Shown piece by piece: positions 1 through 64,000 of a stretch of 64,000 bases of DNA. The notes beneath the pieces are model-generated. The model was not told the origin of the DNA, did not search any database, and worked only from the letters and a program-made list of their open reading frames with translations. The stretch is taken from positions 1-64,000 of the IMG/VR virus record IMGVR_UViG_3300008111_000002. One strand, 5' to 3'. The stretch's first letter is position 1; the number at the start of each line of letters is the position of its first letter. The position numbers were made by a program, and so were the translations under genes.

Positions 1-792
1 ATATTCAAATAGCACGTTAACTACAGGTGTTAATTCTTCAGCATACACTGCATTTGTTAAACCTGGCATTGTGGCTGCTGGAGGTTTTGTAACAGGTCGT
101 AGATATACAATTATTACTGCTGGCACTGTTCTTAATGTAACAGTTGCCCCGACTAGTGGTACTGTTCAAGTTGGTATGTACCTAACAGGTTCTGGAGTTA
201 CAGCTGGTACTAGAATTACTGCATTAGGCAGTGGTACAGGCGGTATTGGGACTTATACTGTAAATACTAGTCAATCAGTACTGGGTGCAGTGGCAATGAA
301 AGGTGTTACAGAAGGTACAACATTTAATGCAACTGGTGTTGGATCAGGAACAGGAACGGCTACTCGCAGTCACGGATTAATTGATAGAGATTTTGTGTCT
401 CTCTCTGGTGTAGTTGGCATGACACAGATTAATGGCGCTAGTTTCTACGTTAAGGCTAGTGGCTATGCTGCTAATCAATTTGCTATCTATACTGATGATA
501 CATTAATTCCTGCAGTAGATTCTACAGTATATAGTACATATCTGTCAGGTGGTACTATAGAGTCCCCAATTAAATTCTATCAAGGAGATAGAATTTTTAT
601 CAGCGATGTTGTAGGAATGACTGAGCTTAACAATAATAGATATTACGTTAAGCCTTTGACTTATAATACGTTTGAATTATATTCAAATAGCACGTTAACT
701 ACAGGTGTTAATTCTTCAGCATACACTGCATTTGTTAAACCTGGCATTGTGGCTGCTGGAGGTTTTGTAACAGGTCGTAGATATACAATTAT
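1..792 (+). repeat. Exact 114-bp direct repeat (1-114 = 679-792), followed by a 12-bp tandem duplication ATATACAATTAT (781-792, 793-804)
   Basis: Base-by-base comparison. The offset is 678 bp (226 codons, in frame). The protein reads [10 protein letters not shown] versus [14 protein letters not shown]. Confidence 0.95.
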
Positions 793-3700
793 ATATACAA
801 TTATCACTGCTGGCACTACGGATTTTTCAGGGTCACATGGTGCAGCAAACAACAACCCAGGCACACAATTTGTTGCAACTGGCGCAGGGACAGGGACGGG
901 AACTGCCTACTACGGTGGTACTGCGTATGAAAGATTTACCTATGCCGTAACTGCGATCACTAAAGCAAGTCCTGCAAAAGTAACATTAGATGCTGCACAT
1001 CATTACAATGACGGGGATCTTGTCAATATTAGTGACATAGCAGGCATGACACAGATCACTGGTTTGTACTATGCTAAGGTGTCAACTGCTGGATTAAGTT
1101 CATCTCAATTAGAATTGTACACTGATCCCACTCTAGTTACTCCTGTAGTTAGTACATCTTATGGTACATTTGCTACTGGCGCAACTATAACAGCTGGCAG
1201 TTTTGTTAGAGGCAAAGTTTATACTATTGTTAGTACAGGCAGCGGATCAACAGACTTTACGCTAATTGGCTCGTCTAGCAATACTGTAGGCACAGTATTC
1301 ACGGCTACCACAGTGGGAACAGGCACTGGTACTGCCACAGTCACCGGTAATATATACGGTGGTCAAGAAGTATTATTAATTGGACTTACGTCTAATGCTA
1401 ACGATAACAGGGAAGCTAACGGTCTTACTTCACAGTTATCGGATCATACTAATCTGATCATTAGAGGTTTACAAAACTTTAGATTTGACAGCGTCGACAA
1501 CGTTAACCCAACTAGACCTAGTACTGCTTTAGAATTCAGTGCAACTAGTCCGGACATCCTACGTGTTATTGCATATGGGTTATCGTTAGCCGACGGTTCG
1601 GTATTACCTGCCAATCAAGCGGTATTATCCATTGATACAAGTTTTGCATATTTAAAACCGGTAAGTGATGCAGACAAGGTATTAACAGTTGATCCCGACA
1701 ATGGGGCCAAGACAATGGGTGGCACTATTGGTGATACTAAGATTGCTGTCATTGATATTAGTGGATCAGAAAACGCGGCAAAACGTGATTTATTAAATTC
1801 AGGAACATTAGCATTTGCTTGGAATGGTAAAATACATAGAATTACAGAGTATGTAGCAGCAGCCGGACTTGTTCCTGCGTATATATCATTTGTTGACTAT
1901 AGCGATAACAATAATTACAGTCAAACAGCTAGTGGCATTAATAAAGTATTTCCAGATGACGAATCAAGGACACTACGTGCAGGTTTGCCGAGCGGATCTA
2001 CTGGGGCTGTCACTATTAAAATTTCAACTTGTCGAGCTACTGGACATGACTTCTTAGATATAGGCACCGGCGGATTTAACACCAGCAACTATCCAACAAC
2101 TATTTTTGGTAACCCAAGTCAAGAACCTAGTCAAGAAAACGAAGTTATTGAAACTAATAAAGGCCGTGTATTCTATGTAACTACAGACCAGGACGGTGTA
2201 TTCCGTGTAGGACCTTATTTTACAGTTGACCAGGGTACTGGTACTGTTACGTTCTCAGCAAGTATTGCACTGAGTAACTTAGACGGTATTGGATTTAAAC
2301 GTGGTGTTACTGTTAGCGAGTTCTCCACAGATAACACAATGACCAACAATGCTGCTGACACTGTTCCAGTGCAGTCGGCTATTCGCGGATATATCGATAA
2401 ACGTCTAGGCTTAGATCATGGTGGTGGCCTGATTCCAACACCAAACTTGATCGGACCGGGGTACTTACCACTAAACGGTCAATTGGCTATGGTCGGTAAT
2501 CTTAGCATGGGCGGCAATAAAATCATTGGCATAGGTGCGCCTAGTTCCTCAACTGATGCTGCTACAAAAGCCTATGTTGACACGCAAGTTGGACTCAATG
2601 ATGAACTATCAGAATTAACTGATGTTAGTATATTAACTGGCGCAACATTAGCAACATGTACTAATACTACAGTTACAACTAATTTAATTACCTGTGATAC
2701 AACCGCATACCTAGTAATAGGACAGCCAATTAGATTTACGGGTACAACATTTGGCGGTATTAGCGGAAGTCTAACATACTATGTTAAGACTAAACCTAGT
2801 GGAACTACATTCACTGTATCATTAACACCAGGCGGTTCGGCAGTGACACTATCAACTGCTTCGGGTAGTATGGTATGTGCAAACAACATTACTGGTGAAG
2901 TAGTTATTGCTACAGGCGGTAACAAGTCAGTCACAACTGCGTCGTTCGGTGGAGACATTACTTCACAGTACACTAGTGTGAATACAACTACTCTAGTAGG
3001 TGGTGTAACTAGTTTCCCAACTATTGACTCAGGGATAGTTGATGTAGGTCAAATTAACGTTAGTAACGGTATTGTTGTTACTGACATAACTGGTTTCCCA
3101 ACAAGCGGTACTATTCAGATAGGTAACGAACTGTTTACCTATACTGGTGTAACACTAGCTTCTAATAGATTTGACAGCGTAACTAGAGGCGTTAAGACTA
3201 CAACTGCAACTACACACGCAGCTGGAGCAACAGTTATAGGTGTAAACAATGCTAGACTTGACATGCAGATTGCACCAGAAGTCATTGTTAACGCTGATGT
3301 TAGTCCAACTGCTGCTATTCAACAGAGCAAACTGTCATTAACTAATGCAACTGCTAATACATCAGGCGCGGCAGTAAAAGGTATTGCAAAATTTGACAGT
3401 GCTAACTTTGAAGACGACGGTGCAGGATTTATCGGTATTAAAGCAGGTGGTGTTGCTGTAACTGAAATTGCCAATATTGGCAATGGCGCAGTACTGGGTA
3501 ACTTCACTGGCAGCGCAACGTATCCTAGAGAACTTACAGCAGAGTCAATTCTTAAGAAGGGAACCTGGAATGAATTTAATGCTTCGGCAACACTAAGTCA
3601 ACCATATGCATATACGTTTACTAAAGGTGCTAGCGAAGTAGCAAGTTCATTTAGTATATCTGCTATCACAACCAACGGTTCTGCAAATTCTCTAGTTAGA

Positions 3701-4447
3701 ACTAAGTCGTCAACTGAAGCTGGATTTATTGACGTACAAGCAATTCAATTGAATAGTAACACTGTATTAGCATACTCAGGTTCAACACTAGTTGTTAAAA
3801 CACCAGGCGGTACTGAACTGATCAGCGGTATAGGTAGTGCAGATAACTCAACTCCTGTGACCTATAAAGGACAGTGGACTCCGGGAACAAATGCAACATT
3901 GGCTGCAACCAGTTCTACAAACGTGGCAATTACTAATGATACAACTTCTGCTACAGCCTATGTAACTTTTGTAACTGCTACTAGTGGTAATCAAGGTGTT
4001 AGAGTTAATTCTAACATGACCTACAATGCCAGTACTAATGTATTAACAACAACAGCAACACAGGCAAGATTTGCTGACTTGGCTGAATATTATACAGCAG
4101 ACAAGGAATACGAACCAGGCACTGTGTTGATATTTGGCGGCACTGCTGAAACTACAACTACAAACGTCTTTGGTGATGCAAGACTAGCAGGTGTTGTTTC
4201 TACTGCTCCAGGCTACTCAATGAATGCTGAACTAGCAGGAACTAGAGCACTAGTAGCACTACAAGGTCGTGTACCATGTAAGGTAGTTGGCCGTGTTAAG
4301 AAAGGTGATATGTTAACCACTGCTGGTATTGTGGGACATGCTGCTAAGGCCATAGATCCAAAAGTTGGAACAATTATTGGTAAAGCACTAGAAGACAAAG
4401 ACTACACCGAAATGGGTGTAATTGAAGTTGCAGTTGGTAGAGTTTAA
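2..4447 (+). CDS. Large tail fibre / receptor-binding protein, 5'-truncated by the window edge
   Basis: The frame is open from base 2, so the GTG at 71 is probably not the start. The protein is Thr/Gly/Ser-rich with repeated FCCH-like modules ([42 protein letters not shown]). The C-terminal [10 protein letters not shown]...[11 protein letters not shown]...IEVAVGR resembles intramolecular-chaperone (peptidase G2-like) tails of phage fibres. Confidence 0.85.
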
Positions 4448-4468
4448 AGATAAGGATCGGAGCGAAAA

Positions 4469-6256
4469 ATGACACAAAAAATAATTAATACCGGCACTGC
4501 TGATACAGGAAACGGCGATCCGATCCGCACAGCGTTCGGTAAGGTCAATGATAATTTTACTGAACTGTACACTGCATTAGGATTAGACAACGGCGGAATA
4601 AATCTAGGTGCGTTTGAATTTACGGGCAGTACGATGAGTACCACTGACAGTTCGGCTATTGTCATCGACCAGGCTGTTACTGTAGCAAGTGAACTGACTA
4701 TGCAAGGTGATATTGTTCCTAATATCGCTAATGAACATAATTTAGGCAGTGCTGCTAGACCTTGGAAGAGTTTATATGTCAGCAACAACACAATCTACAT
4801 CGGTGGCAATAGTCTAGGAGTAGATAATAATGGCAGCCTTACTTGGAATGGCAGCACTGTTGCACATGCTGATGGCGAGTTTATTAGACTGGATGCCCTC
4901 ACTGATGTAAATCTTGGTAGCCCGCAAGCAGGTGATGTGCTTTCGTATCAAGGTGGTTATTGGACTGCCGCTACCGTTGATAAATTAAAGATCACTGATG
5001 GGGTTGAAGTTACCTTGGTCGGTGGTCCAGGTGTTGCCGATCCTTTTGTTACTTTTCCTGCTATAACTGGTGGTGATCAACTTCAAATTCAAGGAGCAGA
5101 AGTCAGCACGATTGCAGGCAATCTCGCTCTTACCTCTGTTACAGATATCAACATAATATCAAACGGTTCTGGCGCAGCACCTGGAGGATCAAAGAATTGG
5201 ACATTTAGTGCAGACGGGTCGGTGACTATACCCGGAGACATCCGCAGCGAAGGCAACATCAACATTGACATCAACTTGAGTGACTCAACTCTGCGCCGTT
5301 GGCAGTTTGGTGAGGATGGCGATCTGGAATTGCCGCAAGATGGTGGCATAGTATTTGATCGTGCCGATACAACAATTCGTGTGGGCATGGGATTCCACAT
5401 TGCCAGCGGTGAAGGTATCAGTCTTGACGCTATTGATCAAACTGCTATACTAACTCTAAGTGGTGCTGGTAATGGTCCAGTAAATCAAACTTATAACAAA
5501 ACTAACAATACACTTTATACAGGTAATGACAACAGTAGTGTCACTGTAGAAAACCTAGGCGGCACTTGGTTTGTATTCATAGATGGTGATGCCAAATACA
5601 CCAGCAATGATCTCATCGGGTGGGCTCTAAGTACTGGACCTGGACCTGTGCCAGTTGGAGTATTGTCAAATGGCTATAAGAGTTGGGGATTTTCTTCAAC
5701 AGGTGAACTGACATTGCCCGAAGGTGCTGTGGTAAAAAATATATCTGGGAACTTGACCATTGAAGGTGAAAGCTATGTAATTATTGATTCTGCAAATAAT
5801 GGACAGATTGAGATAGGACGAAGCAGTGGTGTAGGAGCTGTGATACTAGGTAATAAATCCTTAGGCACCAATTCAATAATTGACAGTGATTTATTTGTTA
5901 ACAACGGAGTCTATGAAAGATTCAGTAGTTTGGCCGATGCCACAGGTATTGTAACACACAACTGCGCCAACGGACACATATTCTATCACACCAGCCCAGA
6001 TGCTCTTTTTACAGTAAACTTTACCAATCTAAATTTACCTATTGACTATGCTACCTCATTGACCTTGATCATAGCACAAGGTGGCACAGGCTTTATTCCT
6101 AACTCTGTTGGAATAAGTGGAGTATTACAGACCATAAACTGGCGGGGCAATGTTATCCCAACACCCAGCACCAACAGAACAGATGTAGTTACTTTTAGCA
6201 TTATCTGCACAGCTCTAAATACCTATACTGTGCTGGGACAACTAACAGGATACTAA
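4469..6256 (+). CDS. Baseplate/tail fibre protein with T4 gp9/gp10-like N-terminus
   Basis: The N-terminus IINTGTADTGNGDPIRTAFGKVNDNFTELY is the gp9/gp10-type motif. Internal W-x-F-x3-G-x-[LV]-x-[LI]-P repeats. Confidence 0.75.
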   Translation: MTQKIINTGTADTGNGDPIRTAFGKVNDNFTELYTALGLDNGGINLGAFEFTGSTMSTTDSSAIVIDQAVTVASELTMQGDIVPNIANEHNLGSAARPWKSLYVSNNTIYIGGNSLGVDNNGSLTWNGSTVAHADGEFIRLDALTDVNLGSPQAGDVLSYQGGYWTAATVDKLKITDGVEVTLVGGPGVADPFVTFPAITGGDQLQIQGAEVSTIAGNLALTSVTDINIISNGSGAAPGGSKNWTFSADGSVTIPGDIRSEGNINIDINLSDSTLRRWQFGEDGDLELPQDGGIVFDRADTTIRVGMGFHIASGEGISLDAIDQTAILTLSGAGNGPVNQTYNKTNNTLYTGNDNSSVTVENLGGTWFVFIDGDAKYTSNDLIGWALSTGPGPVPVGVLSNGYKSWGFSSTGELTLPEGAVVKNISGNLTIEGESYVIIDSANNGQIEIGRSSGVGAVILGNKSLGTNSIIDSDLFVNNGVYERFSSLADATGIVTHNCANGHIFYHTSPDALFTVNFTNLNLPIDYATSLTLIIAQGGTGFIPNSVGISGVLQTINWRGNVIPTPSTNRTDVVTFSIICTALNTYTVLGQLTGY

Positions 6257-6262
6257 CAGAAC

Positions 6263-6270
6263 GGTAAATA
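6263..6270 (+). promoter_or_regulatory. T4-late-like promoter (G/A)TAAATA; also at 10525, 16070, 18986, 24445, 24840, 31004, 31278, 49525
   Basis: The same TAAATA core recurs 6-40 nt before start codons of structural/late-type genes, and resembles the T4 gp55 consensus TATAAATA. Confidence 0.65.
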
Positions 6271-6288
6271 TACTAAAGAGAGCGGAAT

Positions 6289-6846
6289 ATGGCTATACAA
6301 ACAATTAACATAGGAAATGCTGTAAATGATGGTCTAGGAGACGATCTACGCACGGCTTTTCAAAAGGTCAACGCTAATTTTGCAGATTTAAATAGCCAGC
6401 AATCAATTACTGGTCAAAATCTTAATACAGCAACAGGCGTAGGAATTTTTAAACAAAAAGTAGGTACTAACTTACAATTTAAATCACTGGTTAGCGATGG
6501 TAAAATTACCCTAACACCGTCTAATGATTACATCACTGTTGGCACTGTACAAAAAGACGGATTTAGTTCCATAACAACAAACAGTGGTAGCATCACAGCT
6601 AATGTTACAACCGCTTACGATCAAATCACAATCCAAGGTGGTGCTAACATAAATGTAACAGCATCACAAAGAACTATTACTGTAGATACGAAACAAAATA
6701 TTGGATTTATTTTAAACGACGCTGATCTAGGAACTATTGGATCGGGTACTGACAATTTAATTACTTTTTTATTGCAGGTCACCGATATTGATTTTGGAAC
6801 AATAGATCAGCCCGCAGGTATTGAATACGATGCTGGTACAATTTAA
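6289..6846 (+). CDS. Baseplate wedge protein, gp9/gp10-like N-terminus
   Basis: MAIQTINIGNAVNDGLGDDLRTAFQKVNANF motif; follows a late-type promoter. Confidence 0.7.
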   Translation: MAIQTINIGNAVNDGLGDDLRTAFQKVNANFADLNSQQSITGQNLNTATGVGIFKQKVGTNLQFKSLVSDGKITLTPSNDYITVGTVQKDGFSSITTNSGSITANVTTAYDQITIQGGANINVTASQRTITVDTKQNIGFILNDADLGTIGSGTDNLITFLLQVTDIDFGTIDQPAGIEYDAGTI

Positions 6847-6858
6847 CGGAGAAATAAA

Positions 6859-7974
6859 ATGGCATTAAGAATTAGAAGAGGAACTTCTGTACAACGAACA
6901 GGAATCACACCAGTATCTGGAGAGTTGATTTTTGATACAACTCAAAATAAACTATATGTCGGTAACGGATCAACTGCCGGCGGTGTTGAAGTTGTTGCAG
7001 GGTCTATTGGTGGTAATTTAGGTTCTAATATTAACCTAAATAATTTTGATATCACTGGCGCAGGTAATATTAATATTACAGGAACAATTACTGCATCCGG
7101 AACAATTACAGGTAACGGCGATCTTGTTTTAGGAAATGCTGATACTGATAATGTTCAGTTTGGTGCAGATATTAATTCAAATATTGTTCCTAATACAGGT
7201 TCATTAACCGTTGGTACTAGCGCCAAACCTTGGCAAACTGTTTTTACCTCAACCTTAGAAAATACTAGCGGAATTACTAGTAATAGCAATTTAACTCTTA
7301 ACGGTCTAGTTACAGTTGGAAATAACCTAGTACCAAACACTACATTAACAAAAAATATCGGAACTTCTACACTAAGATGGCGTAACGTATGGGCAGAAAC
7401 ATTAGCATTAGAAAATATTCAAATTACGCAGAATAATATTAGAAGTATTGATTCAAATTCAGACATTAATATAGAACCGTCAGGAAACGGAAGAGTTTTG
7501 CTTGGTCCAACTAAAATTAGATCTTATGCAGATTTTGGATATGAAAATAACGTTGTTACTAGAGCAAGCAATACAGGAATTTTTTATAACTGGAATCAAG
7601 CAACTGAATTATTTACCAGTATTAATAGTGCATTTGAAACTTCATATACACAACTAGCAGGAACTACTCAAGAAACATTCACAGTAGCAGCAATAGATAC
7701 TTCAATTTATGCAGGTTTTAGAGCAGAATTTAACGTTAGAAATTCTCAGGGATCAGAAACATTTTCTATTTCTGGTAATTTTTATTCCGGAACTGTGGAA
7801 ATTTCTGCTAAACAAAATTCTCATATACACAGTGGCGGTATTACAATAATTAATTCTATTAGCGTTTCTCCAGGAAGCGGATCCCTTGTCAATATTAGAT
7901 TTACAACTACAACTAATGTAAATGCTGCGGTCATTACTAAAGTGAAAGCCCATGCAACACTGTTTACTGTTTAA
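6859..7974 (+). CDS. Tail fibre protein with Mtd_N/hyaluronidase-like N-terminal anchor
   Basis: LRIRRGT...PVSGELIFDTTQNKLYVGNGSTAGG N-terminal motif; beta-rich body. Confidence 0.7.
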   Translation: MALRIRRGTSVQRTGITPVSGELIFDTTQNKLYVGNGSTAGGVEVVAGSIGGNLGSNINLNNFDITGAGNINITGTITASGTITGNGDLVLGNADTDNVQFGADINSNIVPNTGSLTVGTSAKPWQTVFTSTLENTSGITSNSNLTLNGLVTVGNNLVPNTTLTKNIGTSTLRWRNVWAETLALENIQITQNNIRSIDSNSDINIEPSGNGRVLLGPTKIRSYADFGYENNVVTRASNTGIFYNWNQATELFTSINSAFETSYTQLAGTTQETFTVAAIDTSIYAGFRAEFNVRNSQGSETFSISGNFYSGTVEISAKQNSHIHSGGITIINSISVSPGSGSLVNIRFTTTTNVNAAVITKVKAHATLFTV

Positions 7975-7979
7975 AAATT

Positions 7980-10511
7980 ATGTCATTAAAATGGAATACT
8001 CCTTTAGGTACGTTAGGAACATTTAATGAAAGGACTCAGGTAAATGTTCCTTTGTCAACTACCTCAGTTACTCCAGTTACATATTCTATAATATCCGGAA
8101 AACTTCCTGTTGGTCTACAGTTATTAAACGGAATTATTAAAGGAGTTCCGGTTGAAATAAAAAATACAAGTCAATATAAATTTGTAATAAGAGCTAATAA
8201 TAGTTCATTGATTGTAGATCGAACATTTTCAATTACTATAGAAGGCCCAGATGCACCAGTTTGGCAAACTCCAGAAGGATATTTGCCAGTTGGATTTAAT
8301 GATGCTTATTTTGTTTTAGATGATTCTTATGTTGATTTTCAGTTAGAAGCATATGATACTGACAGGATAGATGGCGATACATTATTTTATTACATACCAA
8401 ATAACAGCGGCGAGCTTCCTCCAGGTTTAACTTTATCATCAACAGGAAGAATTAGCGGTTTTGTGGCGGCGGTTCCAAAGTTAGAATTAAATCAATCTAC
8501 TGGAAATTTTGACACCACAGGATATGATTTTATTCCTTTTGATCTAGGTGAGGTATCAACCACAGGATATGATACTTTTACTTACGATAATACTATATTT
8601 GATTTTCAAGAACCTGTTAAACCACTTAGACAAATTAGTAGATACTATTCATTTACAGTTTCGGTAACAGATGGCGAAACTGAAACTAAAAGAAATTTTA
8701 GAATTTATGTTGTCGATGAACAATTTTTAAGAGCAGATAATGCTATTATTAGATCATCTGATAATGTATTTAAAGCGGATAATAATTATTTAAGAAATCC
8801 ACTTTGGATTACTCCTGCTAATTTAGGTAAACGTAGAGCTAATAATTATACAACAATTTATCTAGAAGTTTATAATCCAATAACACTAGCTCAAAATATT
8901 GTTTACTTCTTAGATGATAAAAACCCGGATGGTACAAATAGTGTTTTGCCACCCGGTCTACAATTAGATAGTGTAAACGGAGAAATTGTAGGAAAAATTC
9001 CTTATCAACCTAGAATTTCTGTCAACTATAAATTTACCATTAGAGCAGTATCTTTTGAACAAACTACCCTAGCTACAAAATATAGCATATCCGGTAATTG
9101 GAATAACGATACTATCTATAAAGTTGGAGATGTTGTTCGTTGGATTGATCCTGCAATTTATAATGACAGCAGTCTTAGAGCAGGTATTGGTGAATCTTTA
9201 TATATTGCCTTAGTCGAACACAAAAATAAATTACCTAGTAACGTTGGAGTTTGGACCGAGGGTGCCACCAGTACTGTAAGAACATTTAATATTGATATTG
9301 TTGGTGATATTGAAAGAGGAATTTCTTGGAAATCAAACTCTTATCTTGGTGCACTTAATCCCAATGAAGTATCAGAATTATTTGTAGAAGCCGAAAGTTT
9401 ATCATATAGCGGGTCTGTTAATTATACATTGATCCACGGAGAATTACCTCCAGGTTTACAATTATTAAGCAACGGATTAATTATAGGAAAAGTAAATCAA
9501 GTTGGAAGTCAAACAATTGAAGGAATAACAAGATTTTACGACGGTGGTCCTAGCTCAAATGCATTTGGTATAACGTTCGATCAAAACCGTACCACATTTG
9601 ATAAAGTTTATAAATTTACCGTTAAAGCAAGAGATCCGGCTAATTTTGCAGAGTTTAATAAATTGTTTTCAATTAAAATAATTGGTGAAACAACTAAACA
9701 ATACACAAATCTTTATCTAAGAGCATTACAACCACTAGAAAAAAGAAACAACTGGTATGATTTTATAACTGATAGTACTATTTTTGATCCTAAAATTCTT
9801 TACAGAGTTGGAGACCCTAATTTTGCTACACAGTCATCAGTGCAAATGTTGTTGTTTGCCGGAATAGAAAAAAGTGATGCTGTAGAATTAATACAGGCCA
9901 TGAGCCGCAATCATTATAAGAAGAGAATAAAATTTGGATCGTTGGCCAAAGCTCAGGGTAAAGATTTAATAACTCAAGAAGTAAAATACGAAGTAGTCTA
10001 TGTAAACATTATTGATGATCTAGAACAAAATAAACAAAGTATCTCAAATATTGTTCGTTTGCCTGATCACATATCAAGTCCCGTTTTGTCTGATCAAAAT
10101 AATATCACTGTCGATGGCGGCGGAACAAATGGTTTGAATTGGAATTACAAAGTTTCAGATCGAGATATACAACAGGTATTTCCAAACTCATTTAACAATA
10201 TGAGGAATCAAATTAAGCAAATTGGAGATAGAAACAGAGACTTTCTTCCCCTCTGGATGAGAAGTATACAACCAGGAGATCCAGTTGAATTAGGATATAC
10301 CAAAGCGTTAGTGCTTTGCTATGTTAAACCGGGATTTGCTGATGAAATAATAATTAAAATTAAATCAAGAAAATTTGATTTTAAATTATTAGATTTTATG
10401 GCCGATCGATATGTTGTTGATTATTTAAATGTTACTATCGGGGATCAATATTTTCTATTTCCCCAAACAGATATTAAAAATAGATTAATTAGCTCAACTG
10501 CTGGATCGTGA
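7980..10511 (+). CDS. Virion structural protein with putative Ig-like (He_PIG-type) repeats
   Basis: Four G-x-LP-[PV]-GL-x-L...G-x-I-x-G repeats (GKLPVGLQL, GELPPGLTL, VLPPGLQL, GELPPGLQL); lies in the structural cluster. Confidence 0.7.
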   Translation: MSLKWNTPLGTLGTFNERTQVNVPLSTTSVTPVTYSIISGKLPVGLQLLNGIIKGVPVEIKNTSQYKFVIRANNSSLIVDRTFSITIEGPDAPVWQTPEGYLPVGFNDAYFVLDDSYVDFQLEAYDTDRIDGDTLFYYIPNNSGELPPGLTLSSTGRISGFVAAVPKLELNQSTGNFDTTGYDFIPFDLGEVSTTGYDTFTYDNTIFDFQEPVKPLRQISRYYSFTVSVTDGETETKRNFRIYVVDEQFLRADNAIIRSSDNVFKADNNYLRNPLWITPANLGKRRANNYTTIYLEVYNPITLAQNIVYFLDDKNPDGTNSVLPPGLQLDSVNGEIVGKIPYQPRISVNYKFTIRAVSFEQTTLATKYSISGNWNNDTIYKVGDVVRWIDPAIYNDSSLRAGIGESLYIALVEHKNKLPSNVGVWTEGATSTVRTFNIDIVGDIERGISWKSNSYLGALNPNEVSELFVEAESLSYSGSVNYTLIHGELPPGLQLLSNGLIIGKVNQVGSQTIEGITRFYDGGPSSNAFGITFDQNRTTFDKVYKFTVKARDPANFAEFNKLFSIKIIGETTKQYTNLYLRALQPLEKRNNWYDFITDSTIFDPKILYRVGDPNFATQSSVQMLLFAGIEKSDAVELIQAMSRNHYKKRIKFGSLAKAQGKDLITQEVKYEVVYVNIIDDLEQNKQSISNIVRLPDHISSPVLSDQNNITVDGGGTNGLNWNYKVSDRDIQQVFPNSFNNMRNQIKQIGDRNRDFLPLWMRSIQPGDPVELGYTKALVLCYVKPGFADEIIIKIKSRKFDFKLLDFMADRYVVDYLNVTIGDQYFLFPQTDIKNRLISSTAGS

Positions 10512-10561
10512 TAAAATACAACACATAAATATAACGATATTTCCGATCGTGGAGAAAATAA

Positions 10562-11164
10562 ATGACAAGTAATATAAATTTTGCCGGTATCAACGAAAAC
10601 TTTCCTGTAGCAGGACAGGATAATGATACGCAGGTATTTAGAGACAATTTTAGTTTAATTAAAGAAAACTTTAGATATTCGTATAACGAAATAACATCGC
10701 TGCAATCAAATACCGCTAAATTAAATGCCGAAAACGATTTTGGTGGTAGCATTATTACAGGTGCAGTTTTTGTTGATAATCGAGATAGGGTGCATTCATA
10801 TAGCACCATTGCAGAATCTCAACCACTGGCTGTGTATGAAGTTGATTACGGACAAGGCAATTATCAAATCTTTCGAGTTAACAAAGACATTAATTTACAA
10901 TTTACCAATTTTCCAATTTCTTCGGGTGTTGGAAAAGTAACATTAGAATTATATGGCGATGATGGAGTATCTCCAAGAACAATTACGCTGATCACAGAAG
11001 GTGGAACCAGTTTTAAAAGAAGTAGAGTAACAGCTACTAACGGTGGTATTGTAAATTTTCCTAATCCATTACAAGTACAGAGCAGCACCAATCCTGTAAT
11101 TATTGAAGTTTGGAGATACAATTCCACTACCATTTATCTAAATTATGTAGGGAACTTTGTCTAA
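10562..11164 (+). CDS. Putative virion structural protein
   Basis: Has a late-type promoter and a GGAGA RBS. The N-terminal INENFPVAGQDNDTQVFRDNF resembles tail/baseplate N-termini. Confidence 0.55.
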   Translation: MTSNINFAGINENFPVAGQDNDTQVFRDNFSLIKENFRYSYNEITSLQSNTAKLNAENDFGGSIITGAVFVDNRDRVHSYSTIAESQPLAVYEVDYGQGNYQIFRVNKDINLQFTNFPISSGVGKVTLELYGDDGVSPRTITLITEGGTSFKRSRVTATNGGIVNFPNPLQVQSSTNPVIIEVWRYNSTTIYLNYVGNFV

Positions 11165-11403
11165 TGTTTCACCCATTTGAAGGCGATTTATCACAACTAA
11201 AAGACAACGAAGTTGAAGATCGTCTTCAAGATCTTACTAAAAAATTTTTTACAGCACAACGTCTAGGCAATAATGAACTATTGACACAACTTTCTACTTT
11301 TGTTACAATTTATAGAGAAGAACTAAGTAATCGCTATAGAGCTAAACTTAAAAGTAATCAAGATAGAGATTTGGATCAATTAATTAATGTTGAAAACCGT
11401 TAA
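11164..11403 (+). CDS. Hypothetical helical protein
   Basis: The ATG overlaps the upstream TAA (TAATG). This start is more likely than the 11110 start in the ORF track. Confidence 0.6.
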   Translation: MFHPFEGDLSQLKDNEVEDRLQDLTKKFFTAQRLGNNELLTQLSTFVTIYREELSNRYRAKLKSNQDRDLDQLINVENR

Positions 11404-11854
11404 CAGCGAAAACGATTTAATCGAAGGTGTTTTAAAATTTGGGCCTGACATTTTAGAACATTGTCTTTGTTCTGACGATTTGATACAATATGTAGATCGA
11501 ATTCGTGAAGAACATTTAAACTATCCAATCCCCCCATCTAGCATTAATCCATTAAATTGGTTTATACCAGAAGAATATCGAACAATGGATATTGAAGAAT
11601 ACCTAATAAATCATTGTCCTGAACAAAATTATGATAGAGTAGTTCAAGAATTGGATCTGTATCGTAAAAATAATTTGATTATACTTCTAAAAACTATGAA
11701 ATATATAGTAGATATTCTTAGAGCCAATAACATAGTTTGGGGAGTAGGACGAGGTAGTAGTGTAGCTAGTTATGTGCTCTATTTGATAGGGGTACACAAG
11801 GTAGACAGTGTTAAATACAACCTGCCAATAGAAGAATTCTTCAAGGAGATATAA
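11387..11854 (+). CDS. Stand-alone fragment of DNA polymerase III alpha (DnaE) palm/NTPase region
   Basis: IVWGVGRGSSVASYVLYLIGVHKVDSVKYNLPIEEF matches the DnaE GPGRGSxAGSLVAYxLxITxxDP motif. The ORF ends before the catalytic PDxDxD. Confidence 0.8.
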   Translation: MLKTVNSENDLIEGVLKFGPDILEHCLCSDDLIQYVDRIREEHLNYPIPPSSINPLNWFIPEEYRTMDIEEYLINHCPEQNYDRVVQELDLYRKNNLIILLKTMKYIVDILRANNIVWGVGRGSSVASYVLYLIGVHKVDSVKYNLPIEEFFKEI

Positions 11855-11855
11855 A

Positions 11856-12083
11856 ATGGGTAAAACATATACAAGTATGCAAGGAAAAGAAGTTGACATG
11901 GAAAAATTGTCAATTCGCAACGAATTAACTCCTGCTGTAGGAAATATGAAGGTTAATGCTCGAGGTGACGAGCTTGGATCAAATGGAGAGATTGTTAGAA
12001 CAAGAGAACAGATTCTACAAGACTATTACAAAGAAAATCCGAGAGCAGTTTCAGAAGAAGTAATGAAGCGTCAGAAAGGTTAA
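11856..12083 (+). CDS. Hypothetical protein
   Basis: ORF with GGAG RBS, tightly packed with neighbours. Confidence 0.65.
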   Translation: MGKTYTSMQGKEVDMEKLSIRNELTPAVGNMKVNARGDELGSNGEIVRTREQILQDYYKENPRAVSEEVMKRQKG

Positions 12084-12084
12084 T

Positions 12085-12477
12085 ATGGGTAAAGTTATAG
12101 GAAAATTACGTCCTCTTAGAGATAAGATTATTGTTCACAATATGCATTTTGGTGAACAACGTAGTTCTGGAGGAATTGTTATTTTAGGTGATGACGGTAA
12201 AGATCGTGGTATCTATCCTCGTTGGGGACAGGTATATGCAGTTGGTCCGGATCACAACGAAGAATTTACAGTCGGAGATTGGGTCTTAGTTGAACATGGT
12301 CGGTGGACCAGAGGTATAGAATATACCGAGGACGTTGAACAAGAACCCAAAACTATTAGAATGGTTGACAATAACTGCATACTTATGTGGGCCAACGAAA
12401 AACCAGAAGCAGTTAATATTGCCAAAGGTGTAGATGTACCACAAGCAGTAGATGCTTATAGATTGGAAAACAAATGA
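12085..12477 (+). CDS. groES: GroES/Cpn10-like co-chaperonin
   Basis: LRPLRDKIIV...SSGGIVI...GQVYAVGP...VGDWVL pattern of Cpn10. Confidence 0.8.
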   Translation: MGKVIGKLRPLRDKIIVHNMHFGEQRSSGGIVILGDDGKDRGIYPRWGQVYAVGPDHNEEFTVGDWVLVEHGRWTRGIEYTEDVEQEPKTIRMVDNNCILMWANEKPEAVNIAKGVDVPQAVDAYRLENK

Positions 12478-12845
12478 CAAACCCTTTTAAAGACCAGCAA
12501 GACTTTATGACCGCCTGCGGACAAACTTCAGTAGGCTTTCATGAAGATCAATTTAGAATGTATCTTAATTTAATTGTTGAAGAAGCTAAAGAGCTTTCAG
12601 AAGCATTAGAAAAAGATGATAAAGTAGAAATGGTAGATGCATTAACTGATATTCTAGTAGTTACTATTGGTGCAATGCACAGTGCTGGATTTGATCCAGA
12701 AGGTGCGTGGAATGAAGTTATGCGTACCAATTTTGCAAAAATAGATCCAGAAACAGGCATGGTTCGTAAGCGTGAAGATGGAAAAATCTTAAAACCAGAA
12801 GGTTGGACGCCCCCGGATTTGACAAAGTTTTTAACAAAAGAATAA
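12474..12845 (+). CDS. MazG-like / PRA-PH all-alpha NTP pyrophosphohydrolase
   Basis: LIVEEAKEL...EMVDALTDILVV...EVMRTNFAK...REDGKILKPEGW motifs. Confidence 0.8.
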   Translation: MTNPFKDQQDFMTACGQTSVGFHEDQFRMYLNLIVEEAKELSEALEKDDKVEMVDALTDILVVTIGAMHSAGFDPEGAWNEVMRTNFAKIDPETGMVRKREDGKILKPEGWTPPDLTKFLTKE

Positions 12846-12868
12846 TGGGCTTGACAGGCCCATTTTTT
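12844..12868 (+). terminator. Intrinsic terminator with TTGACA in its loop
   Basis: AATGGGC-ttgacag-GCCCATT followed by a T-run. Confidence 0.7.
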
Positions 12869-12879
12869 AACTGTAAAAT
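12851..12879 (+). promoter_or_regulatory. Sigma70-type promoter TTGACA-N17-TAAAAT
   Basis: Near-consensus hexamers with a 17-nt spacer, 6 nt upstream of the ORF at 12886. Confidence 0.75.
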
Positions 12880-12885
12880 AAACAC

Positions 12886-13125
12886 ATGTATCTAAAGAAA
12901 AAAGACTGGGATATAAACGAACTAGTGCGTCAAATATCAACCATTACTCGTGAGTGTACCAGTCCCTACAACGAAGGTTTTACTGCATGGGGTCTTAAAC
13001 AAGATCTATACACATTAAAATTTCATTTAGACGAATGTTTAAAAAATTGTCCTGAGTTTGCTGACGAAAAACAATGGCTTGACGAACAAGAAAAGAAAAA
13101 ACTAATAAAGATTTTAAAAGAATGA
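12886..13125 (+). CDS. Hypothetical protein
   Basis: ORF directly after the promoter; overlaps the next gene (ATGA). Confidence 0.6.
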   Translation: MYLKKKDWDINELVRQISTITRECTSPYNEGFTAWGLKQDLYTLKFHLDECLKNCPEFADEKQWLDEQEKKKLIKILKE

Positions 13126-13913
13126 AAGTTGGTATTATTGGTTTTGGATATGTTGGACAGGCAATTGCATGGGCACATCACAACTGTGACGAACTAGTCA
13201 TAAGAGATCCAAAGCTCAACGACTCTGCAGGACTTGATAAATTTGTAGACTGTGACGCAATATTTGTTTGTGTGCCAAGTCCGTCGACAGAAGATGGGCA
13301 TTGTGATACCAGTATATTAGAACAGACTTTAAAAGAATTATTGTTTGTTAATATTGCCAACTCAATTCCTATAATTTGTAAAACAACTGCTCCCCCTAGT
13401 GTTTATAAAAAGTTATTAAAACAATATCCAAACATTGTTCATTGTCCAGAATTTCTAACAGCCGCTAACAATACCATTGATTATATGAACAGTATGTATT
13501 TTGTTCTTGGCGGACACACCGAATGGATATGGCGAGCTAAAGATGTTATTCAGCGAGGAGTAAAACTTACTGACGGAAATTTTATAGGTGTAGATATTGC
13601 TGCTGCGGCCTTATACAAATATATGATGAATTGTTACCTAGCAACTAAAGTAACACTAATGAATGATTTTAAAGCATTAGCAGATGCAGAGGATGTAAAT
13701 TGGGAATCAATTAAACAACTATCTTCACACGATCTAAGATTTGGAACGACACATATGGATGTTCCCGGACCGGATGGTCACTATGGTTGGGGAGGTGGTT
13801 GTTTTCCCAAGGACGTGGCTGCTATAATAATGGAAGCTATAGATAAGAACCTCAACTTTGAATTGATGCAGAGAGTTGAAACGATTAATAAAAAACACAG
13901 AGGACTAGCATGA
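13122..13913 (+). CDS. ugd: UDP-glucose/GDP-mannose 6-dehydrogenase family protein (short form)
   Basis: GIIGFGYVG Rossmann motif, FVCVPSP, KTTAPP, HCPEFL, GWGGGCFPKD catalytic Cys motif. At 263 aa it lacks the usual C-terminal domain. Confidence 0.8.
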   Translation: MKVGIIGFGYVGQAIAWAHHNCDELVIRDPKLNDSAGLDKFVDCDAIFVCVPSPSTEDGHCDTSILEQTLKELLFVNIANSIPIICKTTAPPSVYKKLLKQYPNIVHCPEFLTAANNTIDYMNSMYFVLGGHTEWIWRAKDVIQRGVKLTDGNFIGVDIAAAALYKYMMNCYLATKVTLMNDFKALADAEDVNWESIKQLSSHDLRFGTTHMDVPGPDGHYGWGGGCFPKDVAAIIMEAIDKNLNFELMQRVETINKKHRGLA

Positions 13914-14059
13914 ACAACTATTCAGAACTTGTGGTGTCATTACATGAAATTGCCAGAGCCGTTGAAGCACGTTTTGGATCTTGTCAAATTAGTCAAGACA
14001 TTAGAGATTGTGCAGATAGACTGCACGAGCTCGGAGAACCATTAAAGGTAAAAGAATGA
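13910..14059 (+). CDS. Small hypothetical protein (49 aa, below the ORF-track cut-off)
   Basis: MNNYSELVVSLHEIARAVEARFGSCQISQDIRDCADRLHELGEPLKVKE; ATGA overlaps with both neighbours. Confidence 0.6.
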   Translation: MNNYSELVVSLHEIARAVEARFGSCQISQDIRDCADRLHELGEPLKVKE

Positions 14060-14973
14060 AAGAACTATGGGTAGAAAAATATCGTCCTAATAAGCTAGAC
14101 GAATATGTATGGCGCGATGACAGTCAACGTAAGCAGGTAGAATCTTGGGTTAACGATCGAAGTATTCCTCACTTGTTGTTGAGCGGAGTTCCTGGCATTG
14201 GTAAAACTACAATGGCCAAGATGCTGATTAATGAAATTGGCATTGAAGGTGCAGATGTCATTGAGGTTAACGCCAGCCGCGAAACAGGCATTGATTTTAT
14301 TAGGGATACAATTGTTCCTTTTATCAGTTCTATTCCATGGGGTCCATTTAAGGTTGTATTACTAGACGAAGCGGATCGTCTTAGTCCACAAGGTCAAGAT
14401 TCTCTCAAAGGTATTATTGAAGAATACAGCAACTTTGCTCGTTTTATTTTAACCTGTAACAGTCCTAACAGAGTTGTTCCTGCACTGCACAGTCGTTGTC
14501 AACAGTTTCACTTTACTAAATTAGATCAAACTGAATTTACTGCTCGTGCAGCTACTATTCTATTGTCAGAAAATATTGACTTTGATATTGAAACACTAGA
14601 GGCATATGTATCCACAACATATCCAGACATGCGTAAGTGTATCAATTTACTGCAACAAAATTGTAGAGACAATAAACTAAATGCAGTTACTAAAGAAGAT
14701 GCAGGAAATCTTGAGTGGAAATTTCAAATGGTTGAACTATTCAAGGCTAATAAAATTACAGAAGCTCGTAAATTAGTATGTGGAAAATTACAAGCGGAAG
14801 AAATAGAAGAAGTGTATCGTTGGCTATATGACAATATACATTTGTTTAGCGATGACCTAACTAAACAAGAAACCGCTATCCTAACAATTAAACAAGGATT
14901 AGTTGATCATCCTATGGTTAGTGATCCAGAAATTAATCTAGCAGCAACTATGATTAGACTGTCAAGGATCTAA
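14056..14973 (+). CDS. Clamp loader AAA+ subunit (T4 gp44 / RFC small subunit)
   Basis: LWVEKYRP, Walker A GVPGIGKT, NASRETG, Walker B VVLLDEAD, LHSRC. Confidence 0.92.
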   Translation: MKELWVEKYRPNKLDEYVWRDDSQRKQVESWVNDRSIPHLLLSGVPGIGKTTMAKMLINEIGIEGADVIEVNASRETGIDFIRDTIVPFISSIPWGPFKVVLLDEADRLSPQGQDSLKGIIEEYSNFARFILTCNSPNRVVPALHSRCQQFHFTKLDQTEFTARAATILLSENIDFDIETLEAYVSTTYPDMRKCINLLQQNCRDNKLNAVTKEDAGNLEWKFQMVELFKANKITEARKLVCGKLQAEEIEEVYRWLYDNIHLFSDDLTKQETAILTIKQGLVDHPMVSDPEINLAATMIRLSRI

Positions 14974-14974
14974 T

Positions 14975-15211
14975 ATGAGTGCTAGATATATGATTGTAAC
15001 CTATATCCAAACACCTAAAGGCAAGTGGGACGAGATTACAGAATTTAAAAACAGTTTAAAAACTAAACATTATCAAACCGCAAAGGTAATACTTGACCTT
15101 TACAATAAAAAGGTTGTAATGAATAGCCTGAACAAAGAAGCCGGTTTCGACGATCTTCTTGAAATGTACAAGCGATTATTGGGGGATCAATTGACCCCCC
15201 ACTTACCTTAA
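14975..15211 (+). CDS. Hypothetical protein
   Basis: Its TAA shares a palindromic TTAA (15208-15211) with the convergent phoH stop. Confidence 0.6.
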   Translation: MSARYMIVTYIQTPKGKWDEITEFKNSLKTKHYQTAKVILDLYNKKVVMNSLNKEAGFDDLLEMYKRLLGDQLTPHLP

Positions 15212-15948
15212 GAGTCTCCGTAAATCGCTAGTATCTCCTTAACCGCCTCATGGCGTTCTACATCTTTAGCAGTAAACTGACAGATGTCAACGTATCTGTG
15301 ATTTTCAAAGTTATTATATAACTGTAAGAATTCTAGCAGACCGTTATTTGTTGGTCTATCAGCTTGATTCAAATCTCCAGTGACTATCATCCTAGAGTCT
15401 TGACCCAACCTAGTTAGCAGCATTTTCATTTGACTAGGTGTGGCATTTTGCATTTCGTCCGCAATAATAACTGCGTTTTTGAATGTACGTCCTCTCATGT
15501 ACGCTAGTGGACTAATTTCAATCACCCCCTCTTTAATAAAGTTTTCAATTTCTTTAGCGTAGTAGTATTCTTCAAATACATCCATTAATGGCCTTGTCCA
15601 GGGCTCCATTTTTTGTTGAAGTGTTCCTGGCAAAAAGCCATGCTGCTCATCTACACTAACAGCTGGTCTAGTAACGACAATTTTGTCAATCTGTTGTTCT
15701 TGTAACAGCTTTACCGCCCACTGACACGCAATCATAGTTTTACCCGTACCGGCAGGACCTATAGCAAAAAGTATGTGCTTTTTTGCGTCCTGTAGTTTTA
15801 GTAGGTAGTTTTCTTGATTGAGGTTTTTGGGATAAATTAGAACTCTGTTCTTCTTTTTTGGTAGATACTTGTTAATTTGTATAACGTTATCAACTTCATG
15901 TGCAAAATCCAGCTTTTTGTTAGCTGCTGCTTTTCTTTGTTTTCTCAA
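15208..15948 (-). CDS. phoH: PhoH-like ATPase
   Basis: GPAGTGKT, TRPAV, LGFLPG-like HGFLPG, AYMRGRTF, IADEMQN, GDLNQAD. The probable start is TTG at 15948, after GGAGG. Confidence 0.93.
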   Translation of the reverse strand: MRKQRKAAANKKLDFAHEVDNVIQINKYLPKKKNRVLIYPKNLNQENYLLKLQDAKKHILFAIGPAGTGKTMIACQWAVKLLQEQQIDKIVVTRPAVSVDEQHGFLPGTLQQKMEPWTRPLMDVFEEYYYAKEIENFIKEGVIEISPLAYMRGRTFKNAVIIADEMQNATPSQMKMLLTRLGQDSRMIVTGDLNQADRPTNNGLLEFLQLYNNFENHRYVDICQFTAKDVERHEAVKEILAIYGDS

Positions 15949-16018
15949 AGGATAGCCTCCTATTTTATGCGTTAGGCACGGACCTTTCAACCGTTGTGTC
16001 CGTGTCCGAACACATTTG

Positions 16019-16076
16019 TATTTACGATTTTGGCAAAAAAATAATAAGTTAAGTTAATTTTTTGAAGCGATAAATA
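16019..16076. promoter_or_regulatory. Back-to-back T4-late-like promoters (GTAAATA on minus at 16019-16025; GATAAATA on plus at 16069-16076)
   Basis: Both sit in the divergent intergenic gap and match the TAAATA motif found before many structural genes. Confidence 0.6.
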
Positions 16077-16091
16077 CATTGGGAGATTTCT

Positions 16092-16625
16092 ATGTTAGAT
16101 ATTAAAGACGTTATCCGCAATATTGAAACAATTTACGGCTCAAATAGCAGCCTTAAAATGCTTAAAGATTTCGAGCGGGTAGTTGACGAATTAGATTGTT
16201 ACGTTTACGAAAACTGGATTGACGGAGAACTTGTACAAGGACCTGTAGAATCAAGATATTGGGTAGCATGTAAATTCATGTGGCCCTACAAAAAAATGCC
16301 CAATCCAATTGCTGCTAAACGATTAATTGATTACGGATGTAAAGTTTCTTATAGCGAAGAGCTAATTTCAAAAGTACGAAAAATTAGAACTCCTGACGAT
16401 ATTCGTCCGGGAACTAAAAAAGGTAAAATTGATCATATATCTGTTTGGATAGTAGAAATTGCTATGCCTAAAAAATTAATGCACGATATTGATCAAGGTT
16501 ATAAAGAGTTAGATCATAATAAGGTCGAAGATGTACTTGATCAATCAGCAGGAATTAAATTGCAGAACAATATGGCAGATCAACAAGCACAGGAATTTAC
16601 AAATGCTGAAACAGCAACAGCTTAA
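16092..16625 (+). CDS. Conserved-looking phage hypothetical protein
   Basis: Long clean ORF with GGGAG RBS after a late promoter. Confidence 0.7.
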   Translation: MLDIKDVIRNIETIYGSNSSLKMLKDFERVVDELDCYVYENWIDGELVQGPVESRYWVACKFMWPYKKMPNPIAAKRLIDYGCKVSYSEELISKVRKIRTPDDIRPGTKKGKIDHISVWIVEIAMPKKLMHDIDQGYKELDHNKVEDVLDQSAGIKLQNNMADQQAQEFTNAETATA

Positions 16626-17346
16626 CGAAGGACTACGTCCTGGAGATCTACAAGATCTTATCGAACCAACATTTTATGTAGATAAATTTCGATCTAAAAT
16701 GGGAGAAGATCGCGATGTCTGTGTGGTTAGCTTTTTAGTTAAAGATAGACTACCTGCCAGAGACATGATGGAATTTATTGAAAAAGGATATCAGTTTGTT
16801 TTAGACGCCGATGTTAGTAGTGGAGAAGACAACAATGGCGGATACACTGTGTTTGTAGAATTAGAAAGACAGGCCGATCTTCATAAAAATATTAAAGAAA
16901 TTATAGAAGGATTAAAACGTCTAACAAAAATTAATGAATGGAGTTTTAGATATCATAAAAACTTCGAAACTCACGAACTAGGCGAAAATTTAGAAAAAGT
17001 TATTCCTAATAATGCCAACGAATATGACGGATTAATGACTAGGATTAAAACAGAGAGTATTAAAAAGTTTTTTAATAAAACTTTAATGGATGATCTAAAG
17101 TTAAACAGTGACATTATAACTATCTACAAACCTTTTAATCAAAAATTACAGTTTAAATTAGTTGCTCAAGATAGTATTGAAAACATTCTTGAGGGAGCGA
17201 CTTCACAAATACAAGTAGACGACAAAAGCATGAGTGAGGTATTTTGGCTTACTAAAGTTATTGGAGACTACGGTATCACAAAAATAGGTAATCAGTTCTT
17301 ACTAACAAATAAGAACGAATCATTAATGGTGGAGAGACTAATATGA
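16603..17346 (+). CDS. Hypothetical protein
   Basis: Probable start is ATG 16603 (MLKQQQLNEG...); couples to the endolysin gene by an ATGA overlap. Confidence 0.65.
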   Translation: MLKQQQLNEGLRPGDLQDLIEPTFYVDKFRSKMGEDRDVCVVSFLVKDRLPARDMMEFIEKGYQFVLDADVSSGEDNNGGYTVFVELERQADLHKNIKEIIEGLKRLTKINEWSFRYHKNFETHELGENLEKVIPNNANEYDGLMTRIKTESIKKFFNKTLMDDLKLNSDIITIYKPFNQKLQFKLVAQDSIENILEGATSQIQVDDKSMSEVFWLTKVIGDYGITKIGNQFLLTNKNESLMVERLI

Positions 17347-17972
17347 GTTTTACATTTGAATTTACAAAAGCACAACTAGGACAAATTATTCCTAAAAATC
17401 CGTACTTAAATAATTGGTACGAAGCACTACATGAAATTTTACCGGAATATGAAATTAACACTCCCAAACGTGTAGCGGCGTTTATTGCACAATGCGCACA
17501 CGAGTCTGGAAATTTCTTATTCCTAAAAGAAAATTTAAACTACAAAGCAGAAAGCCTAGTAAAGGTATTTCCAAAATACTTTCCTAGCATGGATATTGCA
17601 CAGCAATATGCTAAAAAACCAGAAAAAATTGCCAACAGAGTTTATGCAAGTCGTATGGGCAACGGTGACGAATCCAGCGGCGACGGTTGGAAGTTTTGTG
17701 GTCGTGGATTAATTCAATTAACTGGTAAAAATAATTACACATTTTTTGCTGCCAGTATTGGAGTGGATCTAAACGAAGCAGCAGAATATCTACAGACATT
17801 TGAAGGTGCTGTTCAGTCAGCATGTTTCTTTTGGGAAAATACAAAATTAAATAAAGAAGCAGATGAAGGTGATATCAAGACCATGACTAAAAAAATCAAT
17901 GGTGGATTTATTGGTCTAGACGATCGTATCAAACACTATGAACATGCCCTGCATGTATTTGGAGCTCACTAA
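17343..17972 (+). CDS. Glycoside hydrolase family 19 endolysin
   Basis: AAFIAQCAHESG, GDGWKFCGRGLIQLTGKNNY, INGGFIGLDDR motifs. Confidence 0.92.
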   Translation: MSFTFEFTKAQLGQIIPKNPYLNNWYEALHEILPEYEINTPKRVAAFIAQCAHESGNFLFLKENLNYKAESLVKVFPKYFPSMDIAQQYAKKPEKIANRVYASRMGNGDESSGDGWKFCGRGLIQLTGKNNYTFFAASIGVDLNEAAEYLQTFEGAVQSACFFWENTKLNKEADEGDIKTMTKKINGGFIGLDDRIKHYEHALHVFGAH

Positions 17973-17974
17973 CA

Positions 17975-18439
17975 ATGTGGCAATTTCAATGGTTTCTTAG
18001 TCTTATTCCAGATGGTATCTTTATTTGGATTACTTATGGGTTAATTGCTGCTGGATTTGGATTATACATAACCAGCAAATTAGTAAGCTGGATACCATTG
18101 ATGAGTCAATATAGGTTACCAGTTGAACTAATTGGCGTTGCCGTGTTAGTAGTGGGTTTTTATTTGTTTGGTGGTTACGGTGTTGAAATGAGTTGGCGAG
18201 ATAAAGTTCGCCAACTTGAAGAACAAATTAAGGCAGCTGAAGAAAAGAGTGCTCAAGTCAATACCGTTATAAAAGAAAAGATTGTATACAAAACTAAAGT
18301 CATTAAAGAAAAAGAAGTTCAATATATTGACAGAATTAAAGAAGTAGAAAAAGTAATCGATGCAAAATGCGAAGTTGATCCTGCTGCCATTGATATACTC
18401 AATCAAGCTGCTGAAGATCCTACCAAGGAGACAAAATGA
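17975..18439 (+). CDS. Putative i-spanin (Rz-like)
   Basis: N-terminal TM helices, then a coiled coil and a C-terminal Cys; follows the endolysin and overlaps a lipoprotein gene. Confidence 0.65.
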   Translation: MWQFQWFLSLIPDGIFIWITYGLIAAGFGLYITSKLVSWIPLMSQYRLPVELIGVAVLVVGFYLFGGYGVEMSWRDKVRQLEEQIKAAEEKSAQVNTVIKEKIVYKTKVIKEKEVQYIDRIKEVEKVIDAKCEVDPAAIDILNQAAEDPTKETK

Positions 18440-18699
18440 AATATTTGTTAATTCCGTTGGTATTGCTTGCAGGTTGTTCTACTACAGTTCCAGTAAAAAT
18501 GAAATTTCCCGATATTCCTCCAGAACTTGCAGAAACATGTCCTGCGTTAGAAAAAACTCCAGAAGGAACAACTCAATTAAGCAAAACTTTAGAAGTTGTG
18601 GTAAAAAATTATAGCAAGTACCATCAATGCAAGACTAAGGTTGATGCCTGGAATGAATGGTATCAAGAAAATAAAAAGATTTACGATAGTATTAAATAA
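18436..18699 (+). CDS. Putative o-spanin (Rz1-like lipoprotein)
   Basis: Lipobox LLAGC, Pro-rich segment (FPDIPPEL..CP), further Cys. Confidence 0.75.
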   Translation: MKYLLIPLVLLAGCSTTVPVKMKFPDIPPELAETCPALEKTPEGTTQLSKTLEVVVKNYSKYHQCKTKVDAWNEWYQENKKIYDSIK

Positions 18700-18710
18700 T
18701 AGGAAAATTT

Positions 18711-18944
18711 ATGAACTGGGTTAATAGTATGCTGTCTGATAGTATTAATAAAAGCATAAGCAGCAAACGTGTTGTTACATTCCTAGCATTTTTGATGTGT
18801 TCGGCAGCATTTATTGGGGATCTGTTTTATAACTTAGATGTAAAAGATAGCACATACGAGGGAATGATGTACATCGTAATTGCTGGACTAGGTTTTACAG
18901 CATCTGAAAAATTTTCCAAACAAAAAGACAATAATAGTGAGTAA
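18711..18944 (+). CDS. Small 2-TM protein, holin-like
   Basis: SSKRVVTFLAF...; two hydrophobic helices and a charged C-terminus, within the lysis cassette. Confidence 0.5.
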   Translation: MNWVNSMLSDSINKSISSKRVVTFLAFLMCSAAFIGDLFYNLDVKDSTYEGMMYIVIAGLGFTASEKFSKQKDNNSE

Positions 18945-19025
18945 TAGCAGCAGTTAATTCAAGGTTTAATTTTTTAAATTTTTAGTTAAATAACAGTGTA
19001 GTTAATACAACACGGAAGGAGCGAT

Positions 19026-19310
19026 ATGAATAGTGATCTTAAACTATTTAAATGGGTGGTAATTCTTTTAGCACTGCCTTTGAGTTTAGCCATATTCGGT
19101 GGTGATAGTTTCCGCTATCCCTGTCAAGATCCCAAAAACTGGGACAAAGAAATGTGTAAGTTACCCACTTGCGATGTGACCCGTACTTGCCCAGAGCACA
19201 TTTTTAAAGGTCAACGAGATCCTAGACTAGGACCTCCTAAAGATGGAGAATCAGCCCCAACAGCAAAATCAGCAGTTTCAATAGCTCAAGACAATAAAGG
19301 ATGCAGATAA
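19026..19310 (+). CDS. Membrane-anchored Cys-rich periplasmic protein
   Basis: N-terminal hydrophobic helix, then RYPCQDPKNWDKEMCKLPTCDVTRTCP. Confidence 0.6.
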   Translation: MNSDLKLFKWVVILLALPLSLAIFGGDSFRYPCQDPKNWDKEMCKLPTCDVTRTCPEHIFKGQRDPRLGPPKDGESAPTAKSAVSIAQDNKGCR

Positions 19311-19849
19311 TGGAAATTTTACAAAGATTCAAAAAAGAAGATAAAGAAACTGGAGAACACTTTATCTATACAGAAGAGCAATTAATGGCTCGTCTAAAGT
19401 TTTTTATTGGTATTTGTTTAGCACTTACGCTAACAGGTATTGTATTTGTTGTGTTATACAGCATTATTTTTGTAACACAACCATTAAACGCAATTAGCCC
19501 AATCGACCAAAAGTTTTTTGAGTTAATTATTCCTATTGCCACATTCTTAACAGGTACCCTAAGCGGTATCATGTTAGCAGGCAATGACAAGGATCTGAGA
19601 GCTAAGGCTCTTGACGCAGCTAACAAAGCACCCACAGTTAGCCCAGCACCAAGCAGTCCACTTCCGCCCGGCGGAGGTTTTAGTGCAAGTGCAAGCTTTG
19701 GCGGAGCTAGTATGAGTTTAAATAAAGCGGCAGTTCCTGCATTTGGTGCAGCTACAGAAACTTCTGCATTTGGTGCAGCATCAGCAGCACCAGTAATGAG
19801 CAGCACAGGAAAACCTATGCCTGTTCAACCAGAACAACCAGAACTATAA
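19301..19849 (+). CDS. 2-TM membrane protein with Pro/Ala-rich tail
   Basis: Two long hydrophobic segments and a low-complexity C-terminus. Confidence 0.65.
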   Translation: MQIMEILQRFKKEDKETGEHFIYTEEQLMARLKFFIGICLALTLTGIVFVVLYSIIFVTQPLNAISPIDQKFFELIIPIATFLTGTLSGIMLAGNDKDLRAKALDAANKAPTVSPAPSSPLPPGGGFSASASFGGASMSLNKAAVPAFGAATETSAFGAASAAPVMSSTGKPMPVQPEQPEL

Positions 19850-19858
19850 GGAGATAGT

Positions 19859-20080
19859 ATGAAACACTTTTTATTAGCAATTAGTTTAGCATTAGGATTT
19901 TCAACTGCGGTATTAGCAGCAGATGCAGCAAAACCAGAAACTGTAAAAGTTTGCGTTGACGTACAAGGCAAGGATGGTAAACCAGTTATTGATCCAAAAA
20001 CTAAAAAACCAAAACAAGATTGTAAAGAAATTAAAAAGCATAAAAAGCATGAAGGCACAAAAGTTCCAGAAAAAAAATAA
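19859..20080 (+). CDS. Small secreted Lys-rich protein
   Basis: Signal peptide MKHFLLAISLALGFSTAVLA, two Cys, GGAG RBS. Confidence 0.65.
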   Translation: MKHFLLAISLALGFSTAVLAADAAKPETVKVCVDVQGKDGKPVIDPKTKKPKQDCKEIKKHKKHEGTKVPEKK

Positions 20081-20105
20081 TTTCATCTTAGTAGTTTAAT
20101 TAAAT

Positions 20106-20131
20106 AAAAGGACTGTTGACGCAGTCCTTTT
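20106..20131 (+). terminator. Intrinsic terminator with TTGACG as its loop
   Basis: AAAAGGACTG-ttgacg-CAGTCCTTTT, a perfect 10-bp inverted repeat. Confidence 0.75.
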
Positions 20132-20145
20132 ATCTTTTGTATAAT
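20116..20145 (+). promoter_or_regulatory. Sigma70-type promoter TTGACG-N18-TATAAT
   Basis: Directly upstream of dnaJ (ATG at 20155). Confidence 0.7.
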
Positions 20146-20154
20146 ATTAAAACT

Positions 20155-20997
20155 ATGGATTACTATTCAACCCTTGGATTACAGAGAGGTGCTTCTCAAG
20201 AAGAAATTAAAAAAGCTTACAGAAGCATGGCAATGAAACATCACCCAGATCGTGGTGGTAACGAAAAAACATTTAAAGAAATCAGTCAAGCATACGATGT
20301 ACTAACCGATCCACAGAAAAAACAAATGGTTGACATGGGAATGGATCCTCTTAATCCGCACCAACAACATCATCACGGCGGACAACAATTTCATTTTAAT
20401 ACAGGAAACTTTGAGGATATATTTTCTCAATTTGGATTTAATCCCTTTGGCAGTTTTCAGCAACAACAACGTAGAAAAAATTCTAGTATACAAGTAGCTG
20501 TAGAAATTACTCTTTTAGATGTACTAAATGGTAAATCTATGGAAGCTGAAATTGGAATGCCTAACGGACAACGTAAATTAGTAACAATTAATATTCCAGC
20601 CGGAGTTCATCATGGACAACAAATAAAATATGGAGGCATGGGAGATAGTTCTATTCCACACATTCCACCCGGCGATTTACTAGTCAATATAAAAATAAAA
20701 TCAGACGATATCTTTCAACGCGATGGAAATAATTTAATTTGTGAATGGAAGATGCCTGTTTGGGATGCAATTCTAGGAAACAGTATTAATATCAAAACTA
20801 TAGATGATAGAACTATTAATATTAATATTCCTCCAGGAACACAGCCAGACACTATGTTTAGTTGTTCAGGAGAAGGACTACCAGATGTACATACAAAAAT
20901 CAAAGGTAAACTGTTAGTCAAAATTAAAATTGGAATTCCTAAAAATCTAACCCAAGAACAACGAGATCTAATACTAAAAATAAAACATGGAATTTAA
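20155..20997 (+). CDS. dnaJ: DnaJ/CbpA-type chaperone (J-domain plus C-terminal domain, no Zn finger)
   Basis: DYYSTLG...EIKKAYRSMAMKHHPDRGG (HPD motif), G/F-rich linker, PGDLLV. Confidence 0.93.
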   Translation: MDYYSTLGLQRGASQEEIKKAYRSMAMKHHPDRGGNEKTFKEISQAYDVLTDPQKKQMVDMGMDPLNPHQQHHHGGQQFHFNTGNFEDIFSQFGFNPFGSFQQQQRRKNSSIQVAVEITLLDVLNGKSMEAEIGMPNGQRKLVTINIPAGVHHGQQIKYGGMGDSSIPHIPPGDLLVNIKIKSDDIFQRDGNNLICEWKMPVWDAILGNSINIKTIDDRTININIPPGTQPDTMFSCSGEGLPDVHTKIKGKLLVKIKIGIPKNLTQEQRDLILKIKHGI

Positions 20998-21484
20998 ACT
21001 AGGAGCTCACGAAAGTCTCATAACTACCAGCTCAAATTGGGACTTTGACAAAGACGGTAATGCTGAAGAATTTGAAAAATCAATGATTGAATTTATGGTT
21101 GCTAATCACGGAATAGGACTAGCGGCTAATCAAATTGGTATTACTAAGCGAGTATTTGTAATTGGTAGCATTAACATTCCTGGATTTCCAGAACCATTTG
21201 CTGTGTTTAATCCTGTAATTACAGAATACAGCAAAGATCAAAATGTAGATAAAGAAGGTTGCTTAAGTTATCCTAATCTGTGGTTAACTGTTAAACGACC
21301 AGAATGGATTGTTACACAATATCAAGATTCTAAAGGAAACTATCATGAAGTAAAAATAGATGGTTATCTTGCTAGATGTTTTCAACACGAATACGATCAT
21401 CTTAATGGTGTGTGCTTTGTAGACAAAGTATCCCAGATGAAGTTACAATTAGCTATGAAGAAACTAAGGAAACAAAAACAATGA
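20987..21484 (+). CDS. def: Peptide deformylase
   Basis: GIGLAANQIG, EGCLS and QHEYDHLNG motifs are all present. Confidence 0.95.
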   Translation: MEFKLGAHESLITTSSNWDFDKDGNAEEFEKSMIEFMVANHGIGLAANQIGITKRVFVIGSINIPGFPEPFAVFNPVITEYSKDQNVDKEGCLSYPNLWLTVKRPEWIVTQYQDSKGNYHEVKIDGYLARCFQHEYDHLNGVCFVDKVSQMKLQLAMKKLRKQKQ

Positions 21485-23781
21485 TCCAACCTAGTGAATC
21501 ACTACAAGCAATCTTTGAAAGATCTATTAAGATTGCTAAAGATAATAGTCACGAGTATATTACCATTGAACATATACTGTACAGTATTATGCTTGATGAA
21601 CCATCCTATAAAGTTATTGAGAACTTTGGAGCAGATGCAGAGTTTATTAAAACAAACTTAGATGCATTTGTTAAAAACAATCTTGATGATTTAAAAAGCA
21701 CTATTGTTGATCGTCCAAAGAAAACTAATAGTGTAGAGCGTGTTTTAAATAGATGTTTTACACAGGTATTGTTTAGCGGACGTCAACATATTGAACCCAT
21801 CGATGTTCTTATAAGTATTTTAAGTGAAAAGAATTCTTTTGCATTTTACTTCTTAACTAAATCTGGCGTCGTTAAAGATAAATTTGTCAAGTATTTCCAC
21901 GAAAACTTTAACGAAGAAGAAAACGAAATTGAAACACAACTAACGAATCCTAATCAAGTGGAAAAAATAATCAATACATTCTGCACTAATCTTTCATTGC
22001 AGGCCAAACAAAAGAAAATTGATCCTGTAATTGGCAGAGATGAAGAATTAGAAAAAGTACAATTAGTACTGGCAAGACGTAATAAGTGCAATGTTCTCAT
22101 GGTAGGCGATCCCGGTGTAGGTAAGACTGCCATTGCAGAGGGACTGGCACGTAAGATTCACGAAAAGAAAGTTCCTAAGTTTATTCAAGACCATACTGTT
22201 TATACTCTTGATATCAGTGCATTGTTAGCTGGTAGTAAGTATAGAGGTGACTTTGAAGAGCGTGTTAAAGCAGTTCTTTCTGCACTTGAGAAGAAAGGTA
22301 AAATTATTCTGTTTATTGATGAAGCACACATGATGCAGGGCGCAGGTGCTGCTAATCAATCAAGCAATGATATGGCCAATATGCTTAAGCCTATTCTTAC
22401 CAAAGGTGTTATTAAACTAGTGGCGTCAACTACATGGGAAGAATATCGCAAACACTTTGAAAAAGATCGTGCATTGATGCGCAGATTTCAAAGAATTACT
22501 ATTGACGAACCTTCCGCTGAAGTATCCGTTAAAATTCTCAAAGGTGTTAAGAAGTATTATGAAAAACATCATAATGTTAAAATTACCGAAGGTGCTATTG
22601 AACAGGCAGTTAAGTTGTCAGTAAAGTATATGACTGATAAGAAACTGCCAGACAAAGCAATTGATATCCTAGACTGTGCCAGTGCTCGTTATAAATTAAA
22701 AGACGAAGACGACGGTGATGTTATCAACATTGTTGATGTAGAGCAGATTCTGTTTGAAGTCAGTAAGATGCTTAATATGCCATTAGAAAATATTGCACAG
22801 AAAGAAAGTAAAAATCTTAGCAATCTAGAAAAAAATCTCAAGACCGTAATTTTTGGTCAAGATACAGCCGTTGATAATTTGCTGGACAAAATTTTTGTTG
22901 CTCAAGCAGGAATGAAATCTCCTAATAAACCAATTGGTAGTTTCTTGTTCTTAGGACCAACTGGTTGTGGTAAAACTGAAACTGCTAAACAATTAGCAGA
23001 TAAAATGTCTATGCCGTTGATCCGTTTTGATATGAGTGAATATCAAGAAAAGCATTCAGTGGCTAAACTGATCGGTGCTCCTCCGGGTTACGTTGGATTT
23101 GAAGACAATGCTGGTCAATTAATTACCAAACTACAGGAAAATCCCAACAGTGTATTACTGTTAGATGAAATTGAAAAAGCTCATCCAGATGTCAGTAATG
23201 TGTTGTTACAGTTAATGGATAACGGTTTTGTAACTGGTTCCAATGGTAAAGTTGCAGATGCTCGAAATGTTATTTTAATTATGACCAGTAATTTAGGTGC
23301 AGCCGACAATGAGAAGAATACCATTGGTTTTGGAACACTAGAAAAAACTGGTGAAGACGATAAGGCTGTTAAGAAATTCTTTAAACCAGAATTCCGTAAT
23401 CGTTTAGATGCTGTAATCAAGTTCAGCAGTCTTAAACCAGAAGTTGTACACAGTATTGTTGAGAAGTTTATCAAAGATCTGTCAACACAAATCAAAGATA
23501 AAGGTATTGAGATCGTTGCCAACACTGATGCTATCAAATATCTAGCAGAAAAAGGTTATGACAGTAAAATGGGTGCAAGACCGTTGGCTAGAATTATCGA
23601 TAACGAAATTAAGAGTCCGCTAAGTCGTAAAATTCTGTTTGGCGAACTTCAAGCAGGTGGCAAAATTACAGTTACCGTTAATAATGGTAAGTTGGATTTT
23701 GATATTGTTGATTCAAAGAAAAAGCTTGCCAAGTCAGATGACATTATTGAATCAATTACATTTAACAATATTGTACCGTGA
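21481..23781 (+). CDS. clpA: ClpA/ClpB-family AAA+ unfoldase
   Basis: Clp N-domain, GDPGVGKT, LFIDEAH, second Walker A GPTGCGKT, FDMSEYQEKH, LIGAPPGYVG, GARPL. The short middle region suggests ClpA. Confidence 0.9.
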   Translation: MIQPSESLQAIFERSIKIAKDNSHEYITIEHILYSIMLDEPSYKVIENFGADAEFIKTNLDAFVKNNLDDLKSTIVDRPKKTNSVERVLNRCFTQVLFSGRQHIEPIDVLISILSEKNSFAFYFLTKSGVVKDKFVKYFHENFNEEENEIETQLTNPNQVEKIINTFCTNLSLQAKQKKIDPVIGRDEELEKVQLVLARRNKCNVLMVGDPGVGKTAIAEGLARKIHEKKVPKFIQDHTVYTLDISALLAGSKYRGDFEERVKAVLSALEKKGKIILFIDEAHMMQGAGAANQSSNDMANMLKPILTKGVIKLVASTTWEEYRKHFEKDRALMRRFQRITIDEPSAEVSVKILKGVKKYYEKHHNVKITEGAIEQAVKLSVKYMTDKKLPDKAIDILDCASARYKLKDEDDGDVINIVDVEQILFEVSKMLNMPLENIAQKESKNLSNLEKNLKTVIFGQDTAVDNLLDKIFVAQAGMKSPNKPIGSFLFLGPTGCGKTETAKQLADKMSMPLIRFDMSEYQEKHSVAKLIGAPPGYVGFEDNAGQLITKLQENPNSVLLLDEIEKAHPDVSNVLLQLMDNGFVTGSNGKVADARNVILIMTSNLGAADNEKNTIGFGTLEKTGEDDKAVKKFFKPEFRNRLDAVIKFSSLKPEVVHSIVEKFIKDLSTQIKDKGIEIVANTDAIKYLAEKGYDSKMGARPLARIIDNEIKSPLSRKILFGELQAGGKITVTVNNGKLDFDIVDSKKKLAKSDDIIESITFNNIVP

Positions 23782-24452
23782 TTACAGCCAAATACATAAG
23801 AAAAAAATTCTACAACAAGTGGTCTTATAAACTCAGCCTCCGAATTAAGGGGGCTGGGATTTTTAGATACAACAGCTATGCTGACATTAAAGCATTAATG
23901 ATTAGTCCTAAGTCGCCCCATTTTAAATTGTATAAACTTGAAGAAAAGGCATTAGACAATAAAGAGTATGTATATGCCATTGCAGACTTTTTATCCAAAC
24001 ATCCTAAAGAAATTGCAGCGTTGAGAATAGAGGGCAGCACTCTTGATATCTATGCTAACGATAAAGATTTTTTTAATGAAGCTAGCGATGCTTTTAAACT
24101 GTTTACATGGAAACGTTTTATTCCGGATCCTACTACGGAACATCTGTTAGATAATGGTAGAAAAATAATTGGAAAACGCCTAGCTCATAACAAATATCAG
24201 TATAAAGTTTATCTAACTCCGCACAAATTGCCCGTTGGCAATGCTGTAAGAACTAGTTTTATTGAATTTGTAGATCAAAATTCAGAAAAAGTTCTAATGT
24301 CTCTTTCTGTTAAAGATTGGTTTCTACGAACACAATGGAACTGGGACCGTAGATACATTTATGTAGATAACGAACAAACATTGTTAATGCTAAAGCTCAA
24401 ATGTGGCGATGCTTTGGGCAGCGTATACGAATATCTAATTATTGATAAATAA
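23778..24452 (+). CDS. Hypothetical protein
   Basis: GTGA overlap with the clpA stop; clean 224-aa ORF. Confidence 0.65.
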   Translation: MITAKYIRKKFYNKWSYKLSLRIKGAGIFRYNSYADIKALMISPKSPHFKLYKLEEKALDNKEYVYAIADFLSKHPKEIAALRIEGSTLDIYANDKDFFNEASDAFKLFTWKRFIPDPTTEHLLDNGRKIIGKRLAHNKYQYKVYLTPHKLPVGNAVRTSFIEFVDQNSEKVLMSLSVKDWFLRTQWNWDRRYIYVDNEQTLLMLKLKCGDALGSVYEYLIIDK

Positions 24453-24457
24453 TTACT

Positions 24458-24826
24458 ATGCCAGCACAAAGTATAGTTTTAGTAAATCAAACCACAACGG
24501 TTTCTAACAATCTTTCGCAATATACCTATTCCGCCAAACAAAAAGGCGACGGGTATGACAACGTTGGGGATGGGAAACATACCGTTGTATTCCTATTTGA
24601 CAACTTTAAGGGCGCAGTAAAAATGCAAGCAACCCTTGCTATAGATCCCACTGAAGCAGATTGGTTTGATGTTACATACGATTTAAATCCATCTGATTTA
24701 ACCGCACTTGATAGTACACCTTTAGTAACCGCAGAATATCGTAATTTTACTGGCAATTTTACATGGATCAGAGCTGGTTACATACTGCAACAAGGTACTA
24801 TCCGCGAAATTCGTTATAATCACTAA
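24458..24826 (+). CDS. Hypothetical late protein (beta-rich, possibly structural)
   Basis: Preceded by GATAAATA (24444-24451). Confidence 0.6.
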   Translation: MPAQSIVLVNQTTTVSNNLSQYTYSAKQKGDGYDNVGDGKHTVVFLFDNFKGAVKMQATLAIDPTEADWFDVTYDLNPSDLTALDSTPLVTAEYRNFTGNFTWIRAGYILQQGTIREIRYNH

Positions 24827-24870
24827 CTTCAAACAGTAGATAAATATAGTATCATCTTACGGAAGATACT

Positions 24871-26490
24871 ATGAGAGACCTATTATCTAAATTAGACGCT
24901 ATTATTAGCGAAACACAATTAAATCCAAATGATCCCAAAGGCGATTATGAGGCTAAGAAAAAATCTTTACAGGATTTAGAAAATGATCCTGTGGCTGCAG
25001 AAGATCCAGAAATTGCCGCTGCAATTGATCAGCGTAAAACAGATCTAGAAAAAGAAGCTAAACAAAAAGGCGTTGTTGAAAATTTTGAAATTGGAGACGA
25101 GTTTGGTATTAGCTTTGCAGAAGATCTAGAAATTGGCACAACAATTACAGAGATCCTAGAAGACGGCATTGTCATTGATCTAGACGACGATGCAGTTTCA
25201 TTCCTAGAAAGTCAAGGAATTAAATTCTTTGAAGGTGAACTTGTAGAAGGTGTAGCTGGTCCTAAGAGCTGCTGGAAGGGCTACAGAAAAGTTGGTACTA
25301 AGCCAGGCACTGGTCGTAACGCAGGCAAACGTGTAAATGACTGCGAGAAAATTGGTGAAAATCTAGACGAATATTTCTTTTTTGATGATCCAAAGAAAAA
25401 AGATCGTGGGCCTAGAGATTCTGGGCATGACGAATTAGATCGACGTGCAAAATCCAAAGTAGACTTGGGCGGTAGAGATGCTAGAGATTATAAAGATGCT
25501 AAGAAAAAAGGACAGTATAAAATTTCTGGGCCTAAAGGTAAACTTCCAGAAGACCATGGTCCTGAAAATCCAGACGCAAGTTATAACGTAGGTGAGTACG
25601 ATCGCGAAGGCGATATGGCCAAAGACGATTTAAGAACTATCAATGATGCTGCTAAAGAATTATACAGCATTATCAAAGCAGACGAAAATCTACCAGAATG
25701 GGTACAGGCCAAAATTGTTAAAGCAATGGATTATTTAGACACTGCTCGCGACTACATGAAGGCTAACAAATATGCTGAAGATACAGAAGTAGACGAAGCT
25801 AGAAAACCAGCAATAAACTTTGATGGTGACGATATTCAAAAATTAATTACTATAGACGATCTGCCTACATTAAAAGCACAGGCATTTGATTTAATTTCTA
25901 AACCAAGCCAACGTCCAATGAAACCAGAAAAAGTAGAATGGTTTAAAAATGCCCTCGAAAGAATAATGGATAAGAAAGGGGTCATTAAATTAATGTATGA
26001 CCTAATGTTATCAGGTGAGGGGCATGGTGTAATTGGTACTAGATCGTCAATGGGGCAAAGTAATTACAGAAAGAGATTTGCCGATGACATAAACGAAGGT
26101 GATGTAAGCACAGGTAATCTTCAAAAGATGATGCAATACACTAATTTAATAGGAAACTATGTCGATGATCCAGAAGCCAAGAAATATGTAAATGAACTAA
26201 AATCTATGTTAAACTGGTATTTAGGTCAAGATAAAGAATCAAATGTTGATGAAGCTAAGTATCAAGGTCGTGAAGTGCCGTTAGGCAAGAAGATGGCTGG
26301 CGATGTTAAAAAATCAAAAGTATATGTACGTAAGCCAAATGGTAATATTGTCAAAGTAAACTTTGGCGATAAAAAGATGCGTATTAAAAAATCTAATCCT
26401 GCACGTAGAAAATCATTCCGTGCTAGACATAACTGCAAAAATCCAGGTCCACGTTGGAAAGCACGTTATTGGTCATGCAGGAGCTGGTAA
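24871..26490 (+). CDS. Modular late protein / putative head-internal polyprotein
   Basis: Late promoter at 24839-24846. Modules are separated by [ILV]xE sites (VVE, LVE, LDE, LPE, VDE, INE, VDE). The basic C-terminal module is KSFRARHNC...ARYWSC. Confidence 0.6.
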   Translation: MRDLLSKLDAIISETQLNPNDPKGDYEAKKKSLQDLENDPVAAEDPEIAAAIDQRKTDLEKEAKQKGVVENFEIGDEFGISFAEDLEIGTTITEILEDGIVIDLDDDAVSFLESQGIKFFEGELVEGVAGPKSCWKGYRKVGTKPGTGRNAGKRVNDCEKIGENLDEYFFFDDPKKKDRGPRDSGHDELDRRAKSKVDLGGRDARDYKDAKKKGQYKISGPKGKLPEDHGPENPDASYNVGEYDREGDMAKDDLRTINDAAKELYSIIKADENLPEWVQAKIVKAMDYLDTARDYMKANKYAEDTEVDEARKPAINFDGDDIQKLITIDDLPTLKAQAFDLISKPSQRPMKPEKVEWFKNALERIMDKKGVIKLMYDLMLSGEGHGVIGTRSSMGQSNYRKRFADDINEGDVSTGNLQKMMQYTNLIGNYVDDPEAKKYVNELKSMLNWYLGQDKESNVDEAKYQGREVPLGKKMAGDVKKSKVYVRKPNGNIVKVNFGDKKMRIKKSNPARRKSFRARHNCKNPGPRWKARYWSCRSW

Positions 26491-26843
26491 TGTTATTAAA
26501 CGAATTGTTTTCTAAATCAATAGAAGAACCTAAAAAATACGATCCAGAAGTAGATTATCTTGATGATTTAAAATTCTGGATCAGTAATAATGATGAAGCA
26601 TTATCAAAAATGATAATGCCGGCCATAACTCAACAAAAATCGCAACCAAACGAAGAATCTAACTACCAACTCTACATTAAACCGTTGGCAAAGTGCGCAG
26701 AAGATTATTGTGTGAAGTTTGATTTACTACATAGTAAAGACGAGATTTTTACTCCAGAAGCTATTGTAACTTTAGCAAAAAAAATTGCAGAAGAGCAAAG
26801 TAACTTTATTAAAAAAGGCGACTACAATAATGAGACTGTTTGA
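26490..26843 (+). CDS. Hypothetical late protein (MLLNELF start)
   Basis: TAATG coupling; N-terminus resembles neighbouring genes. Confidence 0.6.
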   Translation: MLLNELFSKSIEEPKKYDPEVDYLDDLKFWISNNDEALSKMIMPAITQQKSQPNEESNYQLYIKPLAKCAEDYCVKFDLLHSKDEIFTPEAIVTLAKKIAEEQSNFIKKGDYNNETV

Positions 26844-27468
26844 ATTCTTAGATAAAATGAACGAACAGGATGATGATAATTACCCACGTCCTGTTGATGA
26901 ATTAAAAAAACTTATCGCTATTACAGAACAACAAAAAGATGTTGTTGAAAGTCTTGCCCGAGAAGCACAAAAGATTACTACAGAAATCAAGTACGATCAA
27001 ACAGTACAAGACATTGTGAGTAGAATTAGACAATTAGCAGAAAAAATTACCTTTGAAGATAAAGGATACAAAAGCGAAATTGAGTCAGCAATCGATGATG
27101 CATTAAACGCAATGAATGAACTTGAGTCGGCTGTGTATCAAATTGACGAACCATTTAAAGATCTATTAAGAGCATTAGATAATGAAGTGCTTGAATTAGA
27201 ATATGAAATGGATGAACACAAATGGAAAAGAGAATCTGCTGATCCAAAATTAACAATGCCTAAACAAAGAGATCCTAATTGGAAAACTATGCAGGCCAAA
27301 GGTTCTAGTGGTGCTGCTGGCGCACATAGAGATAAAAAGAAAGAACAAAAACAGGGTTACGAAAAACATAGAGCGAAAAGCATGGCCGAAGGGCATGGAC
27401 GATACTGGTGTTCTACAGATAAGAAATGGAAAACACGCAAAGGCCCTAAACAAACTCGTAGTTCATGA
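26830..27468 (+). CDS. Hypothetical late protein (MRLFEFLD start; acidic coiled coil plus basic tail)
   Basis: Probable start is ATG 26830. Confidence 0.6.
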   Translation: MRLFEFLDKMNEQDDDNYPRPVDELKKLIAITEQQKDVVESLAREAQKITTEIKYDQTVQDIVSRIRQLAEKITFEDKGYKSEIESAIDDALNAMNELESAVYQIDEPFKDLLRALDNEVLELEYEMDEHKWKRESADPKLTMPKQRDPNWKTMQAKGSSGAAGAHRDKKKEQKQGYEKHRAKSMAEGHGRYWCSTDKKWKTRKGPKQTRSS

Positions 27469-27770
27469 AACAATATAGAATTACTTCAGAAAATTCCAAA
27501 AATTTAGATAGCACTGATGATTGCTATCTGGATCCTAGCGATCCTATACACGAAATAAAAAGAATGCAATACCTTGGCGGACTTGGTGCACAGGCAAGAC
27601 TACAAGAATATAAGATAGAGCAACAAGGTAGCAATATTTCTGTAACAGGGATGGAAAAACAACAGTTAGAAAAGAAACACAAGATTAAACCAGGAACACC
27701 GGAATGGTTTCAATTATGGTTTAGTCTACCTTACATGACTGGAGAAAAACCTGTAGGAGATAAAAAATGA
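27465..27770 (+). CDS. Hypothetical protein
   Basis: ATGA overlaps on both sides. Confidence 0.6.
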
Positions 27771-28093
27771 TTGAAGTATCTGAATCAGCTAAAGCAAAAG
27801 TTATTGATCTATTAAATGAAGAAAATAATCCCGATCTTATGTTGAGAACATTTGTTCAAGGTGGCGGATGCAGTGGTTTTCAATACGGTTTTACATTTGA
27901 CGAAATTAAATCAGACGACGATTTTGAAATAAATTTAGATACAAAATGGAAATTAGTTATAGATTCTATGAGTATGCAATATCTCACTGGTGCAATAATT
28001 GACTATACAGAAGATTTAAATGGCAGTCAGTTTACAATTAAAAATCCCAATGCACAAACAACCTGCGGCTGTGGATCTAGTTTTTCAGTTTAA
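27767..28093 (+). CDS. erpA: A-type Fe-S cluster carrier (IscA/ErpA/HesB family)
   Basis: GGGCSGFQY and [14 protein letters not shown] motifs. Confidence 0.92.
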
Positions 28094-28095
28094 TT

Positions 28096-28254
28096 ATGGA
28101 CAAAACTCTCAAAGACTACATTGATAGAACTAACAAGCGTTTAGCGGAGGAACGTAAAGTTCCCTCAACACCCAACCCTAATCAATATCCCGTTCAACCA
28201 GAACAAAAAAATCCAGATTCTGACGAAAAAATTAATCCATACGGACAACATTAA
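28096..28254 (+). CDS. Small hypothetical protein (52 aa)
   Basis: MDKTLKDYIDRTNKRLAEERKV...; TAATG-coupled to the next gene. Confidence 0.5.
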   Translation: MDKTLKDYIDRTNKRLAEERKVPSTPNPNQYPVQPEQKNPDSDEKINPYGQH

Positions 28255-29582
28255 TGAGAGCCAAAGAATTCATTACTGAAAACTTTGCTGACGGTAAAGT
28301 CAAAGGCAAAAGTCGCCCAGGCCGTGTAAAACGTGCAGGTGCCAGTTGTTCTGGTTCAGTAACTGATCTTCGCAAACGTGCTAAAAATGCATCTGGCGAA
28401 CGAGCCAAAATGTATCACTGGTGCGCCAACATGAAAAGCGGACGTAATGAATCCGTTGAAGAAGGTTGGAAAGAAGCCGAAGACATCAAATTATCATTTG
28501 AAGAAGGATACTTCGCTATAGAAAATACTCCAGAAGGAATATTGGTCTACGGAGAAGATGTTAGGTTCACTGATGATAAAGCATGGGTGGATTTTGTTTA
28601 TAATTTGTCTAAGGATGAAATTGTAAATTATAAAGTAAGTCACGGGTACAATGGTAGTTACGACTATGATTTTGACTACATAAAAACAACCATTGACGAG
28701 ATCGCAGATGAAATTAAACGAAGTTATGGAACTACGTGGGACGAAATCAGCGACGAGTTACATGGCGGATTAAGTGTAGATGAAGGTTGGAAAGATTGGG
28801 TAGCAGGAGCTGCATTAGGAGCTGCTGCATTAACTTCGCAGGCTAAACCAATTATTGTTCAGCAGCACGTAGAACCAGGCGATACGGTCTATTCTATAGC
28901 TAGACAAAATAATGTTGATCCTAAAGAAATTATGAAATTAAATAATTTCAATAAAGATACAAAATTAAAAAAAGGTCAAATGGTTAAGGTACCTGACTAT
29001 TCTAAACCAGTAGATACTAAACCAGAAGTTAAAAAAATAACAAAACCAGAAAAAATAGATAAAAAATTAGATATTTCAAATACTGTCACCGGCACCAAAC
29101 ATGAAGCAATATTAAGACACTATGCTAATAAAGCTAATATCAAAGGAAACGAATTAGTTGCATTTTTAGCACAAGTAGCACACGAGACCATGGATTTTAA
29201 ACACATGGCAGAGATTGGTGGCAGTTTAGATTTTAAAAAGTATGATATTAGATTTGCTCCAGGCAAGGCAAAGCAATTAGGTAATACTGAACCAGGTGAT
29301 GGCGCTAAGTTTAAAGGTAGGGGATACATTCAACTAACTGGCAGATACAATTATGCCAAAGCAGGAGAAGCATTAGGTCTACCACTAGAGAAAAAACCAG
29401 AGCTAGTTGAGAAGCCAGAAATAGCTGCCAAGGTAGCAATATGGTATTGGAAGAACAGAGTTAAACCTAATGTAGATGATTTTAAAGATGTTAAGGGTGT
29501 AACCAAACCAATCAATCCAGGGTTAAAAGGATTAGAAGATAGGAAAGAAAAATATCAAGCGTATAAGGTAGCCGTCAAATGA
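28254..29582 (+). CDS. Modular LysM + GH19 peptidoglycan hydrolase, probably virion-associated
   Basis: LysM (HVEPGDTVYSIARQNNVDPKEIMKLNNF...LKKGQMVKVP) and GH19 (AFLAQVAHET, GDGAKFKGRGYIQLTGRYNY, INPGLKGLEDR). N-terminus is MRAKEFITE. Confidence 0.85.
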   Translation: MRAKEFITENFADGKVKGKSRPGRVKRAGASCSGSVTDLRKRAKNASGERAKMYHWCANMKSGRNESVEEGWKEAEDIKLSFEEGYFAIENTPEGILVYGEDVRFTDDKAWVDFVYNLSKDEIVNYKVSHGYNGSYDYDFDYIKTTIDEIADEIKRSYGTTWDEISDELHGGLSVDEGWKDWVAGAALGAAALTSQAKPIIVQQHVEPGDTVYSIARQNNVDPKEIMKLNNFNKDTKLKKGQMVKVPDYSKPVDTKPEVKKITKPEKIDKKLDISNTVTGTKHEAILRHYANKANIKGNELVAFLAQVAHETMDFKHMAEIGGSLDFKKYDIRFAPGKAKQLGNTEPGDGAKFKGRGYIQLTGRYNYAKAGEALGLPLEKKPELVEKPEIAAKVAIWYWKNRVKPNVDDFKDVKGVTKPINPGLKGLEDRKEKYQAYKVAVK

Positions 29583-30226
29583 GAGCTCGAGAAATATTAC
29601 CAGAAAAGTGGAGTACAAAATATAAACGCTCTATAAATTGTTCTAATCCTAAAGGATTTAGTCAAAAGGCGCACTGTGCTGGCCGTAAGAAAAATGAAAG
29701 CAGCAGCGAAGAAGAAGTTTATAGCAAAGAAAATAACTGGGGATTATCTTCAGAAGATGCCGAGCATTTGCTTCATCAACTAGATGATCCTGAATACAAT
29801 ATAACTAGAGAGTTCGATGATTATCCCGGATTTGAATATATGTATGAATATTACACTCAGCATTTTTCCGGAGGACAATATTTTTACGATATTCTCAAAG
29901 ATGCATTAGAAGATATTAAAGACGGATATCTTGAAATAGACAAAGATGTTGACGAGGGTTGGAAAAGCAAAATGGCCGGTGCTGCGTTAGCTGCTGCCAA
30001 TTTATTAGGAAGTCCTGCCCAGGCTACAGAAGAACCAGTCAAACCTATCACTATTGCCTACGTGATGATTGACGGTGAAATGAGAAAATATAATCTTGGT
30101 GATAGATTTTCTGATGCTAGAGAAGCAGAAAAATTTATCAGCGGAGTCTTGGACAAGCAAGGTTTACAAGGATATCAATTAGAAATTAAACATGGATATC
30201 CTAAAAAGAAAGATGGTGAAAAATGA
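29579..30226 (+). CDS. Modular late protein (basic N-module, acidic middle, EGWK-AGAAL module)
   Basis: MRAREILPE start; CSNPKGFSQKAHCAGRKK; shares EGWK..AGAAL with the previous gene. Confidence 0.6.
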   Translation: MRAREILPEKWSTKYKRSINCSNPKGFSQKAHCAGRKKNESSSEEEVYSKENNWGLSSEDAEHLLHQLDDPEYNITREFDDYPGFEYMYEYYTQHFSGGQYFYDILKDALEDIKDGYLEIDKDVDEGWKSKMAGAALAAANLLGSPAQATEEPVKPITIAYVMIDGEMRKYNLGDRFSDAREAEKFISGVLDKQGLQGYQLEIKHGYPKKKDGEK

Positions 30227-31011
30227 GAGCCAAAGAGTTTGTTACGGAAAGAATGAAAACTACATGGGTTCGACCGTGGATATCTTCTGCTGTGACAAAA
30301 ATTGGTAATTATAAAAATGATTTAGAATGGTACAATAAGTTTTTTAAAAATTTAAATGCCAGCCAAGAACTTAAACAATGGGCTGAACAGGCTCTAAATC
30401 GTCCGTTAACAATCAAGCCAAAGTTATTAGATCAACCTAATAATCCATTGGCTGCTATAGAAGCAGATCACGAAATTAGCGGCGATCCAATTAAGCATAC
30501 AATTACCATAGAAGTTAATGTAGCACATGCGCCTACAGATGAAAAAACTGCTGTTAATTTCATAGACAGACTTAGTTCTTTATTAATACACGAATTAAAT
30601 CATGCTAGCCAGCGTAGTGGACAAATTAAAAAATCCAAAGACGATGACAGTGTTTATGATATTGAAACAGATGTTTGGAAAAAGACTCCTCCAAAAGCAT
30701 TAACTAAACGAGACGAGTATTATCTGTATATGTTAAACAATATGGAGCGAGATGCTTGGATCAGTCAAATTGCCAACGATATATACAACAAACTTGGAAA
30801 AGATAGTTTAGGCAATTTAAACAACATACTAAAACAGTCACAGCGTGAAGATTATGCAGTAATTGGTAGCAAAATAGTACAAGTTCCAAATTTAAAAGCG
30901 TTATGGGATGCTATTAACTATTATGGTAGATTTTTAAAATACAGCAAAGAAGATACGTGGAATAAGGTTAAAAAAGAACTATATAGCTATCTATCCAAAT
31001 ACGGTAAATAA
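30223..31011 (+). CDS. Late protein with HExxH (zincin-like) motif
   Basis: MRAKEFVTE start; LIHELNHAS, with a downstream MERDAW. Confidence 0.55.
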   Translation: MRAKEFVTERMKTTWVRPWISSAVTKIGNYKNDLEWYNKFFKNLNASQELKQWAEQALNRPLTIKPKLLDQPNNPLAAIEADHEISGDPIKHTITIEVNVAHAPTDEKTAVNFIDRLSSLLIHELNHASQRSGQIKKSKDDDSVYDIETDVWKKTPPKALTKRDEYYLYMLNNMERDAWISQIANDIYNKLGKDSLGNLNNILKQSQREDYAVIGSKIVQVPNLKALWDAINYYGRFLKYSKEDTWNKVKKELYSYLSKYGK

Positions 31012-31017
31012 TATATT

Positions 31018-31281
31018 ATGAAAATTAAAGAGATACTCGAGTCTGCTACGGCTGGTGCAACTTCCGCAGGAAGTATTGCTACTGTACCAAACCCGCATAT
31101 TAGCCCTGGTAAAGCTAGGGGTAAAAAAAGTTATTTGGGTAATCCCTGGGGCGGAATCAGTGGTACTAAAGCACCCCCTCAACCCAAAGTAAAACAGTTA
31201 AAAAATAAAGACGGAACAGCCAAAAATGCACTAGATCAAAGCACTAGTTTATTTGGTGAAGGCAATTACGTCAAAAGATAA
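31018..31281 (+). CDS. Small late protein (MKIKEILE start)
   Basis: Preceded by GGTAAATA (31003-31010). Confidence 0.6.
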   Translation: MKIKEILESATAGATSAGSIATVPNPHISPGKARGKKSYLGNPWGGISGTKAPPQPKVKQLKNKDGTAKNALDQSTSLFGEGNYVKR

Positions 31282-31319
31282 ATACACTATACGCCTTTAA
31301 ACGAACAACGGAGATTTAA

Positions 31320-32456
31320 ATGGATTTTTACAAAATTTTACAAAAGTTCAACGACATTGACCCTGTAAAAACAGAGAGCAAGTCTGTTGCAACTGAACCA
31401 ACAGTAGCTAAAAAAGTTGCATTAGCAGAAGATGCTCAACTAAGAGTATTAGCTGGTGTTAGCACAATCCTTGAAGAAGGACGCAGAATTAGCGATAGAC
31501 AAGATGTTGCCGAAGCTAAGAAAAAGAATGAATACGCAATTGGTATGGCTGCTGCTAAAAAAGAAGCAGGAATGGGTGATAAACCAGCAACTGGTTTACC
31601 TAAGAAAGTAGTTAAAAAAGGTCACGAAATTGCCAAAGCAATCAAGCGTGACGAAAGCGTTGAAGTTGAAGGCGAGCAACTAGACGAAATGTTTAATGAT
31701 GAAGATCCAGTAGGCACTAAGAAAAAAACATCTTCTGGTACTGCTACCAAGACTGACAAAGGTCTTAAGCACGAAAGAAAGTATGGTAAAGATACCGATG
31801 AAGAAGAAGAAGATGACGATAAACCAGCTAAAAAGAAAACTAAAGAATCTTTCCGTTCTAAATTTGAAGCAATGGTAGAAGCCAAAAAAGACGATGCTGA
31901 TATGAAAGTTGGTGATAAGAAAAAATCATCGACTGGTGGCACTATTGAAAAAACCAAGACTGGTGTTAAGCACACAGCTGGTAAAAACTACAGTGGTAAG
32001 GCTGCAGAAAAAGAAGTCAAGGAAGGTGCTAAGCCAGACGCTAACAAAGACGGCATTCCGGATTACGCACAAGACGGAAAAGGTCCTAAGGACCTAGGAA
32101 AAGGTAAAACACCTGCTGCCAAAGACGGCGGTGACAAGAAAGATGGCAAGAAAGGTATGTCGGCCAAACAAGAGAAATACTTTGGCAAAAAGAATGAGTC
32201 TACACAAGTTACTAAAAAAGTAGTTGCTGAAAGTGTACAACAAAAATACACATTCAAGCAGTGCTTACAATTAGTTAAAGAAAGTGGCGGCCAACAACAA
32301 ATTGATCCAGTTGACACAGCATTGTGGAAATGGGCTCAAAGAGTTGCTGTATCTAAAGTGCAAGAAGGTGCAGCACGTGAAGCGATGGCAGCATTTGTAT
32401 ATGAAAGAATGGGCGGTGAGTTTACACTCTACGACGTTCTATCAGAAACAAAATAA
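31320..32456 (+). CDS. Highly charged late protein, possible prohead core/scaffold
   Basis: Lys/Glu-rich and low complexity, with several xxE sites (LAE, LEE, VAE, LDE, MVE). Late promoter at 31277-31284. Confidence 0.5.
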   Translation: MDFYKILQKFNDIDPVKTESKSVATEPTVAKKVALAEDAQLRVLAGVSTILEEGRRISDRQDVAEAKKKNEYAIGMAAAKKEAGMGDKPATGLPKKVVKKGHEIAKAIKRDESVEVEGEQLDEMFNDEDPVGTKKKTSSGTATKTDKGLKHERKYGKDTDEEEEDDDKPAKKKTKESFRSKFEAMVEAKKDDADMKVGDKKKSSTGGTIEKTKTGVKHTAGKNYSGKAAEKEVKEGAKPDANKDGIPDYAQDGKGPKDLGKGKTPAAKDGGDKKDGKKGMSAKQEKYFGKKNESTQVTKKVVAESVQQKYTFKQCLQLVKESGGQQQIDPVDTALWKWAQRVAVSKVQEGAAREAMAAFVYERMGGEFTLYDVLSETK

Positions 32457-32472
32457 TCATTTATTTGATAAT

Positions 32473-32504
32473 AAAAAGCCAGTCCTGAGTTGACTGGCTT
32501 TTTT
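32473..32504 (+). terminator. Intrinsic terminator overlapping a -35 box
   Basis: AAAAAGCCAGTC-ctgagtt-GACTGGCTTTTT(T), a 12-bp inverted repeat. Confidence 0.8.
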
Positions 32505-32518
32505 ATTGACTATATAAT
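32490..32518 (+). promoter_or_regulatory. Sigma70-type promoter TTGACT-N17-TATAAT
   Basis: Consensus-like hexamers upstream of an AAGGAG RBS and the ORF at 32541. Confidence 0.8.
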
Positions 32519-32540
32519 TGTCCTATAAGGAGAATATTAT

Positions 32541-32807
32541 ATGGCAAAAATGTATGGTCCTGAAGAACGGGCTAAACTAGAACGTCTCATTAACGAAGGT
32601 TCAAATGTTCTACGCGAAGTAGAAGATCTTCAAGAAGGCTTAAAAGAAACTGTCAAAGCAGTTGCAGAAGAACTACAAGTCAAGCCAAGCATTATTAACA
32701 AAGCAATCAAAATAGCACATAAAGACAATTGGAAATCTCATGAAGAAGAATGGGATGAAATTGAAATGATTCTCGGTGTTACTAAAAACTTACCCGAGAA
32801 AGACTAA
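32541..32807 (+). CDS. Small dsDNA-binding protein (T4 DsbA/GapR-like)
   Basis: Helical pattern LREVEDLQEGLKETVKAVAEELQVKPSIINKAIKIAHK; recognised by eye only. Confidence 0.55.
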   Translation: MAKMYGPEERAKLERLINEGSNVLREVEDLQEGLKETVKAVAEELQVKPSIINKAIKIAHKDNWKSHEEEWDEIEMILGVTKNLPEKD

Positions 32808-33100
32808 TGATTAATGATTTATTTAGACCCACTTTAGAATGGATTAAGGATGATTGGCAATCCAACCCTGCTCGTTTTATTGTGGAGTTTTTTGCTTGGG
32901 GTATTAGCATTGGCTGCTCGATTACCATGGCTCTCACAGTACCCAATCCGCCGTTACTTATACTTTACCCTATTTGGATCACTGGTTGTGCTATGTATGC
33001 TTGGGCTGCTTATACTCGGAAATCTTTTGGGATGCTTGCTAACTACATGCTCCTTGTAACTATTGATGCATTTGGATTGATTAGAATGCTAATTCAATAA
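32807..33100 (+). CDS. Small multi-pass membrane protein
   Basis: About three hydrophobic helices. Confidence 0.6.
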   Translation: MINDLFRPTLEWIKDDWQSNPARFIVEFFAWGISIGCSITMALTVPNPPLLILYPIWITGCAMYAWAAYTRKSFGMLANYMLLVTIDAFGLIRMLIQ

Positions 33101-33231
33101 TGTTATCTGTATTTTTAGAAATAATTTTTAATTGGATAATCATGGGTATGGTCCTAGCTACAGTCATGGCTGGGTGTTTATATTTTGCAATTTTATGCGA
33201 AAAAATTGTTGACTATTTGTTTAGTCACTAA
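33100..33231 (+). CDS. Small hydrophobic ORF (43 aa)
   Basis: MLSVFLEIIFNWIIMGMVLATVMAGCLYFAILCEKIVDYLFSH; TAATG-coupled. Confidence 0.45.
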   Translation: MLSVFLEIIFNWIIMGMVLATVMAGCLYFAILCEKIVDYLFSH

Positions 33232-33248
33232 ATATCCAGTACAGGGTT

Positions 33249-33296
33249 TAATCAGCCATAAATGATTACGTTGGTGTTTGCAAGCCAAAAATTGCA
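33249..33296 (+). promoter_or_regulatory. Twin RNA hairpins with GCCAWAAA loops in the DNA polymerase leader (candidate translational operator)
   Basis: TAATCA-gccataaa-TGATTA (33249-33268) and TGCAA-gccaaaaa-TTGCA (33279-33296), ending one base before the AGGAGA RBS. Confidence 0.6.
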
Positions 33297-33308
33297 TAGG
33301 AGAAAAAT

Positions 33309-35975
33309 TTGAGTTACGTTGACGCATTCTACGACCGCGATAATGATATTATCAACGTTGTTGAACGTGACGATAAGGGTAATCGTCACTATAAAGAACA
33401 TCCCGCAAAACATATTTTCTATTATCAAGACGCTCGTGGAAAATATAAATCAATTTACGGCGAACCTCTAACCAGAGTTAATTGCCGCAACATTAAAGAC
33501 TTACATAAAGAATTAAAAATATACGGTAGTAAAAAACTGTATGAATCGGATATTAATCCAATATTTAGATGTCTTGAAGAAAATTATCTTAATGTAGATT
33601 CTCCAAAACTTAATGTTTGTTTCTTTGACATTGAAGTAGACTTTGACCCAGAACGTGGTTATGCTGCGCCAGATGACGCATTTATGCCAATTACTGCAAT
33701 CACACTACATCTACAATGGTTAGATAGTCTTATTACTCTAGCTATTCCCCCCAAAAGTATTTCAATGGTGCAGGCTAAAGAAAGTGTTAAGGACTTTCCT
33801 AATACGTTTTTGTTTGACAATGAAGCTGATCTTTTAGATACATTTTTAAATCTCATAGACGATGCTGATGTTTTAAGTGGATGGAATAGTGAAGGGTTTG
33901 ATATTCCATATACCGTTAATCGTGTTACTAAAGTATTGAGTAAAGATGACACAAGACGCTTTTGTCTGTGGAATCAATATCCTAAAAAACGAGAATATGA
34001 AAAGTTTGGTAAGACCGCAGTAACTTACGACTTTTATGGACGGGTACACCTTGACAGTCTTGAATTATATCGCAAGTACACATACGAAGAACGACATACG
34101 TATAGACTAGATGCCATTGCTGAGACAGAAATTGACGAGCGTAAGACTGTATACGAAGGCACATTAGATCAATTATACAACGAAGACTTTCGCAAGTTTG
34201 TTGAATATAATAGACAAGATACTGCACTATTAGATAAACTCGATAAAAAATTAAAATTTCTTGATCTTGCAAATAAAATTGCACATGAAAATACTGTTTT
34301 GTTACAAACAACTATGGGTGCCGTAGCTGTTACAGAGCAGGCTATTATTAACGAAGCACATCGCAGAGGCATGCAGGTTCCTAATCGCATTAGACGTGAA
34401 CCAGGTAGTGATCCTGCGGCAGGTGCATATGTTGCTTATCCTAAGAAAGGTATTCATGAGTGGATTGGTTCTCTTGATATTAACAGTCTTTATCCTAGTG
34501 CTATTCGCGCCTTAAACATGGGACCAGAAACCATTGTTGGACAATTACGTCCAGATGGTACTAAAGCATACATAGATGCAGAGATGGACAAGGGCAAATC
34601 CTTTGCCAGTGCATGGGAAGGTATATTTGGTTCATTGGAGTATACTGCTGTAATGAATCAAGAAGTTGGTCGTGAAATAACTATTGATTGGGCCAACGGA
34701 AGTAGTGATGCATTAAGTGCAGCACAAATTTACGAATTGATCTTTAACAGTCATCAACCGTGGGTGATATCAGCTAACGGCACTATTTTTAGTTATGAAC
34801 ACGAAGGTATTATACCAGGACTACTTGCACGTTGGTATAAAGAACGTAAAGAAATGCAGGCAAAATTAAAAGAATGTATACAGGCGGGAAATAAAATTGA
34901 AGAAGAATATTGGGATAAACGTCAACTGGTTAAGAAAATTAACCTTAATAGCTTATATGGTGCTATTCTTAATCCTGGTTGTAGGTTTTTTGATCCTCGT
35001 ATCGGCCAATCCACAACTCTTACTGGACGGCAAATTGCCAAGCACATGGCTAGTAAGGTAAATGAAATAGTCACCGGCGAATACAATCACGTAGGTAAAG
35101 CAATTATCTATGGCGATACTGACTCGTGTTATTTTTCAGCATACAATACTTTGAAAAAAGAAATAGAAAAAGGTGCTATACCGTGGACTAAAGAAACTGT
35201 AGTACAGCTTTATGATCAAATTGGTGATGAAGTTAACGATACGTTTATTAAATTTATGCAAGATGCTTTTCATTGCCCAAAAACTAGAGGTGATGTAATT
35301 AAAGCAGGCAGAGAAATTGTTGCCAGTAAAGGATTGTTCATTACCAAAAAACGCTATGCCGTATTATATTATGACAAAGAAGGCAAACGTTCAGACATAA
35401 ATGGTAAGCCGGGTAAAATCAAAGCCATGGGATTGGATCTTAAACGTTCGGACACTCCTGTAGTAATCCAAGACTTTTTAACAGAAGTGTTAACTAAAGT
35501 TCTTAATGGTATTCCTAAAGAAGAAATTCTAGAATATATTACATCGTTTAGAACTGAATTTAAAACTAGACCCGGATGGGAGAAAGGATCACCAAAACGT
35601 GCAAACAACATTACAGAATATGCCAATAAAGAGAAGAAGCTTGGCAAGGCAAATCTTCCTGGTCATGTTAGAGCAAGCCTTAATTGGAACACGCTCAAAA
35701 GAATGTTCGACGACAAATACTCAATGAACATTGTAGACGGGTCTAAAGTCATTGTGTGTAAAGTCAAAGACAATCCCATGGGATATACATCAGTAGCATA
35801 TCCTGTAGATGAACTTAGACTTCCTCAATGGTTTAAAGACTTACCTTTCAACGATGCTGAAATGGAAAATTCAGTTATCGACGAAAAATTAGAAAACCTT
35901 ATTGGTGTTTTGGAATGGGACATCAGTTCAACAAGGTCGGATAATACATTCAACAAATTGTTTGATTTTGAATGA
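33309..35975 (+). CDS. polB: Family B DNA polymerase (T4 gp43-like)
   Basis: Exo I FFDIEV, Exo II GWNSEGFD, Exo III YNRQD, region II SLDINSLYPS, KKINLNSLYG, YGDTDS, KKRYA. TTG start; C-terminal NKLFDFE resembles a clamp-binding tail. Confidence 0.97.
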   Translation: MSYVDAFYDRDNDIINVVERDDKGNRHYKEHPAKHIFYYQDARGKYKSIYGEPLTRVNCRNIKDLHKELKIYGSKKLYESDINPIFRCLEENYLNVDSPKLNVCFFDIEVDFDPERGYAAPDDAFMPITAITLHLQWLDSLITLAIPPKSISMVQAKESVKDFPNTFLFDNEADLLDTFLNLIDDADVLSGWNSEGFDIPYTVNRVTKVLSKDDTRRFCLWNQYPKKREYEKFGKTAVTYDFYGRVHLDSLELYRKYTYEERHTYRLDAIAETEIDERKTVYEGTLDQLYNEDFRKFVEYNRQDTALLDKLDKKLKFLDLANKIAHENTVLLQTTMGAVAVTEQAIINEAHRRGMQVPNRIRREPGSDPAAGAYVAYPKKGIHEWIGSLDINSLYPSAIRALNMGPETIVGQLRPDGTKAYIDAEMDKGKSFASAWEGIFGSLEYTAVMNQEVGREITIDWANGSSDALSAAQIYELIFNSHQPWVISANGTIFSYEHEGIIPGLLARWYKERKEMQAKLKECIQAGNKIEEEYWDKRQLVKKINLNSLYGAILNPGCRFFDPRIGQSTTLTGRQIAKHMASKVNEIVTGEYNHVGKAIIYGDTDSCYFSAYNTLKKEIEKGAIPWTKETVVQLYDQIGDEVNDTFIKFMQDAFHCPKTRGDVIKAGREIVASKGLFITKKRYAVLYYDKEGKRSDINGKPGKIKAMGLDLKRSDTPVVIQDFLTEVLTKVLNGIPKEEILEYITSFRTEFKTRPGWEKGSPKRANNITEYANKEKKLGKANLPGHVRASLNWNTLKRMFDDKYSMNIVDGSKVIVCKVKDNPMGYTSVAYPVDELRLPQWFKDLPFNDAEMENSVIDEKLENLIGVLEWDISSTRSDNTFNKLFDFE

Positions 35976-35983
35976 TTTCTAGG

Positions 35984-36012
35984 TTGATTTTCATTCTTGA
36001 TCTAAATATAAT
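35984..36012 (+). promoter_or_regulatory. Sigma70-type promoter TTGATT-N17-TATAAT
   Basis: Intergenic, upstream of a GGAG RBS and the ORF at 36038. Confidence 0.7.
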
Positions 36013-36037
36013 CTTAATATACATGGAGACTCTCTAA

Positions 36038-36775
36038 ATGAAAGACATTTTACAAGACATTGTAAGCCACACACAGAACCTTGGCTTTTTAACCACAGTC
36101 AAAGTTACAGGTGCAGAAGATAAAACTGAAATCTTCTCAATGGCTGATGACAAATCAGTTATTATGACAGCCGAAACTGCTAATCCATATCCAGACATGA
36201 TTGGTACATTTGGCATGCCGCAACTTAACAAACTCAAATATTTGTTAGACGGTAGCGAATATAAGGACGATGCTAAGATCAGTATTACTACAGCAGAACG
36301 CAACGGCGAAACTATTCCGGTTGGTATTCACTTTGAAAACAAAGACAGTGATTTTAAAAACGATTATCGTTTTATGAATCAAGAAATCATCAATGAAAAG
36401 ATGAAGACTGTCAAGTTCCGCGGAGTTAAGTGGGATGTTGAGATTGAGCCTAGCGTAGCAGGTATTCAAAGATTTAACTTTCAAGCTGGTGCTAATCCAG
36501 AACATCCAACATTCTTAGCAAAAACAGATGGCGGCAATCTAAAGTTTATTTTTGGCGATTCTGCAACACACGGCGGTGAGTTTGTATTTGCACAGAATGT
36601 TGCAGGTAAATTAGATCGCGGTTGGACATGGCCAGTTGGTCCTATTCTAAGTATTCTTAAAATTGCCGACAGCAATAACACCCAGATGAGTTTAAGTAAT
36701 GAAGGTGCTATTCAAATTACACTTGATAGCGGTCTTGCATCTTACAAATATATCATTCCTGCAAAGGCAGTTTAA
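36038..36775 (+). CDS. Probable sliding clamp (gp45-like)
   Basis: 245 aa with two similar alpha/beta halves, directly after polB. A clamp loader is present in the window. No diagnostic motif seen. Confidence 0.45.
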   Translation: MKDILQDIVSHTQNLGFLTTVKVTGAEDKTEIFSMADDKSVIMTAETANPYPDMIGTFGMPQLNKLKYLLDGSEYKDDAKISITTAERNGETIPVGIHFENKDSDFKNDYRFMNQEIINEKMKTVKFRGVKWDVEIEPSVAGIQRFNFQAGANPEHPTFLAKTDGGNLKFIFGDSATHGGEFVFAQNVAGKLDRGWTWPVGPILSILKIADSNNTQMSLSNEGAIQITLDSGLASYKYIIPAKAV

Positions 36776-37146
36776 TGATTAAAAACATACACGCTTCTGG
36801 GCGGTATATACAGGTTACTGGCGGAGACGCCAGTACCTATGTTAACAACTACTCTGGTTCACAGGGTGTTGGTAATCTGCGATATAATATTTCTAATCAA
36901 CAAATGGAAGTCTACGACGGAAACAACTGGATGATGTTGAATATGAGTCATGCCAGTGTTGGACTAAACAGCGAGGCTGAATCTTTACTTGACTGGGCTC
37001 GTCAGAAACGTGATGAAGAATTGGCTTGGGAATCATTGGCAGAATCTAATAAAGCTGTTAAAATAGCATTAGAAAATTTAGAAACAGCACGTCAACAATT
37101 AAACATCACTGCCAAGCTAGCGAGAGAATATGAAGAATTGGCGTGA
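36775..37146 (+). CDS. Hypothetical protein
   Basis: TAATG-coupled ORF. Confidence 0.6.
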   Translation: MIKNIHASGRYIQVTGGDASTYVNNYSGSQGVGNLRYNISNQQMEVYDGNNWMMLNMSHASVGLNSEAESLLDWARQKRDEELAWESLAESNKAVKIALENLETARQQLNITAKLAREYEELA

Positions 37147-37369
37147 TGCTGATCACAAAGTATCCTATTATTATGAAAATGATACAGGAAGAATTATTGG
37201 ACAGGTTTATAATCTGGCCCATACTAACATCTACGGAGCAAAAGTAGTCAGCGAATTTAACGAAGAAAAATATTTAGGCCAGTATATTAACGAAACATTT
37301 GCTAAACAGGCTATAGAATATTTCTGGAATTTACAAGAGAGAACACTAACACATGAAACAACCAGTTGA
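37130..37369 (+). CDS. Hypothetical protein
   Basis: Overlaps both neighbours. Confidence 0.55.
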   Translation: MKNWRDADHKVSYYYENDTGRIIGQVYNLAHTNIYGAKVVSEFNEEKYLGQYINETFAKQAIEYFWNLQERTLTHETTS

Positions 37370-39017
37370 TTTAACCCCATTACAAAAAGACTATGCAGTA
37401 TATTTGCCTGCCATTAGTTCTTTTTACTCTACATATATAGATAAGCAAAGAAAAGAAGAATTTGTTTCTAAAGAACGTATTCCTGTAGGATTTGATCGCG
37501 GTATTGAAGGCATGAACTTTCTAAATCCCGAACAAGGTTATTTTTATTACAAGTACGGTCTGTATTCAGCAGGTCATGCACAATTAGACATTGAAAAGAG
37601 TCTAAATCAAGAACTAATGATACAACAAAGAGATCGTAGCAAAACTATGATTTTAGGAGATTCGGGCGGTTATCAGATTGGTAAAGGCGTTATTAAATTT
37701 GACTGGTCAGATTTTGAAGGTGAAAAAGCCAACAAAGTTCGTGAAAAAATCCTAACTTGGTTAGACGTTACTGCTGATTGGGCCATGATGTTAGACGTTC
37801 CGACCTGGGCCTGTGATCACATTCATCAACCCAAAACTGGTCTTAAAGATTTTCAAGACTGCCTTGATAAAACACGTTTTAACAACGAATATTTTATTAA
37901 AAAACGTCTTGGTGTTAAAGACGGCGGAACAAAATTATTAAACGTTTTACAAGGTTCAAACTGGGAAAACGCAGAAGCGTGGTACCAGGGTGTAAAAGAG
38001 TTTTCCGATACTAGCAAATACGGAGACAAAGCAGCAGAAGGATGGGCTATGGGCGGTGCCAATATGTGCAAGATGCCCGTAACTCTTAAACGTCTTATTA
38101 CCATGAAGTTTGACGGTATGTTAGAAGGCAAAGATTGGATGCACTTCTTAGGTACTGCTCAATTAGATTGGAGTTGTTATCTTACCTCTATTCAAAGGCA
38201 AATTAGAAAACATGTTAACGAAAACTTTACCATTTCTTTTGACTGCGCATCACCCTTCATTGCAACAGCGCACGGACTTGTCTATACCAATGCCCAACAC
38301 ACTCCCAAGCGATGGTCGGTCATTATGGACAAAGCGCCAGATACCAAGACTCTTTCAGAATCCAATTTCCCGTTCCCGTTTGAGTCAGAAGTTGGACGAC
38401 GTCTAACAATGGGAGATATTTGTTATTATGATTCAGGTGTACTTAAATCTGAAGATGAATTAGGCTTAGATCCAAAAACTGGAAAACCTATAACATTAGA
38501 TACTACAAATCCAAATCACTATCATATAGTTCCTAACCGCCTAAATAAGCTTGGAAAAATTCCAAGAAAAACTAGTTGGGATTCATTTGCGTATGCTCTT
38601 ATGATGAGTCACAATGTGTATTGTCATATTGCCGCTGTTCAACGTGCAAATCAATTAATGGATATTGAATTATACAATAAACCAAGAATGCCTTGGAGAA
38701 CTTATAAAGCTAAAATGAAAGACAATGATTTTAGCGATGAGATTAGCGATTGGGTTCCAAGAAACATTCTGTATTTTGACAGTTTTGTTGAAGAGCTTTT
38801 TGCCTGCAAAGATAAGGATACAGCATTTGAAATGATTGAGACTGCTACTACTCTAGGTTTCTTAAACGGTGTAGAAGGTGCTCGACTACGTGGCGGAGTA
38901 ACTAGTATTGCTGATAATTTATTTTATGAAGAAGGCGAAGAAAATAAATCTGCTTATCAAGATGAACGAAACGATGGAGAATTAGATAAGCTTGAATCTT
39001 TATTTAGAGAGGACTAA
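37353..39017 (+). CDS. dpdA: TGT-fold transglycosylase, DpdA-like (7-deazaguanine insertion into DNA)
   Basis: Ordered TGT motifs: GDSGGYQ, MMLDVP, NVLQG, GWAMGG, HFLG, SFDCASP (catalytic Asp), SHNV. No CxCxxC zinc triad. Clustered with folE and queE. Confidence 0.8.
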   Translation: MKQPVDLTPLQKDYAVYLPAISSFYSTYIDKQRKEEFVSKERIPVGFDRGIEGMNFLNPEQGYFYYKYGLYSAGHAQLDIEKSLNQELMIQQRDRSKTMILGDSGGYQIGKGVIKFDWSDFEGEKANKVREKILTWLDVTADWAMMLDVPTWACDHIHQPKTGLKDFQDCLDKTRFNNEYFIKKRLGVKDGGTKLLNVLQGSNWENAEAWYQGVKEFSDTSKYGDKAAEGWAMGGANMCKMPVTLKRLITMKFDGMLEGKDWMHFLGTAQLDWSCYLTSIQRQIRKHVNENFTISFDCASPFIATAHGLVYTNAQHTPKRWSVIMDKAPDTKTLSESNFPFPFESEVGRRLTMGDICYYDSGVLKSEDELGLDPKTGKPITLDTTNPNHYHIVPNRLNKLGKIPRKTSWDSFAYALMMSHNVYCHIAAVQRANQLMDIELYNKPRMPWRTYKAKMKDNDFSDEISDWVPRNILYFDSFVEELFACKDKDTAFEMIETATTLGFLNGVEGARLRGGVTSIADNLFYEEGEENKSAYQDERNDGELDKLESLFRED

Positions 39018-39020
39018 TTT

Positions 39021-39230
39021 ATGTATAAAAACAGAATTTTACATCTAACAGAGTCTCACAGATTATTAGATAATCAAATTAACGAAATAGAAAAGACTGG
39101 AAATTTTAAAGACGAAATTCTTTCTGAAATGAAAAAGAAAAAACTAGCCCTTAAAGATGAAATTTCAAGATTAACCAAACTTCAATGGGAACACGATCAC
39201 GAAAGTGTTGACTTTGATGATGATCGATAG
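39021..39230 (+). CDS. DUF465/YdcH-like small coiled-coil protein
   Basis: ESHRLLDNQINEIEK...MKKKKLALKDEISRL pattern. Confidence 0.65.
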   Translation: MYKNRILHLTESHRLLDNQINEIEKTGNFKDEILSEMKKKKLALKDEISRLTKLQWEHDHESVDFDDDR

Positions 39231-39236
39231 TATAAT
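39208..39236 (+). promoter_or_regulatory. Sigma70-type promoter TTGACT-N17-TATAAT
   Basis: Consensus-like, 6 nt before ATG 39243. Confidence 0.75.
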
Positions 39237-39242
39237 TGATTC

Positions 39243-39668
39243 ATGACTGAAAACGATTACGAACTTTTTGCTAATCAAATGGAAGAAAAATATCCAAAGA
39301 TATTTTCAGGCCGTTACGGTGGATTTGCTGTAGGCGCTGGATGGTGGCCTATTGTAGAAGCATTATGTAATCAAATACAACATCATATCGATTGGCGAGC
39401 TAAACAGAATGTTATTGTACCGCAGGTAGTTGTAGAACAGATTAAAGAAAAATTCGGCGGGCTTCGTTTTTACTATCAAGGCGGTGACGACTACATTCAC
39501 GGACTAGTGTCTATGGCAGAGTCTTGGGCTGGATACAGTTGTGAAGAATGTGGTAAGCCTGGAACTAAACGTAGTGGAGGATGGATCAAAACTTTGTGTG
39601 ACGAGCACGAAGCAGAGAGACAGAAGAGATACGAAAGTTATGCTAAACAAAATGGACTAGAACTATGA
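39243..39668 (+). CDS. Phage hypothetical protein with Zn-ribbon
   Basis: GWWPIV, QIKEKFGGLRFYY, CEECGKPG...WIKTLC. Confidence 0.7.
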   Translation: MTENDYELFANQMEEKYPKIFSGRYGGFAVGAGWWPIVEALCNQIQHHIDWRAKQNVIVPQVVVEQIKEKFGGLRFYYQGGDDYIHGLVSMAESWAGYSCEECGKPGTKRSGGWIKTLCDEHEAERQKRYESYAKQNGLEL

Positions 39669-39826
39669 AATGTAATGCATGTGGACTTAGCATTAAAGAA
39701 AGCGGGGTTGGATGCGATTGGAATCAAGGTCGTTGCCCGCATAGAACTCCTATGTTAACCGATTATCATTTTAGATATCTAAATCTTTTTAATTCAATCA
39801 AAAACTTTTTTAAAAGAGGCAAATAA
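39665..39826 (+). CDS. Small Cys-rich protein (53 aa)
   Basis: MKCNACG...CDWNQGRCPH; overlaps both neighbours. Confidence 0.55.
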   Translation: MKCNACGLSIKESGVGCDWNQGRCPHRTPMLTDYHFRYLNLFNSIKNFFKRGK

Positions 39827-40323
39827 TGGCAAACTGGAAAGTATCTCCTTATTATAAAAAATCTTGTGAAGAACACGAACAGTATTTTAAAGACGGTCAG
39901 ATAATTGTTCGCAAAACTGGATTTAGGGGTGCCAGTTTTTTTGTTGAAACTAACGATGACAACCCTCCAGAATTTGAATTTGATTTTGTTCCTGGCGGCG
40001 ATGGCCGCAAAGACAGTATCGATATGTATAACTGCGTAGGTAACAATATTGAAAATGTTGAATTAGATTCAATGTGGGACGGCTGCTGGGAAGATATTGA
40101 TTTTCCCGAGGACTTTGATGAAGATGAAAAAGAACGTCTAATGGAACAGATTGATGAAGAAGGTATCTACGAAGTTCTTGAAGGTAATGAAGGCTGGAGT
40201 CAAAACGAGTGCCAAGCATGGATTTGGGGACCAATCTTGATTGAGGATGAAAATGGCAATCAAGTTCGTATCATTGCAGCAGACGAAAATGGTAATGTTG
40301 TAGATTTTAAGGAAGAAGAATGA
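39826..40323 (+). CDS. Very acidic hypothetical protein
   Basis: Asp/Glu-rich 165-aa ORF. Confidence 0.65.
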   Translation: MANWKVSPYYKKSCEEHEQYFKDGQIIVRKTGFRGASFFVETNDDNPPEFEFDFVPGGDGRKDSIDMYNCVGNNIENVELDSMWDGCWEDIDFPEDFDEDEKERLMEQIDEEGIYEVLEGNEGWSQNECQAWIWGPILIEDENGNQVRIIAADENGNVVDFKEEE

Positions 40324-40853
40324 AACGTGATTACAACTCAGGTGTTGCAGACAGCATCACGTTCTTCACAGGCGTAGAAATTGAACGTACTCCTGCGTAT
40401 GGAATGAAGACTCTATTTGTAGTTAGTGTCCACGATCCATATATTATTATGGAACTTGCTCGCAATAATAATTGCAAACACATTTACTTTGGTGCTAATC
40501 AAAGTTTTAAAACTAAAGGCGTTAATGATGCAGAAACATGGCGCCCTTGGGAAGATATGATCTATGTCTGTCTAGATGCAGAAGATGGTTTTTGGTGTAC
40601 ACTAGACTTTGATGTATCCGAAACTGAAGGTCTTTTGGAGAGTGGACTTACAGAAAAACGTAGATTTATTCCGCAGATTAGTGTAAAATTACCTTATATT
40701 AATCAACTAGGCTATAATGCTACGTTAAAGATTGATGATAAAGATTTTAGTGCAACCAATCCTGGGGTATGGTGCCATAACCTACAGGACCTTCTGAGAA
40801 GAGATCGCTTTACAGATTGGGACCAATATGGCAAGGATGAGATACTCAAATAA
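40320..40853 (+). CDS. Uncharacterised protein in the deazaguanine locus
   Basis: FTGVEIERTPAYGMKTLFV, HIYFGANQSF, NPGVWCH; alpha/beta pattern; function not recognised. Confidence 0.6.
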   Translation: MKRDYNSGVADSITFFTGVEIERTPAYGMKTLFVVSVHDPYIIMELARNNNCKHIYFGANQSFKTKGVNDAETWRPWEDMIYVCLDAEDGFWCTLDFDVSETEGLLESGLTEKRRFIPQISVKLPYINQLGYNATLKIDDKDFSATNPGVWCHNLQDLLRRDRFTDWDQYGKDEILK

Positions 40854-41206
40854 TGGCAACTGGAAAGATTGTAGGGTATGCTAGTCAGGCAAAAATGTCT
40901 GCAATTAGACCTGCCCGCAAAATAAGGAAACAAAAAGTGAAACTTACATTTAGACAACGTATTCGTAATTGGTTGAATAATGACGATTACGAACAAGACA
41001 TTCCTCAAACAGTAGAAGCAGACAGATTTTCTACTGAGGGTATGCGATTACAAATTTATAAAGCCAGCGGTGGGTACGTTATAGAAACTCGCAGTTACGA
41101 TAGTCATAAAGATCGCAATTTTACAACTATGCACGTAATTACCGAAGATCAGGATCTAGGTGACTCACTAGGTAAAATTGTTATGATGGAGGCACTGAAG
41201 CGATGA
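40853..41206 (+). CDS. Hypothetical protein
   Basis: TAATG-coupled ORF. Confidence 0.6.
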   Translation: MATGKIVGYASQAKMSAIRPARKIRKQKVKLTFRQRIRNWLNNDDYEQDIPQTVEADRFSTEGMRLQIYKASGGYVIETRSYDSHKDRNFTTMHVITEDQDLGDSLGKIVMMEALKR

Positions 41207-41412
41207 ACATTAAAGAATTTACAGTTAAACAAAGTACAGGATTTGCACTTAAAGTCAAGAGTTGGAAATGTCTTAGTCCAGCAGATCTAAATAGCATTGA
41301 GTTTATTAACGAGTCCTATAACGATGATGGCGAAATAACTCATTTATCTACATACAATTTTTTCATGACTGATGATGAAATTAAAACTTTGTGCGAAGGA
41401 ATGCTTAAGTGA
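41203..41412 (+). CDS. Hypothetical protein
   Basis: ATGA/GTGA overlaps with neighbours. Confidence 0.55.
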   Translation: MNIKEFTVKQSTGFALKVKSWKCLSPADLNSIEFINESYNDDGEITHLSTYNFFMTDDEIKTLCEGMLK

Positions 41413-41804
41413 TTGTTAAACAAGACATTAGACCTAACAAAATGATTTGGGTGACTTTCCGTAAGGAAGGTATTCATAAATATCCTGCGGCTCTTACAGA
41501 TCCCAATCTAGCTACAGGAGATGAATATGACGTATCGTTTTTGGGTCACCCTCATCGCCACATCTTTCATTTCAGGGTGTGGATCAATGTGCTCCATAAT
41601 GACAGGGACATCGAGTTCATCCAATTCAAACGATGGCTCGAGTCGTTGTATAATGGTCAAGGTGCCGTTCTAAGCCTTGACTATAAAAGTTGTGAAATGA
41701 TGTCAGATGATTTACATGACATTATCAGCAAGAAGTATCCAGGCCGCGAGGTTTGGATTGAGGTCTCCGAGGATGGAGAAAATGGTTCATTCATCAAATA
41801 CTAA
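41409..41804 (+). CDS. QueD-like T-fold protein, DpdL type (putative 7-carboxy-7-deazaguanine decarboxylase)
   Basis: GIH...FLGHPHRHIFHF (LxxxHRHxF), RDIEF, SCEMM, VSEDGENG. Size and motifs fit the T-fold QueD paralogs found in deazaguanine-modifying phages. Confidence 0.7.
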   Translation: MIVKQDIRPNKMIWVTFRKEGIHKYPAALTDPNLATGDEYDVSFLGHPHRHIFHFRVWINVLHNDRDIEFIQFKRWLESLYNGQGAVLSLDYKSCEMMSDDLHDIISKKYPGREVWIEVSEDGENGSFIKY

Positions 41805-41819
41805 CTAAAGGAAATACCG

Positions 41820-42050
41820 ATGAAAACTGAAGTTGAGAAGATTTTTAATGATCTCGACGCCCTGTTGGACTTCTGCAGATTTGAACTTCTGCCGTACAAT
41901 CCAGCAGATTTGTATAATCGCCAAAGTAAAGTTTGGCAAGCTTACGAGGCATCTAAACGCCCTCGTCGACATTTCGATCGCAATGATCGCAATGGAGATC
42001 GAAAGGAGTGGAAGCCACGAGGCACTCAAAATTATCGGTCTAGACACTGA
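41820..42050 (+). CDS. Hypothetical protein with Arg-rich tail
   Basis: AAGGA RBS; TGATG coupling to the glycosyltransferase gene. Confidence 0.55.
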   Translation: MKTEVEKIFNDLDALLDFCRFELLPYNPADLYNRQSKVWQAYEASKRPRRHFDRNDRNGDRKEWKPRGTQNYRSRH

Positions 42051-43144
42051 TGACAATATTCCTAGTTGATTTAGAAGCAGTCGAAACTAGGTACACAGGC
42101 GAGTGGAAAAAACACTTGCCTGTGTTGCTACGAAAGGCAGGACACAATGTCAACATTATATCAGGTCCTACGGACATTCCTAGTGCTACCACTCCTGGAG
42201 CATTTCTCAACTTTGGCGGCACTAATATATATAAAGCTAGTCAAGTGGAGCAGATGGGCCGTTTATTTTGTAGCGGATCCGTTCATCCCGGCGACCACTT
42301 TATTTTTACTGATGCTTGGCATCCAGGCATCATAAACTTAAAATACATGAGCGAGTTACTGAGTATTCCAGTGACTACACACGGCTTATGGCATGCTGGT
42401 AGTTATGATCCCCAAGACTTTTTAGGGCGATTAGTTGGTAACAAACCTTGGGTTAGAAATGCTGAGAAGAGTTTCTATCACGCATTTGACCACAACTATT
42501 TTGCCACAGAGTTTCATGTACATCTGTTTATGAAACAATTACTTAATGACGGATACACTAGTGAAAATCCGTGGTGGAAACAAGACTGGGACGAACGCTA
42601 CGACAGTGGCAAAATTGTTCGTTCAGGTTGGCCAATGGAGTATATGGAAGATACTTTGAGTATGTATAAAGGTATGGAAAAGAAAGATGTTATTCTTTTT
42701 CCGCACAGATTGGCTCCAGAAAAACAATTAGATATCTTTTTAGACTTAAAAGATCAATTACCTCAGTATGAATTTATTGTTTGTCAAGAAAGACAACTGA
42801 CAAAAAACGAATATCATAATTTGTTAGGAGAAAGTAAATTAGTATTCTCAGCTAATTTACAAGAAACTTTAGGTATCAGTTGGTACGAGGGTGCTGTTGT
42901 TAATTCTATTCCAATGGTGCCCGGACGTCTAAGTTACAAAGAAATGGCACTAGAAGAGTTTACATATCCTTCAGAGTGGACAGAATCTTTTGAAAAATAT
43001 AAAATGCACAGAAAAGAAGTTGTAGATAGGATTGTTTACTACATGGAAAATTATCAATCTTTTCTACCACGCCTAAATAAACAGGTAGATTACTTAACTA
43101 AAAATTATTTTAGTTGTAATAAACTATTGGAGATGTTAAAATAA
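42050..43144 (+). CDS. GT-B (GT4-like) glycosyltransferase
   Basis: ILFPHRLAPEKQ and QETLGISWYEGA (Ex7E donor-binding motif); 364 aa, two-domain. Confidence 0.8.
   Translation: MTIFLVDLEAVETRYTGEWKKHLPVLLRKAGHNVNIISGPTDIPSATTPGAFLNFGGTNIYKASQVEQMGRLFCSGSVHPGDHFIFTDAWHPGIINLKYMSELLSIPVTTHGLWHAGSYDPQDFLGRLVGNKPWVRNAEKSFYHAFDHNYFATEFHVHLFMKQLLNDGYTSENPWWKQDWDERYDSGKIVRSGWPMEYMEDTLSMYKGMEKKDVILFPHRLAPEKQLDIFLDLKDQLPQYEFIVCQERQLTKNEYHNLLGESKLVFSANLQETLGISWYEGAVVNSIPMVPGRLSYKEMALEEFTYPSEWTESFEKYKMHRKEVVDRIVYYMENYQSFLPRLNKQVDYLTKNYFSCNKLLEMLK
43114..43142 (+). promoter_or_regulatory. Sigma70-type promoter TTGTAA-N17-(TGT)TAAAAT upstream of folE
   Basis: 17-nt spacer and an extended -10 TG. Confidence 0.5.
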
Positions 43145-43180
43145 TAATGTCATCCACGACTATAACTCGGAGAATAAAAA

Positions 43181-43921
43181 ATGGTTTATGAAAATATGTA
43201 CAAAAGCAATGATGAAGATTTAGATATCATTGTCCCAAGAGAAAAAAATATCAGCGAAGTAATTCGTTCACGAATTAAAGCAGCAAATGCTCGTTTCCAT
43301 GCAAATGATAATATTGCGGACTTTATTGAAAATGAAGATGAAGTAGATCAATTAGTTGACGAAGTAGCAGGTCAATTTCAAGGCGTTTTAAATTCATTAA
43401 TTATAGATACAGAAAATGATCATAATACTCAAGACACAGCTAGACGAGTGGCAAAGATGTTCGTCAGAGAAACTTTTGGAGGACGTTACAAAAATGTTCC
43501 AAAGGTTACGGCTTTCCCTAACATGGGCTATAAGAGTCTTTACACTACTGGTCCTATTAGTATCCGTTCAACTTGCGCTCACCACTTCCAAAATATCGTC
43601 GGTAGATGTTGGGTTGGCATCATACCTGAGGGGGAAGTTATCGGACTCAGTAAGTTCAACAGATTGGTACATCACATTTGCGAACGACCCCAGATTCAAG
43701 AAGAAATGACTACGCAAATTGCAGACGCACTAAAAAAATATGCCAAGACTGAAAATATTGCAGTAGTAGTTAAAGCAGAACATCATTGTATGACTATGCG
43801 AGGTGTTCGTGAGCATGAAAGCGATATGACTACTGCAATTATGTTAGGTGCATTTGGAACTGATCCGGCACTTAAACAAGAGTTTTATGATATCTGCCTA
43901 AGCATGAAAGGACATTCATGA
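43181..43921 (+). CDS. folE: GTP cyclohydrolase I
   Basis: DTARRVAKM, STCAHH, IGLSKFNR, QIQEEMT, AEHHCMTMRG. Confidence 0.95.
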   Translation: MVYENMYKSNDEDLDIIVPREKNISEVIRSRIKAANARFHANDNIADFIENEDEVDQLVDEVAGQFQGVLNSLIIDTENDHNTQDTARRVAKMFVRETFGGRYKNVPKVTAFPNMGYKSLYTTGPISIRSTCAHHFQNIVGRCWVGIIPEGEVIGLSKFNRLVHHICERPQIQEEMTTQIADALKKYAKTENIAVVVKAEHHCMTMRGVREHESDMTTAIMLGAFGTDPALKQEFYDICLSMKGHS

Positions 43922-44139
43922 ATTCCGTTGAAGTAGCAAATAACTTAATTAATCGTGTAAAAAATTTACAAACGTTTGAAGTTAAGCGTATGTTAGACGG
44001 TCCCATAGAATTTAGAGGTGGCCGCATTCCATTTGATATTAAAGCAAATCAGGAATGTGCATGGTTTAAAGTTGTAGCGTTATCTCAACAAGAAGCAGAA
44101 CAAATGGTTGACCGCTGGTTACAAGGAGAGGATGATTGA
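43918..44139 (+). CDS. Hypothetical protein
   Basis: ATGA overlaps with neighbours. Confidence 0.55.
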   Translation: MNSVEVANNLINRVKNLQTFEVKRMLDGPIEFRGGRIPFDIKANQECAWFKVVALSQQEAEQMVDRWLQGEDD

Positions 44140-44579
44140 TAGTTCTCAAACTTTTGGAAAAATTAGGCCGTAAAAGAATTATTATGGATCGTATGAGTAA
44201 CGAACCGTATTTAGAAAGATACTATCTTTTTCTTAAAGAAAGAAATAAATTTCCTTTTAATATTTTTTTACATAAATTTTTAAAAGGTGATCCGGATGAT
44301 CTTCACGATCATCCTTGGCCATATGCTACATTAATTCTTAAAGGCGGCTACTGGGAAACTACTCCAAGGGGAAAATTTTGGAGAGGAGCCGGCCATTTTA
44401 GAACTTGTAGTGCAGAAAGTTACCATCGAATTGAATTGGAACCGGGTGTAGATTGCTGGACACTGTTTATGCCAGGACCCCATAAAAGAGAATGGGGGTT
44501 TGATGTTAACGGTAGGTGGATACAACATGAACAATATTTAAAAGAACGTTATGAACAAGCTCATACTAGATCAATATAA
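44136..44579 (+). CDS. Cupin-fold protein
   Basis: DLHDHPW...ILKGGYWE...YHRIEL cupin metal motifs. Confidence 0.75.
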   Translation: MIVLKLLEKLGRKRIIMDRMSNEPYLERYYLFLKERNKFPFNIFLHKFLKGDPDDLHDHPWPYATLILKGGYWETTPRGKFWRGAGHFRTCSAESYHRIELEPGVDCWTLFMPGPHKREWGFDVNGRWIQHEQYLKERYEQAHTRSI

Positions 44580-45048
44580 AATGTCTAATCTAGTTTCTAA
44601 AATTGCTAGAGATATTACTGTTAGCGATTGGAAACCAGATTATGTTGTAGGTTTAACTAGAGGCGGACTAATTCCTGCTGTAATGTTAAGTCACTATTTT
44701 TCAATACCCATGCATACCCTGGGTGTAAGCCTAAGAGATCAGTTAGGCGGAGAAAGTAATCTATGGATGGCTGAAGATGCACTAGATTATAAAAATATTT
44801 TAGTTGTTGACGATATTAACGATACAGGAGCAACATTTAACTGGATCGTTAATGATTGGAAATCTAGTTGTTTTCCTGACAATCCTAATTGGAATAATGT
44901 ATGGAATCAAAATGTTAAATTTGCAGTATTAGTTGATAATCTATCTAGTGATTTTCAATATAGAATGGATTATGTAGGAATGGAAATTAATAAAGCAGAA
45001 AACAATGTTTGGGTTGATTTTCCGTGGGAGGAATGGTGGGCAAAATGA
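44551..45048 (+). CDS. Type I phosphoribosyltransferase (Gpt/Hpt-like)
   Basis: VVGLTRGGLIPA, PRPP-binding loop ILVVDDINDTGAT, WVDFPWE. Confidence 0.88.
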   Translation: MNKLILDQYKMSNLVSKIARDITVSDWKPDYVVGLTRGGLIPAVMLSHYFSIPMHTLGVSLRDQLGGESNLWMAEDALDYKNILVVDDINDTGATFNWIVNDWKSSCFPDNPNWNNVWNQNVKFAVLVDNLSSDFQYRMDYVGMEINKAENNVWVDFPWEEWWAK

Positions 45049-45431
45049 AACAATCTATAATGGAGGATCAACCTCCTTTTATTGAAGATAGTAAGGCACC
45101 ATGGGATAACTTACTAGAAGAAGACTTTCATGTAAAAGTTTTCTACGACAAGTATCCTGTTACAGAAGGGCATCTTTTATTTGTGCCTAAATATAATACT
45201 GTCGCAGTCTTAATGGATGCATTTGAAAGTGCTGTTCGTGATGGTATGCGTATGGTAGACGAAGGTACATGTGACGGGTTTAACGTTGGTTTTAATTACG
45301 GCAATGCAGCTGGGCAAACAGTAGGTTGGCCACACGTTCATTTAATTCCAAGACGCAAGGGCGATATGGAAGACCCAACAGGCGGAGTTCGTCACGTTAT
45401 ACCAGAGAAAGGAAATTATAAAAAATGGTAA
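45045..45431 (+). CDS. HIT-family nucleotide hydrolase
   Basis: PVTEGHLLFVPK, GFNVGFNYGNAAGQTVGWPHVHLIPR. Confidence 0.9.
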   Translation: MKQSIMEDQPPFIEDSKAPWDNLLEEDFHVKVFYDKYPVTEGHLLFVPKYNTVAVLMDAFESAVRDGMRMVDEGTCDGFNVGFNYGNAAGQTVGWPHVHLIPRRKGDMEDPTGGVRHVIPEKGNYKKW

Positions 45432-45610
45432 AACAAGGATCTAAATGGGGAACAGGAAATGGTAAAATATTTCAGGTAATAAATGTTATTGAAGTTGATG
45501 AACATACCTGGGTTTACTATCGAGATATTAAAGTAATTAACGAAGAAATTAAAGAATATAGTTGTTACATTGAAAGCTTTTTACAAAGATTTACTCCCCT
45601 ACCAGAATGA
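45425..45610 (+). CDS. Hypothetical protein
   Basis: Overlapping small ORF in the operon. Confidence 0.5.
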   Translation: MVKQGSKWGTGNGKIFQVINVIEVDEHTWVYYRDIKVINEEIKEYSCYIESFLQRFTPLPE

Positions 45611-45804
45611 ATATTATACAAATACCGTGGACCGGTTATCAAAGTAATATTTGGTGGAATAATGTTTGCGCTGACGTAGTAGAACACTTTGGTCTACCGG
45701 GAAACAAATACACTACAGAAGTGAGCGAAAATGCAATGAAATTTTGTTTCCGTGACGAAAAAGATGCGTTAATGTGCAGACTATTGGTAAGCGAATATGT
45801 ATGA
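45607..45804 (+). CDS. Hypothetical protein
   Basis: Overlapping small ORF in the operon. Confidence 0.5.
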   Translation: MNIIQIPWTGYQSNIWWNNVCADVVEHFGLPGNKYTTEVSENAMKFCFRDEKDALMCRLLVSEYV

Positions 45805-46337
45805 AAGAAAAATTTAAAAAAACATATATGGAAACTGCAAAAATTTTTGCAGAACTTAGTTATGCACGTAGATTACATGTTGGTGCTATTGTAGTTAAGA
45901 ATGATAGAATTATTTCAATTGGTTATAACGGTATGCCCGCCGGGTGGGATAACGATTGCGAAACAAAACAATACATGGATCAAGATGCCGGGGGCTGGCT
46001 AAATCCAGACGAAATAGAAGAACGGTGGCCGTATACAGAAGAAACGTTGGAACAATTCAGCGACGATACTGTATATAAAAAAACATCAAGATATAATTAT
46101 AAAACTCGTCCAGAAGTTCTTCATGCAGAATCAAATGCTATTGCTAAATTAGCAAAATCAAATGACAGCGGAGATGGAGCAGACATATTCATTACTCACA
46201 GTCCATGCATCGAATGTGCTAAATTAATCTATCAATCTGGAATACGCAGAGTATTTTATGGGCAAGGATACAGAGACGATTCGGGTATTGAATTTTTAAA
46301 AAAATCAGGAGTTGAAATTGAAAAGCTGGACACTTGA
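45801..46337 (+). CDS. dCMP deaminase
   Basis: VGAIVV, SIGYNG, HAESNAI and PCIECAK zinc motifs. Probable start is ATG 45801. Confidence 0.92.
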   Translation: MKEKFKKTYMETAKIFAELSYARRLHVGAIVVKNDRIISIGYNGMPAGWDNDCETKQYMDQDAGGWLNPDEIEERWPYTEETLEQFSDDTVYKKTSRYNYKTRPEVLHAESNAIAKLAKSNDSGDGADIFITHSPCIECAKLIYQSGIRRVFYGQGYRDDSGIEFLKKSGVEIEKLDT

Positions 46338-46482
46338 AGTAGAAGAGGATCCCAAAACTGGAGATTGCATGTTGACCTTTCCTCCGGATCTGCTAGAACA
46401 AGCAGGATGGAAAGAAGGTGATACATTAGAATGGATTGATCAAGGTGATGGTACTTGGCAATTGTTAAAAAAGAATGTATAA
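46318..46482 (+). CDS. AbrB/MazE/SpoVT-like small DNA-binding protein (54 aa)
   Basis: TTG-started ORF absent from the track: MKSWTLEVEEDPKTGDCMLTFPPDLLEQAGWKEGDTLEWIDQGDGTWQLLKKNV. Confidence 0.65.
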   Translation: MKSWTLEVEEDPKTGDCMLTFPPDLLEQAGWKEGDTLEWIDQGDGTWQLLKKNV

Positions 46483-46483
46483 T
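46455..46483 (+). promoter_or_regulatory. Sigma70-type promoter TTGGCA-N17-TATAAT upstream of queE
   Basis: 17-nt spacer, 5 nt before ATG 46489. Confidence 0.6.
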
Positions 46484-46488
46484 AAATT

Positions 46489-47349
46489 ATGAGTAAAATT
46501 AAAATTGCAGAGCTGTTTTACAGCATACAAGGTGAAGGACGCTATATGGGTGTGCCTTCTGTTTTCTTACGTACATTTGGATGCAACTTTAAATGTGCAG
46601 GCTTTGGTATGCCACACGGTAAGATTAGCATTGAAGCAGATGACATTGCATACACTCATGCAAATATTGAATCGTTTCAAAAATACGAAGAACTTCCTCT
46701 AGTGTCTACAGGATGTGATAGTTATGCTAGCTGGCATCCTGCTTTTAAAGATCTTAGTCCAATGCTTACTAGTGAAGCTATTGTAGATCGCATTATGGAA
46801 ATTATTCCGTTTAATGAATGGCGTGATGAGCATCTAGTCATTACAGGCGGTGAGCCGTTACTAGGGTGGCAACGTGCTTATCCTGAGTTGCTAGAACATC
46901 CTAAAATGAAATCTTTGAAAGAAATTACTTTTGAAACAAATGGTACTCAAAAACTTGATCCTAAATTTAAAGATTATTTGATTAAATGGGGTTTAAAAGA
47001 AAGAGGATACAATAAACTTACGTTTTCAGTTAGTGCCAAACTAAGTTGTTCTGGGGAGGAACGGCATGAAGCAATTCGTCCAGATGTTATACGCGAATAT
47101 GAGGAGGTAGGCTACACATATCTTAAATTTGTAGTAGCGACAGAAGAAGATGCAGAAGAAGCAATTGAAACAATCGACATTTACAGAGCCGAAGGGTTTG
47201 CGGGACCCGTATATCTTATGCCAGTTGGCGGGGTGGAGTCTGTTTATAGTCTTAATAATCGTAGGGTCGCTGAATTAGCAATGAAGAACGGATTACGTTA
47301 TTCAGATCGTTTACAGGTACCATTATTTAAAAATGAGTGGGGAACTTAA
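46489..47349 (+). CDS. queE: 7-carboxy-7-deazaguanine synthase (radical SAM)
   Basis: ELFYSIQGEG, FLRTFGCNFKC...GCDS, VITGGEP, FETNG, SAK, LKFVV, YLMP, RLQV. Confidence 0.9.
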   Translation: MSKIKIAELFYSIQGEGRYMGVPSVFLRTFGCNFKCAGFGMPHGKISIEADDIAYTHANIESFQKYEELPLVSTGCDSYASWHPAFKDLSPMLTSEAIVDRIMEIIPFNEWRDEHLVITGGEPLLGWQRAYPELLEHPKMKSLKEITFETNGTQKLDPKFKDYLIKWGLKERGYNKLTFSVSAKLSCSGEERHEAIRPDVIREYEEVGYTYLKFVVATEEDAEEAIETIDIYRAEGFAGPVYLMPVGGVESVYSLNNRRVAELAMKNGLRYSDRLQVPLFKNEWGT

Positions 47350-47801
47350 TGAAAAAATATATTAAAAAAATATTTGGTATTGATAAAATTGAAGAAACCA
47401 AAGCAAAATTAGAAACTGAGAAAGAAGCATTACAAGCTGCAAGAGATAAAGCAGTTGCAGAAACTGTAAAAGCACAAGAAGAAGAAGAACTTGCTAAAAT
47501 AACTCCAAAAGAACGTGCTACTAGAAAAAAAGAACCTTGGGTTGCAGTTTTACAAACACATGTTAATAAAGAAAATTTAAGAAACGGTTTTTTTGAACTT
47601 GACTGGAATGAATACTTTGTTGTACAATTAAAACAACAAGGCTATGGTCTTGACGGTGACCCAGACGAAGAAATTGTAGATCGCTGGTTCCGTGCATTAT
47701 GTAATGATATTGCGGGAGATGAAGGTATTAATATGGATCGTCGCGGTGCAGGTTATATTAATGTTCAACAAATTGGTTCAGGAAAATCTGAGGTTTCATG
47801 A
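47349..47801 (+). CDS. Hypothetical protein
   Basis: Coiled-coil N-terminus, FELDWNEYF motif. Confidence 0.65.
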   Translation: MKKYIKKIFGIDKIEETKAKLETEKEALQAARDKAVAETVKAQEEEELAKITPKERATRKKEPWVAVLQTHVNKENLRNGFFELDWNEYFVVQLKQQGYGLDGDPDEEIVDRWFRALCNDIAGDEGINMDRRGAGYINVQQIGSGKSEVS

Positions 47802-48808
47802 CATATATTCTAGTCGATACGGCTAATACATTTTTTCGTGCTCGTCATGTAATTAATGGCGATACTGATATGAAGCTCGGTATGGCTTTTCATATTACTT
47901 TAAATTCTATTAAAAAAGCATGGAAAGATTTTAATGGATCTCATGTAGTATTTTGTCTCGAAGGACGCAGTTGGCGTAAGGATCACTACGCTCCTTACAA
48001 ACGCAATCGTGCAGAAACTAGGGCTGCTCTTACCCCCTCTCAACAGGAAGAAGATAAACTATTTTGGGAAGCATTTGATACATTTAAAGAGTTTATTACA
48101 GATAAAACTAACTGTACTGTGATGCAACATCCGCAATTGGAAGCTGACGATTTAATTGCTGGTTGGATTCAGAGTCATCCTAATGACGATCATGTTATTA
48201 TTTCAACCGATACTGATTTTGTACAATTAATTGCTTCCAATGTTAAACAATATAACGGAATAACTGAAACAACTATTACACACGAAGGTTATTTTGACGA
48301 CAAGGGAAAATCAGTTATTGATAAAAAAACCAAAGAAGCAAAAGCTGCTCCTGACCCCGAATGGTTATTATTTGAAAAATGTATGCGAGGAGACACTAGT
48401 GATAATATCTTTAGTGCATATCCGGGTGTTCGTGTGAAAGGTACAAAAAATAAAGTTGGTCTTACAGAAGCATTTGCTGATAGAAATAGTAAAGGGTTTA
48501 GTTGGAACAATTTAATGTTGCAACGATGGATTGATCATGAAGGCCAAGAACATCGTGTACTTGATGATTATCAAAGAAATTGTCTGTTAATCGATTTAAG
48601 AAAGCAACCAATTGAGATTAGAGAAATAATTAAAAATACAATTAACGAATCCATATCAGCAAACAAAGATGTTGGACAAGTTGGTATTAAATTATTAAAG
48701 TTTTGCAATCTGTATGACCTAAAAAAGATTTCTGAACAGGCGCAGACTTATGCAGAACCGTTAAATGCAAGATATAAAGCAACAGAACTAATGACAAGGG
48801 AAGTATGA
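47798..48808 (+). CDS. rnh: 5'-3' exonuclease / T4 RNase H-like (FEN family)
   Basis: ILVD, YKRNR, LEADDLIA, ISTDTDFVQL, GDTSDNI. Confidence 0.9.
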   Translation: MTYILVDTANTFFRARHVINGDTDMKLGMAFHITLNSIKKAWKDFNGSHVVFCLEGRSWRKDHYAPYKRNRAETRAALTPSQQEEDKLFWEAFDTFKEFITDKTNCTVMQHPQLEADDLIAGWIQSHPNDDHVIISTDTDFVQLIASNVKQYNGITETTITHEGYFDDKGKSVIDKKTKEAKAAPDPEWLLFEKCMRGDTSDNIFSAYPGVRVKGTKNKVGLTEAFADRNSKGFSWNNLMLQRWIDHEGQEHRVLDDYQRNCLLIDLRKQPIEIREIIKNTINESISANKDVGQVGIKLLKFCNLYDLKKISEQAQTYAEPLNARYKATELMTREV

Positions 48809-49284
48809 TGACAGAGTTACATGCAAAACCAATCATTGAAAATAAATTTTGGGTGATAGAAAAAGATGGCAATCGATATGCAACACTTCGAAAAGATGAA
48901 GAAGATCGATTCGTGATGAGTAATTCCACAGGAATTAAAATTTTTAAAAATAAAGAAAGTTTAACAAAACAATTTGGCAACGATTTTTTTATTGCTAAAA
49001 TTATTAAAGAAAGTCACAATGCTCAAGAATTAGAAGTACATGGTTATGCTACGAGTGTTGTTCCGCATAATCCCTTATATGATATTAAAAGAAAACTGCC
49101 TCTGTTTACAAAAAGTGAGGACAGCAAAAGTCTTTATTGCGCAGGACACTATATAATTAAATTTGAAAAAGGTTGGGTAAAAAGTTTTTGTCCAAAGTTG
49201 ATTACTTTGCAAAGATATGATTACCGAGGACCTTATAAAAGTGAGTGTGATTTAAAACAGGCCATAAACAATGTCAGTAGATAA
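48805..49284 (+). CDS. Hypothetical protein
   Basis: Clean coupled ORF. Confidence 0.6.
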   Translation: MMTELHAKPIIENKFWVIEKDGNRYATLRKDEEDRFVMSNSTGIKIFKNKESLTKQFGNDFFIAKIIKESHNAQELEVHGYATSVVPHNPLYDIKRKLPLFTKSEDSKSLYCAGHYIIKFEKGWVKSFCPKLITLQRYDYRGPYKSECDLKQAINNVSR

Positions 49285-49519
49285 TTTACCAAATCGTTTA
49301 ACCAGCGTAGAAAAATTGGTTCAAAGACTTAAAAGTGCAGAATTAAGCAATCAAAAAGAAATACGTATTACTACTCAAGAAGCCAGAGAGATTATAACTG
49401 ATTTATCCATCTTAACCTCTAAAATGGCTAATCATATTCAAGAAATCAACGAAAGACTTAAAAAATTAGAAACTAACCAGGGTGTAGTCGAAGTTAAGAT
49501 GGATGGCGGGTCTTTCTAA
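49271..49519 (+). CDS. Hypothetical coiled-coil protein
   Basis: Clean coupled ORF. Confidence 0.55.
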   Translation: MSVDNLPNRLTSVEKLVQRLKSAELSNQKEIRITTQEAREIITDLSILTSKMANHIQEINERLKKLETNQGVVEVKMDGGSF

Positions 49520-49558
49520 AAAAGATAAATATATGCGTATATAATTTGGATACGCATT

Positions 49559-49846
49559 ATGAGTAGACCTAAACCAAAAGTTCTTTTAGAATACGGAAGT
49601 AAGGACAATTATAAATTAGAACAGATTTTAGAAGCGGAAGCAATTTGGGCCGTATTCTATAAGGGCCAGCCCTTTAATCTAAAAAGCGGAAGTATGGTTG
49701 CAAGCTATCCTGGACCAAAATATAAAAAAGTTTCATTTAGTAATCCAGGCCATGCGCACAACCTTGCTAAAAAATTAAATAAAATGTTTAAGACTTCTGA
49801 CTTCTCAGTTTATAAGTTGACTACCGGTGAAGAAATCAAAAATTAA
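49559..49846 (+). CDS. Hypothetical basic protein
   Basis: Late promoter GATAAATA at 49524-49531 and an RBS-covering hairpin upstream. Confidence 0.65.
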   Translation: MSRPKPKVLLEYGSKDNYKLEQILEAEAIWAVFYKGQPFNLKSGSMVASYPGPKYKKVSFSNPGHAHNLAKKLNKMFKTSDFSVYKLTTGEEIKN

Positions 49847-50246
49847 AATTGAACAAAAAGATCAATTTACAACTGTTTTTTTAAAAGCAGCAAGTATTGA
49901 AATAACTGATACAAAATTTAAAGATTATAAAAATGCTTGGTGGCTAAACTTTAGACATAAAGACGACGGCGGACTACGATTATCAGATCAAGGAATTGAG
50001 TTCGTTCAAAAATATGCAGACATAAAAACATATTTTATAGAATTTCCAGAAGATTTAAAAATTACACCTCAAATTTTAGTCTGGCTCGACAACTTTATTA
50101 AATCCCCATATCATATAGGAAAAAAAGGAATAACTGTGCTGTCCGAAATAGCTGCATTTGAGTTATACTTATTTTCCGGAGATGTTCAAAAACTTGGCTC
50201 AAACAAAGCTATGGCCAAGAGATTTGCTCAAGATTTAAACAATTAA
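49827..50246 (+). CDS. Hypothetical protein
   Basis: GTG start, overlapping the previous ORF. Confidence 0.55.
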   Translation: MKKSKIKIEQKDQFTTVFLKAASIEITDTKFKDYKNAWWLNFRHKDDGGLRLSDQGIEFVQKYADIKTYFIEFPEDLKITPQILVWLDNFIKSPYHIGKKGITVLSEIAAFELYLFSGDVQKLGSNKAMAKRFAQDLNN

Positions 50247-50270
50247 ATCCTGTCTGATTTAAATATTATC

Positions 50271-50543
50271 ATGAAACTTAACCCATTGAGTATTTGTAAG
50301 AAAAGAAAAGTAAATTTTTTACCAGTACATTTTTCTAAAATAGCCGTCAATGACGAGAGCTTATTTTTTGATAACGGTTTGGTAGATTGGATTGAAAACA
50401 AACTCAACGGAAGATATGCTATTGTAACATTACCTTATGTAATAGAAAATAGCAAAACAACTACTAAAACTTTTGTAGCCTTTGAGGATTCAAAAGAATT
50501 AACATATTTTATGTTAGCTTACCCAAATTTAAGGAGAAACTGA
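50271..50543 (+). CDS. Hypothetical protein
   Basis: TAAATA at 50260-50265 upstream. Confidence 0.55.
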   Translation: MKLNPLSICKKRKVNFLPVHFSKIAVNDESLFFDNGLVDWIENKLNGRYAIVTLPYVIENSKTTTKTFVAFEDSKELTYFMLAYPNLRRN

Positions 50544-50773
50544 TGAACGAAGAACAAATGACACAGACTGCACCAGAAGCAGCAGCAGCACCTACACAAG
50601 CTGCACCAGAAAAAGAAGGAACAGAATTAAATATTGGCGACCTTCAATCATTAAAAGCAATTATTGATATTGCAAGTCAACGCGGAGCATTTAAAGCAAC
50701 TGAACTAGAAGCTGTTGGAAAAACGTATAATCGTTTAAACAAGTTTTTAGAAGAAGTAGCTAAAGGACAATAA
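50543..50773 (+). CDS. Hypothetical protein
   Basis: AAGGAG RBS; RGAFKATELEAVG motif. Confidence 0.6.
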   Translation: MNEEQMTQTAPEAAAAPTQAAPEKEGTELNIGDLQSLKAIIDIASQRGAFKATELEAVGKTYNRLNKFLEEVAKGQ

Positions 50774-50775
50774 TT

Positions 50776-51438
50776 ATGGCAATTAAGCACGTAGGCAAAA
50801 TGAAAAACAACGGAGCAAAAGTTCTTGTTGCTTTTCGTACATTGCCCGGAGATCCGTATTTTGCATTAGTAGTTGGTACAGCTAGTTTAAGTGATTCATA
50901 CCACAATGCAATCATTACACTAGTTGAAAGCCAACAAGCACAAGATGCTAATGAACTAGGAGAAATCCTTGGAATTAGACATTTTCCAGATGGAAGATTA
51001 ATGTTAGAAGCCATGCACGTAGATGGAAAATTAGTTAAAGTTCCAACATCAGATGTATTAATGACACCTGATACTAGTAATATGGTCCCGTTATCAGAAT
51101 TAAATGCTCTAATAGCCGAACAACGGGGTGTAGCTATTGATGAGTTAGTGAATTTTATTGGTCACACTGCCGGATCCTCAATTGAAGAAGTTGCAAGAGT
51201 GAATGAAATTCCTTCAGAAACAGCAACTTTGCCAACGGGCAATGACACATCAAAAACTACTTCTGCTAGTGTGAATCAAACAGATAATGCACTGTTAACT
51301 GATAAAGATTTGGCTCGCTCCTATCGTAGCCAAGCAGATTCTATGTATAAAGAAGCTGCTAAGTTGCGTAAACAGGCAGACGAATTAGATCCACCACAGA
51401 AAAAAACTACAAAGGCTAAAGAAACATCTGATGCCTAA
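50776..51438 (+). CDS. Hypothetical protein
   Basis: Clean 220-aa ORF. Confidence 0.65.
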   Translation: MAIKHVGKMKNNGAKVLVAFRTLPGDPYFALVVGTASLSDSYHNAIITLVESQQAQDANELGEILGIRHFPDGRLMLEAMHVDGKLVKVPTSDVLMTPDTSNMVPLSELNALIAEQRGVAIDELVNFIGHTAGSSIEEVARVNEIPSETATLPTGNDTSKTTSASVNQTDNALLTDKDLARSYRSQADSMYKEAAKLRKQADELDPPQKKTTKAKETSDA

Positions 51439-51736
51439 AAAATTTTTTCGACCGCCAGAAAAAGTTGTTAATGAATGGCCGGAAATTTTTGAGGACATGT
51501 ATATGAGCACCATGCCTCTCTATTATACAAAATCTATGCAGATTAAATTTGATAATGGGAGGATATGGCAGCTCAATATACAAGAGTTAGTAGTTGAACA
51601 TGGTAGTGATGAATTATCTACTAAACTATTAGAAACATTTAAAGAATATCAACAAGACATCACCGGTGTAGATTTTGAAATTGATATCGATAAATTAAAA
51701 AAAGATATTAAAAAATCAATTAAGAAAATTCTTTAA
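51431..51736 (+). CDS. Hypothetical protein
   Basis: Last plus-strand gene; convergent overlap with the island gene. Confidence 0.6.
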   Translation: MPKKFFRPPEKVVNEWPEIFEDMYMSTMPLYYTKSMQIKFDNGRIWQLNIQELVVEHGSDELSTKLLETFKEYQQDITGVDFEIDIDKLKKDIKKSIKKIL

Positions 51737-52925
51737 AATACTTTTTAGTACTAGATACAATTTCATCAAGGTATTGTTTTCTAAAGTCTAATTGTTTATA
51801 AATGTATAAATTATGTTCAACGATTGACAACCATTTGTTATAATATTTTTCTTTATCATCATTTATCCAAGATAAAAAAGATTCGTGAAATTTAGCGAAT
51901 CTTTTTTTATGATCCGCAATATCGTCATAACTTGTATCTATGAAATCAGTTCTAAATCCATAATTTTGTAATTTTTTTAATATTCCAACTTGTCCAAGTA
52001 TAATAAATGGATGTCCCATAGCAATTGGGCGAAATGTTTTTTCTGTTATAAACATTCCCGGATCCTCAAAAAAAGTTTCTGTTGAAACGGTTAAGAATGT
52101 ATTTTCAAAAATACATAAATTACTTTTTCCAGCAAGATGTGCTGTTCTTAATTCTTCTGTCGAAACATCAGCTTCTATTGGATATTGTGTTTTTAAAGTT
52201 TTACTATAAGTTTCCGATGATTCATCTAAAAATGTAGGATTTAATGATTCTAAATTAGTATCAAAAAAAGATCCACCAGAAACGATTCCTCGAGATAGTA
52301 AATTATTTTTTGCTAAAAAATATAAATGATCTGTTCTATGACTTCTGTGCGCCCTGTTTAAGCTATTAAAAAGTTTAGCACGATTCTTTATTGATTTATA
52401 AAAAATAGGATCATATTGTTTTTTCCAAGCCTCTCCAACCCATTCTATACCTTCAATAAATTCTAAAGTTGGTTTTAGATTATTTTGCCGACACCACTTA
52501 TTGTATTGTTCTTTTGCTTTTAAATTTCCAGATACGATTAGTACACTCTTAGAAGGTAATTCTAATTTATCAAAAGATTCTGTCAGGTATCTATAACAAT
52601 CATATTTTGATGTAAAACTATCTCCTTCAACTACAGAAATTATTACGATTCTTAATTTTTTTTGTTTTGTAGCCTCTATCACATGAATCGGAATATTATC
52701 TAAAATTTTAAAACTATCTTGATGTTCGTCTGTACACCAATCATAAGAATGTCTACTAACTTCAATAAAATATATTCCGGGATAATCATAATTTTTACTA
52801 CAAACAAATTCTAATTCAGGATGTGTATTTCTTTTAACAAAATATTCATAAGGTCTGACATTTTTTACCTGATCTATATGAGAAAGATTTATTTCATTCT
52901 GATTATCAAAATAACACTGTATCAT
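51720..52925 (-). CDS. GT10/fucosyltransferase-like GT-B protein, paralog 1
   Basis: FNSLNRAHRSHR, TETFF..FITEKTFRPIAMGHPFIILG, GFRTDFIDTSYD. Confidence 0.55.
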   Translation of the reverse strand: MIQCYFDNQNEINLSHIDQVKNVRPYEYFVKRNTHPELEFVCSKNYDYPGIYFIEVSRHSYDWCTDEHQDSFKILDNIPIHVIEATKQKKLRIVIISVVEGDSFTSKYDCYRYLTESFDKLELPSKSVLIVSGNLKAKEQYNKWCRQNNLKPTLEFIEGIEWVGEAWKKQYDPIFYKSIKNRAKLFNSLNRAHRSHRTDHLYFLAKNNLLSRGIVSGGSFFDTNLESLNPTFLDESSETYSKTLKTQYPIEADVSTEELRTAHLAGKSNLCIFENTFLTVSTETFFEDPGMFITEKTFRPIAMGHPFIILGQVGILKKLQNYGFRTDFIDTSYDDIADHKKRFAKFHESFLSWINDDKEKYYNKWLSIVEHNLYIYKQLDFRKQYLDEIVSSTKKYFKEFS

Positions 52926-53514
52926 ATCCCCTCGCTAGTATCACACCATTATTTTGAGAATAAACAATTCTGTAATTACGACTGACCAGGAACGGCACAA
53001 CAGCAGAGCATTTTCCTATATAAATTCCGCTATGTTCTTGCAACGGTGTATCATCGCAAATAATAATAGACTTATCAGACATATAAGGATAACAATTTAT
53101 CATTTGATTTAAATGTTCTGCTACACAATTAAGATTAGTCCATTCTAAATTAAATTTTTCTCGATATAAATTTTTTAATCCAGTTTCATCTGGTTTCATT
53201 GGACGATGATTCCAATCATAATTATCTAGATATAAAATTTTTATTTTTTTGTTAAGAGTTGGTAAAACTTCCTTGGTCCATTTTGATCCGTCGCTGACCA
53301 CAAAGGTAGTATTTGTTAAATGAGATAAATTATTTCTAGCAGATTCTGATATATCAACACTATAAAAAGGAACGTTAAATTTCTTCGAATGCAAATTAAA
53401 AAATTCAGTAGAACCTTCTCCCCTCTCGCTACCGATTTCTAATATAATGTCTTTATGCTGATCGTATTCAGCATATAGAATGAAGGGAATCGAGTTTTTA
53501 TGAAAGTTTGCCAT
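52906..53514 (-). CDS. Class I SAM-dependent methyltransferase
   Basis: ILEIGSERGEGST, YSVD, ILYLDN, IICDDT. Confidence 0.7.
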   Translation of the reverse strand: MANFHKNSIPFILYAEYDQHKDIILEIGSERGEGSTEFFNLHSKKFNVPFYSVDISESARNNLSHLTNTTFVVSDGSKWTKEVLPTLNKKIKILYLDNYDWNHRPMKPDETGLKNLYREKFNLEWTNLNCVAEHLNQMINCYPYMSDKSIIICDDTPLQEHSGIYIGKCSAVVPFLVSRNYRIVYSQNNGVILARGYDTVLF

Positions 53515-54600
53515 TTAGTAAATCCTTGCTGGGGTCCATTTCATATCTTTTAAAAAAAAGAAAAAATAATCGTCGGTCATTCCGTATAATTTAAAAGGTC
53601 TATCTTCTAACATAAATTTTAATGCCTCTGGAACTATTCTTTGTTTATCATACATAATTTCTATAATTTTAGATTTATTATGAATCAATTTAGGAAGAAG
53701 TTTAAAATACAAATTCTGTAATTCTGGCTCTGATAAATTTATAATCGATCTAATATTTTCAATGATTCCGGAAATTCTATCTTCTAATAAATCGCAATCG
53801 TCAAAACTATAATCAAATATTTCATCATATAATTTCAAATTAAATTTTTTACAAAAATAATCTTTATAAAAATGTTTGCAGCTAAGAACTAAAAAAGGTT
53901 TAAACCAAGCAATACTTCTTAATGTCTTTTCAGTTAAATGAAATCTACCTTCTTCAAACCAAGTTTCGTTAATAATATCAACAAAACAGTTTTCTATACT
54001 TTTGGGTTTTCTAAAATGTTCTGTAGAATCTTTTGAATATAGATCTTCATCCATTCGTATTCTACCATCATAATATCTCCATCTACAATGATGATCTCTT
54101 AATACTTCGTTCGCTCTGGTAAAAGTTACCATACCCTTGTCAATCCATCCCTCTTTAGCTAATGCATCAACCATTTTAATTCTATGTTCTGCAACACGCA
54201 CATTATAACAACTATAATAATATCTAAAATTTCTAGGACCTCGCATATAAGGAACAATCGCTACTCCCTGATCGTATTTTTCAGGAAAAGACATGTTGTT
54301 AATAAATGATGGAAATGCAGTAATAATATTACCATAAGATGTTTCACATTTTACATGAGGGTGCAACCATTTATCTAAATGTGGTGTTACAACATTTATA
54401 ATTTTATTATTTTTGATACACCAATCTTTCAAATGTATAAAAGCATTTCCATATAATTCCTCTATCGCCACTTCTGTTACGCTATGAACAATAATTTTAT
54501 CGGGGTTTATTTCTTCAATTGATTTAGATAAAAATAACCATTCGTCATCTGTACTAGGAAATAATGAATGACAATTTTGAATAATATATGCTTTTATCAT
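53515..54600 (-). CDS. GT10-like GT-B protein, paralog 2
   Basis: YSCYNVRVAEHR, INETWF..HLTEKTLRSIAWFKPFLVL, FDYSFD. Confidence 0.55.
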   Translation of the reverse strand: MIKAYIIQNCHSLFPSTDDEWLFLSKSIEEINPDKIIVHSVTEVAIEELYGNAFIHLKDWCIKNNKIINVVTPHLDKWLHPHVKCETSYGNIITAFPSFINNMSFPEKYDQGVAIVPYMRGPRNFRYYYSCYNVRVAEHRIKMVDALAKEGWIDKGMVTFTRANEVLRDHHCRWRYYDGRIRMDEDLYSKDSTEHFRKPKSIENCFVDIINETWFEEGRFHLTEKTLRSIAWFKPFLVLSCKHFYKDYFCKKFNLKLYDEIFDYSFDDCDLLEDRISGIIENIRSIINLSEPELQNLYFKLLPKLIHNKSKIIEIMYDKQRIVPEALKFMLEDRPFKLYGMTDDYFFFFLKDMKWTPARIY

Positions 54601-55727
54601 GTTATATTAAATACTGGTTCGATTAAATTGTTAATAAATTTTAAATTATTATATTTTGACAAATATAATTTTATATCAGGAGTGAGGTATACAGTGTCTT
54701 TGACATAAACTGTATAATTTTCTTTTAAAAATTTTTCGCACAATTTTAATTGATGACTTTCTTCAAAAATATCAATTCCCTTTTTATATGAAACATATTC
54801 AAAATAAAAAGGAAGACGTTTTATATTTTGTTCTATATAATACTGCTTTAAGAATTCTAAATGATCAAGATTAAAATCGTCTATCATTTTTCCAAAATTA
54901 AAACTATTTCCAGAATCCATTAACGCATTTCCAAATGCTCTATTATCTCTAGGTAAACATGGACCTCCGAATCCAAATCCGTAATTTAAAAAATCATTTC
55001 CTATGCGTCGATCAGTGCCAATTGTTGATAACACGATATCTATTTCAGAGAATAATTTGTTTTTTATTAAATATTGACCAACCAAATTAGCAAAACTTAT
55101 TTTTAAAGTTAAAAACGAATTAATAGCAATCTTTGTAATTTCTGCTGATCTGAAAGACATTGTTTTTACTTCAGAATTAACTTCTTGAAAAGATTTATAT
55201 ACCTTTATTAATTTATTAATCGAATCAATATCTTCTCCGCCGATTAATACTAAATCAGCTTTTTTTAAATCTTGTATGATCGACCCTTGGGCAATAAATT
55301 CTGGATTGTATAACAATGATGCTCCAGTATCTTTTAAAATATTATTAAAAATTTCGCAATCACCCGGATTAACCGTCGATGTAATAACAATAATCTTATT
55401 GAATAAATTTACTTTTTTAAATTCAGAAAATATATTAAAAATAGATGTTACGTCGTATTTTCCGTTATCTAAAGAAGGTGTCGAAACAATAATAAAGATT
55501 ATATCTGATTTATCAATTAATTCTTTGTTATCTGATGTTGCTGATAATTTTTTTGATTCGATGAGGTATTGATTTACAAATGGTTCATTTGAATAAAATT
55601 TTTTATCGTTTAGACTATCGACATAGGACTGATTTATGTCAGAAACAATAACATTAAAACCAGCTCTTTCGATAACGAGAGCCATTGATAATCCTAATTT
55701 TCCTGCACCGATGATACCAACATTCAT
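54597..55727 (-). CDS. ugd: UDP-glucose/GDP-mannose 6-dehydrogenase
   Basis: GIIGAGKLG, FIIVSTP, STVNPG, YNPEFIAQG, AEITKIAINSF, GFGFGGPCLPRD. Confidence 0.85.
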   Translation of the reverse strand: MNVGIIGAGKLGLSMALVIERAGFNVIVSDINQSYVDSLNDKKFYSNEPFVNQYLIESKKLSATSDNKELIDKSDIIFIIVSTPSLDNGKYDVTSIFNIFSEFKKVNLFNKIIVITSTVNPGDCEIFNNILKDTGASLLYNPEFIAQGSIIQDLKKADLVLIGGEDIDSINKLIKVYKSFQEVNSEVKTMSFRSAEITKIAINSFLTLKISFANLVGQYLIKNKLFSEIDIVLSTIGTDRRIGNDFLNYGFGFGGPCLPRDNRAFGNALMDSGNSFNFGKMIDDFNLDHLEFLKQYYIEQNIKRLPFYFEYVSYKKGIDIFEESHQLKLCEKFLKENYTVYVKDTVYLTPDIKLYLSKYNNLKFINNLIEPVFNIT

Positions 55728-55734
55728 AAAAGTT

Positions 55735-56436
55735 TTAATAAAATACTGATTTGTGGGGAGACTCTAAAGGTGTTGAATTGCTCAGATAATAGATCGACAT
55801 TAAATTTTGTCTTTCGATATCCTCGGGGCAAAGTATCGGCTCTGTAAAACCATGAAAAAACTCTTGCTCATATTCCCAAAAAATTAATCTATTGGGTGTT
55901 GGCTCAACTGTTAATAATTTTTCAGTTTTAGAACGATTCCAAAATTCTAACTGTCCGTTCCATTCAGATTTCCATTCTGGATTTGAATAAATTATTAAAT
56001 TGAACGCTCGATTTAATTTTAATGAATTATTCCAATTAAAATCAATATGCAACCCCAATTGAGAATTGCGAGGAGTTGATGTTATGCCTGCTCCTAAATA
56101 ATGAGGATCGGGTATTATTCCTTCAACTCCTGTAATTTTTGTCATCCATGAAATAAAATTATGTCCTGTTAAATTTAACATTATATTCTGCAATATATCT
56201 GAACCGGTAAAATCTCGAGTTTCTTTTCTCGGACCGGAAGTATTGCCAAGATTCTTATGAATCCATTTATCAGCAGGATAGTTTCTTATATCATTACATA
56301 GATTTTTGTATATTTCTTCGGGAAAAAAATTATCAACAATTATATGTTTGATAGGTGAGGACACCTTATACTGATTTGATAAAGATTCAGTAGCATAATA
56401 TTTTTCTAAATTGTTAAAAAAACTGTTAATTTCCAT
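55735..56436 (-). CDS. 2OG-Fe(II) oxygenase
   Basis: IIVDNF, LHIDFN (HxD), GQLEFW, FFHGF, RQNL. Confidence 0.85.
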   Translation of the reverse strand: MEINSFFNNLEKYYATESLSNQYKVSSPIKHIIVDNFFPEEIYKNLCNDIRNYPADKWIHKNLGNTSGPRKETRDFTGSDILQNIMLNLTGHNFISWMTKITGVEGIIPDPHYLGAGITSTPRNSQLGLHIDFNWNNSLKLNRAFNLIIYSNPEWKSEWNGQLEFWNRSKTEKLLTVEPTPNRLIFWEYEQEFFHGFTEPILCPEDIERQNLMSIYYLSNSTPLESPHKSVFY

Positions 56437-57581
56437 TAGAGATATTCATATATAAAATCAAAAGATGCATTAGTAAAAGAAGTTGCTTTTTGTTGCTCTA
56501 ATCTTTGATAATTTCTTTCACATATTTCTTTAATACTATTTAATAGATTATAATATTCAGATGTTGGAAGATGTACTATTCTTTCTACTTCATCAACGAT
56601 CATTTTTAATCTTGTTTGATTATCTTCTTCTTTATCATAATCTTCATTAATAAACTTACCAAAAGTTTCATAGCCCATGGATCTCAGATCTTCTAAAATG
56701 TACGGAGTTCCAAATATAATAAAAGGTTTTTTACATGCTATCGGTTTATAAATTTTTTCAGTTATAAAACTAGGAGCAGCGCCTTTTATATATTTTCCAT
56801 TCATATGGCTCAAAAAAGGATCAAAAAATGTTTCTATTGCAATGTGAAAATCAGAAGAAGCAACTGTAGAATAGGTAATATCTGCCCATTTATTATAAAC
56901 GTTATCGGTAGAATCAATTCTATGGGGTACTTTAAATAACCATTCTAAAATTTTATCAGTAATAGGAATTTTTAATTTTTTTAAATCTTCCATCATATCA
57001 GAAATAGTAAAAACTGTCTTTTCATAAGGATGTATATTATAAAAAGAATATGTAAAATCTTTTATTAAATCCCGTTCTATTAATTCACAATATAACCAAA
57101 GACGCCAATTTCTATAATTTCTACTAAGAACACTAAATTTTGATTTTGATTCAAGATTTAAGGTATCAAGATTTACCTTACTCAGTAAAAAATTAAATGT
57201 TGTAAAATTGATCCCAGATATATTTTGTTCAATTAATTTTTTTTCTAAAAATTGTTTATGAACATCATCTGCTAGCGCAATATAAATTTGTGTTGGATTA
57301 ATATTTCTTGTTTTAATTAATTCGATTACTTCGTTTAAAAAATTATAATTAAACGTTTCTCCGCAATTTTCATGAAATAATTTTGCAGACGGTGTCGTTC
57401 TTAAATGTTCCCAATGTATTTCATCAATGCAATCTTTAAATTTCACACCATGTTGTTGATCATCATAAAAGTGATGATAAAATACATCATCTGATGAAGG
57501 AACCCATGTTTTTAAATTATTAAATTTTTTATGATCAAATTTAATATGATGAAATTTTTCAGTTTTACTGTATATTGGCAT
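56436..57581 (-). CDS. GT10-like GT-B protein, paralog 3
   Basis: FSVLSRNYRNWR, IETFF..FITEKIYKPIACKKPFIIFG, GYETF..INEDYD. Confidence 0.55.
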   Translation of the reverse strand: MPIYSKTEKFHHIKFDHKKFNNLKTWVPSSDDVFYHHFYDDQQHGVKFKDCIDEIHWEHLRTTPSAKLFHENCGETFNYNFLNEVIELIKTRNINPTQIYIALADDVHKQFLEKKLIEQNISGINFTTFNFLLSKVNLDTLNLESKSKFSVLSRNYRNWRLWLYCELIERDLIKDFTYSFYNIHPYEKTVFTISDMMEDLKKLKIPITDKILEWLFKVPHRIDSTDNVYNKWADITYSTVASSDFHIAIETFFDPFLSHMNGKYIKGAAPSFITEKIYKPIACKKPFIIFGTPYILEDLRSMGYETFGKFINEDYDKEEDNQTRLKMIVDEVERIVHLPTSEYYNLLNSIKEICERNYQRLEQQKATSFTNASFDFIYEYL

Positions 57582-58530
57582 TTACTTGTTCCTCAATCCA
57601 TTTATATGTATGGATCAACCCATATTCGAGATCCTCGCTCGGTCTCCATTCTAAAAATTTTTCAATTAAATCGTTATGGCTTGATCGTCCCATAACACCT
57701 ATTGGACCTTCAATATTGTTAATTACAATTTCTTTTTTAGCAATCTTGGCAATTAATAGTGCAAGATCATTAATAGAAATCATTCTTTCGCTTCCTAAAT
57801 TAATTGGAATATTAATATTGCTTTCCATTATTTTCAATAATCCCGTAATGCATTCGTCAATATATAAAAATGTCCTTGTTTGATTTCCAGGACCCCAAAT
57901 ATCAACTATGCCGTTGGTTGACATTGCAACTTTACGAGACAATGCTGCAGGGGCTTTTTCTCTTCCATCATTCCACGCACCGTATGGTCCATAAACATTA
58001 TGTAACCTAACTACTTTTGCATCAATGTTGTAATTTTTTCTATGTGCCAAATAAAGTCTTTCACTGAACAGTTTTTCCCAACCATATTCTGTATCTGGTT
58101 GGGCCGGATATGCAGTATGCTCTTCACATATAGGATTATCGGGATCCTCTTGATTAAATTCTGGATAAACACATGCACTACTTGTATAAAGTATTTTTTT
58201 GATACCTTTTTTAGAAGCTTCATGAATAATATTAAGATTAATCATTGCAGAGTTGTGCATTATATCAGAGTCGTGCTCACCAATTGCAATATAGCCTGTT
58301 CCTCCCATATCTGCAGCCAGTTGATAAATTTCATCGAGATTTTCAGTAATTAAATTTTCTACATTTCTTGTATCTCGCAAATCTCTAATATAAAACTCAT
58401 CTGCTTCTGTTTCTCTAAATTGATGATATTTTAAATCTACACCAATTACATAATGGCCTTGTTTTTTAAGAGCAGATACTAAATGGCCGCCAATAAATCC
58501 CCCGGCGCCGCAAACTAAAATTCTTTTCAT
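57565..58530 (-). CDS. gme: GDP-mannose 3,5-epimerase-like SDR
   Basis: GAGGFIGGHL, QLAADMGG, YTSSACVYP, YGWEKLFSE (YxxxK), GREKAPAALSRK. Confidence 0.85.
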   Translation of the reverse strand: MKRILVCGAGGFIGGHLVSALKKQGHYVIGVDLKYHQFRETEADEFYIRDLRDTRNVENLITENLDEIYQLAADMGGTGYIAIGEHDSDIMHNSAMINLNIIHEASKKGIKKILYTSSACVYPEFNQEDPDNPICEEHTAYPAQPDTEYGWEKLFSERLYLAHRKNYNIDAKVVRLHNVYGPYGAWNDGREKAPAALSRKVAMSTNGIVDIWGPGNQTRTFLYIDECITGLLKIMESNINIPINLGSERMISINDLALLIAKIAKKEIVINNIEGPIGVMGRSSHNDLIEKFLEWRPSEDLEYGLIHTYKWIEEQVNANIQ

Positions 58531-58540
58531 TTTAAGTCCT

Positions 58541-59851
58541 CTAAATTCCGTATGTATTTAAAAGATACTCTACTTCAGGATTTCCCATTGTTAATAAATG
58601 ATTTCGATTAAATTCAAGAGTATCTTTTAATTTATATGTTAAATCAATTAATTTTGATTCTGGCCATTTTGATATGTTTTCTATTAGATTCATAATAAAT
58701 GAAAATCTTTTTTCGTGATCAAGAATATCATCATATGACTCATCCCAAAATTCCGAAAATGTTTTAAATCCCGATTCTTTTAAATGACCCAATGTTCCCG
58801 GAGCAGCAAAAATAATAAACGGTTGCATAAATGCAATTGGTTTATAAGTTTTTTCAGTTATATGTCTTATATTATTAAAAAAATAAGTTTCGGTAACAAT
58901 ATTGATATAACTATTTTTGTAAAAATCATTCACTTCGGATATTTTCTTCTCCATGGGATATTTAGAAAAATCCGGAGTATCTAATGTTAAAGGCAGAAGC
59001 ACCGAAGAATCATAGACAGTATCCATTCCTAAGCCTAGATTCTTATGTAAATTAATAACATGGGAAGCGTTTTCTATAAAAGGGCGGCCCGATTCTGGTT
59101 GATCTTTCGCCATACTCATATAGGTAACTTCTAGCAAATTTCTTTTAAAAAAATCTAGATATACCAACAATCTATGTTCATTATATCTACGATTAAAGCA
59201 TAAAAATTTTTTCTTTCTTGGGCCAGGAACATATGGATCTGTAGATGCTAGTGCATCTCCAACGTCACACCGATCAAATCTAAAAGTCGGAAAATATTCA
59301 ATCTTAATTTCTTCGGGTATGTTATATTGTTTACAAAAATCTTTATAAATTTCTTTTCCGTTTTGACAATTGCTTACATATACAATTTGAGATAATGGAG
59401 CTCCCTTACCTTTAAAATAATCTGTCATTGCTTTTAAAAATTCGTCATACATATATCCTTCATGTAATAATGTTATAAGAATATAACCTTCTTTTTTTAG
59501 AATTTTTTGAGCCACGGTATCACTGATTCTATTATTATCAAGTAATCCGTTTGAATGATGAAAAGCTCCTAAGATGTCTCGATAGTGATAATTAGTAAAA
59601 TTTAATTCATAAAAAAATGGTTCATCTGGAATATTTGATGGAGAACAAATTCTTAAATTTTTTCCAAATTTATTATAGAAATGAGGCCGCTGTCTTAAAT
59701 CTTCTTTATAACCGTACATAGCATAATCAACATTAATAAATGATGATGTCATGAAATCCATCAATGTTGGAACTCTATTATTTGTAAGGGGTCCGTCCGG
59801 ACCAATCCATTCGTACACAAAATTAATTTTTCTATTATTGCTTGCATTCAT
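58541..59851 (-). CDS. GT10-like GT-B protein, paralog 4
   Basis: FLCFNRRYNEHR, INIVTETYF..HITEKTYKPIAFMQPFII, GFKTF..WDESYD. Confidence 0.55.
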   Translation of the reverse strand: MNASNNRKINFVYEWIGPDGPLTNNRVPTLMDFMTSSFINVDYAMYGYKEDLRQRPHFYNKFGKNLRICSPSNIPDEPFFYELNFTNYHYRDILGAFHHSNGLLDNNRISDTVAQKILKKEGYILITLLHEGYMYDEFLKAMTDYFKGKGAPLSQIVYVSNCQNGKEIYKDFCKQYNIPEEIKIEYFPTFRFDRCDVGDALASTDPYVPGPRKKKFLCFNRRYNEHRLLVYLDFFKRNLLEVTYMSMAKDQPESGRPFIENASHVINLHKNLGLGMDTVYDSSVLLPLTLDTPDFSKYPMEKKISEVNDFYKNSYINIVTETYFFNNIRHITEKTYKPIAFMQPFIIFAAPGTLGHLKESGFKTFSEFWDESYDDILDHEKRFSFIMNLIENISKWPESKLIDLTYKLKDTLEFNRNHLLTMGNPEVEYLLNTYGI

Positions 59852-61196
59852 TATAAAACTCTTCTAATAAAGGAAAGGTAGCTATCAAATCTGTTCCTCT
59901 ACGTTTATCATATTCATTAAACCAGTTAAAAAAATCTTTTCTTCCTTCTTTAATTCTGTCTTCAGTATAATTTGTTGTTTCCATATAGTGAACAACACGC
60001 TTAAACTTTTCAAACTCCAATTCTGAAAATTTAGTTCGATCTTTGTCATCCAAATTATTTTTTATAAAATTTAAATGGTTATGCATAAATGGCATGAATT
60101 GATCCTTTGGTAATATATTCATATCATATTGCAAAGGTTCTTTCAAGAACGGGGTATCAAAACGAATACGCTGCCATTTATTTTGTTGGTATCCATTATA
60201 TTTTGTACGCCATTCTAAAATCTTTTTTAACAAACTTTGAAAATTAGTTACTGTTAAGATATTAAATGTTATCATAAACGTAACAGGCAAACTTGTTTTA
60301 GTTAGATATGTGTCTAAGTTACGCTCCCAAATAGACAGATCTAGACCGGTGCGAATGTATTCTGCCTGCGGACCCCAGGTGTCGACACTGGTAAAAATCT
60401 TAAAGTCTTTAATTTTACCGTTGCTGACTAGGTTATTAACCTTTTCAACTAATCTATCAATTAAAATAGGTTTAACACCAAAGTTGCTATTAATGTTTAA
60501 CTCTAAATTAGGCAGTGGATTTTGTTCTAAATCTTCTAATAATTTCCATGTGCTCTGTTGTAGTAATGGTTCGCCGCCAGTTATCCGAAGTATTGTTAAT
60601 GTCTTACGCACCTCCGGCCACCATTCCCACCAAGCAGCAACATAAGGATTAGTTTCTTCTTCGTGTATTCTAAACCAATCGATATCATTGCGATGATTCT
60701 TTACAGTAGTATAAGGACCGTAGTCCTTAATTTCTTTATAATAACTGCTGCTATGTTTAGGATGGCAGTATCCGCATTTAAAATTGCATTCATTTCCAAA
60801 TGAAATTTCTATATATTGCGGATTAACTGGTTTTAAAGGATTAGATTTGATTGCCGCAAATCTTTCATCTGTATAGATGCTGGCATTACGTTCTTTTCTA
60901 TCACTTATATAATCTTCGCCCAATGTTTCGATATTCCAACAATAATTACAGCCACTGGGTTTTTCACCATCTATCATGGCAGCACGTTCTGATAATTTTT
61001 GTTGAGTGTTATGTAATGCGTTTGGATTTAACGCTATTTCTTTTAAAGGTATTGTATGTGGTGGAGGATGATAACAACTGTGTGTTTCACCTGTTTGTAG
61101 ATATATTGTAGTATGATGCCATTTTGCAAGACAAAAAGTAGGACTGATTTCATTCATTATAGGAATGAATTTTTTAATCCTTGTTATATCTTGCAT
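59835..61196 (-). CDS. Radical SAM protein with N-terminal SPASM/twitch-like domain
   Basis: FCLAKWHH..HSCYH..GCNYCW N-domain; ECNFKCGYC (CX3CX2C); ITGGEPLL; INSN. Confidence 0.85.
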   Translation of the reverse strand: MQDITRIKKFIPIMNEISPTFCLAKWHHTTIYLQTGETHSCYHPPPHTIPLKEIALNPNALHNTQQKLSERAAMIDGEKPSGCNYCWNIETLGEDYISDRKERNASIYTDERFAAIKSNPLKPVNPQYIEISFGNECNFKCGYCHPKHSSSYYKEIKDYGPYTTVKNHRNDIDWFRIHEEETNPYVAAWWEWWPEVRKTLTILRITGGEPLLQQSTWKLLEDLEQNPLPNLELNINSNFGVKPILIDRLVEKVNNLVSNGKIKDFKIFTSVDTWGPQAEYIRTGLDLSIWERNLDTYLTKTSLPVTFMITFNILTVTNFQSLLKKILEWRTKYNGYQQNKWQRIRFDTPFLKEPLQYDMNILPKDQFMPFMHNHLNFIKNNLDDKDRTKFSELEFEKFKRVVHYMETTNYTEDRIKEGRKDFFNWFNEYDKRRGTDLIATFPLLEEFYNECKQ

Positions 61197-62253
61197 TAAA
61201 ATGTTCCTTTAACCAATCATAGTCGTTTATCTTTGCTAACTCGCTGGGTGCATTTTGCCATTTTAAACCAAACCATTTTCCAATAGTTGCACCATCTAAG
61301 GCATATTCTCCAAAAGGTTTATCCTCGCCTTTAGTACACCATATGTCTAAACGTTCTTCTGATTCTTTACTTATCTGTCCATGAAGCTTTTTACTGGCCA
61401 ACTTGACACATTCTCTAAATGCTGAACGCCATGTGCTATATGAATCTGTGTTAAAGGCGGTAATGTTACTGACCTGATCCATAGCTTTAAACTTCTTGCT
61501 AATACTAGTTGTCATATCTGGACTGTTAACATCAACTTCTAAGGTTAATTTGGTAGGTAATAATTTAACACCACCATACCCGTACTCTAAATTGTTAATT
61601 GGATTACGACTACGCCATACATGTACAACATCTCTATCATGCTTAGGAACATAGTAGTTTAGTTTAAAATCTTCAATTAACTCTGCATCTGCATCGACTA
61701 CCCAAAACATAGGAGTTGTAGATATCTTTGCTGCTGCTATGTGTGCTTGGTGTATACCTTTAATTCCGTGTATTCTTTTAGCATTAGGGTATAATTGTAA
61801 AAGACTATTATAATTTTTGTCTGCAAATGATTCGTTGTAACTTATAAACACAACATCAGACGGAATCGAATATGTTAGATTAATGTCAATGTCTTTAATT
61901 TTTCCTGTAAAAAATTGATATTGCCATTCCCTATTGGTTATTTGAGTCCCTCTAGGAATGAGATAAACACCTAGATATGTTTTGTTATCTTGTAAAAATC
62001 TGTGTATGTATTCTTTATCCCACTCTGGAACTACATAACTGAAATCGTAATCAATGACACAATCGTCATCAACTATCCATGCAAATTTTGTAAAGGTATG
62101 TGATAATGCTTCTTGTACAGTTGCACGTTTTTGTGCGTGGGGAAATTTATTTTTTAATTGCTGCCATCTTTGATCAGAGGAGGGAGTTCTTTGATCTATA
62201 AAAAATAAATCATACATTTTTAGTTGGGAAATAGTAAGTAGCACAGAGATCAA
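61174..62253 (-). CDS. GT-A-like glycosyltransferase with internal duplication
   Basis: Two related halves (FFID..WIVDDD and FISYNE..WVVDAD) carrying DxD motifs; WRSAFREC. Confidence 0.6.
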   Translation of the reverse strand: MISVLLTISQLKMYDLFFIDQRTPSSDQRWQQLKNKFPHAQKRATVQEALSHTFTKFAWIVDDDCVIDYDFSYVVPEWDKEYIHRFLQDNKTYLGVYLIPRGTQITNREWQYQFFTGKIKDIDINLTYSIPSDVVFISYNESFADKNYNSLLQLYPNAKRIHGIKGIHQAHIAAAKISTTPMFWVVDADAELIEDFKLNYYVPKHDRDVVHVWRSRNPINNLEYGYGGVKLLPTKLTLEVDVNSPDMTTSISKKFKAMDQVSNITAFNTDSYSTWRSAFRECVKLASKKLHGQISKESEERLDIWCTKGEDKPFGEYALDGATIGKWFGLKWQNAPSELAKINDYDWLKEHFNARYNKD

Positions 62254-63103
62254 AAGTTTCTCTGTAAAGATCAGCAGTAAATTTACTTTGTTTTTCGTTT
62301 AACCAAGGCCATTCAAAACCCAACTCTCTATGTATTTTTGTTCCAAGATCTTGAGCATCTTGTTCTACACTATCATGATTAACATTTTCTTCATAGATAT
62401 TTTTTAAGATTTCAAAATCTCTTACATCAACATAGTTCCAGTTTGTACAATTAGTCATCCAGGTTCCCATACGAGCACCCAGAATAGCATACTTTCCGTT
62501 TTCAATATGAGTTCCGACTGTACTCCATATCTTAAGACGGTGTATATTATGCCACCATATTTGTTGTTTGATTTCGGTAGGTTTAACCTTAACACCATCT
62601 TTAAGAGTCATTTTAACTCCTTCGCGGAATCCTGCTCTCCATGCCTGAAATGGGGTGCAATTAATAACACTTTGACTAAAAGAACGAGGATGATTTTTAT
62701 ATCCATCCTCCCAACAAAAATCTACCTGTGCTTGTGGTGTGTCCGCAGCTTCGTGAGTTTTCATATTAAGAATAAAATCTTTGTGCCAGATTTTAAGACC
62801 ACCGTTACCATACCGTAGTCCGTTAACAGAATTTACACCACACCAACCATAGACTCTTATTTTTTCATTCGACATATCTAAATCCATGTCAAAAAAAGTT
62901 GAATCTACTATATTATCTGCGTCGACTGTGATTAACCAGTCTGTTTCTGATTGATCTGCAGCAACTTTATGCGCAGCATCGCTGCCTTTAACTCCGTGTA
63001 CACGTTTAGCCCAAGGTACTTTTGTTAATAAATCTGCATAATTTTTTTCAGCATTTGGTTCATCATAACTGATAAAAACGGTATCAAACTCAATTACTTT
63101 CAT
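62210..63103 (-). CDS. GT-A-like glycosyltransferase, paralog of the adjacent gene
   Basis: FISYDEPNA, RVHGVKG, ITVDAD, WRAGFREG. Confidence 0.6.
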   Translation of the reverse strand: MKVIEFDTVFISYDEPNAEKNYADLLTKVPWAKRVHGVKGSDAAHKVAADQSETDWLITVDADNIVDSTFFDMDLDMSNEKIRVYGWCGVNSVNGLRYGNGGLKIWHKDFILNMKTHEAADTPQAQVDFCWEDGYKNHPRSFSQSVINCTPFQAWRAGFREGVKMTLKDGVKVKPTEIKQQIWWHNIHRLKIWSTVGTHIENGKYAILGARMGTWMTNCTNWNYVDVRDFEILKNIYEENVNHDSVEQDAQDLGTKIHRELGFEWPWLNEKQSKFTADLYRETFDLCATYYFPTKNV

Positions 63104-63119
63104 TTTACCCCAATCTTAA

Positions 63120-63638
63120 TTAGAGTAAAGGAATCCAAAGAAGGAATCCTTGAGTTGCTAAAAGTGTAGCAAACCCCCCTAAAGATATTCCAATCCAATA
63201 CATACGTATACTAAATGTTAGCATAGAAGCTGCTAAAATAACAATAGCAATTTGATAGAATGCGTTAGCATATGTATACCAGGGGCTTCTTTTTTCTGCC
63301 ACTGCTCTTTCTGCTTCAATGGCTCTTGCTTTAGTCATTAATTCTTTTTTACCTTCCCCCGTTTTAGGATCAGATTCATATCTTTCAATTTTTTCTTTTA
63401 ATTTTTCTGCTTTTTTAGTTTCTTTTCTAAACACAGCATCATCATATGCAATTTCAGCTAACGATTGTTTTACAGATTTTGCTTGATAAAAAGACCAAAT
63501 GTTATTTGATTCGATTGTATTATTTAAAATTTGAGAAGAATTATCACCGTCTAATAAAGATGTTATAGCTAATAGTGCTGCTAATACTGTTATTATCCAA
63601 CCAGTGCGCTCTTTGATTTGTTCTTTATTGTCACTCAT
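63120..63638 (-). CDS. DUF4337-like membrane protein
   Basis: N-terminal TM, NNIWSFYQAKSVK motif, coiled coil, two C-terminal TMs. Confidence 0.7.
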   Translation of the reverse strand: MSDNKEQIKERTGWIITVLAALLAITSLLDGDNSSQILNNTIESNNIWSFYQAKSVKQSLAEIAYDDAVFRKETKKAEKLKEKIERYESDPKTGEGKKELMTKARAIEAERAVAEKRSPWYTYANAFYQIAIVILAASMLTFSIRMYWIGISLGGFATLLATQGFLLWIPLL

Positions 63639-63648
63639 AATTAAATCC

Positions 63649-63999
63649 TTATTTTACTTCAAAGTTTACTTTATCAAAAATTTTAATATAATAAATGCTA
63701 ATATCTTCTGGTAAAGTTGAACCATCAAATTCTACTTCAACCTCATTGTTATTAACTAACGTATTGGCCGAAACTACTATTGGACTTATTAATTCATTAG
63801 GATTATTATATTTTGTAATGTAAAAACGAATTCGAACTTCATCATCTGGATTAGAAATTAATGATTTAACATAATTTTTAGCACCATCAGTAATTAATGC
63901 AACTTTGAAAACTTTTTTCTCTAATAAAATAGATATTCTTGCATCTAAGAATGATTCATTTATATCGTTATCAAATTCTATTCTTACAAAATCTCCAAA
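63649..63999 (-). CDS. Hypothetical protein, 5'-truncated by the window edge
   Basis: Open frame from 63999 (FGDFVRIEFDNDINESFLDARIS...) to TAA at 63651-63649. Confidence 0.6.
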   Translation of the reverse strand, partial: FGDFVRIEFDNDINESFLDARISILLEKKVFKVALITDGAKNYVKSLISNPDDEVRIRFYITKYNNPNELISPIVVSANTLVNNNEVEVEFDGSTLPEDISIYYIKIFDKVNFEVK

Positions 64000-64000
64000 C

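What the first reader, a model, noticed from the sequence alone, without database searches (positions are those of the whole stretch)
24871..32456. Cluster of late proteins sharing a T4 capsid-targeting-like N-terminal tag
Seen: consecutive unrelated ORFs begin MRAKEFITE (28254), MRAREILPE (29579), MRAKEFVTE (30223), MKIKEILE (31018), MRLFEFLD (26830), MLLNELF (26490) and MRDLLSKLDAIISE (24871), near several TAAATA boxes. Established: T4 internal proteins carry a 10-aa capsid targeting sequence (MKTYQEFIAE) removed by gp21 at [IL]xE, and IPI is an injected anti-restriction protein. Inference: a locus of packaged, protease-matured, injected cargo proteins, i.e. a portable addressing tag attached to varied payloads.
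Basis: partly seen in the sequence, partly recalled or inferred. Interest (0 to 1): 0.72.

Follow-up and report, generated by a model that had tools for sequence, protein, structure and literature searches.

The report
Capsid-targeting tags on jumbo-phage late proteins
A late-gene cluster of an uncultured freshwater jumbo phage encodes unrelated proteins that all start with the same roughly 9-residue leader (MRAKEF[IV]xE), and this leader closely resembles the protease-removed capsid-targeting leader of phage T4 internal proteins, so it probably marks proteins packed into the head; this is a known principle seen in a new phage lineage.

Summary
The strict motif M[RK]x(2-3)[ED][FYIL][ILVF]xE opens 6 of 237 ORFs in the 209.8-kb genome, against 0.035 expected.

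The window comes from an uncultured lake jumbo phage with T4-type head genes: portal, S77 prohead protease, MCP and a gp55-like late sigma factor. The cluster is one late unit, running from an ATAAATA box at 24840 to a terminator at 32474-32505.

The tag is selected at the protein level. It is found in at least 119 IMG/VR loci on about a dozen unrelated payloads.

Within payload families, M-R-A-K-E-F-I and Glu9 are near-invariant, while position 8 varies freely. This is the T4 gp21 I/L-x-E cleavage signature.

The MCP keeps L-S-E|SATAG at the position of the T4 gp23 cleavage site. ORF 31018 reads ILE|SATAGATSAG. Two of the strictly tagged proteins have no [LI]xE outside the tag, as in T4 IPI-III. 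The scaffold-position protein has the highest [LI]xE density in the genome.

The best reading is a T4-type capsid-targeting propeptide on varied cargo (confidence about 0.65). Cargo includes a LysM-GH19 lysin and a zincin-like HExxH protein. Packaging, cleavage and injection remain untested. I classify it as a new member of a known kind.

The parts
24840..24846 (+). ATAAATA box (context GATAAATAT), a T4-type late promoter 25 nt upstream of ORF 24871
   Evidence: The motif is depleted genome-wide, and 26 of 32 copies sit just upstream of gene starts, including the head operon. A gp55-like sigma factor is present.
24871..26490 (+). 539-aa protein with N-terminus MRDLLSKLDAIISE|T (loose tag ending I-S-E). 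It has internal and C-terminal basic Cys modules (CWKGY..., RRKSFRARHNC...) that are common in aquatic phages.
   Evidence: The G003 homologue starts M..RSLIEKLTAISE. Homologues in L063 and L067 start MHIIDLLRE and MSFKKYLTE.
26490..26843 (+). 117-aa acidic protein with N-terminus MLLNELFSKSIEE (Alt-like tag variant)
   Evidence: The same N-terminus, MLLNELFSQLDE, occurs on an ORF in the syntenic G003 locus that gave no BLAST match to it. Compare T4 Alt, MELITELFDE.
26830..27468 (+). 212-aa protein with N-terminus MRLFEFLD (weak tag, Asp instead of Glu at the last position)
   Evidence: No homologues were examined, so tag status is uncertain.
27465..27770 (+). 101-aa protein with N-terminus MKQYRITSE (doubtful tag)
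   Evidence: The L007 homologue keeps MKQYKITSD, but other homologues lack it.
27767..28093 (+). IscA/HesB-type Fe-S cluster protein, untagged, inside the late unit
   Evidence: (PF01521, 61.9 bits).
28096..28254 (+). 52-aa ORF, untagged
28254..29582 (+). 442-aa modular protein. Order of parts: tag MRAKEFITE|N, a basic Cys module, an acidic domain, an Ala/Gly-rich signal-like segment (aa 178-200), a LysM domain and a GH19 lysozyme-like domain.
   Evidence: LysM 44 bits, Glyco_hydro_19 50.8 bits; endolysin PHROGs. The modules occur separately behind tags in other loci. A second, untagged GH19 is at 17343-17972.
29579..30226 (+). 215-aa protein. Order of parts: tag MRAREILPE|K, a basic Cys module (KYKRSINCSNPKGFSQKAHCAG), an acidic domain, a signal-like segment ending AQA, and a 65-aa C-terminal domain.
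   Evidence: Its only [LI]xE site is the one in the tag.
30223..31011 (+). 262-aa protein with tag MRAKEFVTE|R followed by a compact alpha/beta domain. HExxH (H123 E124 H127) and E175 are invariant, suggesting a zincin-like metallopeptidase.
   Evidence: 31-sequence alignment: E9 and R10 invariant, positions 3, 4 and 8 free. (pLDDT 89, residues 1-7 below 50). (weak IrrE/SprT/M48-like fold hits).
31018..31281 (+). 87-aa basic protein starting MKIKEILE|SATAGATSAGSIATV. The tag is followed by a copy of the mature N-terminus of the major capsid protein.
   Evidence: pairwise E = 1e-6 to MCP residues 37-56, KYLSE|SATAGATSAGNVATL; that site aligns with the T4 gp23 cleavage site. In L042 and L033 the same module is preceded by IRE| inside larger tagged proteins.
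31278..31284 (+). Second ATAAATA late box, 36 nt upstream of ORF 31320
31320..32456 (+). 378-aa Lys/Glu-rich low-complexity protein (pI 9.1). It has no tag but is late-promoter driven, and could be an internal or DNA-associated protein.
32474..32505 (+). Hairpin AAAAAGCCAGTC-ctgagtt-GACTGGCTTTTTT, an intrinsic terminator that closes the late unit. A sigma-70-like promoter (TTGACT-17-TATAAT, 32490-32518) follows.

Best explanation
The cluster is a late transcription unit of a T4-superfamily jumbo phage. Several of its otherwise unrelated products carry a short N-terminal propeptide, with consensus M-[RK]-x-x-[ED]-[FIL]-[ILV]-x-E and commonest form MRAKEF[IV]xE. [quoted passage not shown] In that model the leader brings the protein into the scaffolding core of the assembling prohead. 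The phage's gp21-type (Peptidase_S77) prohead protease then removes it by cutting after the final Glu (I/L/V-x-E|). The mature cargo stays in the head with the DNA and is delivered into the next host. Cargo here includes a LysM-GH19 lysin, a zincin-like HExxH protein, small basic proteins and Cys-rich basic modules. The following are shown: the tag, its enrichment and protein-level conservation, its portability, the protease gene, the late promoter, and the cleavage-site logic. The following are inferred: binding to the core, cleavage, retention in the head, and ejection.
For: 1. T4-type head machinery. The genome encodes a portal, an MCP and a Peptidase_S77 protease that keeps the DHP and GVSSRG catalytic blocks. 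It also has a gp55-like late sigma and a DsbA-like protein.
2. Late expression. ATAAATA boxes head the cluster, the head operon, and the tagged genes 105411 and 153997.
3. Enrichment. Six of 237 ORF starts carry the strict motif, versus 0.035 expected.
4. Protein-level selection. All synonymous codons are used inside the tag, upstream DNA is not conserved, and similarity stops sharply after Glu9.
5. Portability. At least 119 IMG/VR loci start an ORF with MRAKEF[IV]TE, on about 12 unrelated payload families. All 5 contigs over 190 kb that were tested also encode S77.
6. Cleavage signature. In 117 homologues of the 114-aa family, M R A K E F I and E9 are near-invariant, while position 8 is V/T/I/F/E. 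The 262-aa family shows the same pattern.
7. Likeness to real T4 leaders, read from NC_000866: IPII/IPIII MKTYQEFIAE, IPI MKTFKEF..., Alt MELITELFDE, gp24 MAKINELLRE. These compare with MRAKEFITE and with MKTFKEYLAE at G000 153997.
8. MCP cleavage site. The T4 gp23 site FLTE|AEIGG aligns with YLSE|SATAG in this MCP. ORF 31018 reads ILE|SATAGATSAG. In L042 and L033 the same module is preceded by IRE|.
9. Distribution of sites. The scaffold-position protein has the highest [LI]xE density in the genome (4.96 per 100 aa, versus 1.09 overall), like T4 gp22 (5.95). T4 IPI-III have a single [LI]xE, at their CTS cut. The 29579 and 184335 proteins likewise have only the one in the tag. The payload families are depleted in such sites.
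10. Structure. The tag is disordered in a confident AF2 model (residues 1-7 pLDDT below 50, overall 89).
11. Locus behaviour. The locus between the ClpA-like gene and DsbA/PolB is a variable late region that holds tagged ORFs in a complete 338-kb relative. The 125-aa tagged family occurs as 2-4 diverged tandem copies per locus. Both features recall the variable T4 IP loci.
Against: There is no direct evidence of packaging, cleavage or ejection. No cultured relative carries these payloads, and no RNA or proteome data were available. The protease-substrate co-fold gave no verdict. Gene 184335, which carries the best-conserved tag, lacks a canonical ATAAATA box and has only CTAAATA 4 nt upstream. 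T4 gp61.1, in an early-gene region, also starts MKTFKEFIKE, so a tag alone does not prove packaging. Untagged genes (IscA-like, 28096, 31320) share the unit. Several first-reader tags (26830, 27465) fit poorly. The depletion statistics rest on related sequences that are not independent.
Confidence: 0.65

Rival explanations
1. The leader is a prohead-protease substrate, but the proteins are assembly-only core or scaffold accessories, like T4 gp67 and gp68. They would be degraded or expelled during maturation rather than kept as cargo for injection.
For: The tag-like ORF 112810 sits at the gp67 position, between portal and protease, behind a late box. ORF 31018 mimics the MCP cleavage site.
Against: The strongly tagged proteins have almost no internal [LI]xE sites, unlike the scaffold-position protein and T4 gp22, gp67 and gp68. 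Payloads are folded enzymes, namely a GH19 lysin and an HExxH protein, which have no obvious assembly role.
Confidence: 0.1
2. The leader is a recognition signal for a different machine. Candidates are the phage's ClpA-like unfoldase encoded next door (21412-23781), regulated degradation, or a step before export. The Sec/Tat-like segments in some tagged proteins prompt the export idea.
For: A ClpA-type AAA+ gene lies 1 kb upstream and is conserved in G003. The 28254 and 29579 proteins have internal AGAAL...AQA segments. L118 and a G003 ORF have SRRGFL Tat-like motifs after or inside tagged proteins.
Against: The ClpA-like gene lies upstream of the late box that starts the cluster. It lies up to about 230 kb from some tagged genes in G003. 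The tag itself is charged and has no hydrophobic core. Only 2 of 140 tagged proteins have a real TM-grade segment. None of this accounts for the I/L-x-E logic shared with the MCP site.
Confidence: 0.1
3. The shared start is a nucleic-acid-level or recombination feature. It could be a translation-initiation-favourable 5' coding region, or a short homology patch that lets gene cassettes be swapped, with no role for the peptide itself.
For: Many starts overlap the upstream stop (ATGA), which forces an A-starting second codon. Modules are clearly shuffled between loci.
Against: All synonymous codons are used at Ala3, Ile7, Thr8 and Glu9, Arg2 uses both AGA and CGA, and flanking DNA is unconserved. 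So the conservation is at the amino-acid level. Nine residues (27 nt) with variable third positions make a poor recombination substrate.
Confidence: 0.05
4. The resemblance is largely chance or compositional: Lys/Glu-rich N-termini in an AT-rich phage.
For: The weak variants (26830 MRLFEFLD, 27465 MKQYRITSE) fit only a loose pattern.
Against: The enrichment is about 170-fold over the internal frequency. At least 119 exact-pattern loci were found in IMG/VR for a pattern of about 40 bits, all at ORF starts. The tag is near-invariant across families that are only 24-60% identical.
Confidence: 0.02

Closest known systems
Phage T4 capsid targeting sequence (CTS) on internal proteins IPI, IPII and IPIII, and the short propeptides of Alt and gp24 (Mullaney & Black 1996; reviewed in PMC3012670 and PMC5694885)
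   Same: Both are 9-14-residue N-terminal leaders shared by unrelated proteins. Both have the core E-[FL]-[ILF]-x-E and end in the gp21 consensus I/L-x-E. Both genomes have a gp21-type protease, a gp23-type MCP and TATAAATA-type late promoters. In both, the cargo has no other [LI]xE site, the cargo is small and basic, and the loci are variable. One tag here (MKTFKEYLAE) shares its first six residues with T4 IPI and its last two (A-E) with IPII/III.
   Different: The commonest form is one residue shorter (MRAKEFIxE) and starts M-R-A-K. There are roughly 8-14 tagged genes per genome. Payloads include multi-domain enzymes: a LysM-GH19 lysin, an HExxH zincin-like protein, and ligase-like and esterase-like proteins in relatives. 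The host phage is an uncultured lake jumbo phage of about 340 kb, whose PolB is only 43-50% identical to those of the closest cultured phages (Atu_ph07, Phosso, 121Q-like E. coli jumbo phages). Function is untested.
Long propeptides of phiKZ/SPN3US-type giant-phage ejection proteins (PMC5694885, PMC7411985)
   Same: In both, head-internal proteins are processed by a prohead protease after Glu. Paralogues share conserved N-termini. A mature fragment can begin with a hydrophobic segment (SPN3US gp47), which recalls the VDE|GWK..AGAAL segments here.
   Different: Those propeptides are usually longer than 100 residues, with an A/S-x-E motif and a different head gene set. Here the leaders are T4-like in length and motif.
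Ejection proteins of T7 (gp14, gp15, gp16) and P22 (gp7, gp16, gp20)
   Same: There is a precedent for a head-packaged peptidoglycan hydrolase, the lytic transglycosylase domain of T7 gp16 (own knowledge). It is a possible analogue of the tagged LysM-GH19 protein.
   Different: Those systems have no shared cleavable N-terminal tag, belong to podoviruses, and are assembled as an ordered core stack.
Sec/Tat signal peptides
   Same: Both are short N-terminal addressing sequences removed by a protease.
   Different: The tag is charged, has no hydrophobic h-region, and ends in x-E rather than A-x-A. Signal-like segments do occur in some payloads, but downstream of the tag.

Membership tests
T4-type CTS / internal-protein system | A short (about 10-20 aa) N-terminal leader shared by otherwise unrelated proteins of one phage | tested here: met
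   Six strict and several loose tags occur on payloads with no mutual BLAST similarity.
T4-type CTS / internal-protein system | The leader ends in the prohead-protease consensus (L/I)-x-Glu, with a variable middle residue | tested here: met
   Ile7 (or a hydrophobic residue) and Glu9 are invariant and position 8 is free. The MCP keeps L-S-E at the site homologous to the T4 gp23 cut.
T4-type CTS / internal-protein system | The genome encodes a gp21-family (Peptidase_S77) prohead protease with catalytic His and Ser | tested here: met
   82.6 bits, cut-off 27; 32% identity to T4 gp21, with EVDHP and GVSSRG conserved. Five of 5 large tagged contigs also have it.
T4-type CTS / internal-protein system | Sequence likeness to the T4 CTS itself | tested here: met
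   One search gives the T4 leaders from NC_000866. Searches give MRAKEFITE and MKTFKEYLAE. All share the core E-F/Y-I/L-x-E.
T4-type CTS / internal-protein system | Expression together with the head genes (late promoter) | tested here: inconclusive
   ATAAATA boxes head the cluster, 105411 and 153997, and a gp55-like sigma exists. However, 184335 has only CTAAATA, and no transcript data exist.
T4-type CTS / internal-protein system | The leader is necessary and sufficient for incorporation into the prohead core | not testable with these tools
   This needs genetics or biochemistry. The co-fold attempt gave no verdict.
T4-type CTS / internal-protein system | The leader is removed in mature virions, and the mature protein is ejected with the DNA | not testable with these tools
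   No virion proteome is available for this uncultured phage or for any relative carrying these payloads.
GH19 / LysM peptidoglycan hydrolase (payload of 28254) | Matches to the Glyco_hydro_19 and LysM profiles above the curated cut-offs | tested here: met
   50.8 bits versus 25.5; 44.2 bits versus 20.9; endolysin PHROG, 1.4e-43. Catalytic residues were not inspected.
Zincin metallopeptidase (payload of 30223) | An HExxH motif with a third downstream ligand, and a zincin fold | tested here: inconclusive
   HExxH and E175 are invariant in 31 homologues. The fold search gave only weak IrrE/SprT/M48-like hits (TM 0.2-0.3) and two unnamed clusters (TM about 0.6). There was no PDB hit and no Pfam hit.
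phiKZ-type long-propeptide ejection proteins | A propeptide longer than 100 residues cut at A/S-x-E, in a phiKZ-like head gene set | tested here: not met
   The leaders are 8-14 residues, and the head genes are T4-like. Definitions are taken from PMC5694885.

The most novel reading that the evidence does not exclude
The tag is a sequence-readable label for the whole packaged proteome of an abundant, uncultured clade of lake jumbo phages. Some cargo would be two-stage addressed. The prohead protease would cut not only after the leader but also at internal x-E sites just before Sec/Tat-like segments (VDE|GWK..AGAAL..AQA; ..SRRGFLRGAGAAAAL..SQA). After injection, the host's own export machinery would then carry a lysin or other domain from the cytoplasm to the periplasm of the newly infected cell. 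The diverged tandem 125-aa tagged family would be an arms-race set of injected anti-defence proteins analogous to T4 IPI*.
Probability: 0.1. Interest if true: 0.85.

Novelty: new member of a known kind. Interest (0 to 1): 0.55.

Why it matters
If the leader works as in T4, injected proteins can be read directly from metagenomic sequence in a widespread uncultured phage lineage. Such proteins are the first phage products to meet host defences, and in T4 they include the anti-restriction protein IPI*. Here the leader gives a ready candidate list: at least a dozen payload families, including a lysin, a zincin-like protein and a hypervariable 125-aa family. It also shows that the T4 CTS and gp21 cleavage logic is conserved across a very deep branch of the T4 superfamily. 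Finally, it offers natural variants of a tag already used to load foreign proteins into T4 capsids. The principle itself is not new.

Tried and rejected
- **Cultured-phage matches.** Megablast of the cluster against 50,697 phage records found nothing. tblastn of the 262-aa and 114-aa tagged proteins also found nothing. No proteome from a cultured relative could therefore be used.
- **Literature.** No paper contains 'MRAKEF'.
- **Protease-substrate co-fold.** The S77 protease plus the 262-aa tagged protein scored 0.00, with no verdict. This is evidence neither for nor against binding.
- **PDB fold search.** The 262-aa model gave nothing significant.
- **ESM Atlas.** The search with the 215-aa protein gave no usable hit. 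The C-terminal module of 24871 matched only viral unknowns and DUF5872/DUF5824-like clusters.
- **AF2 model of the 114-aa family.** Confidence was mediocre (pLDDT 75, pTM 0.43) and the model was not searched further.
- **Sequencing runs.** Many lake DNA metagenomes hold the phage, but no RNA run does.
- **Cultured relatives Atu_ph07 and Phosso.** They have a few tag-like starts (MRLSEILEE, MRLSEIINE). The one Atu_ph07 ORF examined is not a member of the 125-aa family and sits among small unknown genes, so it was uninformative.
- **ClpA-like neighbour as the tag reader.** Rejected as the main idea. The gene lies upstream of the late box that starts the cluster, and it is not linked to most tagged genes in G003.
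- **mRNA-level explanation.** Rejected because of synonymous variation within the tag.
- **Transmembrane or secretory reading of the tag.** Rejected on hydropathy.

Full report
**What the window is.** The 64-kb window is the first part of a 209,836-bp IMG/VR virus record. The record is linear and estimated about 60% complete. Its family-B DNA polymerase is 43-50% identical to those of the cultured jumbo phages Phosso, Atu_ph07 and the 121Q-like E. coli phages. Near-identical DNA occurs in many lake and freshwater metagenomes from 2017 to 2024.

The genome has a T4-type head module. It contains a portal (phrog_213), a Peptidase_S77 prohead protease at 114568-115203, and a gp23-type major capsid protein at 116321-117490. 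The protease scores 82.6 bits and is 32% identical to T4 gp21, with the DHP and GVSSRG blocks conserved. The MCP is 36% identical to T4 gp23 over its core. The genome also encodes a gp55-like late sigma factor and a DsbA-like protein at 32541-32807.

**The observation.** The payloads are not detectably related to each other. A strict form of the motif, M[RK]x2-3[ED][FYIL][ILVF]xE, opens 6 of 237 ORFs. Its frequency at internal positions predicts 0.035 such starts. Three of the six are the consecutive genes 28254, 29579 and 30223. The others are 105411 (MKVKDLIVE), 153997 (MKTFKEYLAE) and 184335 (MRAKEFIFE).

ORF 31018 (MKIKEILE) is one residue shorter. The starts at 24871, 26490 and 26830 are looser variants. 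The first two are nonetheless conserved at ORF starts in a complete 338-kb relative, G003, as M..RSLIEKLTAISE and MLLNELFSQLDE. Not every gene in the cluster is tagged. ORF 27767-28093 is an IscA/HesB-type Fe-S protein, and 28096 and 31320 have no tag.

**Transcription context.** ATAAATA is strongly avoided in the genome, with 32 copies against about 132 expected. Twenty-six of the 32 lie 5-49 nt upstream of a gene start on the same strand. These include the box before the head operon (112799), the box before the gene ahead of the portal (108348), and boxes before several very large genes. This is the core of the T4 late promoter TATAAATA (own knowledge), and it fits the gp55-like sigma.

Boxes sit at 24840 (25 nt before 24871) and at 31278 (36 nt before 31320). 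A hairpin with a T-run at 32474-32505 closes the unit, and a sigma-70-like promoter follows. The cluster is therefore one late unit with an internal second late start. Tagged genes 105411 and 153997 have their own boxes. Gene 184335 has only CTAAATA, 4 nt upstream.

**Selection acts on the peptide.** The pattern has 17 fixed and 6 two-fold positions. All 120 matches begin an ORF. Among 97 distinct nucleotide contexts, all four Ala and Thr codons, three Ile codons, both Glu and Phe codons, and both AGA and CGA are used. The upstream 30 nt are not conserved, and similarity ends abruptly after codon 9. This excludes a promoter, RBS or recombination cassette as the conserved object.

**Portability.** The exact tag sits on about 12 unrelated payload families of 65 to 384 aa. 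By far the commonest is a 113-135-aa family. An HMM finds 170 members in 119 loci, usually as 2-4 diverged tandem copies, and 152 of them are tagged. Median mature pI is 8.1.

Modules are shuffled behind the tag. The basic Cys module of 28254 is a stand-alone 65-aa tagged protein in L034 and L007. In L007 the GH19 lysin domain follows a tag directly. In L110 and L101 the lysin domain is fused to other N-terminal domains. The module that follows the tag in 29579 heads proteins of 136 to 318 aa elsewhere.

All five tagged contigs over 190 kb that were tested encode an S77 protease. The 90-150-kb contigs tested are 17-43% fragments. G003 has about 8-14 tag-like starts. Many lie in the same variable late locus, between the ClpA-like gene and DsbA/PolB, that holds the cluster here.

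**Cleavage logic.**
- In 117 homologues of the 114-aa protein (56-91% identical overall), M1, R2, A3, K4, E5, F6, I7 and E9 are invariant or nearly so. Position 8 is V, T, I, F or E.
- In the 262-aa family (41-90% identical), E9 and R10 are invariant, positions 6-7 stay hydrophobic, and positions 3, 4 and 8 vary freely.
- An invariant hydrophobic P3, a free P2 and an invariant Glu at P1 form the T4 gp21 consensus (L/I)-x-E (PMC5694885).
- The T4 gp23 cut FLTE|AEIGG aligns with YLSE|SATAGATSAGNVATL in this MCP.
- ORF 31018 reads MKIKEILE|SATAGATSAGSIATV (pairwise E = 1e-6).
- In two larger tagged proteins (L042, L033), the only [LIV]xE sites are the N-terminal tag and an internal IRE| placed exactly before the same SATAGATSA module.
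- The protein at the scaffold position (115218-116309) has the highest [LI]xE density in the genome, 4.96 per 100 aa against 1.09 overall. T4 gp22 has 5.95.
- T4 IPI, IPII and IPIII each have a single [LI]xE, at their known CTS cut. The 29579 and 184335 proteins likewise have only the one in the tag, and 30223 has only V-T-E9 plus the buried I-H-E of its HExxH motif.
- The payload families are depleted in such sites relative to shuffles: 2 versus 54 and 37 versus 83. These sequences are related, so the numbers are not independent.
- In a confident AF2 model of the 262-aa protein (pLDDT 89), residues 1-7 are below 50, so the leader is not part of the fold.

**Comparison with T4.** I read these leaders from the T4 record itself: IPII/IPIII MKTYQEFIAE, IPI MKTFKEFTST...ITE, Alt MELITELFDE and gp24 MAKINELLRE. 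The tags here share the core E-[FYL]-[ILF]-x-E. MKTFKEYLAE (153997) matches IPI in its first six residues and IPII/III in its last two.

The T4 literature describes internal proteins as a diverse set of proteins that share only a conserved CTS, which places them in the scaffolding core (PMC3012670). What is new is its presence, in a slightly different form and on many new payloads, in an uncultured jumbo-phage lineage. phiKZ/SPN3US-type giant phages instead use propeptides longer than 100 residues.

**Payloads in the window.**
- **28254:** tag, basic Cys module, acidic domain, weakly hydrophobic Ala/Gly segment, LysM, then GH19. An untagged GH19 at 17343-17972 is likely the ordinary endolysin. 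The tagged lysin is therefore an extra copy, consistent with a virion-borne role.
- **30223:** a compact domain with invariant HExxH and E175, with only weak zincin-like fold matches.
- **29579, 24871 and others:** these carry small basic Cys-containing modules that are widespread in aquatic phages but of unknown function.

**Cautions.** Nothing here shows packaging, cleavage or ejection. The co-fold of protease and substrate gave no verdict. No RNA data exist. No cultured phage carries these payloads. T4 gp61.1, in the primase region, starts MKTFKEFIKE, so a tag-like start does not by itself prove packaging.

**Verdict.** I put 0.65 on the CTS-like mechanism. The remaining weight goes to an assembly-only role, another reader of the tag, or a non-peptide explanation. 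I classify the finding as a new member of a known kind, with moderate interest.

Noticed in passing
window 31018-31281 and G000 116321-117490 (L121:12321-13490): The 87-aa ORF copies the maturation site and mature N-terminus of the major capsid protein (ILE|SATAGATSAGSIATV versus LSE|SATAGATSAGNVATL). In other phages the same module sits inside larger tagged proteins behind IRE|. What an MCP-N-arm mimic does in the head is unexplained.
   Followed up: partly
window 28254-29582 (aa 174-200) and 29579-30226 (aa 123-150); L118; G003 297068-297964: Some tagged proteins contain signal-peptide-like segments downstream of the tag: VDEGWK..AGAALGAAALTSQA, ..AGAALAAANLLGSPAQA, an internal Tat-like SRRGFLRGAGAAAALGATAMGSQA, and MRISEIIVE-APTDVSRRGFLKG. 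Their hydropathy is only moderate (KD15 about 1.2). The purpose of an internal export-like signal is unexplained.
   Followed up: partly
window 21412-23781: A phage-encoded ClpA-type double-AAA+ unfoldase (Clp_N, AAA, AAA_2 and ClpB_D2-small domains, with no middle domain). It is conserved in the 338-kb relative at 48% identity. No ClpP partner was looked for.
   Followed up: partly
window 27767-28093: An IscA/HesB-type Fe-S cluster assembly protein (PF01521) encoded in the middle of the late, tag-rich unit.
   Followed up: no
G000 112799, 145614, 151549, 153985, 163427, 77254; window 24445: Many ATAAATA late boxes end only 4-7 nt before the ATG. If transcription starts a few bases downstream as in T4, these late mRNAs would be leaderless or nearly so.
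   Followed up: no
window 51720-64000, minus strand: A low-GC island (28% versus about 36%) with reversed strand and skew. It encodes a UDP-glucose/GDP-mannose dehydrogenase, an NAD-dependent epimerase/dehydratase, a 2OG-Fe(II) oxygenase and a radical-SAM-like protein. It looks like a sugar-nucleotide or glycan modification cassette.
   Followed up: partly
window 24871-26490 (aa 150-185 and 455-539), 28254 (aa 10-65), 29579 (aa 10-40): Small Lys/Arg-rich Cys-containing modules (CWKGYxKxG...C; SINCSNPKGFSQKAHC; RRKSFRARHNCxNP...YWSC) recur in pelagiphages, roseophages, cyanophages and even a Nitrosopumilaceae spindle-shaped virus. They resemble DUF5872 and DUF5824, and their function is unknown.
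   Followed up: partly
T4 NC_000866 18966-19130 (L146:967-1131, minus): T4 gp61.1, a 54-aa hypothetical protein next to the primase gene, begins MKTFKEFIKE. This is a CTS-like leader on a gene not known to me as a head protein.
   Followed up: no
G003 243942-245081 and L118 (919-aa ORF): In relatives, a tag-like leader (MFINQILTE, MKPSDFLTE) precedes a nucleotidyltransferase or ligase-like domain (KxDG motif, ELKWDGMPV). In L118 this is fused to further domains. It could be a packaged RNA or DNA repair enzyme.
   Followed up: no
window 17343-17972: A second, untagged GH19-like protein (32% identical to the lysin domain of 28254), probably the canonical endolysin.
   Followed up: partly

What the first reader, a model, noticed from the sequence alone, without database searches (positions are those of the whole stretch)
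28461..29975. Acidic cassettes inserted between E|GWK junctions; a 14-bp direct repeat flanks one
Seen: GAAGGTTGGAAAGA at 28461-28474 and 28782-28795 brackets an in-frame 107-codon Asp/Glu/Tyr-rich segment. The next gene has a similar acidic block ending VDE|GWKSKMAGAALAAA, matching VDE|GWKDWVAGAALGAAA. Inference: the putative cleavage-site codons double as recombination joints, so acidic modules (possible DNA-mimic anti-defence peptides, by analogy with Ocr/Arn) can be swapped into polyproteins and released on head maturation.
Basis: partly seen in the sequence, partly recalled or inferred. Interest (0 to 1): 0.65.

Follow-up and report, generated by a model that had tools for sequence, protein, structure and literature searches.

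The report
Shuffled cargo polyproteins of a T4-like phage
The two genes belong to a row of phage proteins built from interchangeable modules, each apparently tagged for loading into the virus head and joined by sites that match the head protease, so the "acidic cassettes" are real swappable domains, although nothing shows that they mimic DNA.

Summary
The 14-nt repeat lies at 28461 and 28782 and brackets 107 in-frame codons, and gene B has a third E|GWK joint.

The window comes from a T4-like myovirus that encodes a gp21-type prohead protease. Genes A (28254-29582), B (29579-30226), C and D start with a 9-residue tag (MRAKEFITE) like the T4 capsid-targeting sequence (MKTYQEFIAE). They are chains of separately conserved modules.

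Before ten different module types (193 distinct contexts), the preceding residue is Glu in 190 and P3 is V/I/L/M/F in 169. This is the T4-type protease motif, and it also occurs at the phage's own capsid maturation site.

Modules are gained, lost, permuted and swapped exactly at these joints. In a syntenic relative (L137), gene B's acidic module sits in front of gene A's LysM-GH19 payload, and the DNA switch lies inside GA(A/G)GG(A/T)TGGAAA.

The repeat itself is not an insertion scar. GWKE is the A-type acidic module's own N-terminus, and synonymous sites at joints follow ordinary codon usage.

The two acidic modules are unrelated folded domains (one alpha/beta, one helical) that match no solved fold, Ocr and Arn included.

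GWK mostly begins signal-peptide-like segments that cleavage would expose.

Cleavage and packaging are inferred, not shown.

The parts
24840..24846 (+). ATAAATA, a late-promoter-like motif 24 nt upstream of the first gene of the cluster
   Evidence: 28 of the 32 ATAAATA in the 209.8-kb genome lie 4-48 nt upstream of an ORF start. These include the tail-sheath-like, gp67-position and large structural ORFs.
24871..26490 (+). First modular gene of the cluster (539 aa). Relatives of it carry the A-type acidic module as an insert.
   Evidence: P0004, P0010 and P0020 share its N- and C-terminal modules and also contain the A-type acidic domain. The C-terminal basic Cys module matches phrog_7595.
26830..27468 (+). 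Modular gene starting MRLFEF and ending in the terminal basic module E|GHGRYWCSTDKKW...
   Evidence: The same terminal module closes many polyproteins in relatives and is always preceded by x-x-E.
28254..29582 (+). Gene A, a 442-aa polyprotein: tag, basic module, A-type acidic module, signal-like segment, LysM, GH19
   Evidence: ORF. Pfam LysM E=1.9e-11 and Glyco_hydro_19 E=2.6e-13. PHROG endolysin E=1.4e-43.
28254..28280 (+). CTS-like tag MRAKEFITE (residues 1-9), ending in I-T-E
   Evidence: T4 ipII and ipIII start MKTYQEFIAE. The same kind of tag heads 192 of 1055 ORFs in related loci, against 0.44% of internal Met positions, and is followed by at least 51 different first modules.
28281..28463 (+). 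Basic Cys-containing module (residues 10-70, net +10), ending in V-E-E
   Evidence: It is 84-94% identical in dozens of loci. There it occurs as a stand-alone 66-aa tagged ORF or at the C-terminus of other proteins. In L137 it sits at the end of the neighbouring gene, with 88% nt identity.
28461..28474 (+). Joint 1, first copy of the 14-nt repeat (E|GWKE)
   Evidence: GWKE(A/S)E is the A-type module's own start in P0001, P0002 and L087.
28464..28784 (+). A-type acidic module (residues 71-177), a folded alpha/beta domain
   Evidence: There are 23 homologue clusters among 1.84 billion representatives, at varying positions in proteins of 62-1532 aa. Alignment A1. AF2 pLDDT 87.9 and pTM 0.79, with 5 strands and 2 helices. 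No fold match.
28782..28795 (+). Joint 2, second copy of the repeat (E|GWKD), at the boundary between the acidic module and the payload
   Evidence: Nucleotide homology to L137 starts here, and the same sharp boundary appears in L024/L026, L011/L005 and L019/L021.
28785..28844 (+). Signal-peptide-like or SAR-like segment GWKDWVAGAALGAAALTSQA (residues 178-197)
   Evidence: There are 43 distinct such segments, each directly after E|. They have 9-19 (median 16) uncharged Ala/Gly-rich residues, and 41 of 43 have A-x-A.
28869..28994 (+). LysM domain
   Evidence: Pfam PF01476 at residues 206-247.
29133..29468 (+). GH19 muramidase/chitinase-type catalytic domain
   Evidence: Pfam PF00182 at residues 294-405. 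phrog_181 at residues 244-438.
29579..30226 (+). Gene B, a 215-aa polyprotein: tag, basic Cys module, B-type acidic module, signal-like segment, small domain
   Evidence: Modules are mapped by their relatives.
29606..29698 (+). Basic Cys module KWSTKYKRSINCSNPKGFSQKAHC... (residues 10-40, net +8)
   Evidence: It is conserved in cultured cyanomyoviruses and forms the C-terminal end of S-SM2 gene SSM2_108. In L137 it ends a different gene.
29699..29956 (+). B-type acidic module (residues 41-126), a five-helix domain
   Evidence: Alignment A2. AF2 pLDDT 83 and pTM 0.75. No fold match. It stands alone with a tag in L104 and is fused to the GH19 payload in P0034, P0035 and L137.
29954..29965 (+). 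Joint 3, GAGGGTTGGAAA (E|GWK)
   Evidence: Homology of the B-type acidic module to L137 ends exactly here.
29957..30223 (+). Signal-like segment (residues 127-149, ...SPAQA) plus a small domain. In relatives this unit is an internal module of long polyproteins.
   Evidence: It is 78-91% identical at internal positions of proteins of 412 to more than 1117 aa, and its order relative to other modules is permuted. Its homologue in L137 carries a Tat-type signal instead.
30223..31011 (+). Gene C, tag MRAKEFVTE plus a 250-aa body containing an HExxH motif
   Evidence: No Pfam or PHROG match. Syntenic in L137.
31018..31281 (+). Gene D, whose start MKIKEILE|SATAGATSAG copies the capsid protein's predicted maturation site
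   Evidence: The capsid protein reads YLSE|SATAGATSAG, which aligns with the T4 gp23 site LTE65|A. This is the largest tag group in relatives, with 31 ORFs.

Best explanation
Genes A and B are two of a tandem row of late-expressed, head-targeted modular polyproteins of a T4-like myovirus.

Each starts with a roughly 9-residue tag of the T4 capsid-targeting type. Each is a chain of independently folding modules joined by short linkers that end in hydrophobic-x-Glu, the cut site of T4-type prohead proteases. Gene A carries a small basic Cys module, an acidic domain and then an export-signal-like segment with LysM-GH19. Gene B carries a basic module, an acidic domain and then a signal-like segment with a small domain.

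E|GWK is one recurrent form of this joint. E is P1. GWK is the start of the next module, usually the n-region of a signal-peptide-like segment and, in one family, the start of the A-type acidic domain.

Inferred mechanism: the tag brings the whole chain into the prohead core. The gp21-type protease then cuts at the joints and frees the modules. The retained modules leave with the DNA at infection, and cleavage exposes N-terminal export or membrane-insertion signals on the GH19 and small-domain payloads.

Because every module begins and ends at an equivalent in-frame joint, any exchange at a joint gives a functional new chain. Modules, including both acidic ones, are therefore shuffled between genes and genomes.

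Shown: the anatomy, the joint motif, the shuffling and the chimeric joint. Inferred: packaging, cleavage, ejection and the role of the acidic domains, which I take to be injected effector or inhibitor proteins with unknown targets.
For: The phage is T4-like. It has a PF03420 prohead protease (E=2.8e-24) with the His, Ser and Asp aligned to T4 gp21 conserved. It also has a gp23-type capsid protein whose predicted maturation site L-S-E|S aligns with T4 L-T-E65|A.

The tag resembles a CTS. Compare MRAKEFITE, MRAREILPE and MRAKEFVTE with T4 MKTYQEFIAE in ipII and ipIII. Both phages' scaffold proteins begin with the same kind of sequence. The tag heads 18% of ORFs in related loci against 0.44% of internal Met positions, in front of at least 51 unrelated first modules.

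The joints fit the protease motif: P1 is Glu in 190 of 193 distinct contexts before 10 module types, P3 is aliphatic or aromatic in 169 of 193, and P2 is free.

The modules are autonomous. The basic module occurs alone, N-terminally or C-terminally. Each acidic module occurs alone behind a tag (P0001, L104). Module order is permuted between L047 and L099. Both acidic modules fold confidently on their own.

Swapping happens at the joint. P0034 has an 85%-identical payload behind a B-type instead of an A-type acidic module. L023 has no acidic module. L137 is syntenic and chimeric, with the nucleotide switch inside the joint. Identity jumps sharply at the joint in three further pairs.

The cluster lies downstream of a late-promoter-like motif that is shared with structural genes.

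Literature: T4 CTS function and the Glu-specific cleavage by T4, phiKZ and SPN3US proteases (PMC9026906 and PMC5694885).
Against: There are no proteomic or biochemical data, so neither packaging nor any cleavage is demonstrated.

The tag is short. [LIVMF]-x-E is common by chance: gene A has 7 such sites, some inside the GH19 fold.

Where the signal-like segment lies near the N-terminus (L034, L037, L137 gene B'), export from the producing cell could work without any packaging.

My module starts were chosen after I had seen the pattern, so that count is partly circular.

T4 internal proteins are single-module. No paper describing such polyproteins was found, so there is no precedent to lean on.
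Confidence: 0.65

Rival explanations
1. The proteins are not cleaved or packaged. They are multidomain exported or membrane-anchored proteins made for the producing cell. Gene A would be a type II or SAR-like endolysin whose Gly/Ala-rich segment is a signal anchor, with N-terminal cytoplasmic regulatory domains. The Glu-ending linkers would be ordinary interdomain linkers, and the shared N-terminus would be a translation or regulatory feature.
For: The segment after E|GWK is Gly/Ala-rich, like SAR domains, and is followed by LysM-GH19. A homologue of gene B's payload has a Tat-type signal only 12 residues from its N-terminus. In T4, the endolysin gene e lies next to ipIII and ipII, so a lysis role for this locus is conceivable.
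Against: The same tag heads many proteins that have no hydrophobic segment at all. The hydrophobic segments occur as late as residue 1400 of 1520 and are always immediately preceded by hydrophobic-x-Glu. The residues upstream of the segment are net acidic, which is unlike a signal n-region unless they are removed. A second, plain GH19 without a tag or signal is available as the ordinary endolysin. Permuted module order fits independent units better than one folded membrane protein.
Confidence: 0.15
2. This is the first reader's specific reading: the acidic modules are DNA-mimic anti-defence proteins of the Ocr/Arn type, delivered with the DNA.
For: Both modules are strongly acidic, with net charge -18 and -20 and pI about 4.1. 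Each can stand alone behind a head-targeting-like tag. T4 IPI*, an injected internal protein, is an anti-restriction factor (PMC3012670). The locus turns over quickly.
Against: Neither model resembles any solved fold, known DNA mimics included. The best VIA Z scores are 6.0 and 4.6, and Foldseek gives no match with E below 0.07. The conserved positions of the A-type domain are largely non-acidic, for example NTPEG and YGTTW. Acidity has other explanations, as in the next rival. No binding or phenotype data exist.
Confidence: 0.1
3. The acidic modules are charge-balancing pro-domains or core filler. They would neutralise the very basic neighbouring modules in the precursor, or act like the acidic T4 core proteins gp67 and gp68, and would be expelled from the head after cleavage rather than injected.
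For: In genes A and B, and in most homologues, the acidic module lies next to strongly basic modules. T4 gp67 has a highly acidic tail. Core fragments are cleared from T4 heads after cleavage (PMC9026906).
Against: Both modules are well-conserved, specifically folded domains of 86-107 aa, not low-complexity acidic tracts. Each also occurs without any basic partner (P0034, P0035 and L104).
Confidence: 0.2

Closest known systems
T4 internal proteins IPI, IPII, IPIII and Alt with their capsid targeting sequence, and the variable internal-protein loci of T-even phages
   Same: The phage is T4-like and has a gp21-type protease. A roughly 10-residue N-terminal tag resembles the scaffold's N-terminus and ends in aliphatic-x-Glu. 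The tag is conserved while the bodies behind it are unrelated and turn over quickly. The genes lie next to a lysozyme-type gene, as in the T4 order e-ipIII-ipII.
   Different: T4 internal proteins are single small proteins with one cut (Alt has two). Here one tag carries chains of 2 to 6 or more modules, enzymes included, with a cut motif at every joint. Modules move between positions within and between genes, and some carry export-type signals that only cleavage would make N-terminal.
Multiply processed head and ejection proteins of giant phages (phiKZ, 201phi2-1, SPN3US)
   Same: The prohead protease is homologous to T4 gp21 and cuts after Glu in an x-X-E motif. Long propeptides carry several candidate sites, and many packaged proteins enter the host (PMC5694885).
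   Different: In those phages the cuts remove propeptides from dedicated proteins. A combinatorial, shuffled set of modules with uniform joints has not been described there.
Motif-mediated modular shuffling in T4-type phages (PeSL cassettes; conserved motifs in tail-fibre adhesin genes)
   Same: Short conserved sequences flank exchangeable units, and exchange boundaries fall within them (PMC2839356 and its citation of Tetart et al. 1998).
   Different: PeSLs are intergenic promoter and terminator cassettes. Here the joint is in frame, only about 12-27 nt long, and under protein-level selection as a cleavage site. Its synonymous sites are not specially conserved.
SAR or signal-anchored endolysins, and virion-associated peptidoglycan hydrolases such as T7 gp16
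   Same: A muralytic domain (GH19 with LysM) lies behind a Gly/Ala-rich weakly hydrophobic segment. T7 gp16 is a precedent for a head-internal muralytic ejection protein (from my own knowledge).
   Different: The hydrophobic segment is internal (residue 178), behind a tag, a basic module and an acidic module. The phage has a second, plain GH19.
DNA-mimic anti-restriction proteins (Ocr, ArdA, Arn)
   Same: Small, strongly acidic and phage-encoded.
   Different: There is no sequence or fold similarity. The two acidic modules have different folds from each other.

Membership tests
T4-type CTS-directed internal head proteins | The phage encodes a T4 gp21-family prohead protease with intact catalytic residues | tested here: met
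   PF03420 E=2.8e-24, above the cut-off. The His, Ser and Asp aligned with T4 gp21 are conserved.
T4-type CTS-directed internal head proteins | An N-terminal tag of about 10 residues resembling the CTS and scaffold N-terminus and ending in aliphatic-x-Glu | tested here: met
   MRAKEFITE against T4 MKTYQEFIAE. Scaffold N-termini. About 40-fold enrichment at ORF starts.
T4-type CTS-directed internal head proteins | A conserved tag on otherwise unrelated, fast-evolving bodies in a variable locus | tested here: met
   At least 51 different first modules follow the tag. The mosaic between the window and its syntenic relative L137 is shown.
T4-type CTS-directed internal head proteins | Protein physically present in proheads and virions and cut by the protease | not testable with these tools
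   This needs virion mass spectrometry or in vitro cleavage.
T4-type CTS-directed internal head proteins | Expression compatible with head assembly | tested here: inconclusive
   ATAAATA at 24840 heads the cluster and marks structural genes elsewhere. However, promoter activity and the absence of terminators before gene A were not tested.
DNA-mimic anti-restriction proteins (Ocr/ArdA/Arn) | Strongly negative surface charge | tested here: met
   Net -18 over 107 aa and -20 over 86 aa, with pI about 4.1.
DNA-mimic anti-restriction proteins (Ocr/ArdA/Arn) | Fold or sequence related to a known DNA mimic | tested here: not met
   No such match in Foldseek PDB or BFVD, VIA-align wide or the Atlas. 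No Pfam or PHROG family.
DNA-mimic anti-restriction proteins (Ocr/ArdA/Arn) | Binds and inhibits DNA-targeting defence enzymes | not testable with these tools
   This needs an experiment.
Insertion with target-site duplication | The flanking direct repeat is created by the insertion and is not part of the inserted unit elsewhere | tested here: not met
   GWKE(A/S)E begins the A-type module directly after a CTS in P0001 and after a different module in P0002. Joint codons vary as in the background.
SAR / signal-anchor endolysins | GH-type muralytic domain | tested here: met
   PF00182 and phrog_181 endolysin.
SAR / signal-anchor endolysins | The weakly hydrophobic Gly/Ala-rich segment lies at the extreme N-terminus of the translated protein | tested here: not met
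   The segment starts at residue 178 in gene A and between residues 14 and 1400 in relatives.
Sec/Tat signal peptides | n-h-c organisation with small-x-small at the end, or a twin-arginine motif | tested here: met
   A-x-A is present in 41 of 43 segments. SRRNFLKF in the L137 homologue gives a weak PF10518 hit, and that region aligns with gene B's segment. No dedicated signal-peptide predictor was available.
Sec/Tat signal peptides | Located at the N-terminus of the polypeptide presented to the translocon | tested here: inconclusive
   This holds only if the joint is cleaved, which was not shown.

The most novel reading that the evidence does not exclude
Head maturation acts as an unmasking step. 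The prohead protease cuts head-loaded polyproteins so that several cargo proteins, including a LysM-GH19 wall hydrolase, acquire N-terminal Sec- or Tat-type signals. After ejection into a new host, these proteins would be exported to the periplasm or inserted into the inner membrane by the host's own machinery. That would make them virion-delivered, periplasm-directed effectors, assembled combinatorially by exchange at the uniform protease joints.
Probability: 0.2. Interest if true: 0.85.

Novelty: new variant of a known kind. Interest (0 to 1): 0.72.

Why it matters
If the inference holds, a widespread group of environmental T4-like phages (hundreds of IMG/VR contigs, with module relatives in cultured cyanomyoviruses) loads its heads with chains of interchangeable modules behind a single targeting tag, rather than with a few fixed internal proteins. 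The prohead protease motif would serve as a universal in-frame connector.

That would explain how injected protein repertoires diversify so quickly. It would supply a sequence rule (tag plus hydrophobic-x-Glu joints) for predicting packaged cargo from metagenomes. It would also point to many unstudied candidate host-takeover or anti-defence domains, the two acidic ones among them.

The signal-like segments placed exactly after the joints raise a testable new idea: proteolysis in the head may prepare cargo for export in the next host.

Tried and rejected
1. Insertion scar or target-site duplication for the 14-bp repeat. Rejected, because the upstream GWKE is intrinsic to the A-type module.

2. 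Nucleotide-level conservation of the joint. Across 32 distinct EGWK joints, GAA is used 81% of the time (background 83%), GGT 62% (42%) and AAA 78% (71%). That gives at most a weak GGT excess, so there is no case for selection on the DNA as such.

3. Homology between the two acidic blocks. hhalign probability is 0.8%.

4. Acidic blocks as disordered linkers. Rejected by confident AF2 models and conserved motifs.

5. Fold-based function for the acidic modules. Foldseek PDB and BFVD, VIA-align wide, the Atlas by structure and the Atlas by features all gave only noise-level rows. Weak rows such as PepSY, cystatin and anti-CRISPR are not evidence.

6. A generic homology-breakpoint statistic from all-against-all BLAST was noisy. 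The motif fell within 3 residues of left breakpoints in 29% of cases against 13.5% at random, and 10.9% of right ends were exact. The module-start logo is the cleaner test.

7. The canonical T4 late promoter TATAAATA is absent from the window (0 found, 10.4 expected). The shorter ATAAATA behaves as the promoter-like motif.

8. The GH19 protein of cyanophage S-B68, the best phage-database match, has a different, tape-measure-like 839-aa architecture without the tag.

9. Megablast of the region against sequenced phages found nothing.

10. Literature searches for CTS polyproteins in cyanophage or other T4-likes found nothing relevant.

Not used: read mapping, complex prediction, alternative genetic codes. 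The costly exhaustive protein search was used once, for the A-type acidic module, because family scans and 80 related loci had left it without any relative.
Full report
**Observation**

The 14-mer GAAGGTTGGAAAGA occurs exactly twice in the window, at 28461 and 28782. About 0.05 matches are expected by chance. The copies are 321 nt apart and in frame within the 442-aa ORF 28254-29582, here called gene A.
- The bracketed 107 residues carry 27 Asp+Glu, 9 Lys+Arg and 9 Tyr, with pI 4.1.
- The overlapping next ORF, gene B (29579-30226), has an acidic stretch at residues 41-126 with net charge -20. It ends in DVDE|GWKSK followed by an Ala-rich segment, parallel to SVDE|GWKDW plus an Ala-rich segment in gene A.
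- Gene B's joint is GAGGGTTGGAAA.

The description is therefore accurate.

**Genome context**

The window is the first 64 kb of a 209.8-kb IMG/VR viral contig with 36.8% G+C. The phage is T4-like.
- It has a Peptidase_S77 (gp21-type) prohead protease, and the His, Ser and Asp that align with T4 gp21 are conserved.
- It has a gp23-type capsid protein and a portal, core and scaffold gene order like T4's.
- In the window it has a T4 DsbA-like protein and a family B DNA polymerase.
- Its capsid protein reads YLSE|SATAG where T4 gp23 has its known maturation site LTE65|A. PMC9026906 states that 65 residues are removed.

**Anatomy of the two genes**

Gene A has these parts:
- residues 1-9: MRAKEFITE
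- residues 10-70: a very basic Cys-containing module (net +10), ending in VEE
- residues 71-177: the acidic segment, ending in VDE
- residues 178-197: an Ala/Gly-rich uncharged segment, ending in SQA
- then LysM (206-247) and a GH19 domain

Gene B has these parts:
- residues 1-9: MRAREILPE
- residues 10-40: a basic Cys module
- residues 41-126: an acidic module
- residues 127-149: a signal-like segment, ending in AQA
- then a small domain

Genes C (MRAKEFVTE...) and D (MKIKEILE|SATAGATSAG...) follow with overlapping stop and start codons. Gene D's start copies the capsid protein's maturation site.

**The N-terminal tag**

T4 ipII and ipIII begin MKTYQEFIAE, and T4 gp22 begins MLKEQLIAE. This phage's scaffold begins MLDLVKQLFE. 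The first 10 residues of IPIII are the T4 capsid targeting sequence; residues 4 and 7 matter for targeting and residues 8 and 10 for processing (PMC9026906).

In 130 related loci, 192 of 1055 distinct + strand ORFs begin with this kind of tag, against 20 of 4498 internal Met positions. What follows the tag falls into at least 51 unrelated groups. In the phage's own genome the pattern picks out genes A-D, two further ORFs and the scaffold gene itself.

**The joints**

I took ten different modules that are recognisable by their conserved first residues and tabulated what precedes them in 193 distinct sequence contexts.
- P1 is Glu in 190.
- P3 is V/I/L/M/F in 169.
- P2 is free.

This is the motif of T4-type prohead proteases, which all cut after Glu (PMC5694885). 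One caveat is that I chose the module starts after seeing the pattern. The flanks do differ while the Glu does not.

**Modularity and exchange**

- *Basic module of gene A.* It is 84-94% identical in dozens of contigs. There it is a stand-alone tagged 66-aa ORF, often right after the GH19 gene, or the C-terminal end of other proteins.
- *GH19 payload.* GH19 orthologues carry very different sets of modules between the tag and E|GWKDW: a Gly/Tyr-rich module, a small helical module, HAD-like and GNAT-like enzymes, or none.
- *Gene B's last module.* It lies inside polyproteins of 412 to more than 1117 aa, and its order relative to another module is inverted between L047 and L099, L052 and L102.
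- *A-type acidic module.* It has 23 homologue clusters among 1.84 billion representatives, at positions from residue 9 to beyond 400.
- *B-type acidic module.* It stands alone behind a tag in L104. In P0034 and P0035 it directly precedes a payload 85% and 77% identical to gene A's.
- *L023.* It joins a basic module straight to E|GWKDW with no acidic module.

**The decisive comparison**

L137 is a contig syntenic with the window, from the IscA-like gene to the DNA polymerase. Nucleotide matches between the two show a mosaic:

| Window segment | Content | Counterpart in L137 |
|---|---|---|
| 28278-28441 | basic module of gene A | C-terminal end of the neighbouring gene B' (88% identity) |
| 28442-28767 | A-type acidic module | none |
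| 28768-29586 | joint 2 plus payload | gene A' |
| 29603-29710 | basic module of gene B | end of a third gene |
| 29711-29965 | B-type acidic module, up to and including EGWK | front of gene A' |

The two matches to gene A' overlap by 27 nt at its joint. The four-way DNA alignment shows the switch from gene-B-like to gene-A-like sequence inside GA(A/G)GG(A/T)TGGAAA.

Three further pairs with 89-97% identical payloads but unrelated upstream modules change from random to near-complete nucleotide identity within a codon or two of the joint. Cassette exchange at E|GWK is therefore real.

**What the 14-bp repeat is not**

- *Not an insertion scar.* The upstream GWKE is the A-type module's own beginning. 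It follows a CTS directly in P0001, follows a different module in P0002, and recurs in L087.
- *No special conservation of the joint DNA.* Across 32 distinct EGWK joints, synonymous choices track background codon usage apart from a mild GGT excess. From those frequencies, two such peptides would be nucleotide-identical about 13% of the time (my calculation).
- *Crossover site unresolved.* A sharp boundary in pairwise comparisons marks where unlike modules were once joined. Later spread can go through ordinary homologous recombination in the flanking tag and payload. Whether the 12-27 nt of joint microhomology drives exchange, or selection simply keeps only in-frame joint-to-joint products, is open.

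**The acidic modules**

They are two different domains, with hhalign probability 0.8%.
- A-type: five strands and two helices, pLDDT 87.9.
- B-type: five helices, pLDDT 83.

Neither matches a solved or predicted fold above noise. The best VIA Z scores are 6.0 and 4.6, and Foldseek gives nothing with E below 0.07. Known DNA mimics do not appear in any list.

They usually sit beside very basic modules, although not always. I take them to be independent cargo proteins of unknown target. The DNA-mimic idea is unsupported but not excluded, and a charge-balancing or core-filler role is a live alternative.

**The GWK segments**

There are 43 distinct segments that follow E| directly. They have 9-19 (median 16) uncharged Ala/Gly-rich residues, and 41 contain A-x-A before a polar stretch. 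They lie anywhere from residue 14 to residue 1400.

The homologue of gene B's payload in L137 carries SRRNFLKF, a twin-arginine type signal with a weak PF10518 hit, aligned to gene B's segment. The residues upstream of the joints are acidic, so only cleavage would create a normal signal n-region.

This suggests, but does not show, that maturation exposes export or membrane-insertion signals on ejected proteins. A muralytic ejection protein would have a functional parallel in T7 gp16 (my own knowledge). The window also encodes a plain GH19 without tag or signal (17343-17972), which is the more likely lysis enzyme.

**Expression**

Of the 32 ATAAATA in the genome, 28 lie 4-48 nt upstream of ORF starts. 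These include structural genes, the first gene of this cluster (24840) and the gene after it (31278). The genes in between are tightly packed. This fits late expression but was not tested further.

**Comparison and novelty**

The closest known system is the T4 CTS with its variable internal proteins, together with the multiply cleaved head proteins of phiKZ-like phages and motif-mediated shuffling in T4-type genomes.

Relative to what I could find, three things are new:
- one tag carrying chains of shuffled modules
- a uniform protease joint as the in-frame connector
- export-type signals placed exactly after joints

I file it as a new variant of a known kind. Cleavage, packaging and ejection remain inferences.

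**Limits**

- No proteomics was available.
- No signal-peptide predictor was available.
- Alignment depth for the B-type model is small (9 sequences at about 70% identity).
- Loci were chosen through similarity to genes A and B, so frequencies describe this clade only.

Noticed in passing
window 31018-31281: Gene D (87 aa) starts MKIKEILE|SATAGATSAGSIATV, which nearly copies the capsid protein's predicted maturation site and new N-terminus (YLSE|SATAGATSAGNVATL). This is the commonest tagged ORF type in relatives (31 ORFs, matching phrog_17311). It may be a decoy, a competitor or a capsid-associated peptide.
   Followed up: partly
whole genome G000; window 24840, 31278, 10525, 16070, 24445, 41476, 49525: ATAAATA is rare (32 copies), and 28 of them lie 4-48 nt upstream of ORF starts, so it is probably the late-promoter core. 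The full T4 consensus TATAAATA is absent from the window (0 found, 10.4 expected).
   Followed up: partly
window 30223-31011: Gene C carries the same tag (MRAKEFVTE) and an HExxH motif (HELNH) in an otherwise unassigned 262-aa protein. It is conserved in the syntenic relative L137 and may be a packaged metallopeptidase.
   Followed up: no
window 17343-17972: There is a second GH19 protein (209 aa) without a tag, signal or LysM, downstream of an ATAAATA at 16070. It is probably the ordinary endolysin.
   Followed up: partly
L137 2006-2527 (P0039): In the syntenic relative, the gene at gene B's position has a twin-arginine type signal (SRRNFLKF...) 12 residues after the start. A homologous small domain follows, and then gene A's basic module forms its C-terminus.
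   Followed up: partly
window 29606-29698; L131 (Synechococcus phage S-SM2 91376-91804): The basic Cys module (KYKxSIxCSNPKGFSQ.AHC) is conserved in cultured T4-like cyanophages. In S-SM2 it ends a 142-aa protein that starts MKTLKQFLKE and lies between the terminase subunit genes. Tagged modular proteins may therefore extend to the Kyanoviridae.
   Followed up: partly
window 20987-21484, 21412-23781, 27767-28093: Auxiliary genes lie next to the cluster: a peptide deformylase, a 789-aa two-AAA+ Clp-type ATPase (phrog_4871) and an IscA-like Fe-S assembly protein.
   Followed up: no
window 28096-28257: An unlisted 53-aa ORF fills the apparent gap before gene A. Its stop codon overlaps gene A's start (TAATG), and L137 has a 49-aa ORF at the same place.
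   Followed up: no
G000 114560-115203 (L001 1420-2061): The prohead protease homologue itself carries YLSE near its N-terminus, the same four residues as the capsid maturation site. This echoes the LIE-9 site noted for T4 gp21.
   Followed up: no
G000 153997, 105411, 184335: Further ORFs outside the window have CTS-like starts: MKTFKEYLAE (with ATAAATA 5 nt upstream), MKVKDLIVE and MRAKEFIFE.
   Followed up: no

What the first reader, a model, noticed from the sequence alone, without database searches (positions are those of the whole stretch)
33249..33311. Twin hairpins with near-identical 8-nt loops (GCCAUAAA / GCCAAAAA) before the DNA polymerase RBS
Seen: two stems of unrelated sequence (6 bp and 5 bp), both closed by A-U and carrying the same GCCAWAAA loop. 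The second ends one base before AGGAGA and a weak TTG start. Established: T4 gp43 represses its own translation through a 5-bp stem / 8-nt loop next to its SD. Inference: a tandem autoregulatory operator, or a site for a RegA-like repressor. The matching loops on different stems are hard to explain by chance.
Basis: partly seen in the sequence, partly recalled or inferred. Interest (0 to 1): 0.65.

Follow-up and report, generated by a model that had tools for sequence, protein, structure and literature searches.

The report
Twin mini-pseudoknot leader of phage polB
The two small hairpins in front of this giant phage's DNA polymerase gene are real and conserved in hundreds of related uncultivated phages; each is a tiny RNA pseudoknot, and together they form an undescribed control element sitting against the ribosome binding site, most likely a translational operator of the kind phage T4 uses for its own polymerase.

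Summary
Hairpin 1 is 33249-33268 with loop GCCAUAAA. Hairpin 2 is 33279-33296 with loop GCCAAAAA. AGGAGA is 33298-33303 and the TTG start of an 888-aa family-B polymerase is 33309.

Within this one sequence neither the fold nor the loop word exceeds chance. Comparison settles it. More than 200 distinct polB leaders from IMG/VR contigs carry the element, with compensatory changes in both stems. It occurs once per genome, including a complete 372-kb genome, and always heads the polB operon.

Directed scans found GGU..GCC (at least 119 contigs), AGU..GCU (17) and GGC..GCC (2) in polB leaders, and no mismatched combination. Each "hairpin" is therefore an H-type mini-pseudoknot of about 25 nt with an A-rich third loop.

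No Rfam family matches. My covariance model does not hit the T4, RB49, Phosso, Atu_ph07 or 121Q leaders. No RegA homologue is present.

Best reading: a polB-specific translational operator abutting the SD, probably bound by the polymerase itself. The binder is inferred, not shown. Riboswitch, another protein and a protein-independent role remain open.

The parts
33238..33311 (+). Whole leader element as matched by covariance model R1, from just upstream of unit 1 to the TTG start
   Evidence: 73.1 bits, E 1.7e-19. It is the only significant match in the 209.8-kb genome.
33245..33247 (+). Unit 1, pseudoknot strand S1a (GGU)
   Evidence: Pairs with GCC at 33255-33257. RNAalifold proposed this pairing. 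Relatives show AGU:GCU, AGC:GCU, GGC:GCC, AGU:ACU and GGU:ACC.
33249..33268 (+). Unit 1 hairpin (S2): 6-bp stem with 8-nt loop GCCAUAAA. The loop comprises S1b (33255-33257) and the A-rich L3 (33258-33262)
   Evidence: Sequence read. Stem variants in relatives include GCG(n)G/CCGC, GAUCA/UGAUC, GUCC/GGAC, AACG/CGUU, GGCAG/CUGCC, GUCG/CGAC and GAUUG/CAAUC.
33273..33275 (+). Unit 2, pseudoknot strand S1a (GGU), followed by L1 (GUU, 33276-33278)
   Evidence: Pairs with GCC at 33284-33286. The G-C to A-U change is always compensated: 17 AGU..GCU against 0 AGU..GCC and 0 GGU..GC[AGU] in polB leaders.
33279..33296 (+). Unit 2 hairpin (S2): 5-bp stem UGCAA/UUGCA with loop GCCAAAAA. The loop comprises S1b (33284-33286) and L3 (33287-33291)
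   Evidence: The two central pairs show CG/UA/AU/UG and AU/GC/CG/GU types.
33298..33303 (+). Shine-Dalgarno AGGAGA, one base after unit 2
   Evidence: Read. An SD at this place is conserved in all relatives printed.
33309..35975 (+). polB, family-B DNA polymerase, 888 aa, TTG start
   Evidence: 50% identical to the Sinorhizobium phage Phosso polymerase, 43% to 121Q-like jumbo phages, and 26% to T4 gp43 (E 2e-60).

Best explanation
The leader of the polB mRNA carries two tandem H-type mini-pseudoknots of about 25 nt each. In each unit a GGY triplet (S1a) lies 1-4 nt upstream of a 4-6-bp hairpin (S2). It pairs with the first three loop bases, GCC (S1b). The rest of the loop (NNAAN, AA invariant) is the third pseudoknot loop. 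I infer that this loop lies in the minor groove of S1. Unit 2 ends one base before the Shine-Dalgarno sequence. The element is a gene-specific translational operator. A protein that recognises the folded pseudoknot(s) would sit on the mRNA just 5' of the SD and hinder 30S binding, setting how much polymerase is made from a weak TTG start. The most likely binder is the polymerase itself when it is not engaged on DNA, as in T4, RB69 and RB49 gp43 autoregulation. Shown here: the structure, its conservation, its covariation, its uniqueness per genome and its fixed place at the head of the polB operon. Inferred: that it represses translation, and who binds it.
For: Structure. Both stems covary (56 cells changed on both sides against 12.9 in shuffles; slid controls pair in 22-42% of cells against 95.8%). 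Unit 2 including the pseudoknot forms 608/608 standard pairs across 76 distinct sequences, with G-C to A-U at S1 pair 1, U.G to C-G at pair 3, and 3 covarying S2 pairs. Directed IMG/VR scans found only complementary S1 combinations in polB leaders: GGU..GCC in at least 119 contigs, AGU..GCU in 17 loci, GGC..GCC in 2. They found none with AGU..GCC, GGU..GC[AGU], middle-pair variants, or GGA/GGG. In unit 1 the S1 types GGU:GCC, GGC:GCC, AGU:GCU, AGC:GCU, AGU:ACU and GGU:ACC occur. Pair 1 changes at least 5 times on the polymerase tree. G.U pairs and 1-nt indels place the constraint on RNA, not on coding sequence or duplex DNA.

Specificity. There is one copy in the 209.8-kb record, in each of 95 loci, and in a complete 372-kb genome. 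Of 116 pattern hits, 111 are followed directly by polB. In the other 5 a short ORF lies in between; in four of them its stop overlaps the polB ATG, and in L174 a short spacer follows. There are no polB-leader hits in 185,579 GTDB genomes.

Mechanism by analogy. T4 gp43 binds a 5-bp/8-nt hairpin upstream of its SD and represses its own translation. The loop AA or AC bases are critical, and RB49 has a -UAAA- loop (PMC3014915; leaders read). Here AA is invariant and UAAA is frequent. The isolated hairpins are weak (-3.2 and -3.9 kcal/mol) and S1 has only 3 bp. That fits a fold that needs a partner for stability.
Against: No binding or expression data exist. The window polymerase is only 26% identical to T4 gp43, and the review notes that some T4-related polymerases do not autoregulate. 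The RNA shows no homology to the T4 or RB49 operators, and those are not pseudoknots. Nearly all conserved bases are explained by the fold itself, so nothing points specifically to PolB rather than another ligand. The closest cultured relatives (Phosso, Atu_ph07, 121Q) lack the element, as do some lineages within the clade (L238, L246, L252, L254, L263, L281). Unit 1 S1 complementarity fails in L191 and in the L275/L283 lineage. S1 pair 1 of unit 2 changed only once on the tree.
Confidence: 0.45

Rival explanations
1. Protein-independent cis element. The two compact pseudoknots at or near the 5' end of the polB mRNA protect it from 5'-end-dependent decay. Alternatively they tune 30S loading by holding the SD in a defined, unpaired context or by acting as a standby platform. 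No trans-acting ligand is involved.
For: The SD itself is never paired with the element. The conserved bases are those the fold needs. The element is kept at the head of the operon even when a short ORF is inserted before polB. In L120 unit 1 is replaced by an unrelated G+C-rich hairpin, as expected if unit 1 is a generic 5' structure.
Against: Any stable hairpin would serve as a stabiliser. Yet a specific, marginally stable pseudoknot geometry is maintained over polymerases diverged to about 60% identity: 3-bp S1, no nucleotide between S1b and S2a, and AA in L3. It is found only at polB, not at other genes of the same genomes.
Confidence: 0.2
2. Riboswitch. Each mini-pseudoknot, or the pair, is a small aptamer for a metabolite, for example a nucleotide or deoxynucleotide-related compound. 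Ligand binding would stabilise the 3-bp S1 next to the SD and change polB translation, as in preQ1-I pseudoknots or the twin hairpins of guanidine-II.
For: The H-type pseudoknot has a very short second helix and an A-rich loop next to an SD. The hairpins alone are weak. Tandem and single-unit architectures both exist. The element is strictly tied to a single metabolic or replication gene.
Against: No Rfam riboswitch family matches, even at E up to 10. Few conserved unpaired bases are left for a pocket. Loop positions 4-5 of unit 2 and L1 of unit 1 vary freely, and the two units conserve different loop positions. About 25 nt is smaller than any known natural aptamer (own knowledge: preQ1-I is about 34 nt).
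Confidence: 0.13
3. Operator for a different trans-acting protein: a phage RNA-binding regulator (RegA-like or new) or a host protein, rather than PolB.
For: The comparative data do not name the binder. Twin units with the same recognition features would suit a dimeric protein, as in the E. coli thrS operator (own knowledge).
Against: There is no RegA family (PF01818) match in the 210-kb record or in a complete 372-kb relative carrying the element. RegA sites are unstructured, A+U-rich, overlap the AUG and occur on about 30 mRNAs (PMC3014915). This element is structured, lies upstream of the SD and is unique to polB. A dedicated regulator for one gene is less economical than autoregulation, and single-unit forms exist.
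Confidence: 0.15
4. DNA-level signal, or chance: two inverted repeats acting as a transcription-factor operator or promoter element, or no function at all.
For: Within the single window sequence neither the fold nor the loop word is beyond chance.
Against: G.U pairs are kept on one strand only. There is covariation with a non-palindromic upstream triplet, conservation in more than 200 distinct leaders, and a fixed register to the SD.
Confidence: 0.03

Closest known systems
Translational operator of T4 / RB69 / RB49 gene 43 (DNA polymerase autoregulation)
   Same: It lies in the 5' leader of a phage family-B DNA polymerase gene, just upstream of or touching the SD. The SD-proximal unit in the window has a 5-bp stem and 8-nt loop like T4. 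The loop holds AUAA/UAAA-type bases, with AA invariant here and reported as critical there (PMC3014915). It is specific to one gene.
   Different: There is no detectable homology: R1 does not hit the T4 or RB49 leaders. Here there are two units, each a pseudoknot with an upstream GGY:GCC helix, whereas the review states there is no evidence for a pseudoknot in the gene 43 operator. The element ends 1 nt from the SD. In T4 nine nucleotides separate the hairpin from the SD, and in RB49 the SD lies in the 3' strand of the stem. The polymerases are only 26% identical. Binding is untested.
T4 gene 32 mRNA pseudoknot (gp32 autoregulation)
   Same: It is a small H-type pseudoknot in the 5' leader of a phage replication gene, used for autogenous translational control (PMC3014915).
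   Different: The gene 32 pseudoknot lies far upstream. It nucleates cooperative binding along an unstructured A+U-rich tract to the RBS. It is single, and it serves an ssDNA-binding protein rather than a polymerase.
E. coli thrS operator and rpsO pseudoknot (own knowledge; rpsO also mentioned in PMC3014915)
   Same: thrS has two similar stem-loops upstream of the SD, bound by the gene's own product in competition with the 30S subunit. rpsO has a pseudoknot at the RBS stabilised by the gene's own product.
   Different: These are host genes with no sequence relation. The thrS loops mimic a tRNA anticodon, and the rpsO pseudoknot contains the SD and AUG.
preQ1-I and guanidine-II (mini-ykkC) riboswitches (own knowledge)
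   Same: preQ1-I is a minimal H-type pseudoknot with an A-rich loop next to an SD. Guanidine-II has two tandem small hairpins with identical conserved loops ahead of an SD.
   Different: There is no Rfam match. In guanidine-II the loops pair with each other, whereas here each loop pairs with its own upstream triplet (L074, L239, L294). No ligand is known.

Membership tests
gp43-type translational operator (T4/RB69/RB49) | Located in the 5' leader of the phage family-B DNA polymerase gene, next to the ribosome binding site | tested here: met
   Unit 2 ends at 33296, the SD is 33298-33303 and the start is 33309. 111 of 116 pattern hits directly precede polB, and the other 5 precede a short ORF that polB follows.
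gp43-type translational operator (T4/RB69/RB49) | Simple hairpin of about 5 bp with a loop of about 8 nt (T4 18 nt in all, RB69 16 nt), no pseudoknot | tested here: not met
   The stem and loop sizes fit. However, the first three loop bases pair with an upstream GGY with perfect covariation, so the unit is a pseudoknot. The review reports no evidence of one for gene 43.
gp43-type translational operator (T4/RB69/RB49) | Loop sequence -UAAC- (T4, RB69) or -UAAA- (RB49), with the 3' AC/AA bases important | tested here: inconclusive
   Loop 1 is GCCAUAAA. Loop 2 is GCCNNAAR, often GUAAA. AA is invariant. The match is too short to count as evidence of homology.
gp43-type translational operator (T4/RB69/RB49) | Sequence or structure homology to the T4 or RB49 operator | tested here: not met
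   Model R1 with filters off gives no hit at the gene 43 leaders of T4 (L285) or RB49 (L286). All matches have E > 1 and lie elsewhere.
gp43-type translational operator (T4/RB69/RB49) | Bound by the cognate polymerase, with repression of its own translation | not testable with these tools
   This needs EMSA, toeprinting or reporter assays.
RegA-type translational repression site | A RegA (PF01818) protein is encoded by the phage | tested here: not met
   No match at E <= 1 in G000 (209.8 kb, about 60% complete) or in the complete 372-kb relative G001.
RegA-type translational repression site | Unstructured A+U-rich site overlapping or just 5' of the AUG, present on many early mRNAs | tested here: not met
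   The element is structured, lies upstream of the SD and occurs once per genome. RegA properties are taken from PMC3014915.
Known Rfam families (including pseudoknot riboswitches preQ1-I/II/III, SAM-II, fluoride, guanidine-II/III) | Match to the family covariance model | tested here: not met
   No match at gathering score in the window. At E <= 10 on 33150-33400 there is only a spurious rRNA fragment.
H-type RNA pseudoknot (structural class) | Two helices in the order S1a-S2a-S1b-S2b, both supported by covariation, with loop lengths that allow both to form together | tested here: met
   S2 and S1 both covary (scans 59-65). L1 is 1-4 nt, there is no nucleotide between S2a and S1b, and L3 is 3-6 nt, mostly 5. 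That both helices form at the same time is inferred from topology, not shown.

The most novel reading that the evidence does not exclude
The element is a new, exceptionally small tandem pseudoknot riboswitch. Each unit of about 25 nt needs a small molecule, plausibly a nucleotide or deoxynucleotide-related metabolite, to close its 3-bp S1 helix next to the SD. A jumbo phage would then couple synthesis of its DNA polymerase directly to the precursor pool.
Probability: 0.12. Interest if true: 0.9.

Novelty: new variant of a known kind. Interest (0 to 1): 0.68.

Why it matters
Autogenous translational control of a replicative DNA polymerase is known essentially from T4-type phages, and its RNA-protein complex has never been resolved (PMC3014915). 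This is an unrelated, much better sampled RNA at the same place in the polymerase gene of a large clade of uncultivated freshwater and marine jumbo phages.

It offers several things:
- Hundreds of natural variants.
- A minimal, well-defined fold of about 25 nt per unit.
- Natural one-unit and two-unit forms.
- Lineages that have lost the element.

That makes testable whether RNA-mediated self-limitation of polymerase synthesis is a general solution among large phages. It also supplies a compact pseudoknot for structural work and a new RNA family, absent from Rfam, for annotating viral metagenomes. If the ligand were a metabolite rather than the polymerase, it would be among the smallest natural aptamers.

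Tried and rejected
1. Single-sequence statistics do not single out the site: loop word count, fold z-score, and isolated hairpin energies.

2. A third AGCCAAAAAU at 31218 lies inside an ORF with no flanking stem and is chance.

3. The second-best R1 match, at 59347-59417 on the minus strand (14.8 bits), lies inside a 436-aa ORF without proper stems and is chance.

4. The cultured relatives Phosso, Atu_ph07 and 121Q have no such element in their polB leaders.

5. Loop-loop kissing through the self-complementary GC, and cross-unit pairing, are rejected. Changes GCC to GCU or ACC covary with the triplet upstream of the same unit (L074, L112, L239, L242, L294), and single-unit forms exist.

6. A leader peptide reading is rejected. 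An upstream AUG is present in only some relatives, and 1-nt indels break any frame.

7. An extension of S1 to AUGGU:GCCAU is possible in many relatives but shows no covariation.

8. Fully automatic parsing of unit 1 was too ambiguous in register for a clean statistic. For unit 1 I rely on the loop-anchored parse and inspection of its failures. That parse labels only complementary cases, so the change counts are lower-quality evidence than the unit 2 scans.

10. The GTDB genome scan gave no polB-leader hit and therefore no host clue.

11. Promoter: no convincing sigma-70 site lies directly upstream of the leader. The transcription start is unknown.

12. Literature searches found no description of this motif. 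Petrov & Karam 2002 (PMC137073) is not held in the library.
Full report
**1. What is in the window.** The window is the first 64 kb of a 209.8-kb IMG/VR virus record, estimated about 60% complete, so the virus is a jumbo phage. ORF 33309-35975 (+) encodes an 888-aa family-B DNA polymerase. Its nearest cultured relatives are Sinorhizobium phage Phosso (50% identity), Agrobacterium phage Atu_ph07 (46%) and the 121Q/Rak2-like coliphages (43%). T4 gp43 is 26% identical (E 2e-60).

An in-frame TAG at 33297-33299 leaves TTG at 33309 as the only start. AGGAGA lies at 33298-33303.
- Hairpin 1: 33249-33254 / 33263-33268, loop GCCAUAAA.
- Hairpin 2: 33279-33283 / 33292-33296, loop GCCAAAAA.

The upstream ORF ends at 33231. 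Further upstream lie two small ORFs, one of them weakly similar to a membrane-protein family, and a T4 DsbA-like gene (32541-32807) with a strong sigma-70-like promoter at 32490-32518.

**2. Is it more than chance?** Not from this sequence alone. GCCAWAAA occurs 7 times against 8.4 expected. The leader folds no better than shuffles (z = +1.0). The hairpins alone are worth -3.2 and -3.9 kcal/mol. The evidence is comparative.

A protein-seeded search of IMG/VR returned 80 loci whose polymerases are 81-100% identical to the window's. All carry the two hairpins at the same distance from the start.

On the 58 distinct leaders (alignment A1):
- 95.8% of pair cells form standard pairs, against 84.3% in column shuffles and 22-42% when partners are slid.
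- 56 cells are changed on both sides, against 12.9 expected.
- Hairpin 2 shows CG/UA/AU/UG and AU/GC/CG/GU at its two central pairs.
- Hairpin 1 switches between unrelated stems, such as GCG(n)G/CCGC, AUCA/UGAU and GAA(g)G/CUUC.

**3. Breadth and specificity.** Of the 116 matches analysed:
- 111 are followed at once by the polB start (M-S-Y-V-D-A...).
- In the other 5 an ORF sits between the element and polB: 57-63 aa and Cys-rich in four, 204 aa in one. In the four short cases the ORF's stop overlaps the polB ATG; in L174 a short spacer with its own SD follows.

A covariance model (R1) finds:
- one match in the window's own 209.8-kb record (73 bits, E 1.7e-19). The next hit, at 14.8 bits, lies inside a coding region;
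- one in each of 95 loci;
- one in each of five large relatives, including a complete 372-kb genome with terminal repeats.

The same pattern hit 39 places in 185,579 prokaryotic species genomes, none of them a polB leader. Rfam has no match at gathering score or at E <= 10.

**4. The units are pseudoknots.** RNAalifold on A1 proposed that GGU (33245-33247) pairs with the GCC that opens loop 1. One relative had AGU...GCU there. The same GGU-N3-stem-GCC arrangement precedes hairpin 2 (33273-33275 with 33284-33286).

I tested this on unit 2 with directed scans in which only the two triplets were varied. In polB leaders the scans found:

| Upstream triplet .. loop triplet | polB-leader hits |
|---|---|
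| GGU..GCC | at least 119 contigs |
| AGU..GCU | 17 loci (14 directly before polB, 3 with a short ORF between) |
| GGC..GCC | 2 loci |
| AGU..GCC/GCA/GCG | 0 |
| [C/U]GU..any | 0 |
| GGU..GC[A/G/U] | 0 |
| any middle-pair variant | 0 |
| GGA or GGG | 0 |

On 76 distinct unit 2 sequences, the structure with both helices gives 608 of 608 standard pairs. Four of the eight pairs change on both sides.

In unit 1 the triplet combinations seen are GGU:GCC, GGC:GCC, AGU:GCU (L074/L112 lineage and L239), AGC:GCU (L242), AGU:ACU and GGU:ACC (L294). All are complementary. On a tree of the polymerase N-terminus, pair 1 of unit 1 changes at least 5 times and pair 3 changes 18 times. Pair 1 of unit 2 changes once. 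That parse labelled only complementary cases, so it carries a caveat.

The genuine exceptions are L191 (loop UCC) and the L275/L283 lineage (AUU against ACU).

The changes are intra-unit. L074 and L239 change unit 1 only, and L294 has GGU:ACC in unit 1 with AGU:GCU in unit 2. That excludes cross-unit pairing and loop-loop kissing.

The order S1a-L1(1-4 nt)-S2a-S1b-L3(about 5 nt, AA invariant)-S2b, with no nucleotide between S2a and S1b, is the classical H-type topology. The loop lengths allow both helices to coexist. That they stack coaxially and that the AA bases dock in the S1 minor groove is inference.

**5. Diversity of architecture.** A second protein-seeded set, from a polymerase 69% identical to the window's, shows:
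- the twin form;
- a form in which a single GCC-loop unit (for example GGUA-CGUUG-GCCAUAAA-CAACG) directly abuts AGGAG and is preceded by a different hairpin;
- lineages in which the "different hairpin" is itself a unit 1 pseudoknot with AGU:ACU;
- lineages with no leader element at all (L238, L246, L252, L254, L263, L281).

In L120 unit 1 is replaced by a G+C-rich hairpin followed by seven U. The SD-proximal unit is therefore the constant module.

The cultured relatives Phosso, Atu_ph07 and 121Q lack the element.

**6. How it most likely works.** Established by the data: this is a structured RNA, unique to the polB operon head, whose 3' edge lies 0-2 nt from the SD and 12 nt from the start codon.

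Inference: it controls translation initiation of polB. The helices are weak and the conserved bases are those the fold needs. That suggests the folded shape is recognised and stabilised by a partner.

The precedent is T4, RB69 and RB49 gp43, which bind a hairpin upstream of their own SD and repress translation when not engaged on DNA (PMC3014915; PMC535899). The T4 leader has AGCCU-AAUAACUC-GGGCU nine nucleotides before its SD. RB49 has CUUUC-GUAAAU-GAAGG with the SD in the stem. The shared AUAA/UAAA and the importance of AA are leads, not proof. R1 does not recognise those leaders, and they are not pseudoknots.

My estimates:
- 0.45 that PolB itself is the binder.
- 0.15 for another protein. 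RegA-like is unlikely: there is no PF01818 homologue, and RegA sites are unstructured and numerous.
- 0.13 for a metabolite (riboswitch).
- 0.2 for a protein-independent role in stability or ribosome loading.
- 0.03 for a DNA-level signal or chance.

**7. Comparison and novelty.** Functionally the nearest thing is the gp43 operator: same gene, same place, similar size. It fails membership on structure (pseudoknot, tandem) and on homology. Structurally it recalls the T4 gene 32 and E. coli rpsO pseudoknots, and in its twin layout the thrS operator or guanidine-II, without any sequence relation.

I found no description of it in Rfam or in the searchable literature. I rate it a new variant of a known kind: a cis-regulatory leader, probably a translational operator, of a phage DNA polymerase gene. 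It has a well-supported new RNA fold.

**8. Limits.** The promoter and transcription start are unknown. In some lineages a TATAAT-like motif lies so close to unit 1 that its S1a might not be transcribed from that promoter (sequences). Part of the sequence set was retrieved by patterns that fix some unit 2 bases, although never the covarying stem positions, and the triplets were varied explicitly. The binder is not identified.

Noticed in passing
window 1-64000: The T4 late-promoter octamer TATAAATA is absent from the whole 64-kb window, with 10.4 +/- 3.0 copies expected from shuffles. Several relatives have TATAAATA or TAAATA-like words about 10-13 nt upstream of unit 1. The absence suggests avoidance or a reserved signal.
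   Followed up: partly
window 32490-32518 and 32541-32807: A near-consensus sigma-70-type promoter (TTGACT-17-TATAAT) lies ahead of an 88-aa T4 DsbA-like protein (PF11126, phrog_639). Two small ORFs follow (97 aa, weakly YwiC-like, and 43 aa), and then polB.
   Followed up: partly
window 35984-36012: A canonical promoter-like TTGATT-17-TATAAT lies between the polB stop (35975) and the next gene (36038, 245 aa, phrog_12062). It overlaps the same octamer, CUAAAUAU, that precedes the polB leader at 33228-33235.
   Followed up: no
L097, L105, L106, L122 (57-63 aa ORFs); L174 (204 aa ORF); L302, L327, L312: In some relatives a short ORF has been inserted between the leader element and polB. In four cases it is Cys-rich with a C-x2-C...C-x-C pattern and its stop overlaps the polB ATG, which would allow translational coupling. 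In L105, L106 and L122 the SD after unit 2 is degenerate.
   Followed up: partly
L120:92-164 (- strand): Unit 1 is replaced by a G+C-rich hairpin followed by seven U (terminator- or attenuator-like) that directly abuts unit 2.
   Followed up: no
L240, L245, L248, L250, L261 and relatives: In the single-unit lineage, the sequence upstream of the SD-proximal unit is a longer hairpin with a conserved base (CGCC...GGC), followed by a conserved AUGUAGAAGGU. This includes a minimal AUG-UAG start-stop pair. Its function is unknown.
   Followed up: no
polB start codon across L004-L083: The start codon is TTG in the window and in many relatives but ATG in others with otherwise near-identical leaders. 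Initiation strength appears to be evolutionarily tuned.
   Followed up: no
window 33153-33174: A terminator-like hairpin plus a T-rich tail lies inside the 43-aa ORF just upstream of the leader. It could separate polB transcription from the upstream genes.
   Followed up: no
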